A stretch of DNA of 50,535 nt. It comes from a bacterium. GTDB taxonomy: Bacteria; Patescibacteriota; Minisyncoccia; UBA6257; JAGOQP01. Position 1 is the first letter of the stretch. Each line of letters begins with the position of its first letter. The position numbers and the translations under genes are program-made. Shown here one piece after another: positions 1-50,535 of the stretch. Below the pieces are notes generated by a model that worked only from the letters and a program-made list of their open reading frames with translations, ran no database searches and was not told where the DNA came from. The stretch lies in NCBI GenBank assembly GCA_021801825.1, contig JAJYXK010000007.1, positions 90,509 through 141,043 of the forward strand, written 5' to 3'.

Positions 1-60
1 CAAAGCTTTGAAAGAGGCAGTGCAATAAATTTTCGATTGATATCTCTCGAGAGGTATAAT

Positions 61-88
61 AAAAATTCCGCCTTCTGGCGGAATTTTT
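61..88. terminator. bidirectional intrinsic terminator hairpin
   Basis: 12-bp stem aaaaattccgcc/ggcggaattttt with loop ttct, A-run on one side and T-run on the other. It lies between a + strand stop (26-28) and the stop of the minus-strand gene at 110. Confidence 0.6.
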
Positions 89-109
89 ATTATACAAAGC
101 GCAAGGATG

Positions 110-1057
110 TTATTTTAAATATGCTTTTACATTTGAACTCATTTTCATGAAAATATCGTACGCGGATTTAATATGAGTAATTGAATCGGTGATAATTTTC
201 TGTAGGTAGGTTTCTATAATAGCTGAATCTGGACGGCTAATGTCATTCGTTGTTTGTGTGGATGAGGCAAGTGTTTTTTCTTCAAACTTCAGTTTTTTGT
301 AAAGAGTATTGATATATTCGGTTGAACTTCCATTTTCTGAGGTTGTGTATGCATTCAATATAATCTCTTTTGATACTGTATTAAGATCGTGGGCATCATT
401 TAACGTTGTTGATGCTTTTTCAAAAAGTTGTTTAAGTGTTTGAGAGCGAGTTAGTTTCTGAGTATAAATCTGATCAACATCAAGTTTTATTTTTATGAGT
501 CGCTCGTCTGCTATTTTAAGCATGTCAGATACATTAAATGCCGCAACAATTGCATGAGATTTTTTAATAAGTGGATCTATTTCAGAAACTTTTTTCTGTT
601 CCATATCACGTGCGATGTTTTTAAGTAACGCGGAAGTGAGAGTTGAGTCGGTGTCAATGCGATCTTCTATATCACGATAATATGCTAATGATGTTTCAAA
701 AGAAGATAGTATAGAATCGTGAATTTGTTTCCAATCGTCTGAGTTGGGGAGCTGTACCTTCTTAAACTCATCGCGAGCAGCAGAGGTTTGTTTTAATGCC
801 GTCTCCACGATCAACGTTAATGTCGTGCGACGAAGCTTGAATTCTTGGGTGTCTTTATCTTGCTGTGGAATAGTGGTGCTGTCCTGTAATTCAAATAATT
901 GACGAATTTTATCTTTTATCTCTGAGATTTGAGAAGCTGATTCGTTAGTATTAGACGTTTGGGCGAATGCGGGCAAAACCGCGATACCCCCAAGAACACC
1001 GCATACTATAAAAAAGATGGCAGCTAGTCGTGTGAAAATAATGTGGTGATTTTTCAT
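110..1057 (-). CDS. secreted all-alpha hypothetical protein (last gene of the sigma/anti-sigma cluster)
   Basis: 315-aa ORF. N-terminal signal peptide MKNHHIIFTRLAAIFFIVCGVLGGIAVLPAFAQT, remainder helix-rich. 4-nt gap to the upstream gene on the same strand. Confidence 0.7.
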   Translation of the reverse strand: MKNHHIIFTRLAAIFFIVCGVLGGIAVLPAFAQTSNTNESASQISEIKDKIRQLFELQDSTTIPQQDKDTQEFKLRRTTLTLIVETALKQTSAARDEFKKVQLPNSDDWKQIHDSILSSFETSLAYYRDIEDRIDTDSTLTSALLKNIARDMEQKKVSEIDPLIKKSHAIVAAFNVSDMLKIADERLIKIKLDVDQIYTQKLTRSQTLKQLFEKASTTLNDAHDLNTVSKEIILNAYTTSENGSSTEYINTLYKKLKFEEKTLASSTQTTNDISRPDSAIIETYLQKIITDSITHIKSAYDIFMKMSSNVKAYLK

Positions 1058-1061
1058 GGGG

Positions 1062-1586
1062 TTAGTTGCTTAGTTGATTAATGAGATTGTTGATTTGAGA
1101 AGTTTCGTCAGGAGAAGATTGTGTTGATTTCTGTATGGTTGTTACCTCAGATCCAATAATAGTGTCATTTAAATGATTAAGCTGCTTTTGAGATAATTGT
1201 TTTAATGCGGCGCTGCTTTCTTGTGAGGCGGTGTCAAAGTATCCCAATCGAGACAACTCAATATTCATACTTGAAGTAAGCATTTCTGCTTCTGCGGTAA
1301 TGCTTTGAGGGCTTAATCCGGGGAATAAAACTGGTGACAATTCACGTGTCGCGTACAGGGAGATAATAAGGATAGAAAGGCCAACACTTACAAATGATCC
1401 AATACGTAATACCGAAGACATACCATACTGTAAACGAGTTACCCACGAGATGGGAGTTGCCAATTCGGGTGATAAGCGAGGAGATGAAAGAATCAAAGAT
1501 TTTGATTGCTCAGAAAATTCCGCGCGCGGTTGAATGCGTCGGAATTGTTCTAACTGTTCTATGATTTCTTTATGATTCAATTTCAT
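1062..1586 (-). CDS. single-pass membrane protein, putative anti-sigma factor
   Basis: Start moved to the internal ATG (MKLNHKEIIEQ). One central TM segment (GSFVSVGLSILIISLYA). Overlaps the sigma factor stop by 17 nt, the usual sigma/anti-sigma coupling. Function is positional inference only. Confidence 0.55.
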   Translation of the reverse strand: MKLNHKEIIEQLEQFRRIQPRAEFSEQSKSLILSSPRLSPELATPISWVTRLQYGMSSVLRIGSFVSVGLSILIISLYATRELSPVLFPGLSPQSITAEAEMLTSSMNIELSRLGYFDTASQESSAALKQLSQKQLNHLNDTIIGSEVTTIQKSTQSSPDETSQINNLINQLSN

Positions 1587-2136
1587 ATTCTTTTTGCAAT
1601 TTTTTTTGTAAATTGCGGAGCGCTCTATGTTGTAATACGCGTACCGTCCCTTCGTGTTTATGAAGCGCGGCGGCAACCTCGGCATTTGAGAGCCCTTCTA
1701 CAAATCGCATAATAATAATATCTTGCTGATCTGGATGAAGAGACCGCAAAGCGGTTTTTACATGGCCTAGTTTTATCTTTTGATCAAGAGAGTCTGGGGT
1801 GTCATCTATGGAAGGATGAATTTCTTCTTGTGTGTCATCCAGTGATAGGGAAACGTGTTTCGTTCGATAATAGTCAATAACTCGGTTTCGAGCTATTTGA
1901 TATAACCAACTTGAAACGGGGAGACCCTGCTCTTTAAAAGATCCAATATTTTGCCATGCACTGAGAAATACCTGGTGCGTGAGATCCTCAGCCTCCTCAC
2001 GATGGCTCACTCGCAGATATATAAACCTATATAATAACGGTTGATAGATATCGTAAAGGGAACCGAAAGCTGAGGATTCTCCCGCAATGGCTCTTTTCAG
2101 AATTTCATGTTCGTCTGTAAAACGATCATCTACCAT
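1570..2136 (-). CDS. ECF-type sigma-70 family RNA polymerase sigma factor
   Basis: Region 2 (LYRFIYLRVSHREEAEDLTHQVFLSAWQNIGSF) and region 4 HTH (IIIMRFVEGLSNAEVAAALHKHEGTVRVLQHRALRNL). Start chosen at MVDDRF (2136). Confidence 0.85.
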   Translation of the reverse strand: MVDDRFTDEHEILKRAIAGESSAFGSLYDIYQPLLYRFIYLRVSHREEAEDLTHQVFLSAWQNIGSFKEQGLPVSSWLYQIARNRVIDYYRTKHVSLSLDDTQEEIHPSIDDTPDSLDQKIKLGHVKTALRSLHPDQQDIIIMRFVEGLSNAEVAAALHKHEGTVRVLQHRALRNLQKKLQKEYEIES

Positions 2137-2300
2137 ATAAAACGAATAAGTAAGTAAAATGTTACGACTATATATAACCCGCAAAACCCCATGGGGGGCT
2201 TATATAATAAGTATGACATATTAAGTGAAATGAGGGAAGGAAATACATAGAATACTATGTTAGATGTCGCGCTCTTGATTAAGACTGGTGGTAGTTTTGT

Positions 2301-2338
2301 AGTCCAGAATTTCTGACGATCGTCAGAAATTCTGGACT
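2301..2338. repeat. 38-bp perfect palindrome with TGACGATCGTCA core
   Basis: agtccagaatttctgacga|tcgtcagaaattctggact is an exact reverse complement with no loop. It sits in the divergent intergenic region, and a related copy lies at 21104-21137. Confidence 0.9.
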
Positions 2339-2398
2339 ATGCAGAAAACGATATTTGTAGTGATTTATAAAAATTTTTTAGTTTATGATTCTTCTGCT

Positions 2399-3694
2399 AT
2401 GATAATCAAAATGCATCACCGTTATTTTTCTTATACCAAAGTTTTTATTACTACCTTAGCGCTTACGGTCGCGACACTTGCGGTATACACCTACGAGCGG
2501 GGGATTTCTTCGTATGTTTTCATTCCAGAATTTTCCGAGGAAGTTATCGCAACCTCTTCTCAGTCCATAGCTCAATCCGCCCTCCCACCCGCGGTATTAC
2601 AGGCATCGGTGTGTGATGCTAAAACAATTTTTTCAGATGAATCAGATCGCCGATGGTGTAGTGCACTGCCATTAGCAGATCAGATGCGCTTGTTTCAGAT
2701 CGATTTAACTCATGAGAAAATATTATTTTTCCAGCATGGTATTTTACAAAAGATATTTCCGCTCGCGTATCAAGCGCCATACGGAAAATGGTTTCAAACG
2801 CCCACAGGATTTTTTGAGGTGGGGGTAAAGCGGGAAAAATTTATGTCATCTATTTTCCCAGTCTGGATGGAACACGCAGTACAGATATATGAGGACTTCT
2901 TTATACACGGCATCCCGTATCATACCGATGGCACCAAAGTGACAAGTCAGTTTTCGGGAGGGTGTATTCGATTAGAAGATCCAGTCGCCGCTGACTTTTA
3001 TGACACTGCTCAAAAGGGAGATATGATCGTATCATATTTGTCTTTGGCGGATGCTCAAATAAAAAATAATATGATTTCACCAGTAGATACTAATTCTTTC
3101 TGGATACGACAAAGATTTAATTCTCCACTTAAAACCGACTGGTCCTGGCATGAAGATAAACAATATAACTATATTCAGCACACAGGGGTTGATTTTGCTC
3201 CTTATGAGAATGCAAAGGATATTTCGGTTCGCGCGATAGCTTCAGGAACGGTAGAATTGGTGGTATATAATGGGATTGATGATGGGGGATTAGGGAACGC
3301 CATTATTATTTCTCATAATATAGAAGGGAAAAAACTGTATGCACTGTATGGACATATGGCGTCTATGGAATTATTAAAGAAGGGAGACACGGTAGACGCA
3401 GGTGAGAAGATGGGTGTGGTGGGAAACACAGGGTATGGTTGCAACTATTGGCATGTGGGAACTGATGGTTGTGATGCGATGGGGGATCCTGATATACACC
3501 TTCATTTCGAAATAAAAGATAAACCGATACTGGCTTCTCCCATTCCCGATACGTGTATTCTTCCCTCAGGAAAGAAAACACAATGCATTGGATACACCAG
3601 TCACAACCCAACAGATTTTGGATACCGAGATCCGCTCTTAATACTATTTTCTTCAGGAGTGCTTCCTGCATCCGCACAAACATCGATAGAATAA
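2399..3694 (+). CDS. L,D-transpeptidase (YkuD) / M23 metallopeptidase fusion protein
   Basis: YkuD motif FFIHGIPYHTDGTKVTSQFSGGCIRL. M23 motifs HTGVDFAP and DIHLHFEI. N-terminal TM anchor. The ATG at 2339 abuts the palindrome, so 2399 (MIIKM) or 2411 is preferred as the start. Confidence 0.85.
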   Translation: MIIKMHHRYFSYTKVFITTLALTVATLAVYTYERGISSYVFIPEFSEEVIATSSQSIAQSALPPAVLQASVCDAKTIFSDESDRRWCSALPLADQMRLFQIDLTHEKILFFQHGILQKIFPLAYQAPYGKWFQTPTGFFEVGVKREKFMSSIFPVWMEHAVQIYEDFFIHGIPYHTDGTKVTSQFSGGCIRLEDPVAADFYDTAQKGDMIVSYLSLADAQIKNNMISPVDTNSFWIRQRFNSPLKTDWSWHEDKQYNYIQHTGVDFAPYENAKDISVRAIASGTVELVVYNGIDDGGLGNAIIISHNIEGKKLYALYGHMASMELLKKGDTVDAGEKMGVVGNTGYGCNYWHVGTDGCDAMGDPDIHLHFEIKDKPILASPIPDTCILPSGKKTQCIGYTSHNPTDFGYRDPLLILFSSGVLPASAQTSIE

Positions 3695-3698
3695 AAAT

Positions 3699-4631
3699 AT
3701 GAAAGTACGTACACAACGGATAAAAAATTCAATCTTATTTTTGGTTATTTTTGGTATTGTCTTAATCCTGTTTATTTTGTGGTATAGAATATTCTCTCCC
3801 ACAAAACATATTGCTGATGATATTACCATTACCGCAACGCCCGTAGTGCGCGTGGGAGTTGGGCACTCCTTTTTAGCGAATCTAGTGAAAGAAATCGGTG
3901 GAATGTATGTGTCGGTGGCAAATATTAAAGAACCAAGCGGAATTGTTGAAAGTGCTTCCGATGTGTGCGGGGATTCAGTGGTGTTATTTGGATTGAATGC
4001 TACACATGATGGATGGCTGCAAGAGTTGTGTGGATCAAATGGAGAAAAAACCGCGGTTGTTTTTCTGGATACCTATATAGGAACCACAGATCAAGAAAGC
4101 ACCACCACACAGAAGTTATTTTCCGGAACAGATAAGGGATATTATTGGATGACTACACAGGGAGGAAAAGATATGGCTCGGATTGTTGCAAAAATATTGA
4201 GTGAGTTTGATCCAGTGCATAAAGTATCGTATCTGGACGCGGCATATAATATTGCGTATCAATTGGATACCGTATATGGATCAGTAAAAGATAAGATGTA
4301 CAACCTTCGTGTGTCTCCGGTGATTGTGTGGGGGTATGGTTGGCAGGGAGTAGTGGGGGAATATGAGGGTAAAATTATAAAAACCATTGATACGGTTCAG
4401 AATAATCAGGAGCGTGAAGCTGCCCTAAAACAGATAGCGGAAGATTTGAAAAAAAACAAAAGAATGGTTGTGCTCGGAGACCTCTCCCTTCCCTTTGAGG
4501 ATTTAAAGAAATTGTATAGAGACGGTACACGGCGAGTGGTGATTCTTGATCCCTGGGGAGATTTCTCAGATGTGTGGCCGTACAAGGTTTTTGTTGAGCA
4601 AAATTTATTGCGAATGACGCAGGCGTTATAA
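3699..4631 (+). CDS. membrane-anchored protein with weak ZnuA/TroA-like solute-binding resemblance
   Basis: 310-aa ORF 4 nt after the previous gene, with an N-terminal TM helix. The VRVGVGHSFLANLVKEIGG ... VVLFGLNATHDGWLQEL layout resembles metal-binding SBPs, but the metal ligands are not evident. Confidence 0.6.
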   Translation: MKVRTQRIKNSILFLVIFGIVLILFILWYRIFSPTKHIADDITITATPVVRVGVGHSFLANLVKEIGGMYVSVANIKEPSGIVESASDVCGDSVVLFGLNATHDGWLQELCGSNGEKTAVVFLDTYIGTTDQESTTTQKLFSGTDKGYYWMTTQGGKDMARIVAKILSEFDPVHKVSYLDAAYNIAYQLDTVYGSVKDKMYNLRVSPVIVWGYGWQGVVGEYEGKIIKTIDTVQNNQEREAALKQIAEDLKKNKRMVVLGDLSLPFEDLKKLYRDGTRRVVILDPWGDFSDVWPYKVFVEQNLLRMTQAL

Positions 4632-4702
4632 GAGGTGGCAAAGAGAGGTGAGTAATTAAGGATCAGCTAAGAAAGAGAGAGGCTAAGAACTAGGAATAAA
4701 CA

Positions 4703-4731
4703 GGAGGGGGAATAGCCCCCCTTCTCTTTTT
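4703..4731 (+). terminator. intrinsic terminator
   Basis: G5/C5-6 stem (gaggggg aatag cccccc) followed by ttctcttttt, downstream of the 3699-4631 gene. Confidence 0.55.
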
Positions 4732-4798
4732 AATTGAAAAGCCACCTCGTATCTGCTATACTGACTATGCGCTAAAAAAGCGCATAAATACAGACTTT

Positions 4799-5101
4799 AT
4801 GATTGATACAACCGACACTCCGAGTATTCCAAAACACAAGAAGCAGACATTATATATTTGGTTAGTTATAGTGCTGGTGATTATTGCAATAAGCATTTTT
4901 GTCACTAAGCCGTTTTCTCGTGAACAAAATCAGGTTCAGCAACTGCGAAATATGGGAGTTGAAGAACAGAAAACTGATAAGGCCGCCTCTGATGTAACAC
5001 AATATATTCAAGATGAACAGGCCCTAAAGGATATAGATCAATCATTAAAGGATTTTCAAAATGGCGCATCGTTAGGAACAACAACTACGGCGACACCATA
5101 G
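4799..5101 (+). CDS. small single-pass membrane protein, hypothetical
   Basis: 100-aa ORF with TM segment LYIWLVIVLVIIAISIFV followed by a charged tail. No recognisable family. Confidence 0.5.
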   Translation: MIDTTDTPSIPKHKKQTLYIWLVIVLVIIAISIFVTKPFSREQNQVQQLRNMGVEEQKTDKAASDVTQYIQDEQALKDIDQSLKDFQNGASLGTTTTATP

Positions 5102-5130
5102 GAGATAAATATTTTTTAATACAGACGAAT

Positions 5131-5892
5131 ATGATTTCATCGTTTCAAAAAAATATCAACAGCATCATTCTGTGCGTTGCAATTCTTGCGGGAGGGGGGG
5201 TCGCGTATGCGCAACAAGAAACACCAGAGTTGATTGCACAAAAGAATTTTCTTACCTCTGCGGTAAACGCATTTTTACAACGCGCAAATCAAATGCAGAG
5301 TGTTATTCAAAAACGAACTGACATTTTCCCAAAAGAAATTCAAGGTGATCTTCTTGCGGGAGTAAGTCAGGACATTACTGCTTTTTTGGGATATTTGAAT
5401 GATATTGGTAGAGCGCAGTCGTCGGATGAATTACGGACACTCGCGGGTACTATCTATGAATATCGTATGACGGAGGACGCGCTCGTGAGACAAAATATAC
5501 TCTCCGCATACATATCCTATTTTGAGAAGGTCGCTCAACAGCGTATCGTGTCTCGATATGAGAATATTCAGGAAAAAATTATAAGCGCAAAAAACCAAGG
5601 GAAAGACACAACCATAACCGAAAAAACATTTGCTTACGCGACAATCACATTAAAAAAACTACAAGAGACAATCGTTATTCTTCATATGACATTACAACAG
5701 AAGTCTGTTATCAAAGGAGACATAACAACTTCCTTGTCTGCGATGGAGAAAGGTTTGGGTGAAATAGAAAAGCAAGTGAATGATATTTACGCAATCTTTC
5801 GTAGGATAGCGATACAAGGAAACATGATGCCCGAACTGGATACTGAAGAACGAGGAATACAAAATATGTTTCCTACCGAGAGTTTAAAATAA
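5131..5892 (+). CDS. secreted all-alpha hypothetical protein
   Basis: 253-aa ORF with signal peptide (ILCVAILAGGGVAYAQQ). Helix-rich, followed by a clean terminator. Confidence 0.65.
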   Translation: MISSFQKNINSIILCVAILAGGGVAYAQQETPELIAQKNFLTSAVNAFLQRANQMQSVIQKRTDIFPKEIQGDLLAGVSQDITAFLGYLNDIGRAQSSDELRTLAGTIYEYRMTEDALVRQNILSAYISYFEKVAQQRIVSRYENIQEKIISAKNQGKDTTITEKTFAYATITLKKLQETIVILHMTLQQKSVIKGDITTSLSAMEKGLGEIEKQVNDIYAIFRRIAIQGNMMPELDTEERGIQNMFPTESLK

Positions 5893-5909
5893 TTAAGTTT
5901 TTGTAAATA

Positions 5910-5939
5910 AAAAACACCCTATAAAGGGGGTGTTTTTTA
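5910..5939 (+). terminator. intrinsic terminator
   Basis: aaaaacaccc-tataaagg-gggtgtttttt: stem acaccc/gggtgt followed by a T-run. Confidence 0.7.
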
Positions 5940-5940
5940 T

Positions 5941-6015
5941 TGGAGCGGGTAAGCGGAATCGGACCGCCGTCTCGTCCTTGGCAAGGACGCATAATAGCCA
6001 CTATACGATACCCGC
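5941..6015 (-). tRNA. tRNA-Gly (GCC), CCA encoded
   Basis: The reverse complement folds as a cloverleaf. Acceptor GCGGGTA/TACCCGC, anticodon arm CGTCC-TTGCCAA-GGACG, T arm GGCGG-TCCGATT-CCGCT, discriminator U, 3' CCA. Confidence 0.9.
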
Positions 6016-6043
6016 ACACATATTCTGTTCTGAATATATGCTG

Positions 6044-6116
6044 TGCGCCCACAAGGACTTGAACCTTGGACCATCTCCTTAAGAGGGAGCTGCTCTACCA
6101 GCTGAGCTATGGGCGC
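6044..6116 (-). tRNA. tRNA-Lys (CTT), no encoded CCA
   Basis: Acceptor GCGCCCA/TGGGCGC, D arm GCTC-AGCTGGTA-GAGC, anticodon loop CTCTTAA, T arm CAAGG-TTCAAGT-CCTTG. Confidence 0.9.
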
Positions 6117-6212
6117 ATATATAATAATCTCAAGAAAGATTGTCTCATATTTTTTTTATTTTTTCAACAATTCGCACTAGATTTAGAGCTATTTTATTCA
6201 TTTTTATATATA

Positions 6213-6241
6213 TTGACTTATTTATATTATTATGCTATAAT
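6213..6241 (+). promoter_or_regulatory. sigma-70-type promoter
   Basis: TTGACT (6213-6218), 17-nt spacer, TATAAT (6236-6241), 80 nt upstream of the 6321 ATG. Confidence 0.55.
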
Positions 6242-6265
6242 ACACCCATAGAACATTGAGAAAGC

Positions 6266-6318
6266 ATATGATAGTTAGTTGAGCTCATTGTGTGGATGAT
6301 CTCAACTAACTATCATAT
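6266..6318 (+). repeat. 18-bp perfect inverted repeat (5'-UTR hairpin)
   Basis: atatgatagttagttgag (6266-6283) and ctcaactaactatcatat (6301-6318) are exact reverse complements with a 17-nt loop. The structure ends 2 nt before the ATG at 6321. Confidence 0.85.
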
Positions 6319-6320
6319 TA

Positions 6321-7160
6321 ATGAAAAAGTTAGCATTAGTATTATTTGTGTTGTTTACAATTGGTATCTCAGCTCAGGACGTAAAACTTCCAAATATTAA
6401 TGCAATCCACGCATTCGCAGGATTGAATATTCCCACTCAAGAAGCTGGGAAAGATCAATTTAAGTTCGATTATATGCGGTTGCACATGGATTTATCAAGT
6501 GACAATATTAAAGTTCAGTTTCGCCACGATTTTGCGAGTAATAAAATTCAACTCGCAAATGTTTCTAAGTCATTCGGAAATTTTACAATAACCGCCGGAA
6601 GATTTTTAGACCCAATATGGTGGCTATTTCCAGCACCACATACTATGTCACAGACTGCATATGCATCATCAATAAATTCGTTTACGGTTTTAAACGATGG
6701 TGTCTCGGTACAGTATGATGATGTGTTTAATGATAAGAGGGTAACTGGACGGATATCAATATTTGATTGTGATGGAAATAGAAATATTTCTGGATCGGTT
6801 GATGTTACCTTAAGCGAGAGTACCCACCTAGGATATTTCTTTCAAACCAGAGGGAACAAGACTGGATTTGGTTTAATGGCACGGAGTTCCTTTCATTTGC
6901 TATTGAATCTGGAGGGTGGAATGGTTTCTCGGCCAACAACATCTTCTGCACCTGTAGAATTCTACGCGCAGAACCAGGCTAAGATTACTGATAAGTTGAG
7001 CATATGGTTGCAGGGGGATTTTCAGGCTGACTCTGAAACTATAAGTACTATTCGCACTATGATTGGCACGGCATATCAATACTCAGCAAACAGTCATCTG
7101 AAGTTGTTTTATAACTTCACTGACAAGTTAGCCGTCGCGAAAATAACTTTTTATCTTTGA
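6321..7160 (+). CDS. secreted beta-strand-rich protein, outer-membrane beta-barrel-like
   Basis: 279 aa. Signal peptide MKKLALVLFVLFTIGISAQD. Alternating hydrophobic/polar strands throughout and an aromatic-rich C-terminus (AKITFYL). It has its own promoter and terminator. The fold call is by-eye inference. Confidence 0.6.
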   Translation: MKKLALVLFVLFTIGISAQDVKLPNINAIHAFAGLNIPTQEAGKDQFKFDYMRLHMDLSSDNIKVQFRHDFASNKIQLANVSKSFGNFTITAGRFLDPIWWLFPAPHTMSQTAYASSINSFTVLNDGVSVQYDDVFNDKRVTGRISIFDCDGNRNISGSVDVTLSESTHLGYFFQTRGNKTGFGLMARSSFHLLLNLEGGMVSRPTTSSAPVEFYAQNQAKITDKLSIWLQGDFQADSETISTIRTMIGTAYQYSANSHLKLFYNFTDKLAVAKITFYL

Positions 7161-7183
7161 TTTTCCAAATTGTACCTTGAATT

Positions 7184-7210
7184 GAGCCGCCTTACCGCGG
7201 CTCTTTTCTT
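7184..7210 (+). terminator. intrinsic terminator
   Basis: gagccgc-cttacc-gcggctc followed by ttttctt. Confidence 0.7.
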
Positions 7211-7285
7211 ATATAAGAAATAAAAATACTCACCACGGTAGATATTTTTATTTGTACTGTGTGTTACGAAGCTTTATGCGAAGTA

Positions 7286-7490
7286 GTACACCCGGAGGCC
7301 TGCCTGTTGGCCCGCTTCGCCATGGCTTTAGCGAGGCGAGTAGGCAGGGACTTCGTCTACAAATAATTTTTTCTTCCGAAAAAATTTTCGCAAACCGCCC
7401 CTTGCGATGCTCCTCGCCACCTCGCTCGTCGCATAACGCCGCGGTCTTCGAGTCCCTCACGAACGCAAAGCAGTTTGCGTTCTCGGGTAT
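7286..7490. other. GC-rich structured element containing tRNA-Arg fragments (possible ncRNA or att-site scar)
   Basis: A local GC-rich island in AT-rich DNA. It has nested helices (cctgcct/aggcagg, cgcttcgc/gcgaggcg, gaacgcaaa-gcag-tttgcgttc) and a closing pair acacccg(7288-94)/cgggtat(7484-90). A 13-nt direct copy and a 12-nt inverted copy of the tRNA-Arg 3' part are present. Confidence 0.5.
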
Positions 7491-7499
7491 GTAATTTTT

Positions 7500-7523
7500 A
7501 AAATCGTCATAAAGACGATTTTT
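7500..7523. terminator. AT-rich hairpin between tRNA-Arg and the GC-rich element
   Basis: aaaatcgtc-ataaa-gacgatttt has a 9-bp stem with T-runs in both orientations. Confidence 0.45.
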
Positions 7524-7530
7524 AAACTTG

Positions 7531-7604
7531 TACACCCGGAGGGACTCGAACCCCCAACCTTCTGGTTCGAAGCCAGACACTCTATCCAGTTGAGCTACGG
7601 GTGC
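7531..7604 (-). tRNA. tRNA-Arg (TCG), no encoded CCA
   Basis: Acceptor GCACCCG/CGGGTGT, D arm GCTC-AACTGGATA-GAGT, anticodon arm TCTGG-CTTCGAA-CCAGA, T arm GGGGG-TTCGAGT-CCCTC. Confidence 0.9.
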
Positions 7605-7644
7605 ATGGAAAATTTATAATGATTCAGTGTATACTATACGCAGT

Positions 7645-9117
7645 ATGCAAATCAACCCGTCTATTCCGATGGAAGTTCGTCATGTCATACAAACCCTGAA
7701 AAACAAGGGATTTTTAGCGTATGTGGTGGGAGGATGTGTGAGAGATATTCTTTTAGGAGCGGAACCAAAAGATTGGGATATCACTACGAATGCCACCCCA
7801 GATCAGATTCAAGAATTATTCCCCGAGAGCGTGTATGAAAATAATTTTGGTACGGTAGGAATTAAAACCAATTCGGAAGATGAAAAATTAAAAATAGTAG
7901 AAGTTACCACGTTTAGAACCGAGTCGGGATATTCTGACTCTCGTCATCCTGAAAATGTTTCATTTGTAAACACGGTAGAAGAAGATTTAGCACGAAGAGA
8001 TTTTACCGTTAACGCAGTTGCGATGGATGTTTTGAAAGATGGTGTTGCGTTAATTGATCCGTATGGTGGTCAAAAGGATTTGGAGAAAAAAGTTATACGC
8101 GCCGTGGGAAATGCTCAAGAACGATTTAACGAAGATGCGCTTCGTATATTGCGCGCAGTTCGTTTTGTGTGCCAGTTGGGAGAACAATGGAGTATTGAAG
8201 GAAAAACACAAGATGCGATACAAGAACGAGCGACACATCTGAAAAATATTTCCCAAGAACGTATTCGTGATGAATTTGCGAAAATCATCATGACCTCACG
8301 GGGAGCGTGGGGTGTTGAGCTATTGCGTAGATATGGATTACTTGCATATATTATTCCTGAATTATTAGAAGGTGTTGATTGTGGGCAGAACAAACATCAT
8401 ATCTATACCGTATGGGAACATAATTTGCGCGCGCTTGCATATGCGATTGATAAAAACTATTCCCTTGAAGTGCGGCTTGGTTCACTGCTGCACGACGTGG
8501 GAAAACCACGTACGAAAGCGGGGAGTGGGGCCAATAGTACGTTTTATAAGCATGAATACGTGGGAGCGCGCATGACACGCGATATCTTAGAACGACTCAG
8601 ATTTTCCAAACATATTGTTTTGTATGTAACACACTTAGTTAAGAATCATCTATTTTATTATAACGTGGACGAAGTAAGCGAGGCGGGAGTACGAAGATTT
8701 ATTAGTAGGGTGGGAATGGAAAATATTGAAGATCTCATAAAGATCCGTGAAGCAGACAGGATTGGATCAGGGGTTCCCAAAGCAGTGCCGTATAAGTTGC
8801 GTCACCTGCTATTTATGATTGATAAGGTGAGAAGAGATCCCGTGTCTCCCAAAATGATTGCACTCGATGGCTCTCAACTTATGGAAGAGTTGGCGCTTCG
8901 CCCTGGTCCTCGGGTGGGATGGATTTTAGGGATTTTACTTGAAGATGTATTGGATGATCCTACAAAAAACACATTAGAAAAACTTACTGCGCGGGCGCGA
9001 GAACTTAATGAATTATCCGACAATGATCTAGAGAATCTATTTGTGAAGTCAAAAAATCGTAAACAAGAGTATGAAGAAGGTGTTGAGAGCGAGATGAAGA
9101 AAAAACATAAAGTATAA
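7645..9117 (+). CDS. cca: CCA-adding tRNA nucleotidyltransferase with HD domain
   Basis: Class II nucleotidyltransferase head GGCVRDILLG..DWDITT, HD domain LLHDVGKP. The ATG at 7645 is preferred over the GTG at 7627. Confidence 0.85.
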   Translation: MQINPSIPMEVRHVIQTLKNKGFLAYVVGGCVRDILLGAEPKDWDITTNATPDQIQELFPESVYENNFGTVGIKTNSEDEKLKIVEVTTFRTESGYSDSRHPENVSFVNTVEEDLARRDFTVNAVAMDVLKDGVALIDPYGGQKDLEKKVIRAVGNAQERFNEDALRILRAVRFVCQLGEQWSIEGKTQDAIQERATHLKNISQERIRDEFAKIIMTSRGAWGVELLRRYGLLAYIIPELLEGVDCGQNKHHIYTVWEHNLRALAYAIDKNYSLEVRLGSLLHDVGKPRTKAGSGANSTFYKHEYVGARMTRDILERLRFSKHIVLYVTHLVKNHLFYYNVDEVSEAGVRRFISRVGMENIEDLIKIREADRIGSGVPKAVPYKLRHLLFMIDKVRRDPVSPKMIALDGSQLMEELALRPGPRVGWILGILLEDVLDDPTKNTLEKLTARARELNELSDNDLENLFVKSKNRKQEYEEGVESEMKKKHKV

Positions 9118-9143
9118 TGTTAAAGATCCTATATTAAATATTT

Positions 9144-10421
9144 ATGCATTGGCTTCCTAAACAACGAGGCGGTTTTACTTTGATAGAGCTACTTGTAGTC
9201 ACCCGCCTTCGTAAACTACGTTCACTACGGCGAGGTAAATCGGCACCCTCCTTCACCCTCATAGAACTCCTTGTAGTCATCGGTATTCTCGCTATCCTCA
9301 CGGCAGCTGTCGTTCTTGTGTTAAATCCCTCAGAACTCCTTAAACAAGGGAGAGATAGCAAACGAAGTACTGATATCGCATCAATACATAAAGCGATACA
9401 ATTATTAATTACACAATCTCCCTCAGTATCTCTCGGAGCTGCTTCTACGGTGTCTATCTCTATTCCCGATACCTCATCTACTTGTGCTAACCTTAGTCTC
9501 CCGACACTACCTACGGGTTATACCTATCGATGTGTACCACAAGCCTCATCTACTCTTATTAATGGTTCTGGTTGGTTACCTATAGATTTTACGCAAACGA
9601 CAATACAAAATTTTTCTTCACTACCACTTGACCCTGCTAATACCAGTACTACAGAGCTGTATTATGCCTATATGCCTACTACCGCAGGTACCTATGAACT
9701 CACCACACTTATGGAGTCAGAGAAAGGGTCAAGGTCTGCTATCGTTGATGGGGGTATATTTCCCGGAGTTTTGGAAGTAGGATCAGCGCTCGCACAAACC
9801 CCGCCACTACGAGATAGAGGGCTGGTTGGCTATTGGCCCTTGGACGAAGGAACGGGAACGACTGCCTATGATCGCTCGGGAAACAACAATAATGGCACAT
9901 TGGTAAATAACCCAACTTGGCAAACATCAACAAATTGTAAACGAGGAAGTTGCCTGAGTTTTGATGGAAGTACAAACTATATAAATATTGGGAATCAAGG
10001 TATTTATAATTTAACGAATGGAGTATCAATTGTCGCGCTCGTAAAAACAGCGGGTGTTGGCCCCGTTACCGTTATTAGAAGAGCAAATCAATACATGATA
10101 CGCATAACCGTTAGTAAGGGGTGGGGGTGGTCCGGTAGCGGAACTAATGTAGCTGGAACGTCCACGGTATCAAATTCCCAATGGCATCAGATGGTTTTTA
10201 CAGCATCAAAAGCTGATGGAACTCAAAAATTATATGTGGATGGAGTTCTTGAGGGGCAGAATACAGATGTTGGACTTGCTTCATTTCCGTCTGATAGTTT
10301 ATACATCGGATCTACCACGGGCAATATGGAATATTTTGGCGGACTTTTGGACGATATTAGAATTTATAACCGAGCCCTATCTCAAACGGAGATTATATAT
10401 ATGTATAATGCTATAAAATAA
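9144..10421 (+). CDS. prepilin-type N-terminal domain protein with LamG-like (concanavalin A-like) domain
   Basis: QRGG|FTLIELLVV methylation motif occurs twice (9174-9200 and 9252-9278). C-terminal half has LVGYWPLDEGTGTTAYDRSG ... FGGLLDDIRIYNRAL, typical of LamG-like jellyroll domains. Confidence 0.8.
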   Translation: MHWLPKQRGGFTLIELLVVTRLRKLRSLRRGKSAPSFTLIELLVVIGILAILTAAVVLVLNPSELLKQGRDSKRSTDIASIHKAIQLLITQSPSVSLGAASTVSISIPDTSSTCANLSLPTLPTGYTYRCVPQASSTLINGSGWLPIDFTQTTIQNFSSLPLDPANTSTTELYYAYMPTTAGTYELTTLMESEKGSRSAIVDGGIFPGVLEVGSALAQTPPLRDRGLVGYWPLDEGTGTTAYDRSGNNNNGTLVNNPTWQTSTNCKRGSCLSFDGSTNYINIGNQGIYNLTNGVSIVALVKTAGVGPVTVIRRANQYMIRITVSKGWGWSGSGTNVAGTSTVSNSQWHQMVFTASKADGTQKLYVDGVLEGQNTDVGLASFPSDSLYIGSTTGNMEYFGGLLDDIRIYNRALSQTEIIYMYNAIK

Positions 10422-10436
10422 ACTATTTTGAGTTTA

Positions 10437-12149
10437 TTACTCAACCATTCTGAGATTTATTTCCCTTACCCCATCTACCTTGCGGAGCTTGAGGAATAAT
10501 TGTTCAGCTTTTTTTCTTTCGGATATATCAACCAAAATTTTTATCATAGGAAATCGTTCGTTTTCAAAGGTGTTTATTGAAATAAGAGGTATACGATTTC
10601 TTGAGAGGACTGAAAGAATGTCCTTTACCATACCAATACGCGCTTCACAAATAATCTTATATTCTGTTTTTTGGGGCAGCGCCGTCTTTTTTCTGATAGC
10701 ATTTTTTACCTTTCGGGTGGCATATTTTGTTTTAACAAAATGAATCCATGATTCGGAAGGTTTTTTATTTTTTTGAGTTAAAATCTCAACTATGTCTCCT
10801 GATTGCAGCCTGTAATCAAGGTGTACAATTTTTCCATTTACCTTCGCTCCGATACAGGAGTCTCCAATTTCAGTATGAATGCGATACGCAAAATCAACAG
10901 GGGTGGCATCGATGGGTAAATCAATAACTTCTCCTCTGGGGGTAAGAGTAAAAATGCGGTCAGAAAATAGATCAAGTTTTAGCGCGTCAGTAAATTCTTG
11001 TGATCCGGGGAATTGATTTTGCCATTCTTGAAGTTGTTTGACTATAGATGAGTCTTTCTCTCCCGCCTTCTGAGAAATATTTTTTGCGTATGATTTGGTA
11101 TTTTTGGTAATCTCATAAAACCAATGCGCTGCGGCACCATGTTCGGATTGCTCATGCATTTCTTGTGTGCGAATCTGGAATTCGGTTGGTTTATTATCGA
11201 CGCAAAAGACGGTGGTATGTAAACTTTGATAGCCGTTTATTTTTGGAAGCGCGATATAATCCTTTATTTTTCCAGGAAGTGGTTTCCACAGTGAATGAAT
11301 CGCCCCAAGGACCAAATAACACTCTTCAACGGTATGTACAATGATACGGAGAGCAACTAAATCATAAATTCGTTCAATATCCATATCATTTGCGACCAGT
11401 TTTTTGTATAGACTAGAGACTCTCTTCGCGCGACTATCAATGGTAATGGGGTGGATATTTGTTTCTTTTAATTTTTGTTCAACAATAGCACGCACCTGAA
11501 GAACGTATTGATTTCTTTTTTCATAGGATTCCTTGAGATTCTTTTTAATCCATAGGTATTGATCTGGATGAGTATAGGGGAATGCAAGATCTTCTAATTC
11601 TCCTGAAACATTTTGCATACCAAGCCGCGAGGCGATAGGGGCATAAATTTCTGATGTCTCCAGCGCAATACGGCGTTGTTTTGCCACGGGAAGGTGTGAG
11701 AGGGTTTTCATGTTATGCAGACGATCGGAAAGTTTTATAAATATAACGCGTAAGTCATGGGTAACCGCAAGCATCATTTTTCTTAATGATTCGGCGCCCC
11801 GCTCTTTCCCTTTGTACTGTAACTTTCCAAGTTTTGTGACTCCTTCTATAAGAAATAGAATCTCTTCTCCAAATTTTTCTTTTATGATTTGAGGAGTGAT
11901 GGCGCAATCTTCAATGGTGTCATGCAAAAGGCCCGCGATAATAGAAGTTGCATCTAATCTCCATTGCGCAAGTTGTAATGCCGTTTGCGCAACATGGGTA
12001 AAGTATTCTTCGCCACTCGCGCGTTTTTGTCCGTGATGCGCTTGTTGAGCAAACATATAAGCCTCACGAATATGCTCACAATCAGCTAGAGATTGAGCAT
12101 GGTGTGCTGTATAGGTGTCACAGAGAGTTTTTAGAGATACCGCGCTCAT
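10437..12149 (-). CDS. rel: bifunctional (p)ppGpp synthetase/hydrolase, RelA/SpoT family
   Basis: HD hydrolase (HGQKRASGEEYFTHV, LHDTIEDC), synthetase core (YQSLHTTV), TGS (DATPVDFAYRIHTEIG) and a C-terminal ACT-like segment. Confidence 0.9.
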   Translation of the reverse strand: MSAVSLKTLCDTYTAHHAQSLADCEHIREAYMFAQQAHHGQKRASGEEYFTHVAQTALQLAQWRLDATSIIAGLLHDTIEDCAITPQIIKEKFGEEILFLIEGVTKLGKLQYKGKERGAESLRKMMLAVTHDLRVIFIKLSDRLHNMKTLSHLPVAKQRRIALETSEIYAPIASRLGMQNVSGELEDLAFPYTHPDQYLWIKKNLKESYEKRNQYVLQVRAIVEQKLKETNIHPITIDSRAKRVSSLYKKLVANDMDIERIYDLVALRIIVHTVEECYLVLGAIHSLWKPLPGKIKDYIALPKINGYQSLHTTVFCVDNKPTEFQIRTQEMHEQSEHGAAAHWFYEITKNTKSYAKNISQKAGEKDSSIVKQLQEWQNQFPGSQEFTDALKLDLFSDRIFTLTPRGEVIDLPIDATPVDFAYRIHTEIGDSCIGAKVNGKIVHLDYRLQSGDIVEILTQKNKKPSESWIHFVKTKYATRKVKNAIRKKTALPQKTEYKIICEARIGMVKDILSVLSRNRIPLISINTFENERFPMIKILVDISERKKAEQLFLKLRKVDGVREINLRMVE

Positions 12150-12156
12150 AATTAAA

Positions 12157-14385
12157 TTATTTTTTTGATTTCTTTATTTTTGAAGATGGCTTTTTATCTT
12201 TCAGGTGTGGATTATGATTTGGACAGGATTTGTTACTACAACGTTCGGGTATAGTTTTGGTTCCCTCCATCATAAGAGAGCCACATTCGGGGCAGATATT
12301 CCCGGTTGGTTTTGACTTTATAATGTATTTACAATCTGGGTATGAGGAACAACTATAAAAAACTCCAAATCGTCCGCGACGCTCTACTAAAGTTCCTTTC
12401 TTACATATTGGACATACCACCCCTGTGTTATTTTTTTCCGGGATGGTCTCGTCTTTCTTTATAAATTTACATTTTGGATATCGGTTACATGAAATAAACA
12501 TACCAAATTTTCCTTCTCGTTCTACTAATTTTCCCTCTTTGCATTGAGGGCATGCTTCACCGATTTCTTTTGGTGCTTCCAATACCTTTCCTTCAAGAGT
12601 AAGGGCCCCTACGCAATTGGGAAATTTTCCACAACTATAAAACTTACCCGAACGGCTTAATTTTATAATCATAGAACTACCACATATTGGGCATGCGATG
12701 TGTTCCGGAGCTGGTCCGAGATTTGTTATTTTGGGTATGTCGTTTTTTTCAGCCACATCCTTATTAAAGGGGGTATAAAACGATTCTAGTGTTTTTTTGT
12801 ATTCGCGAGTTCCATTTGCTATTTCATCTAATTCGTTTTCCATTTCTGCAGTGAATGAGTCGCTGATATATGAAGAAAAATATTTTTGTAAGAAGTCGCT
12901 TACCACCTCTCCCATATCAGTTGGTCGTAAAGATCTATTCTCACGCAATACATATCCACGATCTACAATTGTTTTTATGATGGTTGCGTAGGTGCTTGGG
13001 CGACCGATTCCGCGTTTTTCCAGCTCTTTAATAAGTCCTGCTTCTGAATATCTGCGTGGAGGCTCTGTTTCTTTACGTTCTGCTTCTATGTCTAAAAATA
13101 GAATAGGATCCTTTTCGTGTATAAGTGGTAGTTTTATATCTTCTTCTTTTGACGCGATATCTGCAACAAGCCACCCATCAAAAAGTATGCGGGATCCTTG
13201 GGTAACAAATGTGGGCACCTGTTTGTTGGTGCATGCAGCGGTTATCTTTGTTCTTTCTATTTGCGCATCGCTCATCTGACTCGTGAGAGCTCGTGTACGA
13301 ATCAATTCATATAATTTCTTTTCTTGTGGACTTCCTCCCGCAGTACGAAGCGCTATGGAGGTTGGTCTGATTGCCTCATGAGCCTCTTGGGCATTTTTTA
13401 CTTTCGTGGTGTAGGTACGAGCGGTCGCGTAGGTGTCTCCGTGAGTTTTTGTTATATATGAAAGAATCTCGTGTTGAGCCTGAGCACTTATGGTGGTGCT
13501 GTCGGTGCGCATATAAGTTATAAGCCCCGCTTCATATAATTTCTGCGCAAGGCGCATGGTAATGCTGGGAGCGTATCCTAAACGAGAAGAGGCGCTTTGC
13601 TGAAGAGTTGAGGTGGTAAACGGTGCACGCGGACTTCTGTGGGTCTGTGTGGTATCAACTGTTTTTATGTGCCAGGTGTCGGTGCGTGCTGCGTGCACAA
13701 TTGCATCGGCGTCTTCTTGTGTTTTGGGCTCTATACTACATATAAAAGGAATTTTTTCTTTCTTGGTGGTAGTACCAAGCGCGGTGATTACCCAGAAGGG
13801 CTCTGGAATAAACGCGCGGATTTCTTTTTCTCTCTCAACAAGAATACGAAGTGCGGGGGATTGTACGCGCCCAGCCGAAAGTCCATAGCGCAATTTTTTC
13901 CAGATAAGACCACTAAGATCATATCCAAACAATCTATCAAGAACTCTGCGCGCTTCTTGGGCCTTTACTAAATTCATATCAATATCTCGCGGGTGTTGTA
14001 TGGCGTCATGTATTGCTGATTGAGTTATTTCATGAAAAGCAACTCTTTTATATTTTTTCTGATCTTCTTTTTTTGATTTTTTTCCTTCGGGATTAATAAC
14101 TTGTGTAAGATGCCATGCAATTGCTTCTCCCTCGCGGTCAGGGTCGGTTGCAAGAATAATTTCGGTCGCTTTTTTTGAGAGATCTTGTAATTCGTGTATA
14201 ACTGATTTTTTATCTTTAGATATTTCATATGAAGGAATAAATCCCCCCAGAATATCAATTGCGTTTTTGTTTGATTTGGGAAGGTCACGTACGTGTCCAA
14301 CACTTGCGCGCACTTCAAATTGATCTCCAAGATATTTGGTGATAGTTTTTGCTTTGGTGGGTGACTCAACAATGAGTAATTTCAT
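12157..14385 (-). CDS. topA: DNA topoisomerase I
   Basis: TOPRIM start KLLIVESPTKAKTI, DPDREGEAIAWH, active-site ITYMRTDST, and four C-terminal C4 zinc ribbons (CPICG..CGKFPNC etc.). Confidence 0.95.
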   Translation of the reverse strand: MKLLIVESPTKAKTITKYLGDQFEVRASVGHVRDLPKSNKNAIDILGGFIPSYEISKDKKSVIHELQDLSKKATEIILATDPDREGEAIAWHLTQVINPEGKKSKKEDQKKYKRVAFHEITQSAIHDAIQHPRDIDMNLVKAQEARRVLDRLFGYDLSGLIWKKLRYGLSAGRVQSPALRILVEREKEIRAFIPEPFWVITALGTTTKKEKIPFICSIEPKTQEDADAIVHAARTDTWHIKTVDTTQTHRSPRAPFTTSTLQQSASSRLGYAPSITMRLAQKLYEAGLITYMRTDSTTISAQAQHEILSYITKTHGDTYATARTYTTKVKNAQEAHEAIRPTSIALRTAGGSPQEKKLYELIRTRALTSQMSDAQIERTKITAACTNKQVPTFVTQGSRILFDGWLVADIASKEEDIKLPLIHEKDPILFLDIEAERKETEPPRRYSEAGLIKELEKRGIGRPSTYATIIKTIVDRGYVLRENRSLRPTDMGEVVSDFLQKYFSSYISDSFTAEMENELDEIANGTREYKKTLESFYTPFNKDVAEKNDIPKITNLGPAPEHIACPICGSSMIIKLSRSGKFYSCGKFPNCVGALTLEGKVLEAPKEIGEACPQCKEGKLVEREGKFGMFISCNRYPKCKFIKKDETIPEKNNTGVVCPICKKGTLVERRGRFGVFYSCSSYPDCKYIIKSKPTGNICPECGSLMMEGTKTIPERCSNKSCPNHNPHLKDKKPSSKIKKSKK

Positions 14386-14434
14386 AATATAAGGGTATAT
14401 AGGTATATATATAGTATTTGTGCATTACTCGCAA

Positions 14435-15322
14435 CTAGGGGGAGAGATTATAGAGTTGTGGGCCGACTTCAATTATTTTTTGTTCCAGAATAAGTTTTGA
14501 GATATTTTTTTGAACATAGGGATAAGAAAGACCTGTTTTTTCAAGGATAGTTTCAAGGGAGATGGGGGTGCTGTTTTCTTTTATACAAAGGAAAACATCA
14601 TGTGATTGCAGGGAGTCCTGTGTTTTGTGAATGCTTTGAGAAACAAAGGATAACGTGGGATGGGTGGTAATATCTTCGCATATATCATGAACCGATCGAA
14701 CAAGTCGCGCGCCGTGCCGCAGCAATTCATGAGATCCAGTAAAAAGAGGAGACGACGCGGGTCCCGGAAACACAAACACCGGAATTCCTTGTTGTGCTGC
14801 CGCGTGGGCGGTTGCAAGTGATCCTGAGGCGCGGGGTGCTTCAATAACGATAACTGCTGCACTGAGTCCGCTAATAATTCGGTTTCGCGCAAGGAATTGG
14901 TGGGGGTAGGGCGGTGTTCCTGATGGATATTCTGAAATAAGACAACCACCAAGGTCTAATATTTTTTGCGCGAGAGGGATGTGTTGTTTTGGTTGAACGG
15001 AATCCAACCCATGAGCGAGTACTGCCCAAGTAGCTCCGTTTGCATCACAGGCTCCCTGGTGCGCGGCAGCGTCAATACCAAACGCAAGTCCGCTTACAAT
15101 AATCCACTGTTGAGATGCGAGCTCGTATGCAACATGATGAGCTAATTTTTTTCCTTCAGGAGATGCTTTCCGCGTTCCCACTATCGCAATACGAGGGGCG
15201 GAGGAAAGAGATCCTCTATAATATAGGGTGTGTGGGGCATGGGGAATAAAGCGAAGGGCGGCGGGAAACAAAGAATCGTCTTTAATACATTGTTGTATGG
15301 GGAAATTGTTTTTTTGTTCCAT
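14435..15322 (-). CDS. dprA: DNA processing protein DprA/Smf
   Basis: IAIVGTRKASPEGKK ... SGLAFGIDAAAHQGA Rossmann-like core and a C-terminal winged-helix-like tail. Confidence 0.88.
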   Translation of the reverse strand: MEQKNNFPIQQCIKDDSLFPAALRFIPHAPHTLYYRGSLSSAPRIAIVGTRKASPEGKKLAHHVAYELASQQWIIVSGLAFGIDAAAHQGACDANGATWAVLAHGLDSVQPKQHIPLAQKILDLGGCLISEYPSGTPPYPHQFLARNRIISGLSAAVIVIEAPRASGSLATAHAAAQQGIPVFVFPGPASSPLFTGSHELLRHGARLVRSVHDICEDITTHPTLSFVSQSIHKTQDSLQSHDVFLCIKENSTPISLETILEKTGLSYPYVQKNISKLILEQKIIEVGPQLYNLSP

Positions 15323-15406
15323 ACTATATATACTATGTAGTATATACCATCAGATTTGGAGTACCTAGGGATATCTTGGTGTACTCTCTTCTTACATTGC
15401 TCTACT

Positions 15407-15943
15407 ATGACAGAATTTAAAAAAAATATATTACGCGTAGGAGGTACGGTGGGGGTTGTTATTATTTTATTTGCCACATTTATTCTGCTATTTCGCGCGA
15501 ATATTTCTCATCAAACAGAAGTGATTAAAGATTTAGCAGGGCGACGCAACTTATACTCTCAATCATCACAGGGACTTGCAGAGCTTATGAAAGATTGGAG
15601 TATTGCACAGCAGTACAAAGATCGTGTGCAACTTTTAGTTCCCAAAAAGGATGATATTGTACTACTCTCAAAAGAATTACAAGCACGAGCTCAGAAGGAC
15701 AAAGTTTCCATTGTATTTTCTTTTAATGCCGAGAGTGAAACGAAAGTATCACAGGGGGATATTAGTTCCATCGGATTTACCGCAACGGTTGAAGGGGCAG
15801 TGAGTGATATTCTGTCCTTCCTTAATGAAATAGAAGAATCATACTATGCGTTACAGATTCAGACGTTTGATCTCAATACGGGGGTTGCTAATAATGCTTC
15901 TCTGTCCCGCTTCTTTATTACCGGAAAAATATTCTTTCATTAA
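15407..15943 (+). CDS. single-pass membrane protein, PilO-like architecture (tentative)
   Basis: Start at MTEFKK. TM helix, then a coiled-coil segment and an alpha/beta C-terminal domain. The family call is by-eye only. Confidence 0.5.
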   Translation: MTEFKKNILRVGGTVGVVIILFATFILLFRANISHQTEVIKDLAGRRNLYSQSSQGLAELMKDWSIAQQYKDRVQLLVPKKDDIVLLSKELQARAQKDKVSIVFSFNAESETKVSQGDISSIGFTATVEGAVSDILSFLNEIEESYYALQIQTFDLNTGVANNASLSRFFITGKIFFH

Positions 15944-15952
15944 ACACACGAT

Positions 15953-16228
15953 ATGAAAATTTCAATTCCAAAATTAGACGCCGAGTTTTTCAAGCATAAG
16001 AAAAATGACATTATTTTTGTGGTAAGTGGTATTGTTTTGCTACTTTGTTTGTTGTGGATATTTGTATCATCAGTGGGGTTCTTGTCAGTGAGTGTAGATA
16101 CTGCTATTGATAATCAAACTACAACAGATACAAATACTAAATTTAACATAGATTCACTTCAGAAAATTGGAATTATGGGGGCCGCTCCTCAGGGGACTTC
16201 TTCAACAACCGCGACACCCTCTCGGTAG
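15953..16228 (+). CDS. small single-pass membrane protein, hypothetical
   Basis: 91-aa ORF 9 nt after the previous gene. TM IIFVVSGIVLLLCLLWIFV and a Thr-rich tail. Confidence 0.5.
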   Translation: MKISIPKLDAEFFKHKKNDIIFVVSGIVLLLCLLWIFVSSVGFLSVSVDTAIDNQTTTDTNTKFNIDSLQKIGIMGAAPQGTSSTTATPSR

Positions 16229-16232
16229 AAAC

Positions 16233-16261
16233 TTGATAATGATATAATTTTTATATACAAT
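16233..16261 (+). promoter_or_regulatory. sigma-70-type promoter upstream of the tRNA-Ile 5' fragment
   Basis: TTGATA (16233-38), 17-nt spacer, TACAAT (16256-61). Confidence 0.45.
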
Positions 16262-16276
16262 AGTTTTCACTTGTTT

Positions 16277-16636
16277 TGCGCAAGTAGTTCAGCCCCGACG
16301 AGCGGAGCTGTCGGGGTCCCGACTGAAACGTCGGGATGGTATTATGAAGAAAGGATTTGTTTACATAATCCAAGATACTTATACTCATCATCTGTATATA
16401 GGAAGTACAGATGATGTGAATCGACGCCTACAACAACATAAGTATGGGCATACATATACTACAAGACGTATGCACGAAATAATTCTAATTTTTGTGCAAG
16501 AGTTTAAAACCATCACACAAGCAAGAAGAATAGAAATGTGGTTAAAGAAGCTAAAGCGCCGTGATTATATTGAAAAAATAATTAGTGATGGTAGTATAAG
16601 GAAAAAGTTTTAGTTTTAAATGCGCAAGTAGTTCAG
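16277..16636 (+). mobile_element. GIY-YIG homing-endonuclease-like cassette bracketed by a 16-bp duplication of the tRNA-Ile 5' end
   Basis: tgcgcaagtagttcag occurs at 16277-16292 and at 16621-16636. Between the copies lie two GC hairpins (16293-16316, 16317-16336) and the GIY-YIG ORF. Confidence 0.55.
16344..16613 (+). CDS. GIY-YIG nuclease family protein (catalytic domain only)
   Basis: GFVYIIQ ... LYIGSTDDVNRRLQQH ... ARRIEMWLKK matches the GIY-(x10)-YIG, Arg and Glu catalytic pattern. 89 aa. Confidence 0.85.
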   Translation: MKKGFVYIIQDTYTHHLYIGSTDDVNRRLQQHKYGHTYTTRRMHEIILIFVQEFKTITQARRIEMWLKKLKRRDYIEKIISDGSIRKKF

Positions 16637-16693
16637 TGGTAGAACGCTGTCCTGATAAGACAGAGGTCGAAGGTCCGATTCCTTCCTTGCGCA
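16622..16693 (+). tRNA. tRNA-Ile (GAT), no encoded CCA
   Basis: Acceptor GCGCAAG/CTTGCGC, anticodon arm CTGTC-CTGATAA-GACAG, T arm GAAGG-TCCGATT-CCTTC. Confidence 0.9.
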
Positions 16694-16707
16694 CACAGTT
16701 AATGATC

Positions 16708-16779
16708 GGGCGTTTAGCTCAGTGGTAGAGCGTTTCATTGACATTGAAAAGGTCGCAGGTTCAATCCCTGCAACGCCCA
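16708..16779 (+). tRNA. tRNA-Val (GAC), no encoded CCA
   Basis: Acceptor GGGCGTT/AACGCCC, anticodon arm TTTCA-TTGACAT-TGAAA, T arm GCAGG-TTCAATC-CCTGC. Confidence 0.9.
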
Positions 16780-16853
16780 CCGCCCAAATGTAAGTGATGA
16801 ATTAAGGAGATGGTTTTGATGTTAATCGGAGCATCAACCGTAGGAAACGAAAC

Positions 16854-17540
16854 ATGAAAATATTATTTCAATCTCCAGATCTTATTGCGATTAATAAACC
16901 CGCGGGTATTTTGGTACACGGTGCGCCGCACATGAAGACAGATGAACCTACGGTGGTGAGGTGGGTTCTTGAAAACTTTCCATCTGTAAAAATAGTAGGA
17001 GATGATCCCGTACATAGACCAGGAATCGTGCACCGTCTTGATAAAGAAACTTCGGGGGTATTATTAATAGCCCTCACGCAGACTTATTTTGAATATCTAA
17101 AGAATTTATTTCAGAAGCATGAGATAAAGAAAACGTATTATGCTATCTGCGCGGGTATTCCAAAGAATAAGAAAGGAATAATTGATATAGCAATCGGTAT
17201 TAAATCAGGAACAACGAAACGAACGGTATTTTCTGGAAAAATGGCGAAATCAGCAATTACTGAATATGAAGTTGAGAAAGAATGGAACGAGGGAGGGGAA
17301 AAGCGTTGTTTGATGCGAGTTATACCCCATACAGGAAGAACACATCAAATTAGAGTACACCTTAATTATATAGGGTGTCCGGTAATAGGGGATGAGTTGT
17401 ACGGCGGTACAAAAAATAAGAAACGCGCTCCACGCCATATGCTGCACTGCTTTTCTATGGAATTTTGTGATATGAATAAAAAAACATTACATATCACAGC
17501 GCCACTACCTGATGATCTTAAAACATACCTACCACAATAA
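16854..17540 (+). CDS. RluA-family pseudouridine synthase (no S4 domain)
   Basis: Catalytic HRLDKETSGVLLIA and HTGRTHQIRVHL motifs. Confidence 0.9.
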   Translation: MKILFQSPDLIAINKPAGILVHGAPHMKTDEPTVVRWVLENFPSVKIVGDDPVHRPGIVHRLDKETSGVLLIALTQTYFEYLKNLFQKHEIKKTYYAICAGIPKNKKGIIDIAIGIKSGTTKRTVFSGKMAKSAITEYEVEKEWNEGGEKRCLMRVIPHTGRTHQIRVHLNYIGCPVIGDELYGGTKNKKRAPRHMLHCFSMEFCDMNKKTLHITAPLPDDLKTYLPQ

Positions 17541-17545
17541 TATCT

Positions 17546-17574
17546 TTGACAAATCATTGAATATCGGCTATAGT
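17546..17574 (+). promoter_or_regulatory. sigma-70-type promoter for rplS
   Basis: TTGACA (17546-51), 17-nt spacer, TATAGT (17569-74), 10 nt before the rplS ATG. Confidence 0.55.
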
Positions 17575-17583
17575 TTTTTCATT

Positions 17584-17910
17584 ATGATAGCGAAAGAAAC
17601 ATTAGATCAAATAAAGTCTGGGGCGCTCATCACCGTATCTGAACGCATTAAAGAGAAAGATAAGGAACGCGCAAGTAACTTTAAGGGTGTAGTTTTGGCT
17701 CGTAAACATGGTAACCAAAACGGCGCTACGTTTACCGTACGCGCGATGGTTGATGGAGTTGGTGTTGAGAAGGTGTATCCGATTAACTCTCCAAACGTCA
17801 TTTCGGTAAAAATAACCTCATCACCGAAGAAAGTGAAACGATCAAAATTGTATTTCGTACGTGATGTCTCCAAGAAAAAATCTCGCAAGAAAATTGGATT
17901 AGCAGTATAA
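17584..17910 (+). CDS. rplS: 50S ribosomal protein L19
   Basis: MIAKETLDQIKSG ... FKGVVLARKHGNQNGATFTVR ... GVEKVYPINSP. The internal ATG at 17584 avoids overlap with the upstream gene. Confidence 0.9.
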   Translation: MIAKETLDQIKSGALITVSERIKEKDKERASNFKGVVLARKHGNQNGATFTVRAMVDGVGVEKVYPINSPNVISVKITSSPKKVKRSKLYFVRDVSKKKSRKKIGLAV

Positions 17911-17913
17911 CAT

Positions 17914-17944
17914 AAAAAAGAGAAGCAATCGCTTCTCTTTTTTA
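17914..17944 (+). terminator. intrinsic terminator
   Basis: aaaaaagagaagc-aatc-gcttctcttttttt. Confidence 0.75.
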
Positions 17945-17971
17945 TGTTGTTATATGGTAGACGCTATCACC

Positions 17972-18000
17972 TTGAGCAGGATCTAGACACCTGATATAAT
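17972..18000 (+). promoter_or_regulatory. sigma-70-type promoter for the LAGLIDADG gene / tRNA-Leu
   Basis: TTGAGC (17972-77), 17-nt spacer, TATAAT (17995-18000). Confidence 0.5.
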
Positions 18001-18006
18001 TTATAT

Positions 18007-18672
18007 ATGAGGCCCATGAGTAAAATTAATATAAAATGGTCATCAGGGTTCGCGTATGCGATAGGGCTTATTGCGACTGATGGTAATTTATCACCGGATG
18101 GAAGGCACATCTCGTTTACTTCAAAAGATAAAGAGCTTGTTGACTTGTTTTTGCGTTCACTGCATATTTCATCCTCTATTGGGAAAAAAGCTCGCGGAGG
18201 GGAGATTGAAAAGAAATATTTTGTGGTACAAATAGGAGACGTGTTATTTTACAAATTCCTTGTATCTATAGGTATAACACCAAAAAAATCAAAAACTATT
18301 AGCGAGGTTAAAGTTCCAAAAAAATATTTCTATGATTTTTTGAGAGGACACTTTGACGGGGATGGAACGTTTTATTCCTACTGGGATAAACGATGGAAAT
18401 CAAGTTTTATGTTTTATATGGAATTCATATCTGCGAGTGAAAATCATATACAGTGGTTGCAGAAAGCAATTCAAAAAGAAGTTAATATTCATGGTCACAT
18501 AACAAGGAACAAAAGGAATTCTGTTATACAACTAAAGTATGCGAAGGCAGAATCCTTGAAATTAATACGGAAAATGTATTATGATAACCGAGTTCCTTGC
18601 CTATCTCGCAAACGAGATAAAATAATGAATATATTAGCGCGGGTGGTGAAACTGGTAGACACGCCATCTTGA
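18007..18672 (+). CDS. LAGLIDADG homing endonuclease (double-motif)
   Basis: Motif 1 FAYAIGLIATDGNL and motif 2 FLRGHFDGDGTF. The last 12 codons and the TGA stop (18670-72) lie inside tRNA-Leu. Confidence 0.85.
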   Translation: MRPMSKINIKWSSGFAYAIGLIATDGNLSPDGRHISFTSKDKELVDLFLRSLHISSSIGKKARGGEIEKKYFVVQIGDVLFYKFLVSIGITPKKSKTISEVKVPKKYFYDFLRGHFDGDGTFYSYWDKRWKSSFMFYMEFISASENHIQWLQKAIQKEVNIHGHITRNKRNSVIQLKYAKAESLKLIRKMYYDNRVPCLSRKRDKIMNILARVVKLVDTPS

Positions 18673-18718
18673 GGTGGTGGTGCCGAAAGGCTTGGAGGTT
18701 CGAGTCCTCTCCCGCGCA
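18637..18718 (+). tRNA. tRNA-Leu (GAG), long variable arm, no encoded CCA
   Basis: Acceptor GCGCGGG/CCCGCGC, anticodon arm CCATC-TTGAGGT-GGTGG, variable arm TGCCGAAAGGCTT, T arm GGAGG-TTCGAGT-CCTCT. Confidence 0.9.
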
Positions 18719-18722
18719 CAGG

Positions 18723-18757
18723 AAAACAAAACCCTTTTGCGGGGGTTTTGTTTTTTT
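18723..18757 (+). terminator. intrinsic terminator
   Basis: aacaaaaccc-ttttgcgg-gggttttgtt followed by a T-run. Confidence 0.7.
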
Positions 18758-18773
18758 GATACACTAGATTCAT

Positions 18774-19928
18774 ATGGACAAGAGAGAATATATTATGGCG
18801 ACTGATCCCACAGCGGAGCAGTTGCAAAAAGAATTAGAAACAAAAACAGATATAAAAAGCGAGCGACTCAAGCGTTTGTTGACGCTTCCTGATTTATCTC
18901 GCACCGAAAAATCTCCCATTAAATTTATTGTGGACGCAGTATTAACTCTGCCATTATTTGAGAAATTTGACGTACTGCAATTTCCCGAGATAGTGAGCAC
19001 TAAAGATAATTTTGATCTTCTAAATTCACCCGCGGACCATCCGAGTCGTAAAGAAACTGATACCTACTACGTGTCTCCAGAATATGTGTTGCGTACACAC
19101 ACCACAACAATGTGGTCATTCTACTTAAAAACCGAGGAAGCAAAAAAGAAGCTAGAAGAATCGGGAGAAGTGGGGCTTTTGGCTCATGGAAAAGTATATC
19201 GCAAAGATGAAATAGATAGGAATCATTTTCCGGTGTTTCATCAAGTTGATGGGTTATATATTTGTAAAAAAGACAAAAAAGCAATCGGTATCCCTGAGTT
19301 GCAAGAAGTTTTAACTGCCATCACTAAAACAATCTATGGAGAATCTATTACGTATCGTTTTTTGGAAGACACCTTTCCATTCACAGATCCGAGTACACAG
19401 ATTGAAATTCAGCAGGGCGATCAATGGCTTGAGGTGGTTGGCGCAGGAGTAGTGCATACGCAAGTGTTGCGAAATCTTGGCATAGACCCAGAGGTGTATA
19501 ATGGGTGGGCATTTGGTTTCGGTTTGGAGCGCTTGGCGATGGCAAAGATGCATATTAATGATATTCGGGTATTCTGGTCTACTGATCCACGCATTACAAA
19601 ACAGTTCACAGATTTAAACAGTCAGTATCAGGAGGTAAGTAAATATCCTATGACATATCGTGATATTTCATTCGTGGTGGGGAAAGATGTTTCATTAAAC
19701 AGCTATTACGAAATTGTGCGTGACTGCGTAAAAGAAAATATTATTGAGGAAGTAAAAATAACCGACACATATGAGAATGCGGAAAAATTCGGTTCTGGTA
19801 ATGTGAGTTATACATTTCGTATTGTGTATCGTTCTCCCGAGCGAACGCTTACTAATGAAGAAGTAAATAAAATCCAAGATGAAATTATAGAACGAACAAA
19901 AGAGGATCTTCGTGCAGAAATTAGATAG
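18774..19928 (+). CDS. pheS: phenylalanine-tRNA ligase, alpha-type catalytic core fused to an FDX-ACB anticodon-binding domain
   Basis: Class II core (HTTTMW.., FPFTDPSTQIEI, GAGVVHTQVL, GWAFGFGLERLAM). C-terminal YPMTYRDISFVV ... VSYTFRIVYRSPERTLTNEEVNKIQDEI is the ferredoxin-fold ACB pattern normally at the end of PheT. An alternative start lies at 18795. Confidence 0.88.
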   Translation: MDKREYIMATDPTAEQLQKELETKTDIKSERLKRLLTLPDLSRTEKSPIKFIVDAVLTLPLFEKFDVLQFPEIVSTKDNFDLLNSPADHPSRKETDTYYVSPEYVLRTHTTTMWSFYLKTEEAKKKLEESGEVGLLAHGKVYRKDEIDRNHFPVFHQVDGLYICKKDKKAIGIPELQEVLTAITKTIYGESITYRFLEDTFPFTDPSTQIEIQQGDQWLEVVGAGVVHTQVLRNLGIDPEVYNGWAFGFGLERLAMAKMHINDIRVFWSTDPRITKQFTDLNSQYQEVSKYPMTYRDISFVVGKDVSLNSYYEIVRDCVKENIIEEVKITDTYENAEKFGSGNVSYTFRIVYRSPERTLTNEEVNKIQDEIIERTKEDLRAEIR

Positions 19929-19946
19929 TATTCAAATTTTTAATTT

Positions 19947-19977
19947 CTCCGCCTACGTCGAAGCTTCGACGGACAAG
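19947..19977. repeat. GC-rich mini-element with 16-bp perfect palindrome cgtcgaagcttcgacg
   Basis: ctccgcctacgtcgaagcttcgacggacaag. The palindrome spans 19956-19971 and is followed by taatttttt. It is related to the reverse complement of 35274-35301. Confidence 0.7.
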
Positions 19978-20018
19978 TAATTTTTTATTAAATTTTCGGT
20001 AAAATAATTTTTAAACAT

Positions 20019-21041
20019 ATGAAAATAGCCATAAATGGATTTGGAAGAATTGGTCGCTTGCTACTTCGCCAAGTTATTAATAATCCAAGTATTGAAGTTG
20101 TCGCCATCAACGACCTTGGATCATTAAAAAATCTCGCATATCTATTTAAATACGACAGTGTATATAAGACACATCAAGGAGAGGTTGTATCCGACGAGAA
20201 AAAACAAACTATTTCTGTTAATGGAAAAGAAATAAAATTCTTTAGTCAAAAAGATCCGCTGCAATTACCGTGGAAAGATTTAGGAATTGATGTGGTGGTG
20301 GAATCAACGGGTGTGTTTGAATCATTTGAAAAGGCTCGTGTACATATTCAGGCGGGAGCAAAACGAGTGCTTATCACAGCGCCTGCGAAAGATGCTGATG
20401 GAGCTACGGGAAAGACGGTATTAATAGGAATAAATGACGAACATATAAAAACATGTGATATTACTTCAAATGCATCATGTACTACTAACGGCGCTTCTCC
20501 GGTTATGGCGGTATTGCAAGAAACTATTGGCATTGAGAAGGCGATCCTCTCAACAGTTCACGCATATACGGCGACACAAAGTATAGTAGACAGCCCGGTA
20601 AAAGGAGATGATTTTCGCAGAGGGAGGGCGGGGGCTCAAAATATCGTTCCTTCGTCTACCGGCGCAGCAAAAGCGGTAACACGAGCACTTCCGGATTTAG
20701 AAGGGAAGTTTGATGGCATTGCTATTCGTGTTCCCGTGGTGAGTGGTTCATTGGTTGATATTACGTTCATTGCAAAACGAGCAACTACCGTTGAGGAGGT
20801 AAACATGATTTTACAAAAAGCAGCTCAAGAAACACGATGGCAGGGATTACTAGGGTATACTGACGAACAAATCGTCTCAGGGGATATTATAGGAATGTCA
20901 TACGCTTCATTGGTGGATGGGCAATGCACGAGGGTGATAGATGGAACCTTGGTAAAAGTATGTGCGTGGTATGACAATGAATGGGGATACACTACGACAT
21001 TAGTGAAACATTTGGAAAAGATAAAAAGTGTTTTAGTATAA
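20019..21041 (+). CDS. gap: type I glyceraldehyde-3-phosphate dehydrogenase
   Basis: INGFGRIGR NAD-binding start and active site SNASCTTN. Full-length 340 aa. Confidence 0.95.
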   Translation: MKIAINGFGRIGRLLLRQVINNPSIEVVAINDLGSLKNLAYLFKYDSVYKTHQGEVVSDEKKQTISVNGKEIKFFSQKDPLQLPWKDLGIDVVVESTGVFESFEKARVHIQAGAKRVLITAPAKDADGATGKTVLIGINDEHIKTCDITSNASCTTNGASPVMAVLQETIGIEKAILSTVHAYTATQSIVDSPVKGDDFRRGRAGAQNIVPSSTGAAKAVTRALPDLEGKFDGIAIRVPVVSGSLVDITFIAKRATTVEEVNMILQKAAQETRWQGLLGYTDEQIVSGDIIGMSYASLVDGQCTRVIDGTLVKVCAWYDNEWGYTTTLVKHLEKIKSVLV

Positions 21042-21060
21042 TATAACATTAGAATGTAAT

Positions 21061-21083
21061 AAACCCGCTTTTGGCGGGTTTAA
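21061..21083 (+). terminator. intrinsic terminator (short T-run)
   Basis: aaacccgc-ttttg-gcgggttt followed by aaaa. Confidence 0.5.
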
Positions 21084-21103
21084 AATTATATTGAATCCAA
21101 TAA

Positions 21104-21137
21104 GCCAAAGTTTTTGACGATCGTCAAAAACTTTGGC
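21104..21137. repeat. 34-bp perfect palindrome with TGACGATCGTCA core
   Basis: gccaaagtttttgacga|tcgtcaaaaactttggc is an exact reverse complement. The half-site matches the 2301-2338 half-site at 13 of 16 aligned positions. Confidence 0.9.
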
Positions 21138-21223
21138 CTTCTAAAAACCCTCATGTATCTTCTATGTTATGTTTTGTTTCTATCACTTTATACTCATTCA
21201 TAAATACGATATACTGATTACAT

Positions 21224-22228
21224 ATGGAAAAACCACGAGCATTAACGGGGGATAGACCCACGGGACGACTTCATTTAGGACATTTTGTAGGATCCTTACA
21301 AAACCGGGTCTTACTTCAGGACACTCACGATCAATATGTGATGATCGCTGATATTCAGGGGCTCTCTGCAAACGCAGAAGATCCGCAAAAAATCAGAGAT
21401 AATGTGCTTGAAGTTGCTTTAGATTATTTAGCAGTTGGGTTGGATCCGAAGAAAACAACTATGTTTATTCAGTCTCTCGTCCCCGAGATTTCAGAGTTGA
21501 CGATGTATTTTCTTAATTTGGTTACTATTGCGCGCTTAGGACAAAATCCAACGGTAAAAACCGAAATGAAAGAGAAGGGTTTTGAAACCTCAGTTCCCGC
21601 AGGATTTTATATACATCCCGTGAATCAAGCGGCTGATATTTTAATATTTAAACCGAAAGTGGTTCCGGTGGGAGAAGATCAGCTTCCTATGATTGAACAA
21701 ACCAATGAGATTGTGGAGAAGTTTAATAGAATCTACGGAGAAACGTTTGAAAAAGTTGAGGGACTTATTTCAAACACACCACGACTTCCTGGTATTGATG
21801 GAAAAGCGAAGATGAGCAAATCGTTGGGGAATGCTATTTATCTTTCAGATTCAAAACATGATATAGAAAAGAAGGTAATGGAAATGTATACCGACCCTGA
21901 ACACATTAAGGCAACAGACCCTGGGCATATTGAGGGGAATGTGGTGTTTTCTTACTTGGATATCTTTGATGCTGATCACGAAGAAGTGTCTCGCTTAAAA
22001 CATCAGTATACACAGGGTGGGTTGGGAGATGTTACTTTAAAGAAAAGATTAATTGACATTCTTGATGCCTTATTAGCTCCTATGCGCGAGCGTCGTGCCG
22101 AGTTTGAAAAAAATCCTCAGGACGTACTCGCGATGCTTGCTGAGGGGACACAAAAAGCGCGAGGTACTGCGCAAACAACACTGGCACAGGTACGCGCCGC
22201 TATTGGTATTGATTATTTCAAGAAATAA
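21224..22228 (+). CDS. trpS: tryptophan-tRNA ligase
   Basis: Class I signatures GRLHLGHFVG (HIGH) and KMSKS. 334 aa. Confidence 0.95.
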   Translation: MEKPRALTGDRPTGRLHLGHFVGSLQNRVLLQDTHDQYVMIADIQGLSANAEDPQKIRDNVLEVALDYLAVGLDPKKTTMFIQSLVPEISELTMYFLNLVTIARLGQNPTVKTEMKEKGFETSVPAGFYIHPVNQAADILIFKPKVVPVGEDQLPMIEQTNEIVEKFNRIYGETFEKVEGLISNTPRLPGIDGKAKMSKSLGNAIYLSDSKHDIEKKVMEMYTDPEHIKATDPGHIEGNVVFSYLDIFDADHEEVSRLKHQYTQGGLGDVTLKKRLIDILDALLAPMRERRAEFEKNPQDVLAMLAEGTQKARGTAQTTLAQVRAAIGIDYFKK

Positions 22229-22251
22229 AACGTAAGGGAGTGTACACTATT

Positions 22252-23370
22252 ATGGACAACGGAGCATTAGATAAAACGATTATTCGTCTCGCAAAACAGC
22301 AACTTGGTAGAGCTGAGATTATTCGTATGCTCATTGCGGAAGGATATGAATCTTCCCAGATAGAGGAAGTGATTAATGAACTCTATTATTCCGGAAAACT
22401 ATCCTTTGATGTGAACGACTCTATAGAACAAGCGGGGATACACACCATCGATCGTTCTGTGGAGAATCCAGATTTAAAAATAGAAAAAATTTCACGATGG
22501 ACTCGTATAACTATATGGATACGTGTGCATCCCGGCCAAGCGTTTGGTGTAATGGGTGGGGTTCTAGTTCTTATAGCGGGAATTATAGGCGGGTTGGGTG
22601 GTTACACTTCTGCTCCCACTACGGTTCTAAATACCGCCCTTACCCATCTTGCCCAGCTGAAGGTTATTTCTTATGAAATATCTGGTTCTCTAAAGACAAA
22701 TACTTCGCAAACATTTAAGTTTGCTTCACAAGGAACGATCGCGACAACACCATCAACACAAGCGGTTGCCTCTATTACGTTCCAAGAAAATGATCAACCG
22801 CAATGGAGTATGGACGTAGTGCATACAAATCAGGATGCCATTTTTATAAAATTGATACGTGGGCCGCTCCCATATTCATTTCTCTACAATCAGTGGATTT
22901 TGGTGGGAACTTCTCAAGAGGATGTTGAGGCGTTGCAGTACCTGGGATTGCAAACCGTAGTGTCGCACGCAGGAATTCTTAGACCATTTCCCAAAGACGC
23001 CGTTTCTATTATACAGAATTCATTAGTTACTCCGGGCGCATACACCGCAATAACTCCACGCACCGATCTTAAAACAACGTGTCCTTCACTATATACGGTC
23101 GCGTTTGATTCTTCTCGTGTTATACAGGGAGCGTCTGTGCTTTTAGGAAATGATCCGCAAGTGCTTTCATTTATTACTGAGTCTCCCTGGGATGTTTGTG
23201 TTGACGCGGGAGGATCAATAGCGACCGTTTCTATAGCAAGCGCTGATGCGCGCGGGTTGGTAAAAGTATCAATGCTACCCACAAAGGTACTCCCATCATT
23301 TTCAATTGATGTTTTAGCAACTCCATTAACTACCATCGCGCAATGGGTACGAGAGGGGAAACAAAAATAA
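22252..23370 (+). CDS. membrane protein, hypothetical
   Basis: The ATG at 22252 is preceded by aagggag. Small cytoplasmic N-domain, one TM (AFGVMGGVLVLIAGIIGGLGG), then a large extracytoplasmic domain. Confidence 0.6.
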   Translation: MDNGALDKTIIRLAKQQLGRAEIIRMLIAEGYESSQIEEVINELYYSGKLSFDVNDSIEQAGIHTIDRSVENPDLKIEKISRWTRITIWIRVHPGQAFGVMGGVLVLIAGIIGGLGGYTSAPTTVLNTALTHLAQLKVISYEISGSLKTNTSQTFKFASQGTIATTPSTQAVASITFQENDQPQWSMDVVHTNQDAIFIKLIRGPLPYSFLYNQWILVGTSQEDVEALQYLGLQTVVSHAGILRPFPKDAVSIIQNSLVTPGAYTAITPRTDLKTTCPSLYTVAFDSSRVIQGASVLLGNDPQVLSFITESPWDVCVDAGGSIATVSIASADARGLVKVSMLPTKVLPSFSIDVLATPLTTIAQWVREGKQK

Positions 23371-23376
23371 TATAGT

Positions 23377-23988
23377 ATGAATCAACTTATTTCAGGAATT
23401 TTTATATATATAGTTATTGTGCTTTCAGCAACGTTTCACGAATACGCGCATGGATTTATGGCGTTTCAGTTAGGGGACGATACCGCAAAGCGTGCGGGAA
23501 GACTGACACTCAATCCATTAGCGCATCTTGATATGTTTGGAACGGTTATTGTTCCTGTCTTATTTATTTTAACCGCAGGGTCATTTGTGGGGTGGGCAAA
23601 ACCAGTTCCCTATAACCCACTAAATTTATCTGATAAAAAGTTTGGATCTTTAAAAGTTGCTATTGCAGGACCGCTGGCGAATATAGCTATTGCGCTTATT
23701 TTTGGTCTTCTTATAAGATTCGCAGGAGGGTTTTTTGTTGGTAGTATCGCATTGGAGCTTGTCTCTTTTATTGTGTTTGTAAATATATTTCTTACATTAT
23801 TTAACCTTATTCCCATTCCACCGCTAGATGGATCAAAAATTTTATTTGATTTGATTCCTGCGAGCACTCGTGTGTTAGAGGGGGTTGGATTTATAGGAAT
23901 TTTTATTGCGCTTGCATTTTCATTCTACGTTTTAAGTCCTATCGCGTATTCCGTGTTTAAGTTGATTACGGGAGTTGTATTGTTTTAG
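23377..23988 (+). CDS. site-2 protease family (M50) membrane metalloprotease
   Basis: HEYAHG (HExxH) in TM1 and NLIPIPPLDGSK second motif. Polytopic. Confidence 0.85.
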   Translation: MNQLISGIFIYIVIVLSATFHEYAHGFMAFQLGDDTAKRAGRLTLNPLAHLDMFGTVIVPVLFILTAGSFVGWAKPVPYNPLNLSDKKFGSLKVAIAGPLANIAIALIFGLLIRFAGGFFVGSIALELVSFIVFVNIFLTLFNLIPIPPLDGSKILFDLIPASTRVLEGVGFIGIFIALAFSFYVLSPIAYSVFKLITGVVLF

Positions 23989-24178
23989 TCACCCTGGACA
24001 TATTTTTATTTTTGGTTTAGCATATCCTACGGCACCATTAGTTAACTATGTTCAACCAATATTGTGGAGGTTTTATGCATTTATTATCTTTCACCATCTA
24101 TCTTGCTAGGTCAGGAGGATGAATATATGAACATAGGAGAATAATTCCTAAAAATTCTAAAAGCAAGTAAAGAGCACG

Positions 24179-24217
24179 CCCAGCGTTGCAACATAATAGT
24201 TGCCCCTGGGTTTTTTG
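24179..24217 (+). terminator. orphan intrinsic terminator in the rpsL upstream region
   Basis: cccag-cgtt-gcaac-ataata-gttgc-cc-ctggg followed by ttttttg. It lies 190 nt after the M50 stop. Confidence 0.45.
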
Positions 24218-24263
24218 TATATCAAGCTTAGTATGGTAAACATTAACATACGCAGGCATTGTA

Positions 24264-24293
24264 TTGACTTTACCCCAATTTATTTGATATAGT
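24264..24293 (+). promoter_or_regulatory. sigma-70-type promoter for the rpsL operon
   Basis: TTGACT (24264-69), 18-nt spacer, TATAGT (24288-93). Confidence 0.5.
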
Positions 24294-24341
24294 ATCGCTA
24301 CCGTCCAATTAATGGATGTTTTATTTTATTGATATATTGCT

Positions 24342-24764
24342 ATGCCAACGATTAGCCAACTCGTAAAAAGAGGAAGAAAAACAACTATAAAGAAATCAAA
24401 ATCACCCGCGATGGGGTTATATTTCAATACGGTGTTAAATAAGCCGGTAAATTCAGGATCTCCTTTTAAAAGAGGAGTCTGTTTGAAGGTGTTTACCACC
24501 ACTCCGAAAAAACCAAACTCCGCATTGCGTAAAGTTGCGCGTGTTCGTTTAACAAATGGCATGGAAGTTACTGCATACATTCCAGGAGAGGGACACAATT
24601 TGCAGGAACACTCAGTAGTTATGATTCGCGGGGGACGCGTGAAAGATCTTCCGGGGGTTCGTTATCATATTGTGCGCGGCCGCTTTGACTCAGTGGGCGT
24701 TACGAACCGCAAACAGGAACGCAGTAAATATGGAGTTAAGAAGTCAACAGCTAAAGCTAAATAA
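24342..24764 (+). CDS. rpsL: 30S ribosomal protein S12
   Basis: [12 protein letters not shown] ... [22 protein letters not shown] ... [18 protein letters not shown]. Confidence 0.97.
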
Positions 24765-24767
24765 TGT

Positions 24768-25235
24768 ATGAGAAAAAAAAGAAATTATAAGCGGGAAATT
24801 CTTCCCGACATACGGTACGAAAATCTCGCAATTGCGCGCTTCATTAACTATCTTATGCAAGATGGTAAAAAATCAGTCGCGCAGAAAGTAGTATATGATG
24901 CGCTTGATGAAGTTGCTCAAACAACCGGAAAGGATGCCTTGGAGGTATTTGAAAAAGCGCTTGAAAATGCAAGTCCTATTTTTGAAGTTGTTTCAAAACG
25001 CGTAGGAGGGGCAAACTATCAGGTTCCTCGCGAAGTGCGCGCTGACCGAAAATTCTTCTTGGGATGCAAATGGATGATTGAAGCAGCCCGCTCAGTAAAA
25101 GGAAAACCAATGAGCAAGCGATTAGCGGCAGAATTTATTGCAGCATTCAATAACGATGGCGCAGCAATCAAGAAGAAACAAAACGTACACAAGATGGCAG
25201 AAGCAAACCGCGCATTCGCTCATTTTGCCCGGTAA
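24768..25235 (+). CDS. rpsG: 30S ribosomal protein S7
   Basis: Follows rpsL by 3 nt and ends ...MAEANRAFAHFAR, typical of S7. Confidence 0.97.
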   Translation: MRKKRNYKREILPDIRYENLAIARFINYLMQDGKKSVAQKVVYDALDEVAQTTGKDALEVFEKALENASPIFEVVSKRVGGANYQVPREVRADRKFFLGCKWMIEAARSVKGKPMSKRLAAEFIAAFNNDGAAIKKKQNVHKMAEANRAFAHFAR

Positions 25236-25274
25236 CATCATTTATTATTCTTAACTACTAACTCAACCACTTTT

Positions 25275-27419
25275 ATGGCTCGTGCGTATCCTCTTAATAA
25301 ATATAGAAACATCGGTATTATTGCTCATATAGATGCAGGAAAAACAACCGTTTCAGAACGTATTTTGTTCTACACAGGTATTTCACATAAAATTGGAGAG
25401 GTACATGAGGGTGCAGCGACCATGGACTGGATGGAACAGGAACGTGAACGTGGTATTACTATTACCTCTGCGGCAACGACTTGTTTTTGGACGCCGGCTC
25501 GTTATACACGACTTGCAAAAACCGATGAGGAGCGCTCAAAGTTAAAAGCAGAACATGAACATCGTATCAACATTATTGATACTCCCGGACACGTTGATTT
25601 TACCGCTGAGGTAGAACGATCTTTGCGTGTGCTTGATGGGGGAGTAACGGTATTTGATGGAGTCGCGGGTGTAGAACCACAATCAGAAACCGTGTGGCAC
25701 CAAGCGGATAAGTATTCTGTTCCGCGTATTTGTTTTATCAACAAGATGGATCGCATGGGAGCCAGCTTTGAAAAATCATTTGATTCTATTATTGAACGTT
25801 TAACGCCGAACGCTATTCCGGTACAGATTCCTATTGGAGCGGAAGAAAATTTTAAGGGAGTGATTGATGTATTGGAAATGAAAGCATATGAATTCAACGG
25901 AGATCATGGAGAAAAAATAGATGAAGTTGAAATCCCTGCAGATATTAAAGAGGAAGCAGAAAAAAGACACGCGCAATTGATTGAAAAAATCGTTGAGCAT
26001 GATGAGGCAATGATGGAGAAATATTTAGGGGGAGAAACTATTCCCGTTGCGGATTTGCGCGCTGTATTACGAAAAGCCACTATCGCAAATAAGTTAATTC
26101 CTGTTTTTTGTGGAACCGCATTGCGCAACAAAGGAACACAACTTATGTTGGATGGAGTAATTGATTATCTTCCATCTCCGCTTGATATTAATGAATCAAA
26201 GCCAATTAAAGGAACTGATTTAGAAACTGGCGCTGAAATTATTCGTCAACCAAACGATTCTGAACCCTTAACTGCTATTGCGTTTAAGGTTGCTACTGAT
26301 CCATTTGTGGGAAATCTTACCTATTTCCGCGTATATAGTGGAGTTATTAAGAAGGGAAGCTACATTTTAAACTCAACAAAAAACAATCAAGAACGTATTG
26401 GTCGTATTGTGCGTATGCACGCGAATCATCGCGAAGATGTAGAAGAAATGTACGCAGGAGATTTGGGGGCTATTGTGGGACTTAAAAATACCACCACGGG
26501 AGATACTTTGTGCAATCCAGAAAATCCTATTATCTTAGAAGCTATTACGTTCCCTGAGCCAGTTATCAATTTGCGTATTGAGCCAAAGACTAAAAATGAC
26601 CAAGAGAAATTGGGTATGGCGTTGAAGCGATTATCTGATGAAGATCCAACGTTTAGAGTAACGGGAAATTCAGACACGGGAGAAACTATTATTTGGGGAA
26701 TGGGAGAATTGCACTTGGAAATTTTGGTAGATCGTATGAAGCGAGAATTTAACGTGGAAGCGAATGTAGGCCGTCCGCAAGTTTCATACAAGGAAACTAT
26801 TAAGAAAGAAGCAGAGGCAGAAGGTAAATATATTCGTCAATCAGGAGGAAAAGGGCAATATGGACATGCAAAAATTAAACTTCGTCCATTGGAAAAAGGA
26901 AAAGGATTTGTATTTATTAACCAGATTAAAGGAGGGGTGGTTCCTCAGGAATACATTGCTCCTATTGAAAAAGGAGTTAAGGAAGCAATGGCACGCGGTA
27001 TTGTTGCAGGATTTCCTATGACCGACGTTGAAGTTACCTTATATGATGGATCATACCACGAAGTTGATTCCTCAGAAGCAGCGTTCAAAATTGCGGGATC
27101 TATGGCATTTCAAGAAGGAGCAAAGAGCGCAAGCCCAGTATTGCTTGAACCTATTATGAAAGTGCAAGTTATCTGCCCGCAGGACTATTTGGGAGATGTG
27201 ACGGGAGATTTAAGCTCAAAACGCGGTCGCATTGAAAGTTTGAATGATAGAGGTATGATGAAAGTAGTAGATGCTATGGTTCCTCTCTCGGAGATGTTTG
27301 GATATGCAACTAAGTTGCGTTCAATGACTCAGGGTCGCGGATCATTTACTATGGAATTCAGCAACTATGAAGAAGCGCCAAAGAGCGTTGAACAGCAAAT
27401 TATTGAAGGTAAAAAATAA
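25275..27419 (+). CDS. fusA: elongation factor G
   Basis: G motifs [23 protein letters not shown]. 714 aa with EF-G domains II-V. Confidence 0.97.
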
Positions 27420-27423
27420 TAAT

Positions 27424-27768
27424 ATGGCAAATTATAGTATAGATTGTACAAAAAAACCGCTCGGACGTATCGCAACAGAAATAGCGTCTATTTTGCAAGG
27501 GAAGAAAAACCCATCCTATGATCCTCGTTTGGAGGGGGATGATACAGTAACCGTGCATAACGTTGAAGAGCTTGCGTTAACGGGAAGAAAAGCAGATCAG
27601 AAGATTTATTATTCTCACACAACTCAAATTGGACACTTGAAGGAGCGAAAATTAAGCGATGTTGTCGCGAAACACGGCAAGAAATATATTTTGTGTCATG
27701 CGGTAGAGCGGATGCTTCCTAAAAATAAGCTCCAAATCAGACGCATGAAGCGTATCACTTTTGTATAA
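27424..27768 (+). CDS. rplM: 50S ribosomal protein L13 (short form)
   Basis: MANYSIDCTKKPLGRIATEIASILQGK ... YYSHTTQIGHLKE ... MLPKNKL. The ATG lies 4 nt after the fusA stop. Confidence 0.9.
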   Translation: MANYSIDCTKKPLGRIATEIASILQGKKNPSYDPRLEGDDTVTVHNVEELALTGRKADQKIYYSHTTQIGHLKERKLSDVVAKHGKKYILCHAVERMLPKNKLQIRRMKRITFV

Positions 27769-27772
27769 ACAT

Positions 27773-28234
27773 ATGACCACAACAAAGAAATCAGCAGTAA
27801 AAAAGGACGAATATCTTGAGGCGGTTGGTCGTCGTAAGACATCGGTTGCTCGGGTTCGCATTTATAAAATGCCAAAACCAATCACTATTGAAGGGGCAGA
27901 TTTTACTCCAGCGCTTGAATTGATAACGATTAACGAGAAACCAGTCGCATCTTATTTCCCACTTAAAAATCATCATAGAGTTATCGTAAGCCCATTCCAA
28001 AAATCTGATCTTTTGGGCCACTTCAAGGTGACGGTACAATCAGTGGGAGGAGGAATTTCATCACAAGCATTTGCGGTCCGTCATGGCATTGCGCGCGCAT
28101 TACTTGAGTTTGATGAAACCTTGCGTAAGAAATTGAAACAATTTGGATATCTGACTCGTGATCCTCGTATGGTAGAACGTAAGAAATACGGCTTAAAGAA
28201 GGCAAGGAGAGCTCCACAATGGTCTAAGCGTTAA
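27773..28234 (+). CDS. rpsI: 30S ribosomal protein S9
   Basis: AVGRRKTSVARVRIY ... GGGISSQAFAVRHGIARAL ... RKKYGLKKARRAPQWSKR. The ATG at 27773 avoids overlap with rplM. Confidence 0.92.
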   Translation: MTTTKKSAVKKDEYLEAVGRRKTSVARVRIYKMPKPITIEGADFTPALELITINEKPVASYFPLKNHHRVIVSPFQKSDLLGHFKVTVQSVGGGISSQAFAVRHGIARALLEFDETLRKKLKQFGYLTRDPRMVERKKYGLKKARRAPQWSKR

Positions 28235-28251
28235 AGGTAATATATCTTTTA

Positions 28252-28288
28252 TAAAAAAGAATCCAGATAAAATGGGATTCTTTTTTTA
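28252..28288. terminator. bidirectional intrinsic terminator
   Basis: aaaaaagaatcc-agataaaatg-ggattcttttttt between convergent genes. Confidence 0.7.
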
Positions 28289-28301
28289 TATAGTACGCTT
28301 C

Positions 28302-29639
28302 TTATTTTATAAAGAGATTGAAATCTATCTGCGCTATTTCTGTTGAAGAAGTAGCAATAGTGAGTAAATTTTGATCGGGGGCATATGCTACCATACGATA
28401 GGGACCGTTCCAGAGAGTAAATTGTTCATTAGGTTCTTTTTGGGTTACTTCCGCTATTTTGATCTGATTGGGATACGTGACAATAAGATGGGTTGAGTCT
28501 TGATACCATACCATAGTCTGTATGTGAGAGGTATCAATAAGAGAGAGGGTGATATCATCTCCTGCTTTTGCGTCCATGATTTCTAACTCATCTTTTATGA
28601 AGTATATATGTATTTTGCCATCAACGGTGCGATACAATAGTTTCTTTGCATCAGGGGAAAATAGCGCGGAAAGAGCGTTTTGACTTATCACGATTTCGGT
28701 ATGCGAATCATTATTGTAGAGAATAAGTGATTTGTCAGTGGTAATAAGCGCTAGATAATTATTTTTTGCATATAGAGAGGTAATGGTCCCCACGCGTTGA
28801 GGGGTGGTAAGGGTAACTGAGGTTGTTGCTCCAGAAGAGATATTTAATTGAATGATATTTGCGAGAGGATTTGTTTCTTTTATTTGTTTAGTTTTTGTTG
28901 TGGTGGCAGCTAATTGAGGTGATACGAACGTCAAGAAGTTATCTTGTATAGTATATGCGTAGGGGAGAGTACTAGAGGCAAGAAAGGTCACCGATGGCTC
29001 GCCGAGATTTATGCGATAGGTCCCCACGCTACTAGTAGCGAGTAATTCAGATGGGTTATTTGAATAGAATAAAAACTGAGAAAACTTTTGCTTAGAAACA
29101 GTCGCAAGAGTTTTATTTATAGAGAGTGAAGTAGGAGTCGCGGTAGTAAGATTGGGAATGGTAAGGAGGGTGTATTGTGTTCCTCGGGCCGTTGTCTCAT
29201 GGGCTATAGCTCCCTGGGTTGTAAGGGCGTCTAATACTGTGCTTGATGATGAAGCAATCGTGCTGGTGGCATATGCTATGTTTTGTGGAACCAAAAGAAC
29301 ATTAAAAAACCGGGTCACTTGAGAAGGGGACACTTCTATGTTTTTGGTGTATTCCAAAAATCCATCTTTTTGTATAGAGAGGCGATATTTTTGGGGGATA
29401 ATACTTGCTAACAAGGTTCCTTTAGTGAGGAGACCTGATTTGTCTTTATAATACGTGTCATTGAGATAGATATTTATAGGGCTTTGATAGCTTTCTATAT
29501 ATACCGCCCCAATTTTAGTTAGGGAAAATGAGTTGGTATCAAGGCGATATCCTTGAGAATAGAGAACCACTCCAATGCCGATAATAATAAACAAGACAAT
29601 AAAAAAACCGAATAATTTTCGTCTAAAATGGATAGTCAT
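28302..29639 (-). CDS. membrane-anchored protein with PEGA-like domain and beta-propeller-like C-terminal region (tentative)
   Basis: N-terminal TM (LFGFFIVLFIIIGIGVVLY). IPQKYRLSIQKDGFLEYTKNIEV resembles PEGA domains. The remainder is rich in repeated beta strands. Confidence 0.6.
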   Translation of the reverse strand: MTIHFRRKLFGFFIVLFIIIGIGVVLYSQGYRLDTNSFSLTKIGAVYIESYQSPINIYLNDTYYKDKSGLLTKGTLLASIIPQKYRLSIQKDGFLEYTKNIEVSPSQVTRFFNVLLVPQNIAYATSTIASSSSTVLDALTTQGAIAHETTARGTQYTLLTIPNLTTATPTSLSINKTLATVSKQKFSQFLFYSNNPSELLATSSVGTYRINLGEPSVTFLASSTLPYAYTIQDNFLTFVSPQLAATTTKTKQIKETNPLANIIQLNISSGATTSVTLTTPQRVGTITSLYAKNNYLALITTDKSLILYNNDSHTEIVISQNALSALFSPDAKKLLYRTVDGKIHIYFIKDELEIMDAKAGDDITLSLIDTSHIQTMVWYQDSTHLIVTYPNQIKIAEVTQKEPNEQFTLWNGPYRMVAYAPDQNLLTIATSSTEIAQIDFNLFIK

Positions 29640-29710
29640 AGATATATATAGTATATAGCATATCTTAAAAAGCGCTCCCTTTCAATAAAAAGGATATACA
29701 CAAATAGCCC

Positions 29711-29740
29711 TTGACCGGTTCCATTAAAAAGATGTATAAT
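29711..29740 (+). promoter_or_regulatory. sigma-70-type promoter
   Basis: TTGACC (29711-16), 18-nt spacer, TATAAT (29735-40). Confidence 0.5.
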
Positions 29741-29840
29741 AAATGTCTGCTCTTTTATATACACTTGATCGAATCTTATTTAGAGGAGATCTAGTTAACT
29801 AATTTAATTTAACAAAACACAATATTGTTAGGAGTTTCCT

Positions 29841-30389
29841 ATGGGAAAAGCAACACTGTATGGTTTCGTGCCCGAGTTTGGGGTTGATAATATTCAAAAT
29901 AGACTCGGAATTGACTCTTTACCACTAAAGAAAAAATTAGGAGCGAGTGGAAAAAACAGAGTTAGCCGCTTCAGAAATATGGACGTAATACCTGAAAGCA
30001 ACGGAGATGATCCGCAGGCCGCCTTGGAGAGGATGGAGAGCTTGGGAACCTTTAATGTTCAGGAATCATTTCTTCCCCCCATTACTTCTTTTACTCCTCC
30101 AGTCCAGATCTTATTAAACGAACAACAGGAACAGGAACAGGATCCTTCAAAAGAATTTTCTGATAAATACTCCAGCGTTGTCCTCGGAGAAGAGATTCAG
30201 AATTTATTTGATAAAAACCTTCCGGTCTTCCCAAGTAATTCTCGGAGTATGTTAAGATATGCCCATAAGAATTATAAAAAAGTTCGGCGGCAGAGGGAGC
30301 TGTCAGAAAAGGAAAGAAGGATTCAGATAGTAAGGCGCCCAGCGAGACGAGAATCTCTCCTTGAGGAGACAGGAGTATTGTTCTCTTAG
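29841..30389 (+). CDS. soluble hypothetical protein with basic C-terminus
   Basis: 182-aa ORF preceded by aggag. No TM, with acidic/Gln-rich middle and Arg/Lys-rich end. A terminator follows. Confidence 0.5.
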   Translation: MGKATLYGFVPEFGVDNIQNRLGIDSLPLKKKLGASGKNRVSRFRNMDVIPESNGDDPQAALERMESLGTFNVQESFLPPITSFTPPVQILLNEQQEQEQDPSKEFSDKYSSVVLGEEIQNLFDKNLPVFPSNSRSMLRYAHKNYKKVRRQRELSEKERRIQIVRRPARRESLLEETGVLFS

Positions 30390-30415
30390 TTTAAATTTTC
30401 AAGTTGTGTTTGTGG

Positions 30416-30443
30416 AAGTCCGCTTTTAAGGCGGACTTTTTTA
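30416..30443 (+). terminator. intrinsic terminator
   Basis: aagtccgc-ttttaag-gcggactt followed by tttt. Confidence 0.75.
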
Positions 30444-30488
30444 TGGTTGCAAATACTCAAAAAAATGGATAGTATGCTTATATTATCT

Positions 30489-31499
30489 ATGTTTACCAAG
30501 AAAATAGGAATTGATTTAGGAACTGCAAATACCGTAGTATTTGTGCCAGGGAGAGGGTTTATTATAAACGAGCCAACTATTGTGGCGCTCAGCGTGCCTG
30601 ATAATAACGTGCTTGCGGTAGGGAGAGAGGCAAAAGATATGTTGGGGAAAACCCCTTCTGATATCATTGCGTATAAACCTCTAAAAGACGGCGTTATTGC
30701 CGATTATTATATTACTAAAGCGCTTCTTAAATACTTCATTTCAAAAGCCGTAGGATCATTTGGCGCGTTTTTTAAGCCAGATGTGGTTATATCCGTTCCT
30801 GCGGGAATCACTCAAACCGAGCGTCGCGCAGTGGTAAATGCGGCGTTAGAAGCGGGCGCGCGTGAAGCATATATTGTAAAAGAGCCAATTCTGGCAGCGT
30901 TGGGAGCAGGGATTCCCATAAACTCTCATTCGGGGAATATGATTATTAACATTGGCGGAGGAACTTCTGAGGTTGCGGTAGTATCGTTAGGAGGAATTGT
31001 ATCGTGGGCGAGTCTTCGTATTGCGGGAAATAAATTTGATCAAGCGATTTCCGATTACATAAAAAAGAAATATGGGTTGCATGTGGGAGAGCAAACCGCT
31101 GAGAATGTAAAAATCGCAATTAGTTCTGCGATATCAACGCGCGCAAAAAAGGAATATCAAATTCGCGGACGTGATAGCGCCACGGGACTGCCGCGCGATC
31201 TTATGATCACTTCAAATGAAATTGCGGAAGCGCTGCACCCACACTTGGTAGAGATAGCAAAAAATGTACAGCAAGTTTTTAATGAAACGCCCCCTGAATT
31301 GGTTGCCGATATTATGGAAAAGGGATTAATTATTTCTGGTGGAGGAGCGCAGATTGAACATCTCTCGGTATTTTTCAAGAAGGCGCTGGGAGTAAATGCA
31401 TACGTAGCGGAAGATCCACTATTGTGTGTAGCGAAAGGAACGGGGCTTATTCTGAATCACTTAGATGTGTATAAGCGAGCGCTTTTGAATAAGAAATAA
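30489..31499 (+). CDS. mreB: rod shape-determining actin homologue MreB
   Basis: MFTKKIGIDLGTANTVVF start, with actin-fold phosphate and adenosine motifs (INIGGGTSEVAV, IISGGGAQ). Confidence 0.93.
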   Translation: MFTKKIGIDLGTANTVVFVPGRGFIINEPTIVALSVPDNNVLAVGREAKDMLGKTPSDIIAYKPLKDGVIADYYITKALLKYFISKAVGSFGAFFKPDVVISVPAGITQTERRAVVNAALEAGAREAYIVKEPILAALGAGIPINSHSGNMIINIGGGTSEVAVVSLGGIVSWASLRIAGNKFDQAISDYIKKKYGLHVGEQTAENVKIAISSAISTRAKKEYQIRGRDSATGLPRDLMITSNEIAEALHPHLVEIAKNVQQVFNETPPELVADIMEKGLIISGGGAQIEHLSVFFKKALGVNAYVAEDPLLCVAKGTGLILNHLDVYKRALLNKK

Positions 31500-31560
31500 T
31501 AGTTAGTAAATAGGGGATAGTCGCTAGGGATCAGGTTTTTTCTCTTATTAGATGTTTTAT

Positions 31561-31672
31561 TACTCACCCCCCGCCCCTAGTCCCTCACAACTATTTTTGG
31601 TATACTTATCTTGAGTGGCGAGCGAGCACTCACTCAATACAAAAAAAGGAGGTCACCCTCGTCACTCGCTCC
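31561..31672. repeat. GC-rich element related to the 7286-7490 element
   Basis: ccgcccctagtccctcac (31571-88) equals 7395-7402 joined to 7451-7460. gagtggcgagcgagcactc and ccctcgtcactcgctcc echo the ctcgccacctcgctcg strings of the other locus. Confidence 0.45.
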
Positions 31673-32008
31673 AAAAAATTCTCTAAAAAGAGAATTTTTT
31701 GATAGAAAAAATATTAGAAGGAATTATATGTATTGGGGGATTGCGAGTATTTATTTGTAGGAAGCTTGTTGAATATGTATTAGCTTTCATAACATCTTTT
31801 TAAAGATAAAACTTTATCGCGTTATAATTTTTTATTTTATAATTTTAAACTTTTATAGTTATCCACAGATTTTTTGTTTTTATTTTTTAAAAAATGCATT
31901 AAAATAAATATAGAGTTCAACAAAAACAATTGACTCGTCGGCAATTCGTTTTGTGTTGGTAATTATAATATCTCAACATCACTTCGGTGATAGAGAGAAA
32001 ATAAAAAA

Positions 32009-32119
32009 ATGGCAGCAAAAAAGAAAGCAGTAAAGAAGGTTGCTAAAAAGAAAGTAGCAAAGAAGGCAACCAAGAAAGTTGCTAAAAAGAAAGTAGCAAA
32101 GAAAGGAAAGAAGAAATAA
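32009..32119 (+). CDS. 36-aa Lys/Ala-rich basic protein (histone H1-like / Hc1-like repeat peptide)
   Basis: Not in the ORF track because it is under 60 aa. Sequence MAAKKKAVKKVAKKKVAKKATKKVAKKKVAKKGKKK*. A purine-rich stretch gatagagagaaaataaaaaa lies upstream and a strong terminator follows 20 nt downstream. Confidence 0.55.
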   Translation: MAAKKKAVKKVAKKKVAKKATKKVAKKKVAKKGKKK

Positions 32120-32138
32120 TCTTTTTGCACTTTTTAGG

Positions 32139-32167
32139 AAAATCGCCACATATACGTGGCGATTTTT
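32139..32167 (+). terminator. intrinsic terminator
   Basis: aaaatcgccac-atatac-gtggcgatttt followed by tc. Confidence 0.75.
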
Positions 32168-32253
32168 CTTTACTCGGAAGCTTTTTGTTAAGTTGCTCTT
32201 AGATAGTGGAATTGCTACACTTACAGCAGTATTAGTAATCCATTAAAAACCAT

Positions 32254-32592
32254 ATGCGTATCACTATTACGGGATCTCAATTAGAAATAACTTCTGCCCT
32301 AAAGACGTATGTATCAAAACGACTTGAGCCGCTTACGAAACACCTTCAGCCGTTTGAGAAAAACGGAGAAACGTTGCTTCGGGTAGAAATTGCTCGATCA
32401 ACAAAACATCATAAGAAAGGAGAGAACGTATATTATGTTGAGTTAACACTTCGGTTGCCGAAAAAAACTATACGCATAGAGCAATATGATGCAAATGTTC
32501 GGAAAGCTGTGGATGAAGCGAATCGCCGCATTAAATCGGAGGTGACCGATTTTAAGGATTTAATGGTAGAGAAAAACAAGAAGCAAAAATAA
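32254..32592 (+). CDS. hpf: ribosome hibernation promoting factor (HPF/RaiA family, short form)
   Basis: MRITITGSQLEITSALKTYVSKRLEPLTKH start is typical of the sigma-54 modulation/S30EA family. Confidence 0.85.
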   Translation: MRITITGSQLEITSALKTYVSKRLEPLTKHLQPFEKNGETLLRVEIARSTKHHKKGENVYYVELTLRLPKKTIRIEQYDANVRKAVDEANRRIKSEVTDFKDLMVEKNKKQK

Positions 32593-32648
32593 AATGCGGT
32601 AAGGATGTTGTGGAATACTACCGCGCAAAGAAAAGCAGAAATAAAAAT

Positions 32649-35249
32649 ATGTTTGGATTATTTTCATCACGACCAAAATTCAGTGACGTTCCGGTGCGAG
32701 TAAATACATTGGAAACTACCTATGCATCATATACCCCCGATGAGCTTTTGAATGCAAGTAAGGAGTTGCAAACAGAAATATTGAATAATGGATTATCAGA
32801 CTCTTATAGAGATAAAGCTTTTGCGCTCGTTCGCGAAGCAGCAAAACGGACGCTGGGTCAGCGGCACTATGATGTGCAATTAATTGCAGGCGCCGCGTTA
32901 GCAAAGGGGTTTATAGCGGAAATGGGTACGGGAGAAGGAAAAACGCTTGCCGCAACGGCCCCGGCGTATTATCACGCGCTTACAAAAAAAGGAGTACACG
33001 TAATAACCGTAAATGATTATCTCGCGCAACGTGATGCGGTTTGGATGGGGCAAATTTATTATGCGTTGGGAATGAGTACTTCATGTTTGGTACATGAGGC
33101 GGCATATATATATGATCCGTTATGGAAGGGAAATGAAGAAGAACAACAATCTCAGACAGATGATACTCGTGATATTTTAGGAAGTTTCCATGTAGAAAAA
33201 TCTTTTTTGCGACCCATACCAAGAGCAGAAGCATATCAAGCGGATATTGTGTATGGAACCAATACCGAGTTTGGTTTTGATTATCTTCGTGACAATTTAG
33301 CATATGCTCCGCAACAACAGGTCCAGCGAGAAAAATATTATGCCATTATAGATGAGGTTGATAGTATTTTGATTGATGAAGCGCGTACTCCACTTATTAT
33401 TTCTGCGCCCGATACTGAGGCGGCTCAATACTATATGTTATTTGCGGATGTTGTTCGTGGTCTTACACCAGGGACAGATTATGAAGTTGATGAAAAAGCT
33501 CGGTTCGTAAGTATTACTCCAGAAGGAATTGAAAAAGTTGAGAAAAGATTGGGTATTGAAAATTTATATGATGTTCAACACGTACGACTAACTCATTATC
33601 TTGAAGAATCTTTAAAAGCGCGCGCTCTATTTGTTCGCGATAGACAATATGTAGCGCAGAACAATCAAATTATTATTGTGGATGAATTCACGGGTCGCAT
33701 GATGCATGGGCGAAGATATTCAGGTGGTTTACACCAAGCAATTGAAGCAAAGGAGGGGGTGACCGTGCAACAAGAATCAAAAACGTTCGCGCAGATAACT
33801 ATTCAGAATTATTTTCGCCTGTATGAATTAGTAGCAGGAATGACGGGTACCGCGGAAACTTCAGCTGAAGAGTTTGGAAAAGTATATGGACTTGCAGTAG
33901 TGGTGGTGCCACCGCATCGCAAGAGAATTCGTGTAGATAAGGCGGATTTGGTATATCAAACAAAAGAGGCAAAATATAATGCCATTGTTGAAAAAGTGCA
34001 GGAGTGTATTACAAAAGGACAGCCCGTGTTAGTAGGAACCACCTCCATAGATGAAAACGAGCTTTTATCAGACAAGTTTTCTCGCGCGGGGATTGTGCAT
34101 GAGGTTTTAAACGCGAAGAACCATGAACGAGAAGGAGAAATTATCGCGCAAGCGGGTCGCGCAGGCCGGGTAACGCTTGCCACAAATATGGCGGGACGAG
34201 GAGTAGATATTGTCTTGGGAGGAAACCCGCCTGATCCACAGGAGGCGGAGCGGGTACGTGACGCGGGTGGGCTGTTTGTCTTGGGGACGCAACGCAATGA
34301 CGCGCGCCGTGTTGATAACCAGCTGCGAGGACGAGGGGGGAGACAAGGAGATCCAGGAGAAACACAGTTCTTTTTATCTCTGGAAGATGATATGTTCCGT
34401 ATTTTTGGGGGAGAACGTATCCAGCGGATGATGACAAACCTAAATCTTCCCGCAGGAGTTCCTATTGAATCTAGTTTGGTGGTTCGGGCCATTAATGAGG
34501 CTCAGAAGAAAGTGGAAGGATTTAATTTTGATGCGCGCAAACATTTGTTGGAATATGATGATGTTTTACAAAAACAACGAACCGCAGTATATCGTAGACG
34601 ACAGGGGATGTTAGAGTCTATTGCGCGAGGGGAGGGAGAAAAAGTTCTATTAGAAATGGTGATTCGTTTTGTGCAAGCGGCTATAGCAGCGTACCAAAAT
34701 CAATCAATACCAGAAACCGCTGACGTTGATACATCACCGTCATTAGAATTATTTCTTACCAAACGTTTACAAGCAGTAAGACTTTTGGGAGATATTGTTT
34801 TAACACAAGAAGATATTAATCAGATGATAGAGGGAATTTTGCCTGATAGTGTTCGTGATTATATTGTGAGAGCCTCTCAACAACAAGAAACGGGGATGCG
34901 TATGCTCGCAGCATTAGATATGTATTGGACTAACCACCTAGAGAATTTGGAAGCGTTGTTAGAGGCGGTGCGTATGCGTGTGTACGGGCAAAAAGATGCG
35001 TTAGTAGAATACAAACGGGAGAGTTATGATTTGTTTAGAAACTTAATTTCCGATGCGGAAAATTGGATTATATCAAATGTATTTGTACTTACCGATGAGC
35101 AAATTCGTGCGCAACAACAGGCTACGGTTTCAATGGCGCCAGTGAAGGATCCACATGGAGAAGTAGGAAGAAACGACCCCTGTTGGTGTGGAGCGAAAAA
35201 ACCAGACGGAACCCCGATAAAGTATAAACATTGTCATGGTAAAAATTAG
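32649..35249 (+). CDS. secA: preprotein translocase ATPase SecA
   Basis: Walker A MGTGEGKTL, DEVDSILIDEARTPLIIS, and C-terminal zinc motif CWCGAKKPDGTPIKYKHCHG. The ATG at 32649 is preferred over the GTG at 32610. Confidence 0.97.
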   Translation: MFGLFSSRPKFSDVPVRVNTLETTYASYTPDELLNASKELQTEILNNGLSDSYRDKAFALVREAAKRTLGQRHYDVQLIAGAALAKGFIAEMGTGEGKTLAATAPAYYHALTKKGVHVITVNDYLAQRDAVWMGQIYYALGMSTSCLVHEAAYIYDPLWKGNEEEQQSQTDDTRDILGSFHVEKSFLRPIPRAEAYQADIVYGTNTEFGFDYLRDNLAYAPQQQVQREKYYAIIDEVDSILIDEARTPLIISAPDTEAAQYYMLFADVVRGLTPGTDYEVDEKARFVSITPEGIEKVEKRLGIENLYDVQHVRLTHYLEESLKARALFVRDRQYVAQNNQIIIVDEFTGRMMHGRRYSGGLHQAIEAKEGVTVQQESKTFAQITIQNYFRLYELVAGMTGTAETSAEEFGKVYGLAVVVVPPHRKRIRVDKADLVYQTKEAKYNAIVEKVQECITKGQPVLVGTTSIDENELLSDKFSRAGIVHEVLNAKNHEREGEIIAQAGRAGRVTLATNMAGRGVDIVLGGNPPDPQEAERVRDAGGLFVLGTQRNDARRVDNQLRGRGGRQGDPGETQFFLSLEDDMFRIFGGERIQRMMTNLNLPAGVPIESSLVVRAINEAQKKVEGFNFDARKHLLEYDDVLQKQRTAVYRRRQGMLESIARGEGEKVLLEMVIRFVQAAIAAYQNQSIPETADVDTSPSLELFLTKRLQAVRLLGDIVLTQEDINQMIEGILPDSVRDYIVRASQQQETGMRMLAALDMYWTNHLENLEALLEAVRMRVYGQKDALVEYKRESYDLFRNLISDAENWIISNVFVLTDEQIRAQQQATVSMAPVKDPHGEVGRNDPCWCGAKKPDGTPIKYKHCHGKN

Positions 35250-35264
35250 TAAATTTGAATTAAA

Positions 35265-35309
35265 GCCAGTGGAATCCTCCGAAGCTTCAGCGTAGGTGGA
35301 TGGAAGCGG
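35265..35309. repeat. GC-rich mini-element with GAAGCTTC core
   Basis: atcctccgaagcttcagcgtaggtggat. Its reverse complement matches ccgcctacgtcgaagcttcgacggac (19949-19974) at 20 of 26 positions. Confidence 0.55.
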
Positions 35310-35329
35310 AAAAAAATTCAAAAAATGTC

Positions 35330-35806
35330 ATGGAAAATGATTCATACATGAAGGCAAGCATAGAAATTCCGAAAGGCGACAATAGAAGAAGGCACATAAA
35401 ATACGACAAATCTGGGTTCATTGATCTTGGTCCTACTAAAGATGTAATTCCAGTTAATGATGGAGTGATGCCAGTTCATTATGGATTTATTCCTGGGACA
35501 CTAAATGAAAAAGAAGGAGATGAAATTGATGTGTTGGTTTTGTCGGATAAGATGCTAAAAATTGGAGAAGAAATTTTAATTGAACCAATAGCATTAATAA
35601 GACGCGCAGATGGTGATGATAAAATAGTTGCTATTGATGAGACCATTAAGTCAATTAATCAATGGGGTGATATAGAGAAAAGTGAGAGAAATTTAATTGA
35701 AAATTTTTTCAGCTATCATTACAGGTTCTTATCTATTGAGAATGTTGATTCTGCAAAAGAGTATATTGAGAGGGGACAGAAGGCATTTTTGTTAGCACAA
35801 AAATAA
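35330..35806 (+). CDS. ppa: family I inorganic pyrophosphatase
   Basis: IEIPKGDNRRRHIKYDK ... HYGFIPGTL..EGDEIDVLVL ... DGDDKIVA. The start is ambiguous (35300 lies inside the repeat element, or 35330, or 35348). Confidence 0.88.
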   Translation: MENDSYMKASIEIPKGDNRRRHIKYDKSGFIDLGPTKDVIPVNDGVMPVHYGFIPGTLNEKEGDEIDVLVLSDKMLKIGEEILIEPIALIRRADGDDKIVAIDETIKSINQWGDIEKSERNLIENFFSYHYRFLSIENVDSAKEYIERGQKAFLLAQK

Positions 35807-35825
35807 ATAGATAGAATCCTTTATT

Positions 35826-36176
35826 ATGAAACGTGAAATTATAACTTTGTGTGGGAGTACAAGATTTAAAGATCAATTTATAGAAGTTGAAAGAAAGCTG
35901 ACTATAGAAGGTAAAATTCCTTTACCGCCTGCTTTTTATGGAAAAGCTGAGGGGATAGAATATTCTTCTGAGATAGAAAAACATCTTTGGGAATTACACA
36001 TAGACAAAATAGATATATCTGACGGAATTTATGTGATAGATCCCGGGGGATATGTGGGTGGATCAACGCAAAAAGAAATAAATTACGCAAAGAATAACGG
36101 AAAAACCATTAGATTCTATTCTAAAGAGATAGAGAATATTGATGTACCATTAGTTGCAAAAAAGAATGACTCTTGA
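35826..36176 (+). CDS. nucleoside 2-deoxyribosyltransferase-like small protein (tentative)
   Basis: 116 aa. ITLCGSTRF near the N-terminus and GGYVGGSTQKEINYAKNNGKTI near the C-terminus resemble the NDT-like Rossmann family. By-eye only. Confidence 0.5.
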   Translation: MKREIITLCGSTRFKDQFIEVERKLTIEGKIPLPPAFYGKAEGIEYSSEIEKHLWELHIDKIDISDGIYVIDPGGYVGGSTQKEINYAKNNGKTIRFYSKEIENIDVPLVAKKNDS

Positions 36177-36227
36177 CCTACTCTCACTTTATATGATATG
36201 TTCACTTCGGTCTTATCTTGTTCAGGG

Positions 36228-36266
36228 ATAAAGATTGTCCACCATCATAGACAATCTTTATTTTTG
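36228..36266 (+). terminator. intrinsic terminator
   Basis: ataaagattgtc-caccatcata-gacaatctttat followed by tttt. Confidence 0.75.
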
Positions 36267-36319
36267 AAATTAAAACCACATAGTTCATTAACAACCATCA
36301 TTCATATAGGGGATTTCTT

Positions 36320-36592
36320 ATGAAGAAAAGAATGACACACCTTTCTCGATCAGTGGGAAGTTTTTTTGCAATTTTCCTTTCTGGTTTTTTTATGATATGG
36401 ATCATCACCGCGTCCTTTTTATTTGCTTTTTTCTCGCAGGAGCATTCAACGATATTCTTGTTAAAGATTTCTTTTCCACTTGTCACATCTGTTTTTGGAA
36501 TAGGAATGATTTTTTCAAGACATATACGCGAAGAATTTGTTAGATTGGCAAAATTCGCATTTCGATCCAGAACCCACCTTCTGAGTGAATAG
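36320..36592 (+). CDS. small polytopic membrane protein, hypothetical
   Basis: 90 aa with two to three hydrophobic helices. Preceded by aggggatttctt and followed by a + strand terminator, which favours this ORF over the overlapping antisense ORF. Confidence 0.5.
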   Translation: MKKRMTHLSRSVGSFFAIFLSGFFMIWIITASFLFAFFSQEHSTIFLLKISFPLVTSVFGIGMIFSRHIREEFVRLAKFAFRSRTHLLSE

Positions 36593-36607
36593 GGGATAAC
36601 CCTATTC

Positions 36608-36632
36608 AAGCCGCCATTTGAGCGGCTTTTTT
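36608..36632 (+). terminator. intrinsic terminator
   Basis: aagccgc-catttga-gcggctt followed by tttt. Confidence 0.7.
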
Positions 36633-36645
36633 CTACATTGGAAAC

Positions 36646-36675
36646 TTGACAAATATGCATATATTGTGGTATTAT
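36646..36675 (+). promoter_or_regulatory. sigma-70-type promoter with extended -10
   Basis: TTGACA (36646-51), 18-nt spacer, TGgTATTAT (36667-75). Confidence 0.55.
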
Positions 36676-36751
36676 ATTGTTAGAAATCTAAAAAAACTTT
36701 TTCTCAAAAAAGTAAAAATTAATTAAAATCATAAAAAAAGAGAGGTAAAAA

Positions 36752-37603
36752 ATGAAAAAGTTATTTACTTTTTCGCTATTGTTGTTGTTTGTAATACCAA
36801 TATTTGGACAGGATTTGCAATATGTTTTTTCAACCTTATCCGGCAGGCCTCAAATAATAAACCAGAGAATGTCTGGTGGTACTGATGGATTATACTATCG
36901 CCGCGTTGGCTTTACTGGAAATGCCGAAAGCAATGGACTTGGTAAGTTTGTTGCGGATGCAGAATTCAGCATAAAGCCGGTAAATATTCCAGCGAACACA
37001 TATATTTCGTTGGATATTAAATGGCCGTTTCAGATAGCGCCGGGGATAACCTTTTCTCTTATAGCACTTAATTCCTCGGGGACACAAGTTTCCTCAAAAA
37101 CAATCTCAGTCGGTAATAACGCATCAAGTTGGACAACAATATCGCTTGATCCCGTTACCGAAGTAATAACGGAGCTGCGGATTGTTATGAGTTCTTCTCA
37201 GCAGACATCAACATTTTTTGCCGCGGTTGAATTCGGAATGGATAATTTGAAATACAATTTTGCATCTCAGAATCCGGTCTCAATCTACTCATTCGAAAAT
37301 GAAGTTGTGACCGCAGTAGAGAAAACAGCATCCATACCGACAGCATTTAGGCTGGAACAGAACTATCCGAATCCATTTAATCCGACGACCACGATCAAAT
37401 TTCATATTCCATCTGCCGGCCATGTATCATTAAAAGTATATGACATTAATGGTAAGGAAATAGCTACTCTTACGGATCAGTATGTCCCCGCGGGGAACTC
37501 TTTGGTAGAAATAGACGCATCCAATCTTGCAAGCGGGATTTATTTCTATCGCTTACAAGCGGGGAACTTTACTGCTACAAAGAAAATGATTTTAATGAAA
37601 TAA
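36752..37603 (+). CDS. secreted protein with T9SS type A C-terminal sorting domain
   Basis: Signal peptide MKKLFTFSLLLLFVIPIFGQD. The last ~80 aa (LEQNYPNPFNPTTTIKFHIPSAGHVSLKVYDINGKEIATL...SGIYFYRLQAGNFTATKKMILMK) match the Por secretion tail pattern (TIGR04183). Confidence 0.85.
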   Translation: MKKLFTFSLLLLFVIPIFGQDLQYVFSTLSGRPQIINQRMSGGTDGLYYRRVGFTGNAESNGLGKFVADAEFSIKPVNIPANTYISLDIKWPFQIAPGITFSLIALNSSGTQVSSKTISVGNNASSWTTISLDPVTEVITELRIVMSSSQQTSTFFAAVEFGMDNLKYNFASQNPVSIYSFENEVVTAVEKTASIPTAFRLEQNYPNPFNPTTTIKFHIPSAGHVSLKVYDINGKEIATLTDQYVPAGNSLVEIDASNLASGIYFYRLQAGNFTATKKMILMK

Positions 37604-37636
37604 CGCAGGTCCTTGCCGAGGGACACAATGTTCGGC

Positions 37637-37663
37637 ACCCACCCTTTAGAGGTGGGTTTTTTG
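37637..37663 (+). terminator. intrinsic terminator
   Basis: acccacc-ctttaga-ggtgggt followed by tttttg. Confidence 0.75.
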
Positions 37664-37709
37664 TTTTATTATCTTTTTATATTGTGTATAATATATCTAT
37701 AATAAAATT

Positions 37710-38150
37710 ATGTTTATGCGTACTATATCAAAAGGATGGATGGGGGCATTAGTAGCTCTTGCCATCGTTATTATTATTGTCGTTGTATTATGGATTTTGG
37801 GAGTGTTTTCATCGTCATATTATGCGGTGTATCTCAATACCGGAGACCTCTACTTTGGTTCGTTATCTCCATTTTCTTCAACCCTAACCAATGTGTGGTA
37901 TATCCAAAAGGATGCGCAGACCCAACAGTTTGCGCTCGGTGATTTCTCAAAAGTAGTGTGGGGATCTTCGGGGAATTTAGAAATAAATTCTGATGCGGTT
38001 ATCTGGAAGACAAAATTGGCAAAGGATAGCAAGATAATTCCTGTTATCAAGGGAGAGAACCCTACTCCACAATCAGAAGGAATTACTCAACAGGCGCCTG
38101 CGCAGAATCAAGTATCACAACCAAGCGCAAGCACTACAAAAAAGGAATAG
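37710..38150 (+). CDS. single-pass membrane protein, hypothetical
   Basis: 146 aa. TM GALVALAIVIIIVVVLWILGV, small extracytoplasmic domain and a Gln/Pro-rich tail. Confidence 0.55.
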   Translation: MFMRTISKGWMGALVALAIVIIIVVVLWILGVFSSSYYAVYLNTGDLYFGSLSPFSSTLTNVWYIQKDAQTQQFALGDFSKVVWGSSGNLEINSDAVIWKTKLAKDSKIIPVIKGENPTPQSEGITQQAPAQNQVSQPSASTTKKE

Positions 38151-38167
38151 GCAACTTATAAATAGTC

Positions 38168-38201
38168 AAAAAACCATCCCGATATACTGGGATGGTTTTT
38201 T
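38168..38201. terminator. bidirectional intrinsic terminator
   Basis: aaaaaaccatccc-gatatact-gggatggtttttt between convergent genes. It marks the 3' end of the minus-strand module. Confidence 0.8.
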
Positions 38202-38219
38202 GATAAGAATATATAGTGA

Positions 38220-38735
38220 TTATTGAATTACTATTTTCCCCAAGGATTTTACACCAGAAGGACATAAGGTTCCACACGCAATATCAAAATTTCCTGTTTT
38301 TGTCGCGTCTATATTAATATTGGCAACTTCGTTTTGTTGAATGGACGGGATGGCTAATCCGAGACTAGAAGAAATCACATCAATTGCTTTTGTGGTTTTA
38401 TTGGTGATATTTAGTTGAACCATACTTTCTTTATGAAGCACCAATTGAAAAGGATCTAAGCCCGCGGCTCCAAGGTTTATGTTATAGATATAGAAGGGGG
38501 TTCCTTTCGAATCCGCAACAAGTTCTTGAATCGGGGTAGTGTAGGTGAGTTCGGCCTCTTTCTGTTTTTGTGTATCTTCGGGGGGAGCGGCTATAGTTTT
38601 TTCATTCTGTGGTGCTACTACTTCGTTTTGTGATAACGAGGGAGGAATGGTGTCCTTTGGGGTCGCAAGTAATACTATTGCTAATACAATGATAATCAAT
38701 ACGCCCAAAATGTAGAAAAATATTTTTTTGTTCAT
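38220..38735 (-). CDS. membrane-anchored cupredoxin-like domain protein (paralogue 4)
   Basis: TM anchor, Pro/Gln-rich linker, then a ~90-aa beta-sandwich ending NFDIACGTLCPSGVKSLGKIVIQ. Same plan as 41678, 42230 and 42796. Confidence 0.65.
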   Translation of the reverse strand: MNKKIFFYILGVLIIIVLAIVLLATPKDTIPPSLSQNEVVAPQNEKTIAAPPEDTQKQKEAELTYTTPIQELVADSKGTPFYIYNINLGAAGLDPFQLVLHKESMVQLNITNKTTKAIDVISSSLGLAIPSIQQNEVANINIDATKTGNFDIACGTLCPSGVKSLGKIVIQ

Positions 38736-38741
38736 AGTGTG

Positions 38742-41222
38742 TTAATTACCAAAGAATCCTTGAGTACAGTATTTTATATCCGCGGTTTTATTTGTTGCCG
38801 TTGAACATAATTTATTACTTACATCAAGAGAAGGTAATTTAGTTTTTATGCCGTTTGTACAACTTGCATCAGTTGCGCCTCCTAAACTCGCGTCATTATT
38901 ATACGAATAGAAGAATAACGTGTATTGGGCGGGGCACTTTAATCCATTCGCTGATTGATAGAATGTTCCCGTTCCTGTTCCCGTTGCCACAAGAATACAG
39001 TTACTGGTTCCATCTGCATCACAGCGCACCACATAATATCCATCTCCTGTTGCCGAAGAGATGCTACCAGAGATAATTGGTTTTCCTTCATTGCGTGTGG
39101 TCTCTCCAGGTGCTGCAATGGCTCCCGTTGATAATGCGGTAGGCGCCGAAACGCAGTTGGTCACGCTACAAGATCCATATCCATAAGTTCCTGACCACGA
39201 ACCGTTTGAGAGACAGCTTTGGCTTTCATTGGTGCAAGTATTTCCGCATGTCACAGAAGAAGATTGATACATAGTTCTGGTACTTGCCGAAGGTGGAGAA
39301 GCAAGAGAATAGGTTCCGTTAAATAATCCACTAGATTGACATGTCTGCGTTTCACTTCCAGCTCCATATGTTCCGCATCCCGAAGTAAGCGCGGTGTACA
39401 TGGTTCTAGTACTTGCCGAAGGTGGTGATGACAAAGAATATGTTCCATTAAACAATCCATTGGATAAACATGTCTGTGTTTCACTATTAGCTCCATACGT
39501 TCCACACGCGCTCATCGCGGCGGCATACATTGTGCGAGTTGTTGCCGATGGGGGAGAGGAGAGACTATAGCTTCCATTCCATGTGCCGCTTGATTGACAC
39601 GTTTGAGTTTCGTTATTTGATCCATACGTTCCACAGGCGCTGGTTGCTGCGGCATACATAGTTCTGGTACTTGCCGAAGGTGGAGAAGCAAGAGAATAGG
39701 TGCCACTCCATGACCCACCAGAGAGACAAGATTGCGATTCACTATTTGATCCATACGTTCCACAGGCGCTGGTTGCTGCAGCGTACATGGTTCTAGTACT
39801 TGCTGAAGGTGGCGATGACAAAGAATAGGTTCCGTTAAATAATCCACTAGATTGACATGTCTGCGTTTCACTTCCAGCTCCATATGTTCCGCATCCCGAA
39901 GTAAGCGCGGCATACATAGTACGGGTGGTATTTGAAGGGGGAGAGGTGAGTGTATAACTTCCGCTCCACACTCCATTAGTTTGGCAAGTTTGTCCTTGGC
40001 TGGAATATCCATACGTACCACATGCAGAAGTGTTTGCTGCATACGCGGTGCGTGTTGAGGCGGTGCATGAAGAACTTGAATAACTTCCCGACCACCCAGT
40101 ACCGCTTGCATTACAGGTTTGTGTTTCGCTTGCGCATGCGGTTCCACAACCAACCGCCGAGCTCTGGTACATAGTACGCGTTGCTCCTGGGGTGCAAACG
40201 GCTCCACAGGTTCCGGCAGATATGCTTGTTGAATAATAACATGACCCTCCAGAACAGTATCCTCCAGAATAATAGGTAGTACTACTACAATAACTTCCAC
40301 ACGTTACCCCAGCGCAGGGATCAACCGTACAAGATGAATACGCATAGGTTCCTGACCAACTTCCATTTGATTGACACGTTTGAGTTTGACTAGGACACGA
40401 TGCGCCCGATGATACTGAGTACATGGTTCTAGTGCTTGCTGCTGGAGGAGAAGAAAGTGTATAGCTACCTGACCACCCAGTCCCACTACCATTACAATAT
40501 TGAGTTTCACTATCTGGGGCACTTCCACACGCTACTGAGAGTGAAGCGTAACGGGTACGCGTTGCTCCTGGGGTGCAAACGGCTCCACAGGTTCCGGCAG
40601 ATATGCTTGTTGAATAATAACATGACCCTCCAGAACAGTATCCTCCAGAATAATAGGTAGTACTACTACAATAACTTCCACACGTTACCCCAGCGCAGGG
40701 ATCAACCGTACAAGATGAATACGCATAGGTTCCTGACCAACTTCCATTTGATTGACACGTTTGAGTTTGACTAGGACACGATGCGCCCGATGATACTGAG
40801 TACATGGTTCTAGTGCTTGCCGAAGGCGGCGACGTTAAGGTGTAACTTCCGGACCATGACCCGCTGTTATAACAAATTTGATTTTCACTATACGCGCCAT
40901 AGGTTCCACAAGCACTTGTTGCTGCTGCATATGCAGTTCTAGATGAGGTGGTATAAGTGGTATCAGTATAAGTCCCTGACCACCCAGTTCCACTACCATT
41001 ACAATATTGAGTTTCACTCGTGCCACTGTATCCACAAGCGACTGACAGGGTTCTATATCGTACGCGGCTATCCCCTGGAGTGCACACCGCGCCACACGTT
41101 CCTGCGGTTATTGAAGAAGAGGAATATCCGCATCCTCCCCCAGAACAATATCCATTATATAAATAGGTGGTACCAGAACAAGAAGATGAAGGACAGGCCG
41201 ATCCTGCAGATCTATAACACAC
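38742..41222 (-). CDS. hyper-cysteine Ser/Gly/Thr/Tyr-rich tandem-repeat surface protein, downstream reading frame
   Basis: 826-aa ORF with no signal peptide of its own. It continues the YCSGGxCYYS module pattern of the ORF ending at 41212. It contains 43-aa repeats TRTMY..CGTYG..E(T/S)Q(T/S)C..G.(W/F).G.Y.L.SPPSAS. Confidence 0.75.
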   Translation of the reverse strand: MCYRSAGSACPSSSCSGTTYLYNGYCSGGGCGYSSSSITAGTCGAVCTPGDSRVRYRTLSVACGYSGTSETQYCNGSGTGWSGTYTDTTYTTSSRTAYAAATSACGTYGAYSENQICYNSGSWSGSYTLTSPPSASTRTMYSVSSGASCPSQTQTCQSNGSWSGTYAYSSCTVDPCAGVTCGSYCSSTTYYSGGYCSGGSCYYSTSISAGTCGAVCTPGATRTRYASLSVACGSAPDSETQYCNGSGTGWSGSYTLSSPPAASTRTMYSVSSGASCPSQTQTCQSNGSWSGTYAYSSCTVDPCAGVTCGSYCSSTTYYSGGYCSGGSCYYSTSISAGTCGAVCTPGATRTMYQSSAVGCGTACASETQTCNASGTGWSGSYSSSSCTASTRTAYAANTSACGTYGYSSQGQTCQTNGVWSGSYTLTSPPSNTTRTMYAALTSGCGTYGAGSETQTCQSSGLFNGTYSLSSPPSASTRTMYAAATSACGTYGSNSESQSCLSGGSWSGTYSLASPPSASTRTMYAAATSACGTYGSNNETQTCQSSGTWNGSYSLSSPPSATTRTMYAAAMSACGTYGANSETQTCLSNGLFNGTYSLSSPPSASTRTMYTALTSGCGTYGAGSETQTCQSSGLFNGTYSLASPPSASTRTMYQSSSVTCGNTCTNESQSCLSNGSWSGTYGYGSCSVTNCVSAPTALSTGAIAAPGETTRNEGKPIISGSISSATGDGYYVVRCDADGTSNCILVATGTGTGTFYQSANGLKCPAQYTLFFYSYNNDASLGGATDASCTNGIKTKLPSLDVSNKLCSTATNKTADIKYCTQGFFGN
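39153..40055 (-). repeat. array of seven 129-bp (43-codon) in-frame tandem repeats
   Basis: Units begin TRT(M/A)Y. Two non-adjacent units share an identical 89-bp stretch (39306-39394 = 39822-39910, 516 bp apart). Confidence 0.85.
40175..40820 (-). repeat. 265-bp direct duplication with 381-bp period
   Basis: 40175-40439 and 40556-40820 read identically by eye, and both encode TRTMYSVSSGASCPSQTQTC...CGAVCTPGATRT. Confidence 0.85.
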
Positions 41223-41658
41223 CGCCAGAACAATATGATCCTGGATACGGCGTCATGCCGCTACAAAATCCATTAGCGCAGTTATCAGTAGAATAATAAC
41301 AAACACCATTAGAACAATATCCACTATAATATGCGGTAGATCCCGAACAGTAAGCGTTACACGTTACTCCTACGCAGTTATTCCACCCACAAGTTGGAGA
41401 GTTATACTGTACTACATAAGAAAGACAAGGACCGGTACAATTTGTATCGTCAGGGGTATAGCCATATAGTGTGTATCCCGAACAATAATTTGCTCCTTGG
41501 CAACCACCAGTACAGTTATTCCACAACGCAGCGTTCGTTTTAGAAACTGGCCCCATAAAAAACGAGGCCAGCATCACAAGAGCAAAAAAGACGACCGTAA
41601 AATATATTTTGCGTGTTCTGAATATAGACTCAGCTCCACGCAAAAGATTTGGTGTCAT
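41212..41658 (-). CDS. signal-anchored N-terminal part of the hyper-cysteine repeat protein (upstream reading frame)
   Basis: 148 aa. TM/signal YFTVVFFALVMLASFFMGPVSKTNA, then Cys-rich modules (CVGVTCNAYCSGSTAYYSGYCSNGVCYYS). The stop at 41212-14 overlaps the next ORF by 11 nt in another frame. Confidence 0.75.
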   Translation of the reverse strand: MTPNLLRGAESIFRTRKIYFTVVFFALVMLASFFMGPVSKTNAALWNNCTGGCQGANYCSGYTLYGYTPDDTNCTGPCLSYVVQYNSPTCGWNNCVGVTCNAYCSGSTAYYSGYCSNGVCYYSTDNCANGFCSGMTPYPGSYCSGGVL

Positions 41659-41677
41659 ATGGGTAAATAATTATTTT

Positions 41678-42175
41678 TTATTTAACAATGATTTTTCCTG
41701 AAGTAGTCTTTCCCGCAGAATCCTTCACGGTAAAAGTGAATTCTCCCGAAGTATTTTTCTGAGCATCAAATGGAACAAGAGCCGCCTGTCCCTTTTTGAG
41801 AGTAAGATTCATTTCAATAGGAGCGGCAAATGATACGCTATATTCGGCGTCAACCGCAGAAAATGCCAATCGTGCAACATCTCCTTTTGCTACAGTAGTG
41901 TTAACGGGAGTTAGAGCTCCTTTTTCCATCTGTATTTCATAGATTTTCCCAGTATCTTTTACTTCTTTGAATGCTCCTCCAACTGGTCCACTGGTGGTGG
42001 TGCTACTGGTAGGAGGTAGGGCACTTTCTCCTGAGGGGTTGTTTATTTCGGAGTTTGGAGTTTGTGAAGACGGAGATATAAAAACAAACAATGCAATAAT
42101 GATAATAACAATAACTGCCACCACAATAGTAATTGTCTTTGTGGACTTTGTTGATCCGGTATTTTCGCCGTTCAT
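41678..42175 (-). CDS. membrane-anchored cupredoxin-like domain protein (paralogue 3, Cys-less)
   Basis: TM TITIVVAVIVIIIIALFVFI, Ser/Thr/Pro linker, then a beta-sandwich (VAKGDVARLAFSAVDAEYSVSF ... GEFTFTVKD ... GKIIVK). Confidence 0.65.
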   Translation of the reverse strand: MNGENTGSTKSTKTITIVVAVIVIIIIALFVFISPSSQTPNSEINNPSGESALPPTSSTTTSGPVGGAFKEVKDTGKIYEIQMEKGALTPVNTTVAKGDVARLAFSAVDAEYSVSFAAPIEMNLTLKKGQAALVPFDAQKNTSGEFTFTVKDSAGKTTSGKIIVK

Positions 42176-42229
42176 ATATTTTTTTATTTAGTATTAATTA
42201 TATTTATAAGTGTTATTTTACACCATTTG

Positions 42230-42769
42230 TCATTGGATAACCAGAGTTCCTTGTGGATGTTGTGGGGGGCAGAGTTTTTCACATACAAAAGTGTATATTC
42301 CCGGGGGAATAGAGCGCGCATCAAAACCAAATAGAGTGGATCCTCCTTTTGCTGCCGCAATATACGCGCCGATAGGGGGTGCTATAGCAAGATCATAATC
42401 ACCATCAACGGCGGTGAATTGAAGACGAATAGTATCGGTTTTGCGTACAACAAGCGTGGAAGGAGAAAATCCAGACGAGGATTCCTTAAGGTAAAACAAT
42501 TTTACTTTTCGCGTGTCTTCTTTTACGGTAGAGGGAAGCATCTCATCAGGGTTAGAGAAAACATAGTCAGATGAAGATGTGTTTTCTAGGGGAGTAAACG
42601 AAGGAGTAGAAGATGATATTTGATTTATTATTTGAGCGGATGAGTTTACCATTGTAATTTCGGTACTAATAGTTTTGGTTTTTTGTAAAAAATACCAAAC
42701 TATCAAAAGACACCCGATAAAGAGTACAAGCGCTACTAATACAAGATTTTTTTTACTTATGGAACGCAT
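42230..42769 (-). CDS. membrane-anchored cupredoxin-like domain protein (paralogue 2)
   Basis: Start at MRSISKK (42769) removes overlap with the upstream gene. VRKTDTIRLQFTAVDGDYDLAI ... GIYTFVCEKLCPPQHPQGTLVIQ. Confidence 0.65.
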   Translation of the reverse strand: MRSISKKNLVLVALVLFIGCLLIVWYFLQKTKTISTEITMVNSSAQIINQISSSTPSFTPLENTSSSDYVFSNPDEMLPSTVKEDTRKVKLFYLKESSSGFSPSTLVVRKTDTIRLQFTAVDGDYDLAIAPPIGAYIAAAKGGSTLFGFDARSIPPGIYTFVCEKLCPPQHPQGTLVIQ

Positions 42770-42795
42770 GTTTTTACGTAATACAAAATACAGAC

Positions 42796-43353
42796 CTAAG
42801 GCATTCTCTTGGGAGCAACGATAATATAACCAATCGCCTTTGATTGAACGCCGCCGCATAGTTCACAGAAGTAGGTAAATTTGCCGGTTGCTTGAGCTTG
42901 AAACTCAAGAACTTTTGTTTCTCCCTTCTGCGCAGTCTGTTTCATATTGTAGTCGGGGAATATAATGTCGTACGCTTTATCGGTAGCGGTGAAATTAATA
43001 TGAACCGTATCTCCACTGTATGCTGCTATCGTTGGGGGGGTGAAGGTGTTTTCTTTTGCGGTGATATCAAATACTCGCAGAGTTGCGGAAACTCCTGGCG
43101 CGGCGGGTATGGATACTTTTGGAATCGCGATATCTTTTGGGGTGTTTGTTGCGCTTGCGTTTTGATCGGGAACTACTATATCAGAAGGGACTTCGTCCCT
43201 GAGAGGAATTTCTTGTGAGGGAGAAATTTGCTTATTGGCCATAGATCCAATGACGACACCAATAATAATTGCAATAACAATGACGACAACTCCTCCTATC
43301 ATTAGATACGTAGTCTTATTATTATGAGAAGAAAATAATTCTTTGAGATGCAT
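42796..43353 (-). CDS. membrane-anchored cupredoxin-like domain protein (paralogue 1)
   Basis: FDITAKENTFTPPTIAAYSGDTVHINFTATDKAYDIIF ... KGETKVLEFQAQATGKFTYFCELCGG ... GYIIV follows the Cupredoxin_1 strand pattern. Confidence 0.7.
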   Translation of the reverse strand: MHLKELFSSHNNKTTYLMIGGVVVIVIAIIIGVVIGSMANKQISPSQEIPLRDEVPSDIVVPDQNASATNTPKDIAIPKVSIPAAPGVSATLRVFDITAKENTFTPPTIAAYSGDTVHINFTATDKAYDIIFPDYNMKQTAQKGETKVLEFQAQATGKFTYFCELCGGVQSKAIGYIIVAPKRMP

Positions 43354-43367
43354 ATGATTTTATAATT

Positions 43368-46367
43368 TTAGAAGTTTGCATTAAATGCATTTCCATCATA
43401 GGTGCTATCAACGCCATTATAGAAGAATCCCACATAGTCGGTTTTTCCTACCGTAGTGGTAAGTGTGGGAGCAACCGCGCTACCCCAACGAACGCTTGCG
43501 GGCCAGGTAATCGTATAAGAGCCCGTGCCTCCTTGTTTGAGCACTAATTTATAATTTCCTCCGCTCTGACCGTTTGAAAAAGTAAAAGTAACATTTCCAG
43601 TTAGCACGCAATGTTGTGTGTTGCCCGCGTTCCAATCAATAGTGACTGCGCCTGTACAGTTTCCTTTGGAAACGAGTTCTGAGTAGAAAGCGCCATTAAT
43701 ATCTAATTTATGGGTGGGGGCGGTGGTTCCAATACCCAGATTACCATTTGTATCCAATGCCATTTTTGTGACCCCTCCTTGTCTAAAATAGTGTTCTGAG
43801 CCAGTTCCAGTATCATAGTAAATTCTTCCTGGTGCTACGAGCTGAACATGATTAGAGGCATCTAGTTTCAATATGTTTGATATATTTGTATCGTTCTTTC
43901 TTGCTTGTAGATATGTATTATTTGGTAATAATATATTTCCGTTCACTTCAAGAGCCACCACTGGCGTTGTTGTCCCAATTCCTACATTAGCGGGGAAAGA
44001 ATAATTTCCTCCTCCAGTATTTGCGCCAAATGCACCAGAAGATATATTCGGAGCACTCATGGTTCCTGATAGGGAGCCACTAAATGCAGTTGCGGTAACG
44101 GTTCCATTCACTTGAAGCGCAGTGCTGGGCGTGGTGGTTCCTATGCCGACGTTGCCAGCACCTGTTATAGTCATAACTGTATTTGTATCGACAGACTCAT
44201 CAGCCACAGTTCCTGTTTGCCACTGGAATGCAGGATTAGATCCAGTGACTGGGCTATGCATGGTTAAATTAAGATTACTATCTATTTTCAATCCTTGACG
44301 AACATTAGAAGAAATAACTCGTAGTCCAATACTGCCTCCAAAAGTTTGTGAATCATCCGATCCCATTGCAAAGAGTGAATTATAACCAGGGTTCGATAAG
44401 CCCGATGATTTTTTAATATATAAATTAGTTGCTGGCGCCGTAGTCCCAATGCCTAGCCGCCCCGTTCCAGTGAGAACCATTTTTTCTTTGAGTTGTGGAG
44501 CGTCGGGAGCATAGAAAGTTGAGAAACGCATTGTTCCTTCATTAGCCACGTCATTTGCTACAGATATGCGTCCGAGTTCATATGTTGAGTTAGTAAAACT
44601 CATATACGTTCCCCATCCTCCTGTGTTTTGAAGTCTTAGGGCTTCCAATACACTTCCACTTGCTCCTGCTAGGTTCACATGGAGAGGGGCTCCCGGACTT
44701 GTGGTTCCAATTCCAACTTTTCCAGTAGTGTAATAAATGTCGCTCCCCGAGGTAGTCCACTGACTACTTCCTCCAGTGCCCGCGGAAAGCGCTCCGCTTG
44801 CATCTACCATAACACTTCGTGTTCCGGTCCCCGCAAGTGCTCCGATGGTAGTGGTTCCTGTTTGGCTTACGCGAAACAAATCGGCGCTATCAGCAGAATT
44901 GCGTATAATAAAAGGAGAATAATCGCTTGAAATGATACGAACCCCTTCTGTTAAAGTTGTTGATGCTACATGTAATTTTGCAGCTGGCGCAGTAGTTCCA
45001 ATTCCAATATTCCCGCCATTAAAATAAGATGCGGCGTTCCCCTCAATGTCTACTTTCACCGTTCCTGAGCCGTCGCGCACCAAAACTCCTCCAGCATTAC
45101 TTGCACCACTATTTGCATAGACATTAAATATTTGCGTTCCAGAAGCATTTTTTATTCTAATTGCTTCTGCGGTAGTTGCGTCAATTCCGCTTATTTCTAA
45201 TTTTGCGGCAGGGTTTGAGGTCCCGATCCCAATATCTCCTCCGCTAGTCACTCTCATTTTTTCGGTCAGAGCGGTTCCGGTATAGGTAGAAAATGCAATG
45301 TTATATCCTGTTTTTACAATGCGCGCATCACCACCGCTCCAGTCTATGTTTTGGTCTCCAGTCATCGTGATACCTCCTCCGGTGAGGGTGAGCCGGTATC
45401 CTGCGCGCGCGGTTGTTTGCCCGATTGCAACATTGCCAGTGTTGTAATAAATATCGGATGAGGTGGTGGTCCATTGGCTCGCTCCTACTTGTGACCACGC
45501 GGTTTTACAATCCCCATTAATACACAAACCTCCTGAAGTATTTATTTGTCCCCCCTGCACATCAAGTTTGTATCCAGGGTTGATGGCGCCAATACCGATA
45601 TTAGTTCCATTATCATAGAGAAGAGTAGAGGCATTAATGGTGCTTGCGGTATTCCATTTCGCTACATAGTTTGCGCTTCCGCTTCCACTGACGCCTGCGA
45701 TGTTTGCCCATGAGGTGCGACAGTCACTTCCAAAACAAAGAGATCCCGCAGATACTTGTCCGGAGAATGATCCATCTTTCCAACGAGCCGATGGATATGT
45801 TCCGATATTATAAGAACCATCAGCGTTTGGAATAAGATCACTATCAAACGCAGCGGCGTTTACGCGTGTAATAGCGGAACGCAAAGAACGAGAAATACGA
45901 GTCCCTCCAGCTGATTGTTGTGAGATTGCAATATCAATTTGCACCACGTCTTTTGATGCGGGTTGCGCGAATCGGCGAAACTCAAGGTTATCAATAGAAA
46001 CTTTATCGTTGGTTATGGCGAGCGGAGTTCCACTTGCTCCTTGAGTAACGTAGATACGGTTATTTTGCAAATAAATAGTAGTGGGATTTTGCGCAGTAGT
46101 AGGCATTTGCAATACCAGAGTAGAACTGGAAACTCCTGAATCTCCCTGCACAATACTAGCGGTGCGCACGTATCGTTGAATGGTTTGAATGGCGAAGTTT
46201 AATTGCCCCGACACTTCATTTTGATTAAACTCGGATATTTGGGTATTGGTAATGGTGTTGAGCATCCCTCCAAAAATACCCGCAGAGATACCCAAAATAC
46301 CCAAATAGATAATAAGTTCGGCCAATGAGAAACCTTTGCGCTGTTGCAAAAATGATACACGCGTCAT
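43368..46367 (-). CDS. prepilin-type N-terminal domain fused to a ~960-aa tail-fibre-like repeat protein
   Basis: MTRVSFLQQRKG|FSLAELIIYLGILGI carries G-1, F+1, E+5 and a hydrophobic helix. There are at least eight hGIGTTxPxxxLxV repeats (e.g. NIGIGTTAPAAKLHV, KVGIGTTSPGAPLHV, NLGIGTTAPTHKLDI). Confidence 0.85.
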   Translation of the reverse strand: MTRVSFLQQRKGFSLAELIIYLGILGISAGIFGGMLNTITNTQISEFNQNEVSGQLNFAIQTIQRYVRTASIVQGDSGVSSSTLVLQMPTTAQNPTTIYLQNNRIYVTQGASGTPLAITNDKVSIDNLEFRRFAQPASKDVVQIDIAISQQSAGGTRISRSLRSAITRVNAAAFDSDLIPNADGSYNIGTYPSARWKDGSFSGQVSAGSLCFGSDCRTSWANIAGVSGSGSANYVAKWNTASTINASTLLYDNGTNIGIGAINPGYKLDVQGGQINTSGGLCINGDCKTAWSQVGASQWTTTSSDIYYNTGNVAIGQTTARAGYRLTLTGGGITMTGDQNIDWSGGDARIVKTGYNIAFSTYTGTALTEKMRVTSGGDIGIGTSNPAAKLEISGIDATTAEAIRIKNASGTQIFNVYANSGASNAGGVLVRDGSGTVKVDIEGNAASYFNGGNIGIGTTAPAAKLHVASTTLTEGVRIISSDYSPFIIRNSADSADLFRVSQTGTTTIGALAGTGTRSVMVDASGALSAGTGGSSQWTTSGSDIYYTTGKVGIGTTSPGAPLHVNLAGASGSVLEALRLQNTGGWGTYMSFTNSTYELGRISVANDVANEGTMRFSTFYAPDAPQLKEKMVLTGTGRLGIGTTAPATNLYIKKSSGLSNPGYNSLFAMGSDDSQTFGGSIGLRVISSNVRQGLKIDSNLNLTMHSPVTGSNPAFQWQTGTVADESVDTNTVMTITGAGNVGIGTTTPSTALQVNGTVTATAFSGSLSGTMSAPNISSGAFGANTGGGNYSFPANVGIGTTTPVVALEVNGNILLPNNTYLQARKNDTNISNILKLDASNHVQLVAPGRIYYDTGTGSEHYFRQGGVTKMALDTNGNLGIGTTAPTHKLDINGAFYSELVSKGNCTGAVTIDWNAGNTQHCVLTGNVTFTFSNGQSGGNYKLVLKQGGTGSYTITWPASVRWGSAVAPTLTTTVGKTDYVGFFYNGVDSTYDGNAFNANF

Positions 46368-46584
46368 ATATAGTATGTATACCTTCTAGTATATCGTATT
46401 TACTACTAATATACCACGAAAAATTGTGCACAACTTTAAAAAACTACTGCGCGCAAACGAAGAAAAGATTAATGCGTGCATATTACGAGAGATAGTGCAC
46501 AAAGATTATCTCACCTAGTATTTTTCTTGTGTTTTTTTAATAGTCATGAGATGATGGTGCCTATAGATAAAAATTCATCCTGTT

Positions 46585-48420
46585 ATGAACATACGGAATT
46601 TCTGTATTATTGCGCATATTGACCATGGAAAAAGCACTCTCGCAGATCGCTTGCTTGAAGTAACAGGAACCATTGATAAACGGAAGATGAAAAATCAGTT
46701 TCTTGATCAGTTAGAGCTGGAGCGTGAGCGGGGAATTACTATAAAAATGGCTCCCGTGAGGATGCAGTATACAGCTTCTGATAAAAAACAATACATACTT
46801 AATTTAATAGACACACCAGGACACCCTGATTTTGGATATGAGGTGTCACGTGCGCTTGAGGCAGTTGAGGGTGCCATATTACTCGTTGATGGTATGCAGG
46901 GCATACAAGCACAAACGCTTTCTAATTTATATTCTGCTCAAAAAGCGGGGCTTACTATTATTGGCGCCGTGAATAAAGTTGACATGAACATCCCTAATAT
47001 TGAAGCGGTACTAGAAGAAACGGCAAAGCTCATTCATACGACTCCCGATAAAATCCATCGTATTTCCGGAAAAACGGGAGCGGGGGTTGAGAGACTTTTG
47101 GAAGATGTGGTGTCTTCAATTCCTCAACCCAACAATAAGGGAAATATTCTCCAGGGAGTTTCACGCGCTCTCATTTTTGATTCTTTTTATGATGATCACA
47201 AGGGTATTATTGCTATTGTGCGACTATTTAATGGATCTATATCAAAAGGAGCGTCTGCTGAACTTATGGCGGTAAAAGAAAAAATTATGATAAAAGAAGT
47301 GGGATATATGACTCCTAAAATGAAAGAGGCAGATACCGTACATGAAGGAGAAATTGGTTATATTGTCACGGGACTTAAAGATCCACATAAAATAAAAATT
47401 GGAGATACTATAGTAACACACAACGCACAACTCAAAACCCAAAACTTTAAGGACTTACGATTGCCAGGATATAAAGAACCAAATCCTGTGGTGTTCGTGT
47501 CATTTTTCCCAGATGAAGCAGATGACTATGATGATCTAAAAAAATCATTAGAACGTTTGAAATTAAATGATTCTTCATTTACGTATGAACCAGACTTCAA
47601 CGAAGTATTGGGAAGAGGATTTAAAGGAGGATTTTTAGGAAAGCTTCACTTTGAAATTATCGCACAACGACTTGATAGGGAGTTTGATATTCGCACCATC
47701 ACATCGTTTCCTTCGGTTGCATATAAGTTGAAAATATCCCAGAAGTTATTGCCGCATATTAAACGCGATGAAGATGGATATGTACATATTCAAAACCCCA
47801 AAGATCTTCCAATGGAGTTTGAGGAGATTTTAGAACCCATGATAAAAATTGAATTGGTATGCCCCGTGCATATTATGGGATCGGTGTTGGGTTTGCAGGA
47901 ATCTTTTCGTTGGGAACAAGTGACAACCGAAATGTTGGGAGATAGAATTATTATTCGTACGCGCATGCCGCTCGCAGAATTAATTTCTGATTTTGATGAT
48001 AGATTAAAATCTATTTCTGGAGGATTCGCATCGTTTAGTTATGAAGCAGATGGGTATCAAAAAGGGGAGTTGGCTCGCATGGATATTTTAGTAGCGGGAG
48101 AATTGGTCCCTGGACTATCTCGTATTTTGCCAAAAGCGACCCTTGAGCGTGAGGCGCGCAAAATGGTAACACAATTAAAGGAGGTATTACCGCGGCAACA
48201 ATTTTCACAAGCAATACAAGCGCAGGCGTTTGGAAGATTTGTAGCGCGCGAGACCATTCCTGCAATGAAAAAAGATTTGGGAAATTTTGGAAAGAACGGC
48301 GGTGATCGCACAAGAAAAATGAAATTGTGGAAAAAACAAAAAGAGGGGAAAAAGAAATTATTGTCTATGGCGAAAGTTAGAATTTCTCCTGAAGATTTTA
48401 AAAAATTACTCTCAAAATAA
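46585..48420 (+). CDS. lepA: translation elongation factor 4 (LepA)
   Basis: IIAHIDHGKSTLADRL, DTPGHPDF, NKVD, and a LepA-specific C-terminal domain. 611 aa. Confidence 0.96.
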   Translation: MNIRNFCIIAHIDHGKSTLADRLLEVTGTIDKRKMKNQFLDQLELERERGITIKMAPVRMQYTASDKKQYILNLIDTPGHPDFGYEVSRALEAVEGAILLVDGMQGIQAQTLSNLYSAQKAGLTIIGAVNKVDMNIPNIEAVLEETAKLIHTTPDKIHRISGKTGAGVERLLEDVVSSIPQPNNKGNILQGVSRALIFDSFYDDHKGIIAIVRLFNGSISKGASAELMAVKEKIMIKEVGYMTPKMKEADTVHEGEIGYIVTGLKDPHKIKIGDTIVTHNAQLKTQNFKDLRLPGYKEPNPVVFVSFFPDEADDYDDLKKSLERLKLNDSSFTYEPDFNEVLGRGFKGGFLGKLHFEIIAQRLDREFDIRTITSFPSVAYKLKISQKLLPHIKRDEDGYVHIQNPKDLPMEFEEILEPMIKIELVCPVHIMGSVLGLQESFRWEQVTTEMLGDRIIIRTRMPLAELISDFDDRLKSISGGFASFSYEADGYQKGELARMDILVAGELVPGLSRILPKATLEREARKMVTQLKEVLPRQQFSQAIQAQAFGRFVARETIPAMKKDLGNFGKNGGDRTRKMKLWKKQKEGKKKLLSMAKVRISPEDFKKLLSK

Positions 48421-48483
48421 TATTTAACCCCTTATTTTTCTTTTTAAGTTTTGAGTTTTTGCTTTTCATTGTATACTAATAGC

Positions 48484-48765
48484 ATGTCTTCGCGACGCAT
48501 TGTTACTTTTGCGGTGTTATGTGTAGTGTTGGTGTTGGTGGGGGCGGAATTGTTTTCGTTGTTTTTGGATAGCAAAAAATTGAGTAAAGAAAATATTGAA
48601 ATAACACAAAAGATACAAGCGCTTGAACAAGAAAGCCAGAAGGTACAAGGAAATCAAAATTACTATAGAAACCCCGATAATTTAGAAAAGAGTTTGCGAG
48701 AAAAATTTAATTACAAAAGACCAGGAGAAATAATGATTATTGTCGTACCAGAAAAACAACCATAA
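48484..48765 (+). CDS. septum formation initiator family protein (FtsB/DivIC-like)
   Basis: Start at MSSRR. One TM, then a coiled coil (ENIEITQKIQALEQESQKVQ) and a conserved-style ending KRPGEIMIIV. Confidence 0.7.
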   Translation: MSSRRIVTFAVLCVVLVLVGAELFSLFLDSKKLSKENIEITQKIQALEQESQKVQGNQNYYRNPDNLEKSLREKFNYKRPGEIMIIVVPEKQP

Positions 48766-48768
48766 TAT

Positions 48769-49356
48769 ATGTTAGATTTTTTTGTTCATACGTGGCGAAT
48801 ACGATGGGTGAGGCGAGGGATATATGGCGTGTTACTACTCGTAGTTATTGGAGGAATTATATACGCGAAAGGGTGGTATCCATTAGCACGAGTAAATGGC
48901 TCATATATATGGGCATATGATTATCGTGCTTCTTTGCAGATCACGAATAATTTTTATGAAAAGATGGAGCAAGAAACACACGCTCTCTTGCCACAAGAAG
49001 ATGAACTTAAAAAGGTGGTATTTGATGGATTAGTTGACGATGTTATTATCTCGCAAGAACTGCGTACTCAAATGTCTGATGAAGAATTGGTTCAAAAAAT
49101 AAAATTACAGACTGATGATATGATTGCGACGCCCGAATCAAAAAATAGAATGTTGGTGCTTACCAAAATGTCAGAATCAGATGCGCGAGAATATTTTCTT
49201 AATCGTGTGGCACGTGGGCAGATACTGGCAAATTTATTCACCCTACAACAGAAAGAAATGCTTCCTTGGTTTATGCAACAACGCACGAATGCGCGCGTTT
49301 CTTTGTGGGGAATATCAGGTGTGTGGAATGGAGAAAAAGGATATAGCGTGAAGTAG
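48769..49356 (+). CDS. membrane-anchored hypothetical protein (SurA N-terminal-like, tentative)
   Basis: 195 aa. One TM (GIYGVLLLVVIGGIIY) and a helical extracytoplasmic domain. 3 nt after the previous gene. Confidence 0.55.
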   Translation: MLDFFVHTWRIRWVRRGIYGVLLLVVIGGIIYAKGWYPLARVNGSYIWAYDYRASLQITNNFYEKMEQETHALLPQEDELKKVVFDGLVDDVIISQELRTQMSDEELVQKIKLQTDDMIATPESKNRMLVLTKMSESDAREYFLNRVARGQILANLFTLQQKEMLPWFMQQRTNARVSLWGISGVWNGEKGYSVK

Positions 49357-49417
49357 TCCTTGTTATGGATCCCGTTTTAGATCCGCGACACTATACAAAA
49401 TATGATATACTAAGTGT

Positions 49418-50535
49418 ATGAAACCAGAACACGCGGTGATGAAAAAAAATATACACAGCACCCAATCTTTCACTCTTATTGAAATGCTCATTTCGGTAAC
49501 TATTCTCTCTATTATTACGGGGATGGGGGTGTTAAATCTTACCAGTTATAAAAATCGCCACAGTTTTCAGCTTGATGCAACAAATATTCTGGAAGGAGTA
49601 CGTAGTGCTCAAAATAAAGCAATTCTTGGAGAGCAAGGAACTGCGTGGGGAATTCGGTTTACTCCCAGTATCGGCTCAGGGGCTGATTATTATGAAGTTT
49701 TTTCAGGAGCGTCATACGCGACTTCTTCGGTAGTTGCTACACAAGCGTTAAGTCGTGCATCTAAATTTTCTAATCCTGCTTCTGGGTTTACTAAAACAAT
49801 TGTATTTTCAAAAGTGACAGGGATTCCTGATGTGGCACAATCAGTTGCTATTCAAATGGCAACTGGAAATGATTCTAGTATTGTTTCTATAAGCAAATCA
49901 GCATCTATAAATCAATTACCAGGGAAAGATCTTGTTGGCTATTGGCCAATGGATGAAGAATCGGGAACGAACGCATATGACGCATCAGGGAAAAGTTATA
50001 CGGGAATAATACAGGGGGCGGTGGCATGGCAATCATCATCGTTGGGTTTATGCAAGGTGGGGGGGTGTCTAAATTTCAACGGAAGCAGTAGTTATATAAA
50101 CGTGGGAGATAAACAAGATTTAAACTTAAGTTCTGGAGGAACTATTTCCGCATGGGTTAAAATTCCTTCATCATGGACAGGGGGAGCGTACTCAAGCATC
50201 GCAGGAAAGGGGGCGAGTGCCGGATGGGATACTGACGGGTGGAGTCTATTTGCTTTTTCAGACAATAGAATTGGGATTGGAATAAGGAACGGAACTCTCA
50301 CGGTGTCTCCTTCATTCACCAACACAACAAAAGACCAATGGACTCATATTGTAGGAACGTGGGATGGAACGACAATACGGCTGTATCAAGATGGTGTTCA
50401 AAAAACATCTGCATCACAAACCATAACTCCTCCACAAACCAGTACGAGTTTTATTATAGGAAGAGGGCCTTCTAATCATTATTTTGGAGGACTTATTGAT
50501 GATGTTCGTGTATACAATCGTGCGCTTGCAACCAG
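49418..50535 (+). CDS. prepilin-type N-terminal domain protein with LamG-like domain (3' end outside the window)
   Basis: Open to the window edge, so absent from the ORF track. TQS|FTLIEMLISVTILSII. LVGYWPMDEESGTNAYDASG ... FGGLIDDVRVYNRAL is paralogous to 9144-10421. An alternative start lies at 49439. Confidence 0.8.
   Translation, partial: MKPEHAVMKKNIHSTQSFTLIEMLISVTILSIITGMGVLNLTSYKNRHSFQLDATNILEGVRSAQNKAILGEQGTAWGIRFTPSIGSGADYYEVFSGASYATSSVVATQALSRASKFSNPASGFTKTIVFSKVTGIPDVAQSVAIQMATGNDSSIVSISKSASINQLPGKDLVGYWPMDEESGTNAYDASGKSYTGIIQGAVAWQSSSLGLCKVGGCLNFNGSSSYINVGDKQDLNLSSGGTISAWVKIPSSWTGGAYSSIAGKGASAGWDTDGWSLFAFSDNRIGIGIRNGTLTVSPSFTNTTKDQWTHIVGTWDGTTIRLYQDGVQKTSASQTITPPQTSTSFIIGRGPSNHYFGGLIDDVRVYNRALAT

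Follow-up and report, generated by a model that had tools for sequence, protein, structure and literature searches.

A putative Paceibacterota surface-fibre locus combines a pilin-headed, MAT-type fibre with membrane-anchored cupredoxin-like proteins

On the minus strand of the window (the whole 50,535-nt stretch of DNA analysed), seven tightly packed ORFs occupy positions 38220-46367 (Table 1), in agreement with the coordinates, strand and spacing given by an earlier sequence-only reading, and they represent six genes, the Cys-rich gene being split by the loss of 2 nt in a GT run. Because the gaps are only 6-54 nt (14, 26, 54, 19 and 6 nt from G1 to G6), no strong terminator-like hairpin was found within the block and a hairpin with a 15-bp stem lies at its end, the genes can be read as one operon. 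The hairpin, which had been proposed as a bidirectional terminator and indeed has A/T runs on either side, marks the end of both the operon and a convergent gene. Upstream of G1, the divergent intergenic region at 46368-46584 (217 nt, 31% GC), formerly proposed as a promoter region, yielded no consensus promoter in a sigma-70 scan, but it contains a promoter- or operator-like block, which is kept 5' of the orthologous fibre genes in the relatives L002 and L004 and degenerate in L006 and L011. A 23-nt direct repeat is also present (46411-46433 and 46480-46502).

Table 1. Coordinates of the fibre locus and neighbouring features in the window
Feature	Position	Strand	Description
X146	37710-38150	+	146-aa TM-anchored protein; convergent; module-associated in relatives
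Bidirectional intrinsic terminator hairpin	38166-38203	both	15-bp stem, 6 GC pairs, flanking A/T runs
G6	38220-38735	-	171 aa; Cx3C, most divergent paralogue; Cupredoxin_1 32.4 bits, over cut-off
G5 (whole)	38742-41658	-	972 aa if frameshift repaired
G5b	38742-41222	-	826 aa
G5a	41212-41658	-	148 aa
G4	41678-42175	-	165 aa; paralogue without Cys; Cupredoxin_1 21.9 bits, below cut-off; BLAST to G2/G3 E 1e-8 to 1e-11
G3	42230-42859 (mechanical ORF); 42230-42769 (probable real gene)	-	179 aa from M31; Cx3C paralogue; Cupredoxin_1 16 bits, below cut-off; BLAST to G2/G4 E 1e-9 to 1e-11
G2	42796-43353	-	185 aa; TM anchor, S/T/P-rich linker, CxxCG cupredoxin-like domain; Cupredoxin_1 38.3 bits, over cut-off
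G1	43368-46367	-	999 aa
G1 C-terminal tip domain, residues 901-999	43371-43667	-	PHROG matches; without S74 chaperone domain
G1 fibre shaft	43698-45596	-	eight GIGTTxPxxxLxV capping-loop repeats; MAT/tail-fibre-like modules, mosaic, fast-evolving
G1 pilin module, residues 13 to ~175	45843-46331	-	long alpha-1 helix and beta-sheet
G1 leader peptide, residues 1-12	46332-46367	-	MTRVSFLQQRKG; ends at prepilin-peptidase site G↓FSLAE
Promoter-/operator-like block 5' of G1	46375-46436	-	GTTGTGCACA ... ACGrTATACTA; conserved in relatives
Second prepilin-type gene	49418-50535	+	N_methyl and LamG; runs past window end

G1 is a modular type IV pilin, in which a prepilin leader and a pilin fold are fused to a fibre shaft. 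The prepilin motif is canonical by eye (Gly-1, Phe+1, Glu+5), as had been claimed, while its Pfam N_methyl score of 18.6 bits falls short of the 21.2 cut-off; G12, F13 and E17 are invariant among G1 orthologues and the free-standing pilin of L009. In the PDB, the N-terminal profile matches the N-termini of type IV pilins, Geobacter PilA among them (E 1e-3), AlphaFold2 predicts a helix at residues 15-69 and strands at 72-165 (pLDDT ~70-92), the module is homologous to the separate 307-aa pilin gene of L009 (E 8e-32), and homologues of the head carry N_methyl, PulG or FimT annotations or scores. The predicted fold, the pilin homologues and the fibre homology described below all agree with the pilin-headed fibre first proposed. 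Residues 1-300 keep 95% identity to L002 despite a dS of ~1.5 (dN 0.039), suggesting very strong purifying selection on the pilin module, in its whole globular domain as well as its TM helix. The pilin head itself appears to be a clade-specific addition, confined to this small clade.

A regex search counted eight GIGTxxPxxxLxV copies in the shaft, in line with the "at least eight" fibre repeats noted earlier, and this repeat matches the capping-loop motif published for trimeric beta-helices (V-G-G/N-pi-x-x-P-x-x-x-L; PMC10769870). The shaft matches the Bdellovibrio MAT fibres 8oml (E 3e-5), 8ond and 8ojn in the PDB, PHROG tail-fibre families match G1 with E 4e-23 and 1e-17, and residues 905-994 match PHROG tail-fibre and tail-assembly families (E ~1e-9), while no Peptidase_S74 was found in a Pfam scan of G1. 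Judged by these similarities, G1 is a member of the published MAT/S74 tail-fibre lineage rather than an orphan. The sequence-only reading knew of no described system with this gene combination; the accessory family is indeed undescribed, but fibres of this lineage and large accessory domains on pilins are known. Identity of the shaft to L002 is 59% overall, with blocks down to 12-42%, whereas the tip is 100% identical to L002 (dS 0.11) and 95% identical to L004 (dS saturated). Tip and G2 share an unusually low dS (0.11-0.125), compared with 1.5-2 for the head, LepA and SecA, which we read as similar to a phage tip-plus-chaperone cassette. No confident model of shaft or tip was obtained from the AlphaFold2 monomer, in which the shaft pLDDT is below 50, as would be expected for an obligate trimer, and Foldseek with this model returned nothing useful.

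G2, G3, G4 and G6 are TM-anchored cupredoxin-like paralogues, each composed of a single TM anchor, a long flexible S/T/P-rich stalk of 50-90 aa and a terminal beta-sandwich. G2 and G6 pass the gathering cut-off of Pfam Cupredoxin_1 (PF13473; 27 bits), and G3 and G4 fall below it, yet the latter two are BLAST paralogues of G2 (1e-8 to 1e-11), so the proposal of four paralogues stands. The real start of G3 is probably M31 at 42769 rather than 42859; its orthologues (181 and 183 aa) begin at the equivalent Met. Identities to L002 are 96% for G2, 71.5% for G3, 93% for G4 and 100% for G6 (dS 0.009), and part of the conservation of G2, G4 and G6 reflects recent recombination. The G2 family profile matches the cupredoxin domains of NirK 2dv6 (5e-8), nitrosocyanin, COX II CuA and CupA in the PDB. 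However, the canonical His/His/Met ligands are replaced in G2 (where Tyr, Gly and Ala take their places), G3 and G6, whereas G4 lacks Cys altogether. In the G2 family profile, C163, C166, Y128, D125 and D129 do not vary, and H118 and M137 hardly do. The family comprises 190 clusters (50% identity, E<=1e-30); CxxCG is carried by 135 of its 149 top representatives, and a C..H..M copper-ligand pattern by none of the 149. Metal binding or redox chemistry is conceivable at the invariant CxxC. None of the four small proteins matches any PHROG family.

G5 is a secreted Cys/Ser/Thr/Gly/Tyr-rich repeat protein; its 14 A-type modules (~43 aa each) are accompanied by B-type Cys modules, and its C-terminal ~140-180 aa form a unique region. 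It had been described as signal-anchored and hyper-Cys; the modular composition is as described, but Cys accounts for 74 of the 972 residues (7.6%), and the N-terminus (..TNA↓AL) looks like a cleavable Sec signal rather than an anchor. The suspected frameshift, a 2-nt deletion in the GT run at ~41212-41227 (within ggcggtGTGTGTtataga), is real: restoring one GT gives YCSGGVCYRS, which agrees with the repeat and with the intact 892-aa ORF in L002, and the identical frameshift in a second contig (strain L001), which is 99.26% identical to the window, shows that it is no assembly error. No Pfam, PHROG or NCBIfam match was found for G5, and Foldseek gave none with its AlphaFold2 model (mean pLDDT 53.6), in which the A modules are predicted as beta-hairpins. 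Modules of this type are also present on the N_methyl-headed proteins P0162, P0169 and P0176. A G5-type gene was found in three genomes only, and G5 is a clade-specific addition of adhesin-like build.

The fibre gene, three cupredoxin-like genes and the Cys-rich gene lie beside LepA in the same order in L002 and L004, with the final cupredoxin-like gene also kept in L002 and the contig end of L004 falling within its Cys-rich gene. The earlier reading had proposed a single co-directional module and suggested searching other Patescibacteria for its order, which recurs in full in these two Paceibacterota genomes and in part in two more (L006 and L011). Of the G2-family clusters, 33 could be assessed, having at least 1 kb of sequence to either side, and in 32 of these a capping-loop fibre gene lies on the same strand no more than 5 kb from the G2-family gene; the fibre is directly adjacent in 24, and fibres occupy both flanks in nine. 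In 10 G2-family clusters, small prepilin genes occur no more than 8 kb away. L009 encodes the pilin module, a G2-like protein, X146 and a Sec-type fibre in separate adjoining genes, which was taken as Rosetta-stone evidence for the core linkage. L085 encodes a 342-aa protein, in which two capping-loop modules are fused to a cupredoxin domain, within an array of four cupredoxin genes beside fibres; since the L085 cupredoxins accompany an S74-bearing fibre and retain the copper ligands, the idea of a substitute chaperone for S74-less fibres is weakened, and metal or redox chemistry is still conceivable. Since the majority of the fibres that accompany G2-family genes carry Sec signals instead of pilin heads, the role of G2-type proteins cannot depend on a pilus. 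In the more distant Parcubacterium L084, a pilin-fibre occupies the same LepA-SecA position with no recognisable cupredoxin neighbour. G2 similarity does correlate with tip family, but phylogeny confounds the relation. Rather than a seven-gene unit, the evolutionary core is the fibre together with a G2-type cupredoxin.

X146 is 98.6% identical to its L002 counterpart, which occupies the same position, and in L009 a homologue (E 4e-16) separates the G2-like gene from the fibre gene; no family match was found in Pfam, PHROG or NCBIfam searches. On the other side, the gene from 49418 is part of an adjoining pilin/PilM cluster, being 75% identical (tblastn) to a 379-aa N_methyl and Laminin_G_3 protein of L002; its counterparts in L002 and L004 are followed by a LamG protein, a ~150-aa protein and a 502-aa protein (PilM_2 in L004). 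By synteny, the PilM gene would fall just past the window end. No PilB/C/D/T gene was found among the window ORFs scanned, as expected from the earlier claim that the window holds no pilus ATPase, platform or prepilin peptidase gene.

Among described systems, G1 resembles the MAT (mosaic adhesive trimer) fibres Bd1334, Bd2133 and Bd3182 of Bdellovibrio bacteriovorus (8OML, 8OND, 8OJN; PMC10769870, in which pilins and operons go unmentioned) in sequence, in the capping-loop motif repeated on beta-helix modules, in its length of ~1000 aa and in its mosaic shaft, especially the "NS74" subgroup, which is without the C-terminal S74 chaperone, and both bearers are bacteria that need to recognise another cell. 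Unlike MAT fibres, for which tip diversity is described, G1 begins with a type IV pilin module, has its tip most conserved and its shaft most variable, and belongs to a CPR bacterium instead of a proteobacterial predator. We know of no cupredoxin partner for MAT fibres.

Large C-terminal grafts on a pilin module are also borne by PilB/PilC of S. sanguinis and PilX1/PilX2 of TM7x, for which pilus-tip placement and adhesion were proposed or shown (PMC8179133, PMC9934059, PMC11623550), and PilX2 is needed for efficient host binding in Saccharibacteria TM7x, also a Patescibacterium (PMC11623550). The host binding mediated by Saccharibacteria minor pilins that bear large C-terminal domains is thus a precedent for the locus described here. 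The word "cupredoxin" does not occur in PMC11623550, where no cupredoxin-like accessory genes are reported for modular pilins. Those grafts are globular (vWA, lectin, beta-jelly-roll, beta-propeller), whereas that of G1 is an elongated ~800-aa phage-type fibre, presumably trimeric.

In phages, fibre tips form cassettes with downstream accessory or chaperone genes, such as T4 gp37-gp38 and the Mu/P2-type fibre-Tfa pairs. Similarly, a small accessory gene (G2) lies directly 3' of the fibre gene here, the shafts are mosaic, and tip and G2 have a common recombination history (dS ~0.11-0.125, as against 1.4-2 elsewhere). However, the accessories of this locus are membrane-anchored, cupredoxin-fold and PHROG-unmatched, occur in arrays of up to four, and have a putative chaperone role. 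Their sequence similarity to type 1 copper proteins, COX II/NosZ CuA and S. pneumoniae CupA is at the fold level (PF13473; 2dv6, 1iby, COX II, 2mry); like COX II and CupA they are membrane-anchored and outward-facing, and like CuA they retain the Cys position, with a second Cys close by. Unlike canonical cupredoxins, they are without the His/His/Met set, they carry C-x2-C-G-G (G2), C-x3-C (G3, G6) or no Cys (G4), and they are encoded beside fibres instead of genes for respiration or copper homeostasis.

From the homologies, architecture, synteny and co-occurrence of the module, we lean, with confidence slightly above even, towards a conserved Paceibacterota surface-fibre locus with a pilin-mounted MAT-type fibre and membrane-tethered cupredoxin-fold accessory factors. 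The conserved CPR module, pilin-headed fibre and cupredoxin-fold paralogues of the sequence-only reading are retained; the fibre is no orphan, the seven-gene unit is not the core, and the small proteins prove to be without canonical copper ligands. G1 would consist of a ~700-aa shaft and a ~100-aa conserved tip on a class III (prepilin) signal and pilin fold. A prepilin peptidase would cleave it after Gly12, its chains would form a trimer (n=3) via the beta-helical shaft, and a type IV filament would carry this trimer, most plausibly as a tip complex, whereby the invariant tip would face the host or prey surface; the lack of pilus ATPase, platform and peptidase genes among the scanned window ORFs counts against such mounting. 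Because the G2 family adjoins such fibres throughout Paceibacteria, the cupredoxin-like proteins are most likely fibre accessory factors, not electron carriers, and may help the fibre to assemble or dock outside the cytoplasm, perhaps at its tip, where G2-type proteins might serve as assembly factor, dock or co-adhesin. The module is probably gear with which this tiny, symbiotic-type bacterium grips a host cell, and in it the accessory cupredoxin-like family is new, while modular pilins and MAT fibres are already known kinds.

An unlikely alternative that nevertheless deserves weight is that the pilin head is only a PilD-processed membrane anchor or short pseudopilus stub, the fibre projecting straight from the envelope, as paralleled by T2SS pseudopilins and archaeal "bindosome" proteins with class III signals. 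The lack of assembly genes among the scanned window ORFs would fit, as would the ordinary Sec signals of most homologous fibres adjoining G2-type genes, which presumably project from the envelope in other Paceibacteria, the steric awkwardness of a bulky trimer within a filament, and the names pseudopilin PulG or FimT given to some homologues by JGI. Against this, the pilin module is strongly selected, globular domain included, pilin and PilM genes cluster right beside the locus, small prepilin genes lie near other G2-family members, and large-domain modular pilins do assemble into pili in S. sanguinis, while those of TM7x are candidates for host binding. Slightly more doubtful is that the cupredoxin-like proteins are short-range adhesins or co-receptors parallel to the fibre, neither assembling nor anchoring it: the anchor, stalk and beta-sandwich have the build of a displayed binding domain, a short fibre of L085 has its cupredoxin domain at the C-terminus, where the tip lies, and several divergent paralogues occur per locus, but G2, G4 and G6 are far better conserved than the shaft, which is unusual for host-facing adhesins, and the constant place directly behind the fibre is reminiscent of fibre-plus-accessory cassettes in phages.

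CPR cupredoxins have been interpreted as electron shuttles, proposed to feed NirK (PMC5581439), and the small proteins might be true copper/redox proteins (electron carriers or CupA-like Cu(I) chaperones) beside fibres by coincidence, which we consider very improbable. The Pfam, NCBIfam and PDB similarities (including NosZ CuA), the conserved CxxC, H118 and M137, a G2-like gene in L007 followed by a DsbD_TM gene and a WCPHC thioredoxin-like gene, and the H..C..H(..M) retained in L085 and L008 paralogues speak for it; against it stand the replaced ligands, the fibre-cupredoxin fusion, nirK and respiratory genes not being identified among the window ORFs scanned, and a fibre association in 32 of 33 clusters that is far from coincidence. 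It is scarcely credible that the block is a decayed tail-fibre module from a prophage or tailocin instead of the cellular surface-fibre locus favoured here, even though G1 matches phage tail families, a recombination tract and mosaicism are present, and relatives carry inserted mobile genes (Y1_Tnp in L004, toxin-antitoxin-like genes in L006). No capsid, terminase, baseplate, sheath or integrase gene was identified among the window ORFs scanned, the small proteins lack PHROG matches, G1 bears a prepilin signal, each of the other products has a TM anchor or Sec-type signal, and the locus is flanked by the housekeeping genes LepA and SecA, with synteny conserved across genomes in which LepA is 87% identical and dS saturated.

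The seven consecutive minus-strand open reading frames between 38220 and 46367 that the sequence-only reading had grouped together are all present in the ORF list, and they are tabulated below with the neighbouring features. The orthologues of G3 (181 and 183 aa) begin at the equivalent of its Met31, and the real start of G3 is therefore probably 42769, which abolishes the overlap with G2 and leaves intergenic gaps of 14, 26, 54, 19, and 6 nt along the module. The terminator proposed for the end of the run was recovered as a 15-bp hairpin with A and T runs on either side, located 16 nt past G6 and also serving the convergent gene X146. Promoter-like sites in a sigma-70 scan were not above chance (19 found versus 21.7 expected), and the sole minus-strand match near G1 overlaps the G1 start codon. 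As well, no recognisable Shine-Dalgarno motif precedes any of the six module start codons (38735-46397), where the upstream 30 nt are merely AT-rich. The intergenic region between LepA and G1 carries a 23-nt direct repeat (78% identity) containing the palindrome-like TTGTGCACAA, and a block GTTGTGCACA...ACGrTATACTA is conserved upstream of orthologous fibre genes; the block is a candidate promoter or operator.

Positions of the module genes, neighbouring genes, and DNA signals in the window
Feature	Positions	Strand	Length	Remark
G1	43368-46367	-	999 aa	pilin-headed fibre
G2	42796-43353	-	185 aa	cupredoxin-like
G3	42230-42859	-	209 aa (ORF)	cupredoxin-like
G4	41678-42175	-	165 aa	cupredoxin-like
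G5a	41212-41658	-	148 aa	Cys-rich, split gene
G5b	38742-41222	-	826 aa	Cys-rich, split gene
G6	38220-38735	-	171 aa	cupredoxin-like
X146	37710-38150	+	146 aa	TM-anchored, convergent
Por_Secre_tail gene	36752-37603	+	283 aa	secreted protein
LAGLIDADG-like ORF	18007-18672	+	221 aa	between the L19 gene and pheS
Prepilin + LamG gene	9144-10421	+		
Prepilin + LamG gene	49418-50535	+		to window end
Terminator hairpin	38166-38203			
23-nt direct repeat	46411-46433, 46480-46502			LepA/G1 intergenic
Conserved upstream block	46375-46436			

The N-terminus of the G1 product reads MTRVSFLQQRKG/FSLAELIIYLGILGISAGIF, with the putative cleavage context MTRVSFLQQRKG/FSLAE, and the prepilin motif claimed for it stands, as the short basic leader, Gly-1, Phe+1, and Glu+5 are all present. 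G12, F13, and E17 do not vary among six aligned sequences, those of five orthologues and of a free-standing 307-aa pilin from a more distant genome. The Pfam N_methyl model (PF07963) scored 18.6 bits on G1, under its cut-off of 21.2; it is above cut-off in related pilin-headed fibres such as P0030, and also in P0169, a homologue of the Cys modules of G5. Moreover, the G1 head profile matches type IV pilin N-termini in the PDB (Geobacter and others; 7tgg, 9egp) at E about 1e-3. AlphaFold2, run on the monomer with a 50-sequence alignment, packed a long helix (15-69) on strands 72-165 at pLDDT of about 70-92, which is a predicted pilin ("lollipop") fold. Save for the sub-threshold N_methyl score, the sequence and predicted fold of the head thus appear to be those of a type IV pilin. 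Outside the pilin module the pLDDT lies below 50, which is compatible with a shaft that is an obligate trimer and is no evidence for one. A Foldseek search of the full-length model against the PDB returned no match at E<=0.001, and its matches were judged meaningless because the model is of low quality beyond the pilin part.

The eight GIGTxxPxxxLxV repeats reported for G1 were borne out at residues 258-890. Capping loops on the trimeric beta-helix, with the consensus V-G-G/N-pi-x-x-P-x-x-x-L, are common to the mosaic adhesive trimer (MAT) fibres of Bdellovibrio and to phage fibres with the Peptidase_S74 (S74) chaperone domain (PMC10769870), and the motif previously described as a fibre repeat is exactly this loop. 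G1 matches the solved Bdellovibrio MAT fibres Bd1334, Bd2133, and Bd3182 (8oml, E 3.2e-5; 8ond, E 4.5e-4; 8ojn) as well as phage tail-fibre families (phrog_9942, E 3.7e-23; phrog_18345, E 1.1e-17), and its residues 905-994 match tail-fibre and tail-assembly families in PHROG at about 1e-9. Pfam found no Peptidase_S74 (PF13884) in G1, which assigns it to the subgroup without that domain (NS74); S74 is likewise absent from five partner fibres of other loci, which lack any Pfam domain. The G1 shaft therefore resembles MAT and S74-type fibres in both motif and homology, without the S74 domain, whereas the Bdellovibrio MATs begin with a Sec signal and a conserved beta-rich N-terminal domain of ~130 aa where G1 has its pilin module. 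By sequence and predicted fold, G1 is a type IV pilin of the modular kind, to which a MAT or tail-fibre shaft and an almost invariant tip are joined. Among fibres whose genes lie upstream of a G2-type gene, the commonest tip (in 17 of 24 non-redundant loci, L008, L029, L035, and L038 among them) ends in a conserved ...GTIIGKALE.L...GEI.VLVNLQ domain, which matches nothing in Pfam and is unlike the G1 tip.

The G2, G3, G4, and G6 products are built alike: a TM helix at the N-terminus is joined by 50-90 aa of low-complexity linker to a C-terminal domain of ~90 aa. The match to Cupredoxin_1 (PF13473, cut-off 27) that had been suggested for all four held for G2 (38.3 bits) and G6 (32.4 bits), and fell short for G4 (21.9 bits) and G3 (16.4 bits). 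G2, G3, and G4 match each other by BLAST (E 1e-8 to 1e-11), which makes G3 and G4 paralogues of G2, G6 being more distant, and PHROG returned nothing for the four. A G2-family profile built from 40 proteins matched the cupredoxin domains of copper nitrite reductases (2dv6, 5.5e-8), nitrosocyanin, the CuA domain of COX II (2e-4), and CupA (4e-3) in the PDB. The copper ligands, sought as His ... Cys-x(n)-His-x(n)-Met or as the CuA pattern C-x3-C-x3-H-x2-M, are nevertheless not there. In the alignment to 2dv6, Tyr128 of G2 takes the place of the upstream His, Gly that of the loop His, and Ala that of the Met, so that only the Cys and a second Cys are retained (C-x2-C-G-G); G3 and G6 have C-x3-C, with a following His in G3 that its orthologues do not keep, and G4 has no Cys. 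The small proteins have the fold of a cupredoxin but not its copper ligand set. Searched exhaustively, the G2 profile recovered 190 clusters (50% identity) at E<=1e-30 and 1430 at 1e-10, and the top 149 representatives include CxxCG in 135, a TM-like N-terminus in 131, and C..H..M in none. This number of clusters, with the retention of CxxCG, marks the G2 family as a sizeable, distinct, uncharacterised subfamily, whose two Cys may form a disulfide or act as a redox pair, or may bind a metal as thiolates. In one homologous locus (L007, 10591-12569), a gene for a DsbD_TM/CcdA-like membrane protein directly follows a G2-like gene, and a small thioredoxin-like protein with WCPHC is encoded two genes further along, hinting that the CxxC of the family may be redox-managed.

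The G5 gene is split by a frameshift, as had been suspected. The junction reads ggcggtGTGTGTtataga, and one added GT gives ...YCSGGVCYRS..., a reading in line with the repeat inside the protein and with the unbroken 892-aa orthologue of L002 (...CSGGSCMRT...). The same lesion occurs in the contig of another assembly, L001, which differs from the window at 64 of 8757 nt (99.26% identity); an assembly error was therefore ruled out, and the lesion is real in at least two strains. It is a 2-nt (GT) deletion within 41212-41227, in a gene with dN/dS of about 0.18 against L002, and the split G5 is taken either for a pseudogene of recent origin or for a phase variant in a short dinucleotide tract. The description of G5 as a hyper-cysteine protein needs tempering: it is Cys-rich, as 74 of its 972 residues are Cys (7.6%), and its composition is dominated by Ser, Thr, Gly, Ala, and Tyr. 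After a putative Sec-type signal come B-type Cys modules (..YCSGGxCYYS..AGTCGAVCTPG), 14 A-type modules of ~43 aa ([ST]R[TV]xY..C..ExQxC..G(W/F)(S/N)G(S/T)Y..SPPSAS), and a unique C-terminal region of ~140-180 aa. No family in Pfam, PHROG, or NCBIfam matched G5. The AlphaFold2 model of G5b is mostly of low confidence (mean pLDDT 53.6), with the A modules predicted as beta-hairpins, and had no significant structural neighbour in Foldseek; its best match, a Sushi-like CRF-receptor ectodomain at E 4.3, was discounted. G5-like modules are present in other Patescibacteria proteins (P0162, P0169, P0176, P0164), some with N_methyl heads, fn3, or discoidin domains, and thus recur as a building block among CPR surface proteins. 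As part of the module, a G5 orthologue was seen in no locus other than those of the window, L002, and L004.

The gene order, which the sequence-only reading had suggested looking for in other Patescibacteria MAGs, is identical in L002 (GCA_021839425.1). There, LepA is followed divergently by the fibre (70% identical to G1), cupredoxins of 185, 181, and 164 aa, the Cys-rich protein of 892 aa, and a cupredoxin of 171 aa, and then by a convergent 146-aa gene and the Por_Secre_tail gene. L004 (one contig sampled three times, as L004, L013, and L022) encodes a fibre of 1742 aa and keeps the module order as far as the contig end; an IS200-type Y1_Tnp gene is inserted between its LepA and fibre genes (9022-9771). 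In L006 and L011, the fibre, G2-type, and G3-type genes are kept with insertions between them, and in L006 23S_rRNA_IVP and nucleotidyltransferase toxin-antitoxin-like genes lie between the fibre and cupredoxin genes (14436-16810). The more distant L084 (AP024682.1) has a 641-aa pilin-headed fibre at the same LepA-SecA position, followed by a Cys-containing 267-aa protein, with no recognisable cupredoxin.

The core association is that of a fibre with a G2-type cupredoxin. Scans with the G2 profile yielded 10 loci in GTDB species representatives and 64 in JGI metagenomes, which together with the loci fetched earlier formed 58 clusters at 90% identity, 33 of them with at least 1 kb on both sides. 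A same-strand gene for a capping-loop fibre lies within 5 kb in 32 of these 33 clusters; it is directly adjacent (<= 700 nt) in 24, and fibre genes occur on both sides in nine. A second cupredoxin-like gene was seen in 18 clusters and a prepilin-type ORF within 8 kb in 10. Pilin-headed fibres are confined to the clade of the window, the other G2-linked fibres beginning with Sec signals. L009 has four separate genes side by side, for a 307-aa pilin module containing one capping loop, a G2-like protein, an X146 homologue, and a 1106-aa fibre of the Sec type. Conversely, L085 (GCA_043955425.1, 17631-20907) has four consecutive cupredoxin genes, the last encoding a 342-aa protein with a signal peptide, two capping-loop modules (BLAST to G1, E 6e-9), and a C-terminal cupredoxin domain. 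This fission and this fusion tie the pilin, fibre, and cupredoxin parts together. The cupredoxin call on the fusion relies on a precomputed Pfam match and our own HMM; an hhalign comparison with the G2 profile aligned the wrong region at 5% probability and was discarded. Copper-type ligands, H..C..H(..M), are kept in three of the four L085 proteins. The array adjoins an S74 fibre and a Gly_rich/fibrinogen-like protein, and the presence of an S74 fibre beside four cupredoxin genes weakens the idea that the cupredoxin partners specifically substitute for a missing S74 chaperone.

Comparison with L002 separated three parts of G1, as tabulated below. The tip is also 95% identical to that of L004, where dS is saturated, and the overall pattern indicates that head and tip are tightly constrained and that the shaft is mosaic. 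Nucleotide identity to L002, about 74% in the flanking housekeeping genes, reaches 95.3% over 37337-40469 (3.1 kb; end of the Por gene, X146, G6, and the C-terminal half of G5) and 82.7% over 40800-43745 (2.9 kb; the N-terminal part of G5, G4, G3, G2, and the G1 tip). The dS values of 0.009 in G6, 0.02 in X146, 0.108 in the tip, and 0.125 in G2, against 1.5-2.0 in the G1 head, LepA, and SecA, confirm a recent exchange; this is a recent recombination tract between the window and L002. These values suggest that the G1 tip and G2 move together, much as fibre tips travel with their accessory genes in phages. Similarity of G2 proteins does track the upstream tip family (67.9 versus 59.7%, p 3e-15), but this covariation is confounded by phylogeny and was not taken as proof.

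Divergence between the window and L002
Region	Amino acid identity	dN	dS
G1 head (1-300)	95%	0.039	1.5
G1 shaft (301-900)	59%, blocks 12-42% with indels	0.379	1.4
G1 tip (901-999)	100%	0	0.108
LepA	87%	0.100	2.0
SecA	82%	0.140	1.7

We propose that G1 would be cut by prepilin peptidase, trimerise via its shaft, and be displayed by a type IV filament, with the filament tip as the probable site. Known modular pilins carry adhesive modules, to which this display of G1 would be alike, and trimeric minor pilins such as CofB cap pili. The invariant G1 tip might bind a host-surface ligand, the TM-tethered partners might act on the fibre outside the membrane in folding and trimerisation or in docking, and G5 might add a second adhesin-like component, currently disrupted. 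What was observed is that a MAT/tail-fibre homologue bears a prepilin head, that its cupredoxin-fold partners lack the canonical copper ligands, that the genes are packed as tightly as in an operon and keep their synteny, and that fibre and partner are linked genome-wide. Alternatively, the pilin head might serve only as a membrane or pseudopilus anchor, and the small partner proteins might be independent short adhesins. Their CxxC site might also carry out metal or redox chemistry, a reading favoured by the DsbD_TM and WCPHC genes of L007 and by literature in which CPR cupredoxins are taken as electron carriers to NirK. A prophage origin was rejected because phage structural genes are lacking and the housekeeping synteny is stable.

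Tentatively, and with low confidence in the whole, we suggest that Paceibacteria possess an undescribed, widespread host-contact system, in which phage/MAT-type trimeric fibres rely, for assembly or docking outside the cytoplasm, on a dedicated CxxC "ex-cupredoxin" partner tethered to the membrane, and in which the fibre of this clade has been captured by a type IV pilin, placing a trimeric tail-fibre at the pilus tip. If true, this would provide the first example of a type IV filament bearing a receptor-binding fibre of phage type. Modular pilins have been published, as have MAT fibres; in the literature searched, neither the pilin-MAT fusion nor the CxxC partner family was found, and searches for Patescibacteria type IV pili with cupredoxin and for CPR pilin with tail fiber gave nothing relevant. 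The G2 family is an undescribed accessory family, with at least about 190 clusters at 50% identity whose members are almost always beside such fibres. Apart from a few cultured Saccharibacteria, little is known of how ultrasmall CPR/Patescibacteria find their hosts and keep hold of them, and the locus offers concrete, testable candidates for a host-contact apparatus in the much larger, uncultured Paceibacteria lineage. Should the link prove functional, type IV pili, phage receptor-binding proteins, and predator fibres would become connected, CPR "cupredoxin" annotations now read as electron carriers would be reassigned, and the conserved tip and partner would provide handles for host-range prediction and host-receptor pull-downs.

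Genes for PilB, PilC, PilD, and PilT were not found among the ORFs scanned in the 50.5-kb window, in keeping with the initial reading. The two further prepilin and LamG genes encode additional modular pilins of the same genome, LamG being a concanavalin-like lectin domain. In syntenic relatives, the 49418 gene is followed by a LamG protein, a ~150-aa protein, and a 502-aa protein, the last scoring as PilM_2 in L004, so that a PilM_2 gene and pilin genes adjoin the locus. X146 is 98.6% identical in L002 and had no family match in Pfam, PHROG, or NCBIfam; since its homologue in L009 (E 4e-16) sits between the G2-like and fibre genes, it probably belongs to the module. The 146-aa gene adjoining PilM in L002 proved not to be homologous to it.

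The window is otherwise a chromosomal housekeeping stretch encoding topoisomerase I, RelA/SpoT, DprA, PheS, GAPDH, a TrpRS/TyrRS-type synthetase, EF-G, SecA, MreB, ribosomal proteins, and LepA, and the module proteins have close homologues in MAGs that bear the names Candidatus Paceibacterota, Paceibacterales, Colwellbacteria, and Wolfebacteria. The 36752-37603 protein ends in a Por_Secre_tail sorting domain (55 bits); the window showed no component of a T9SS, and neither an outer membrane nor a T9SS is known from CPR bacteria. Homologues of this protein adjoin fibre loci in L002 (50% identity), L007, and L020. Finally, a free-standing LAGLIDADG homing-endonuclease-like ORF lies between the L19 gene and pheS.
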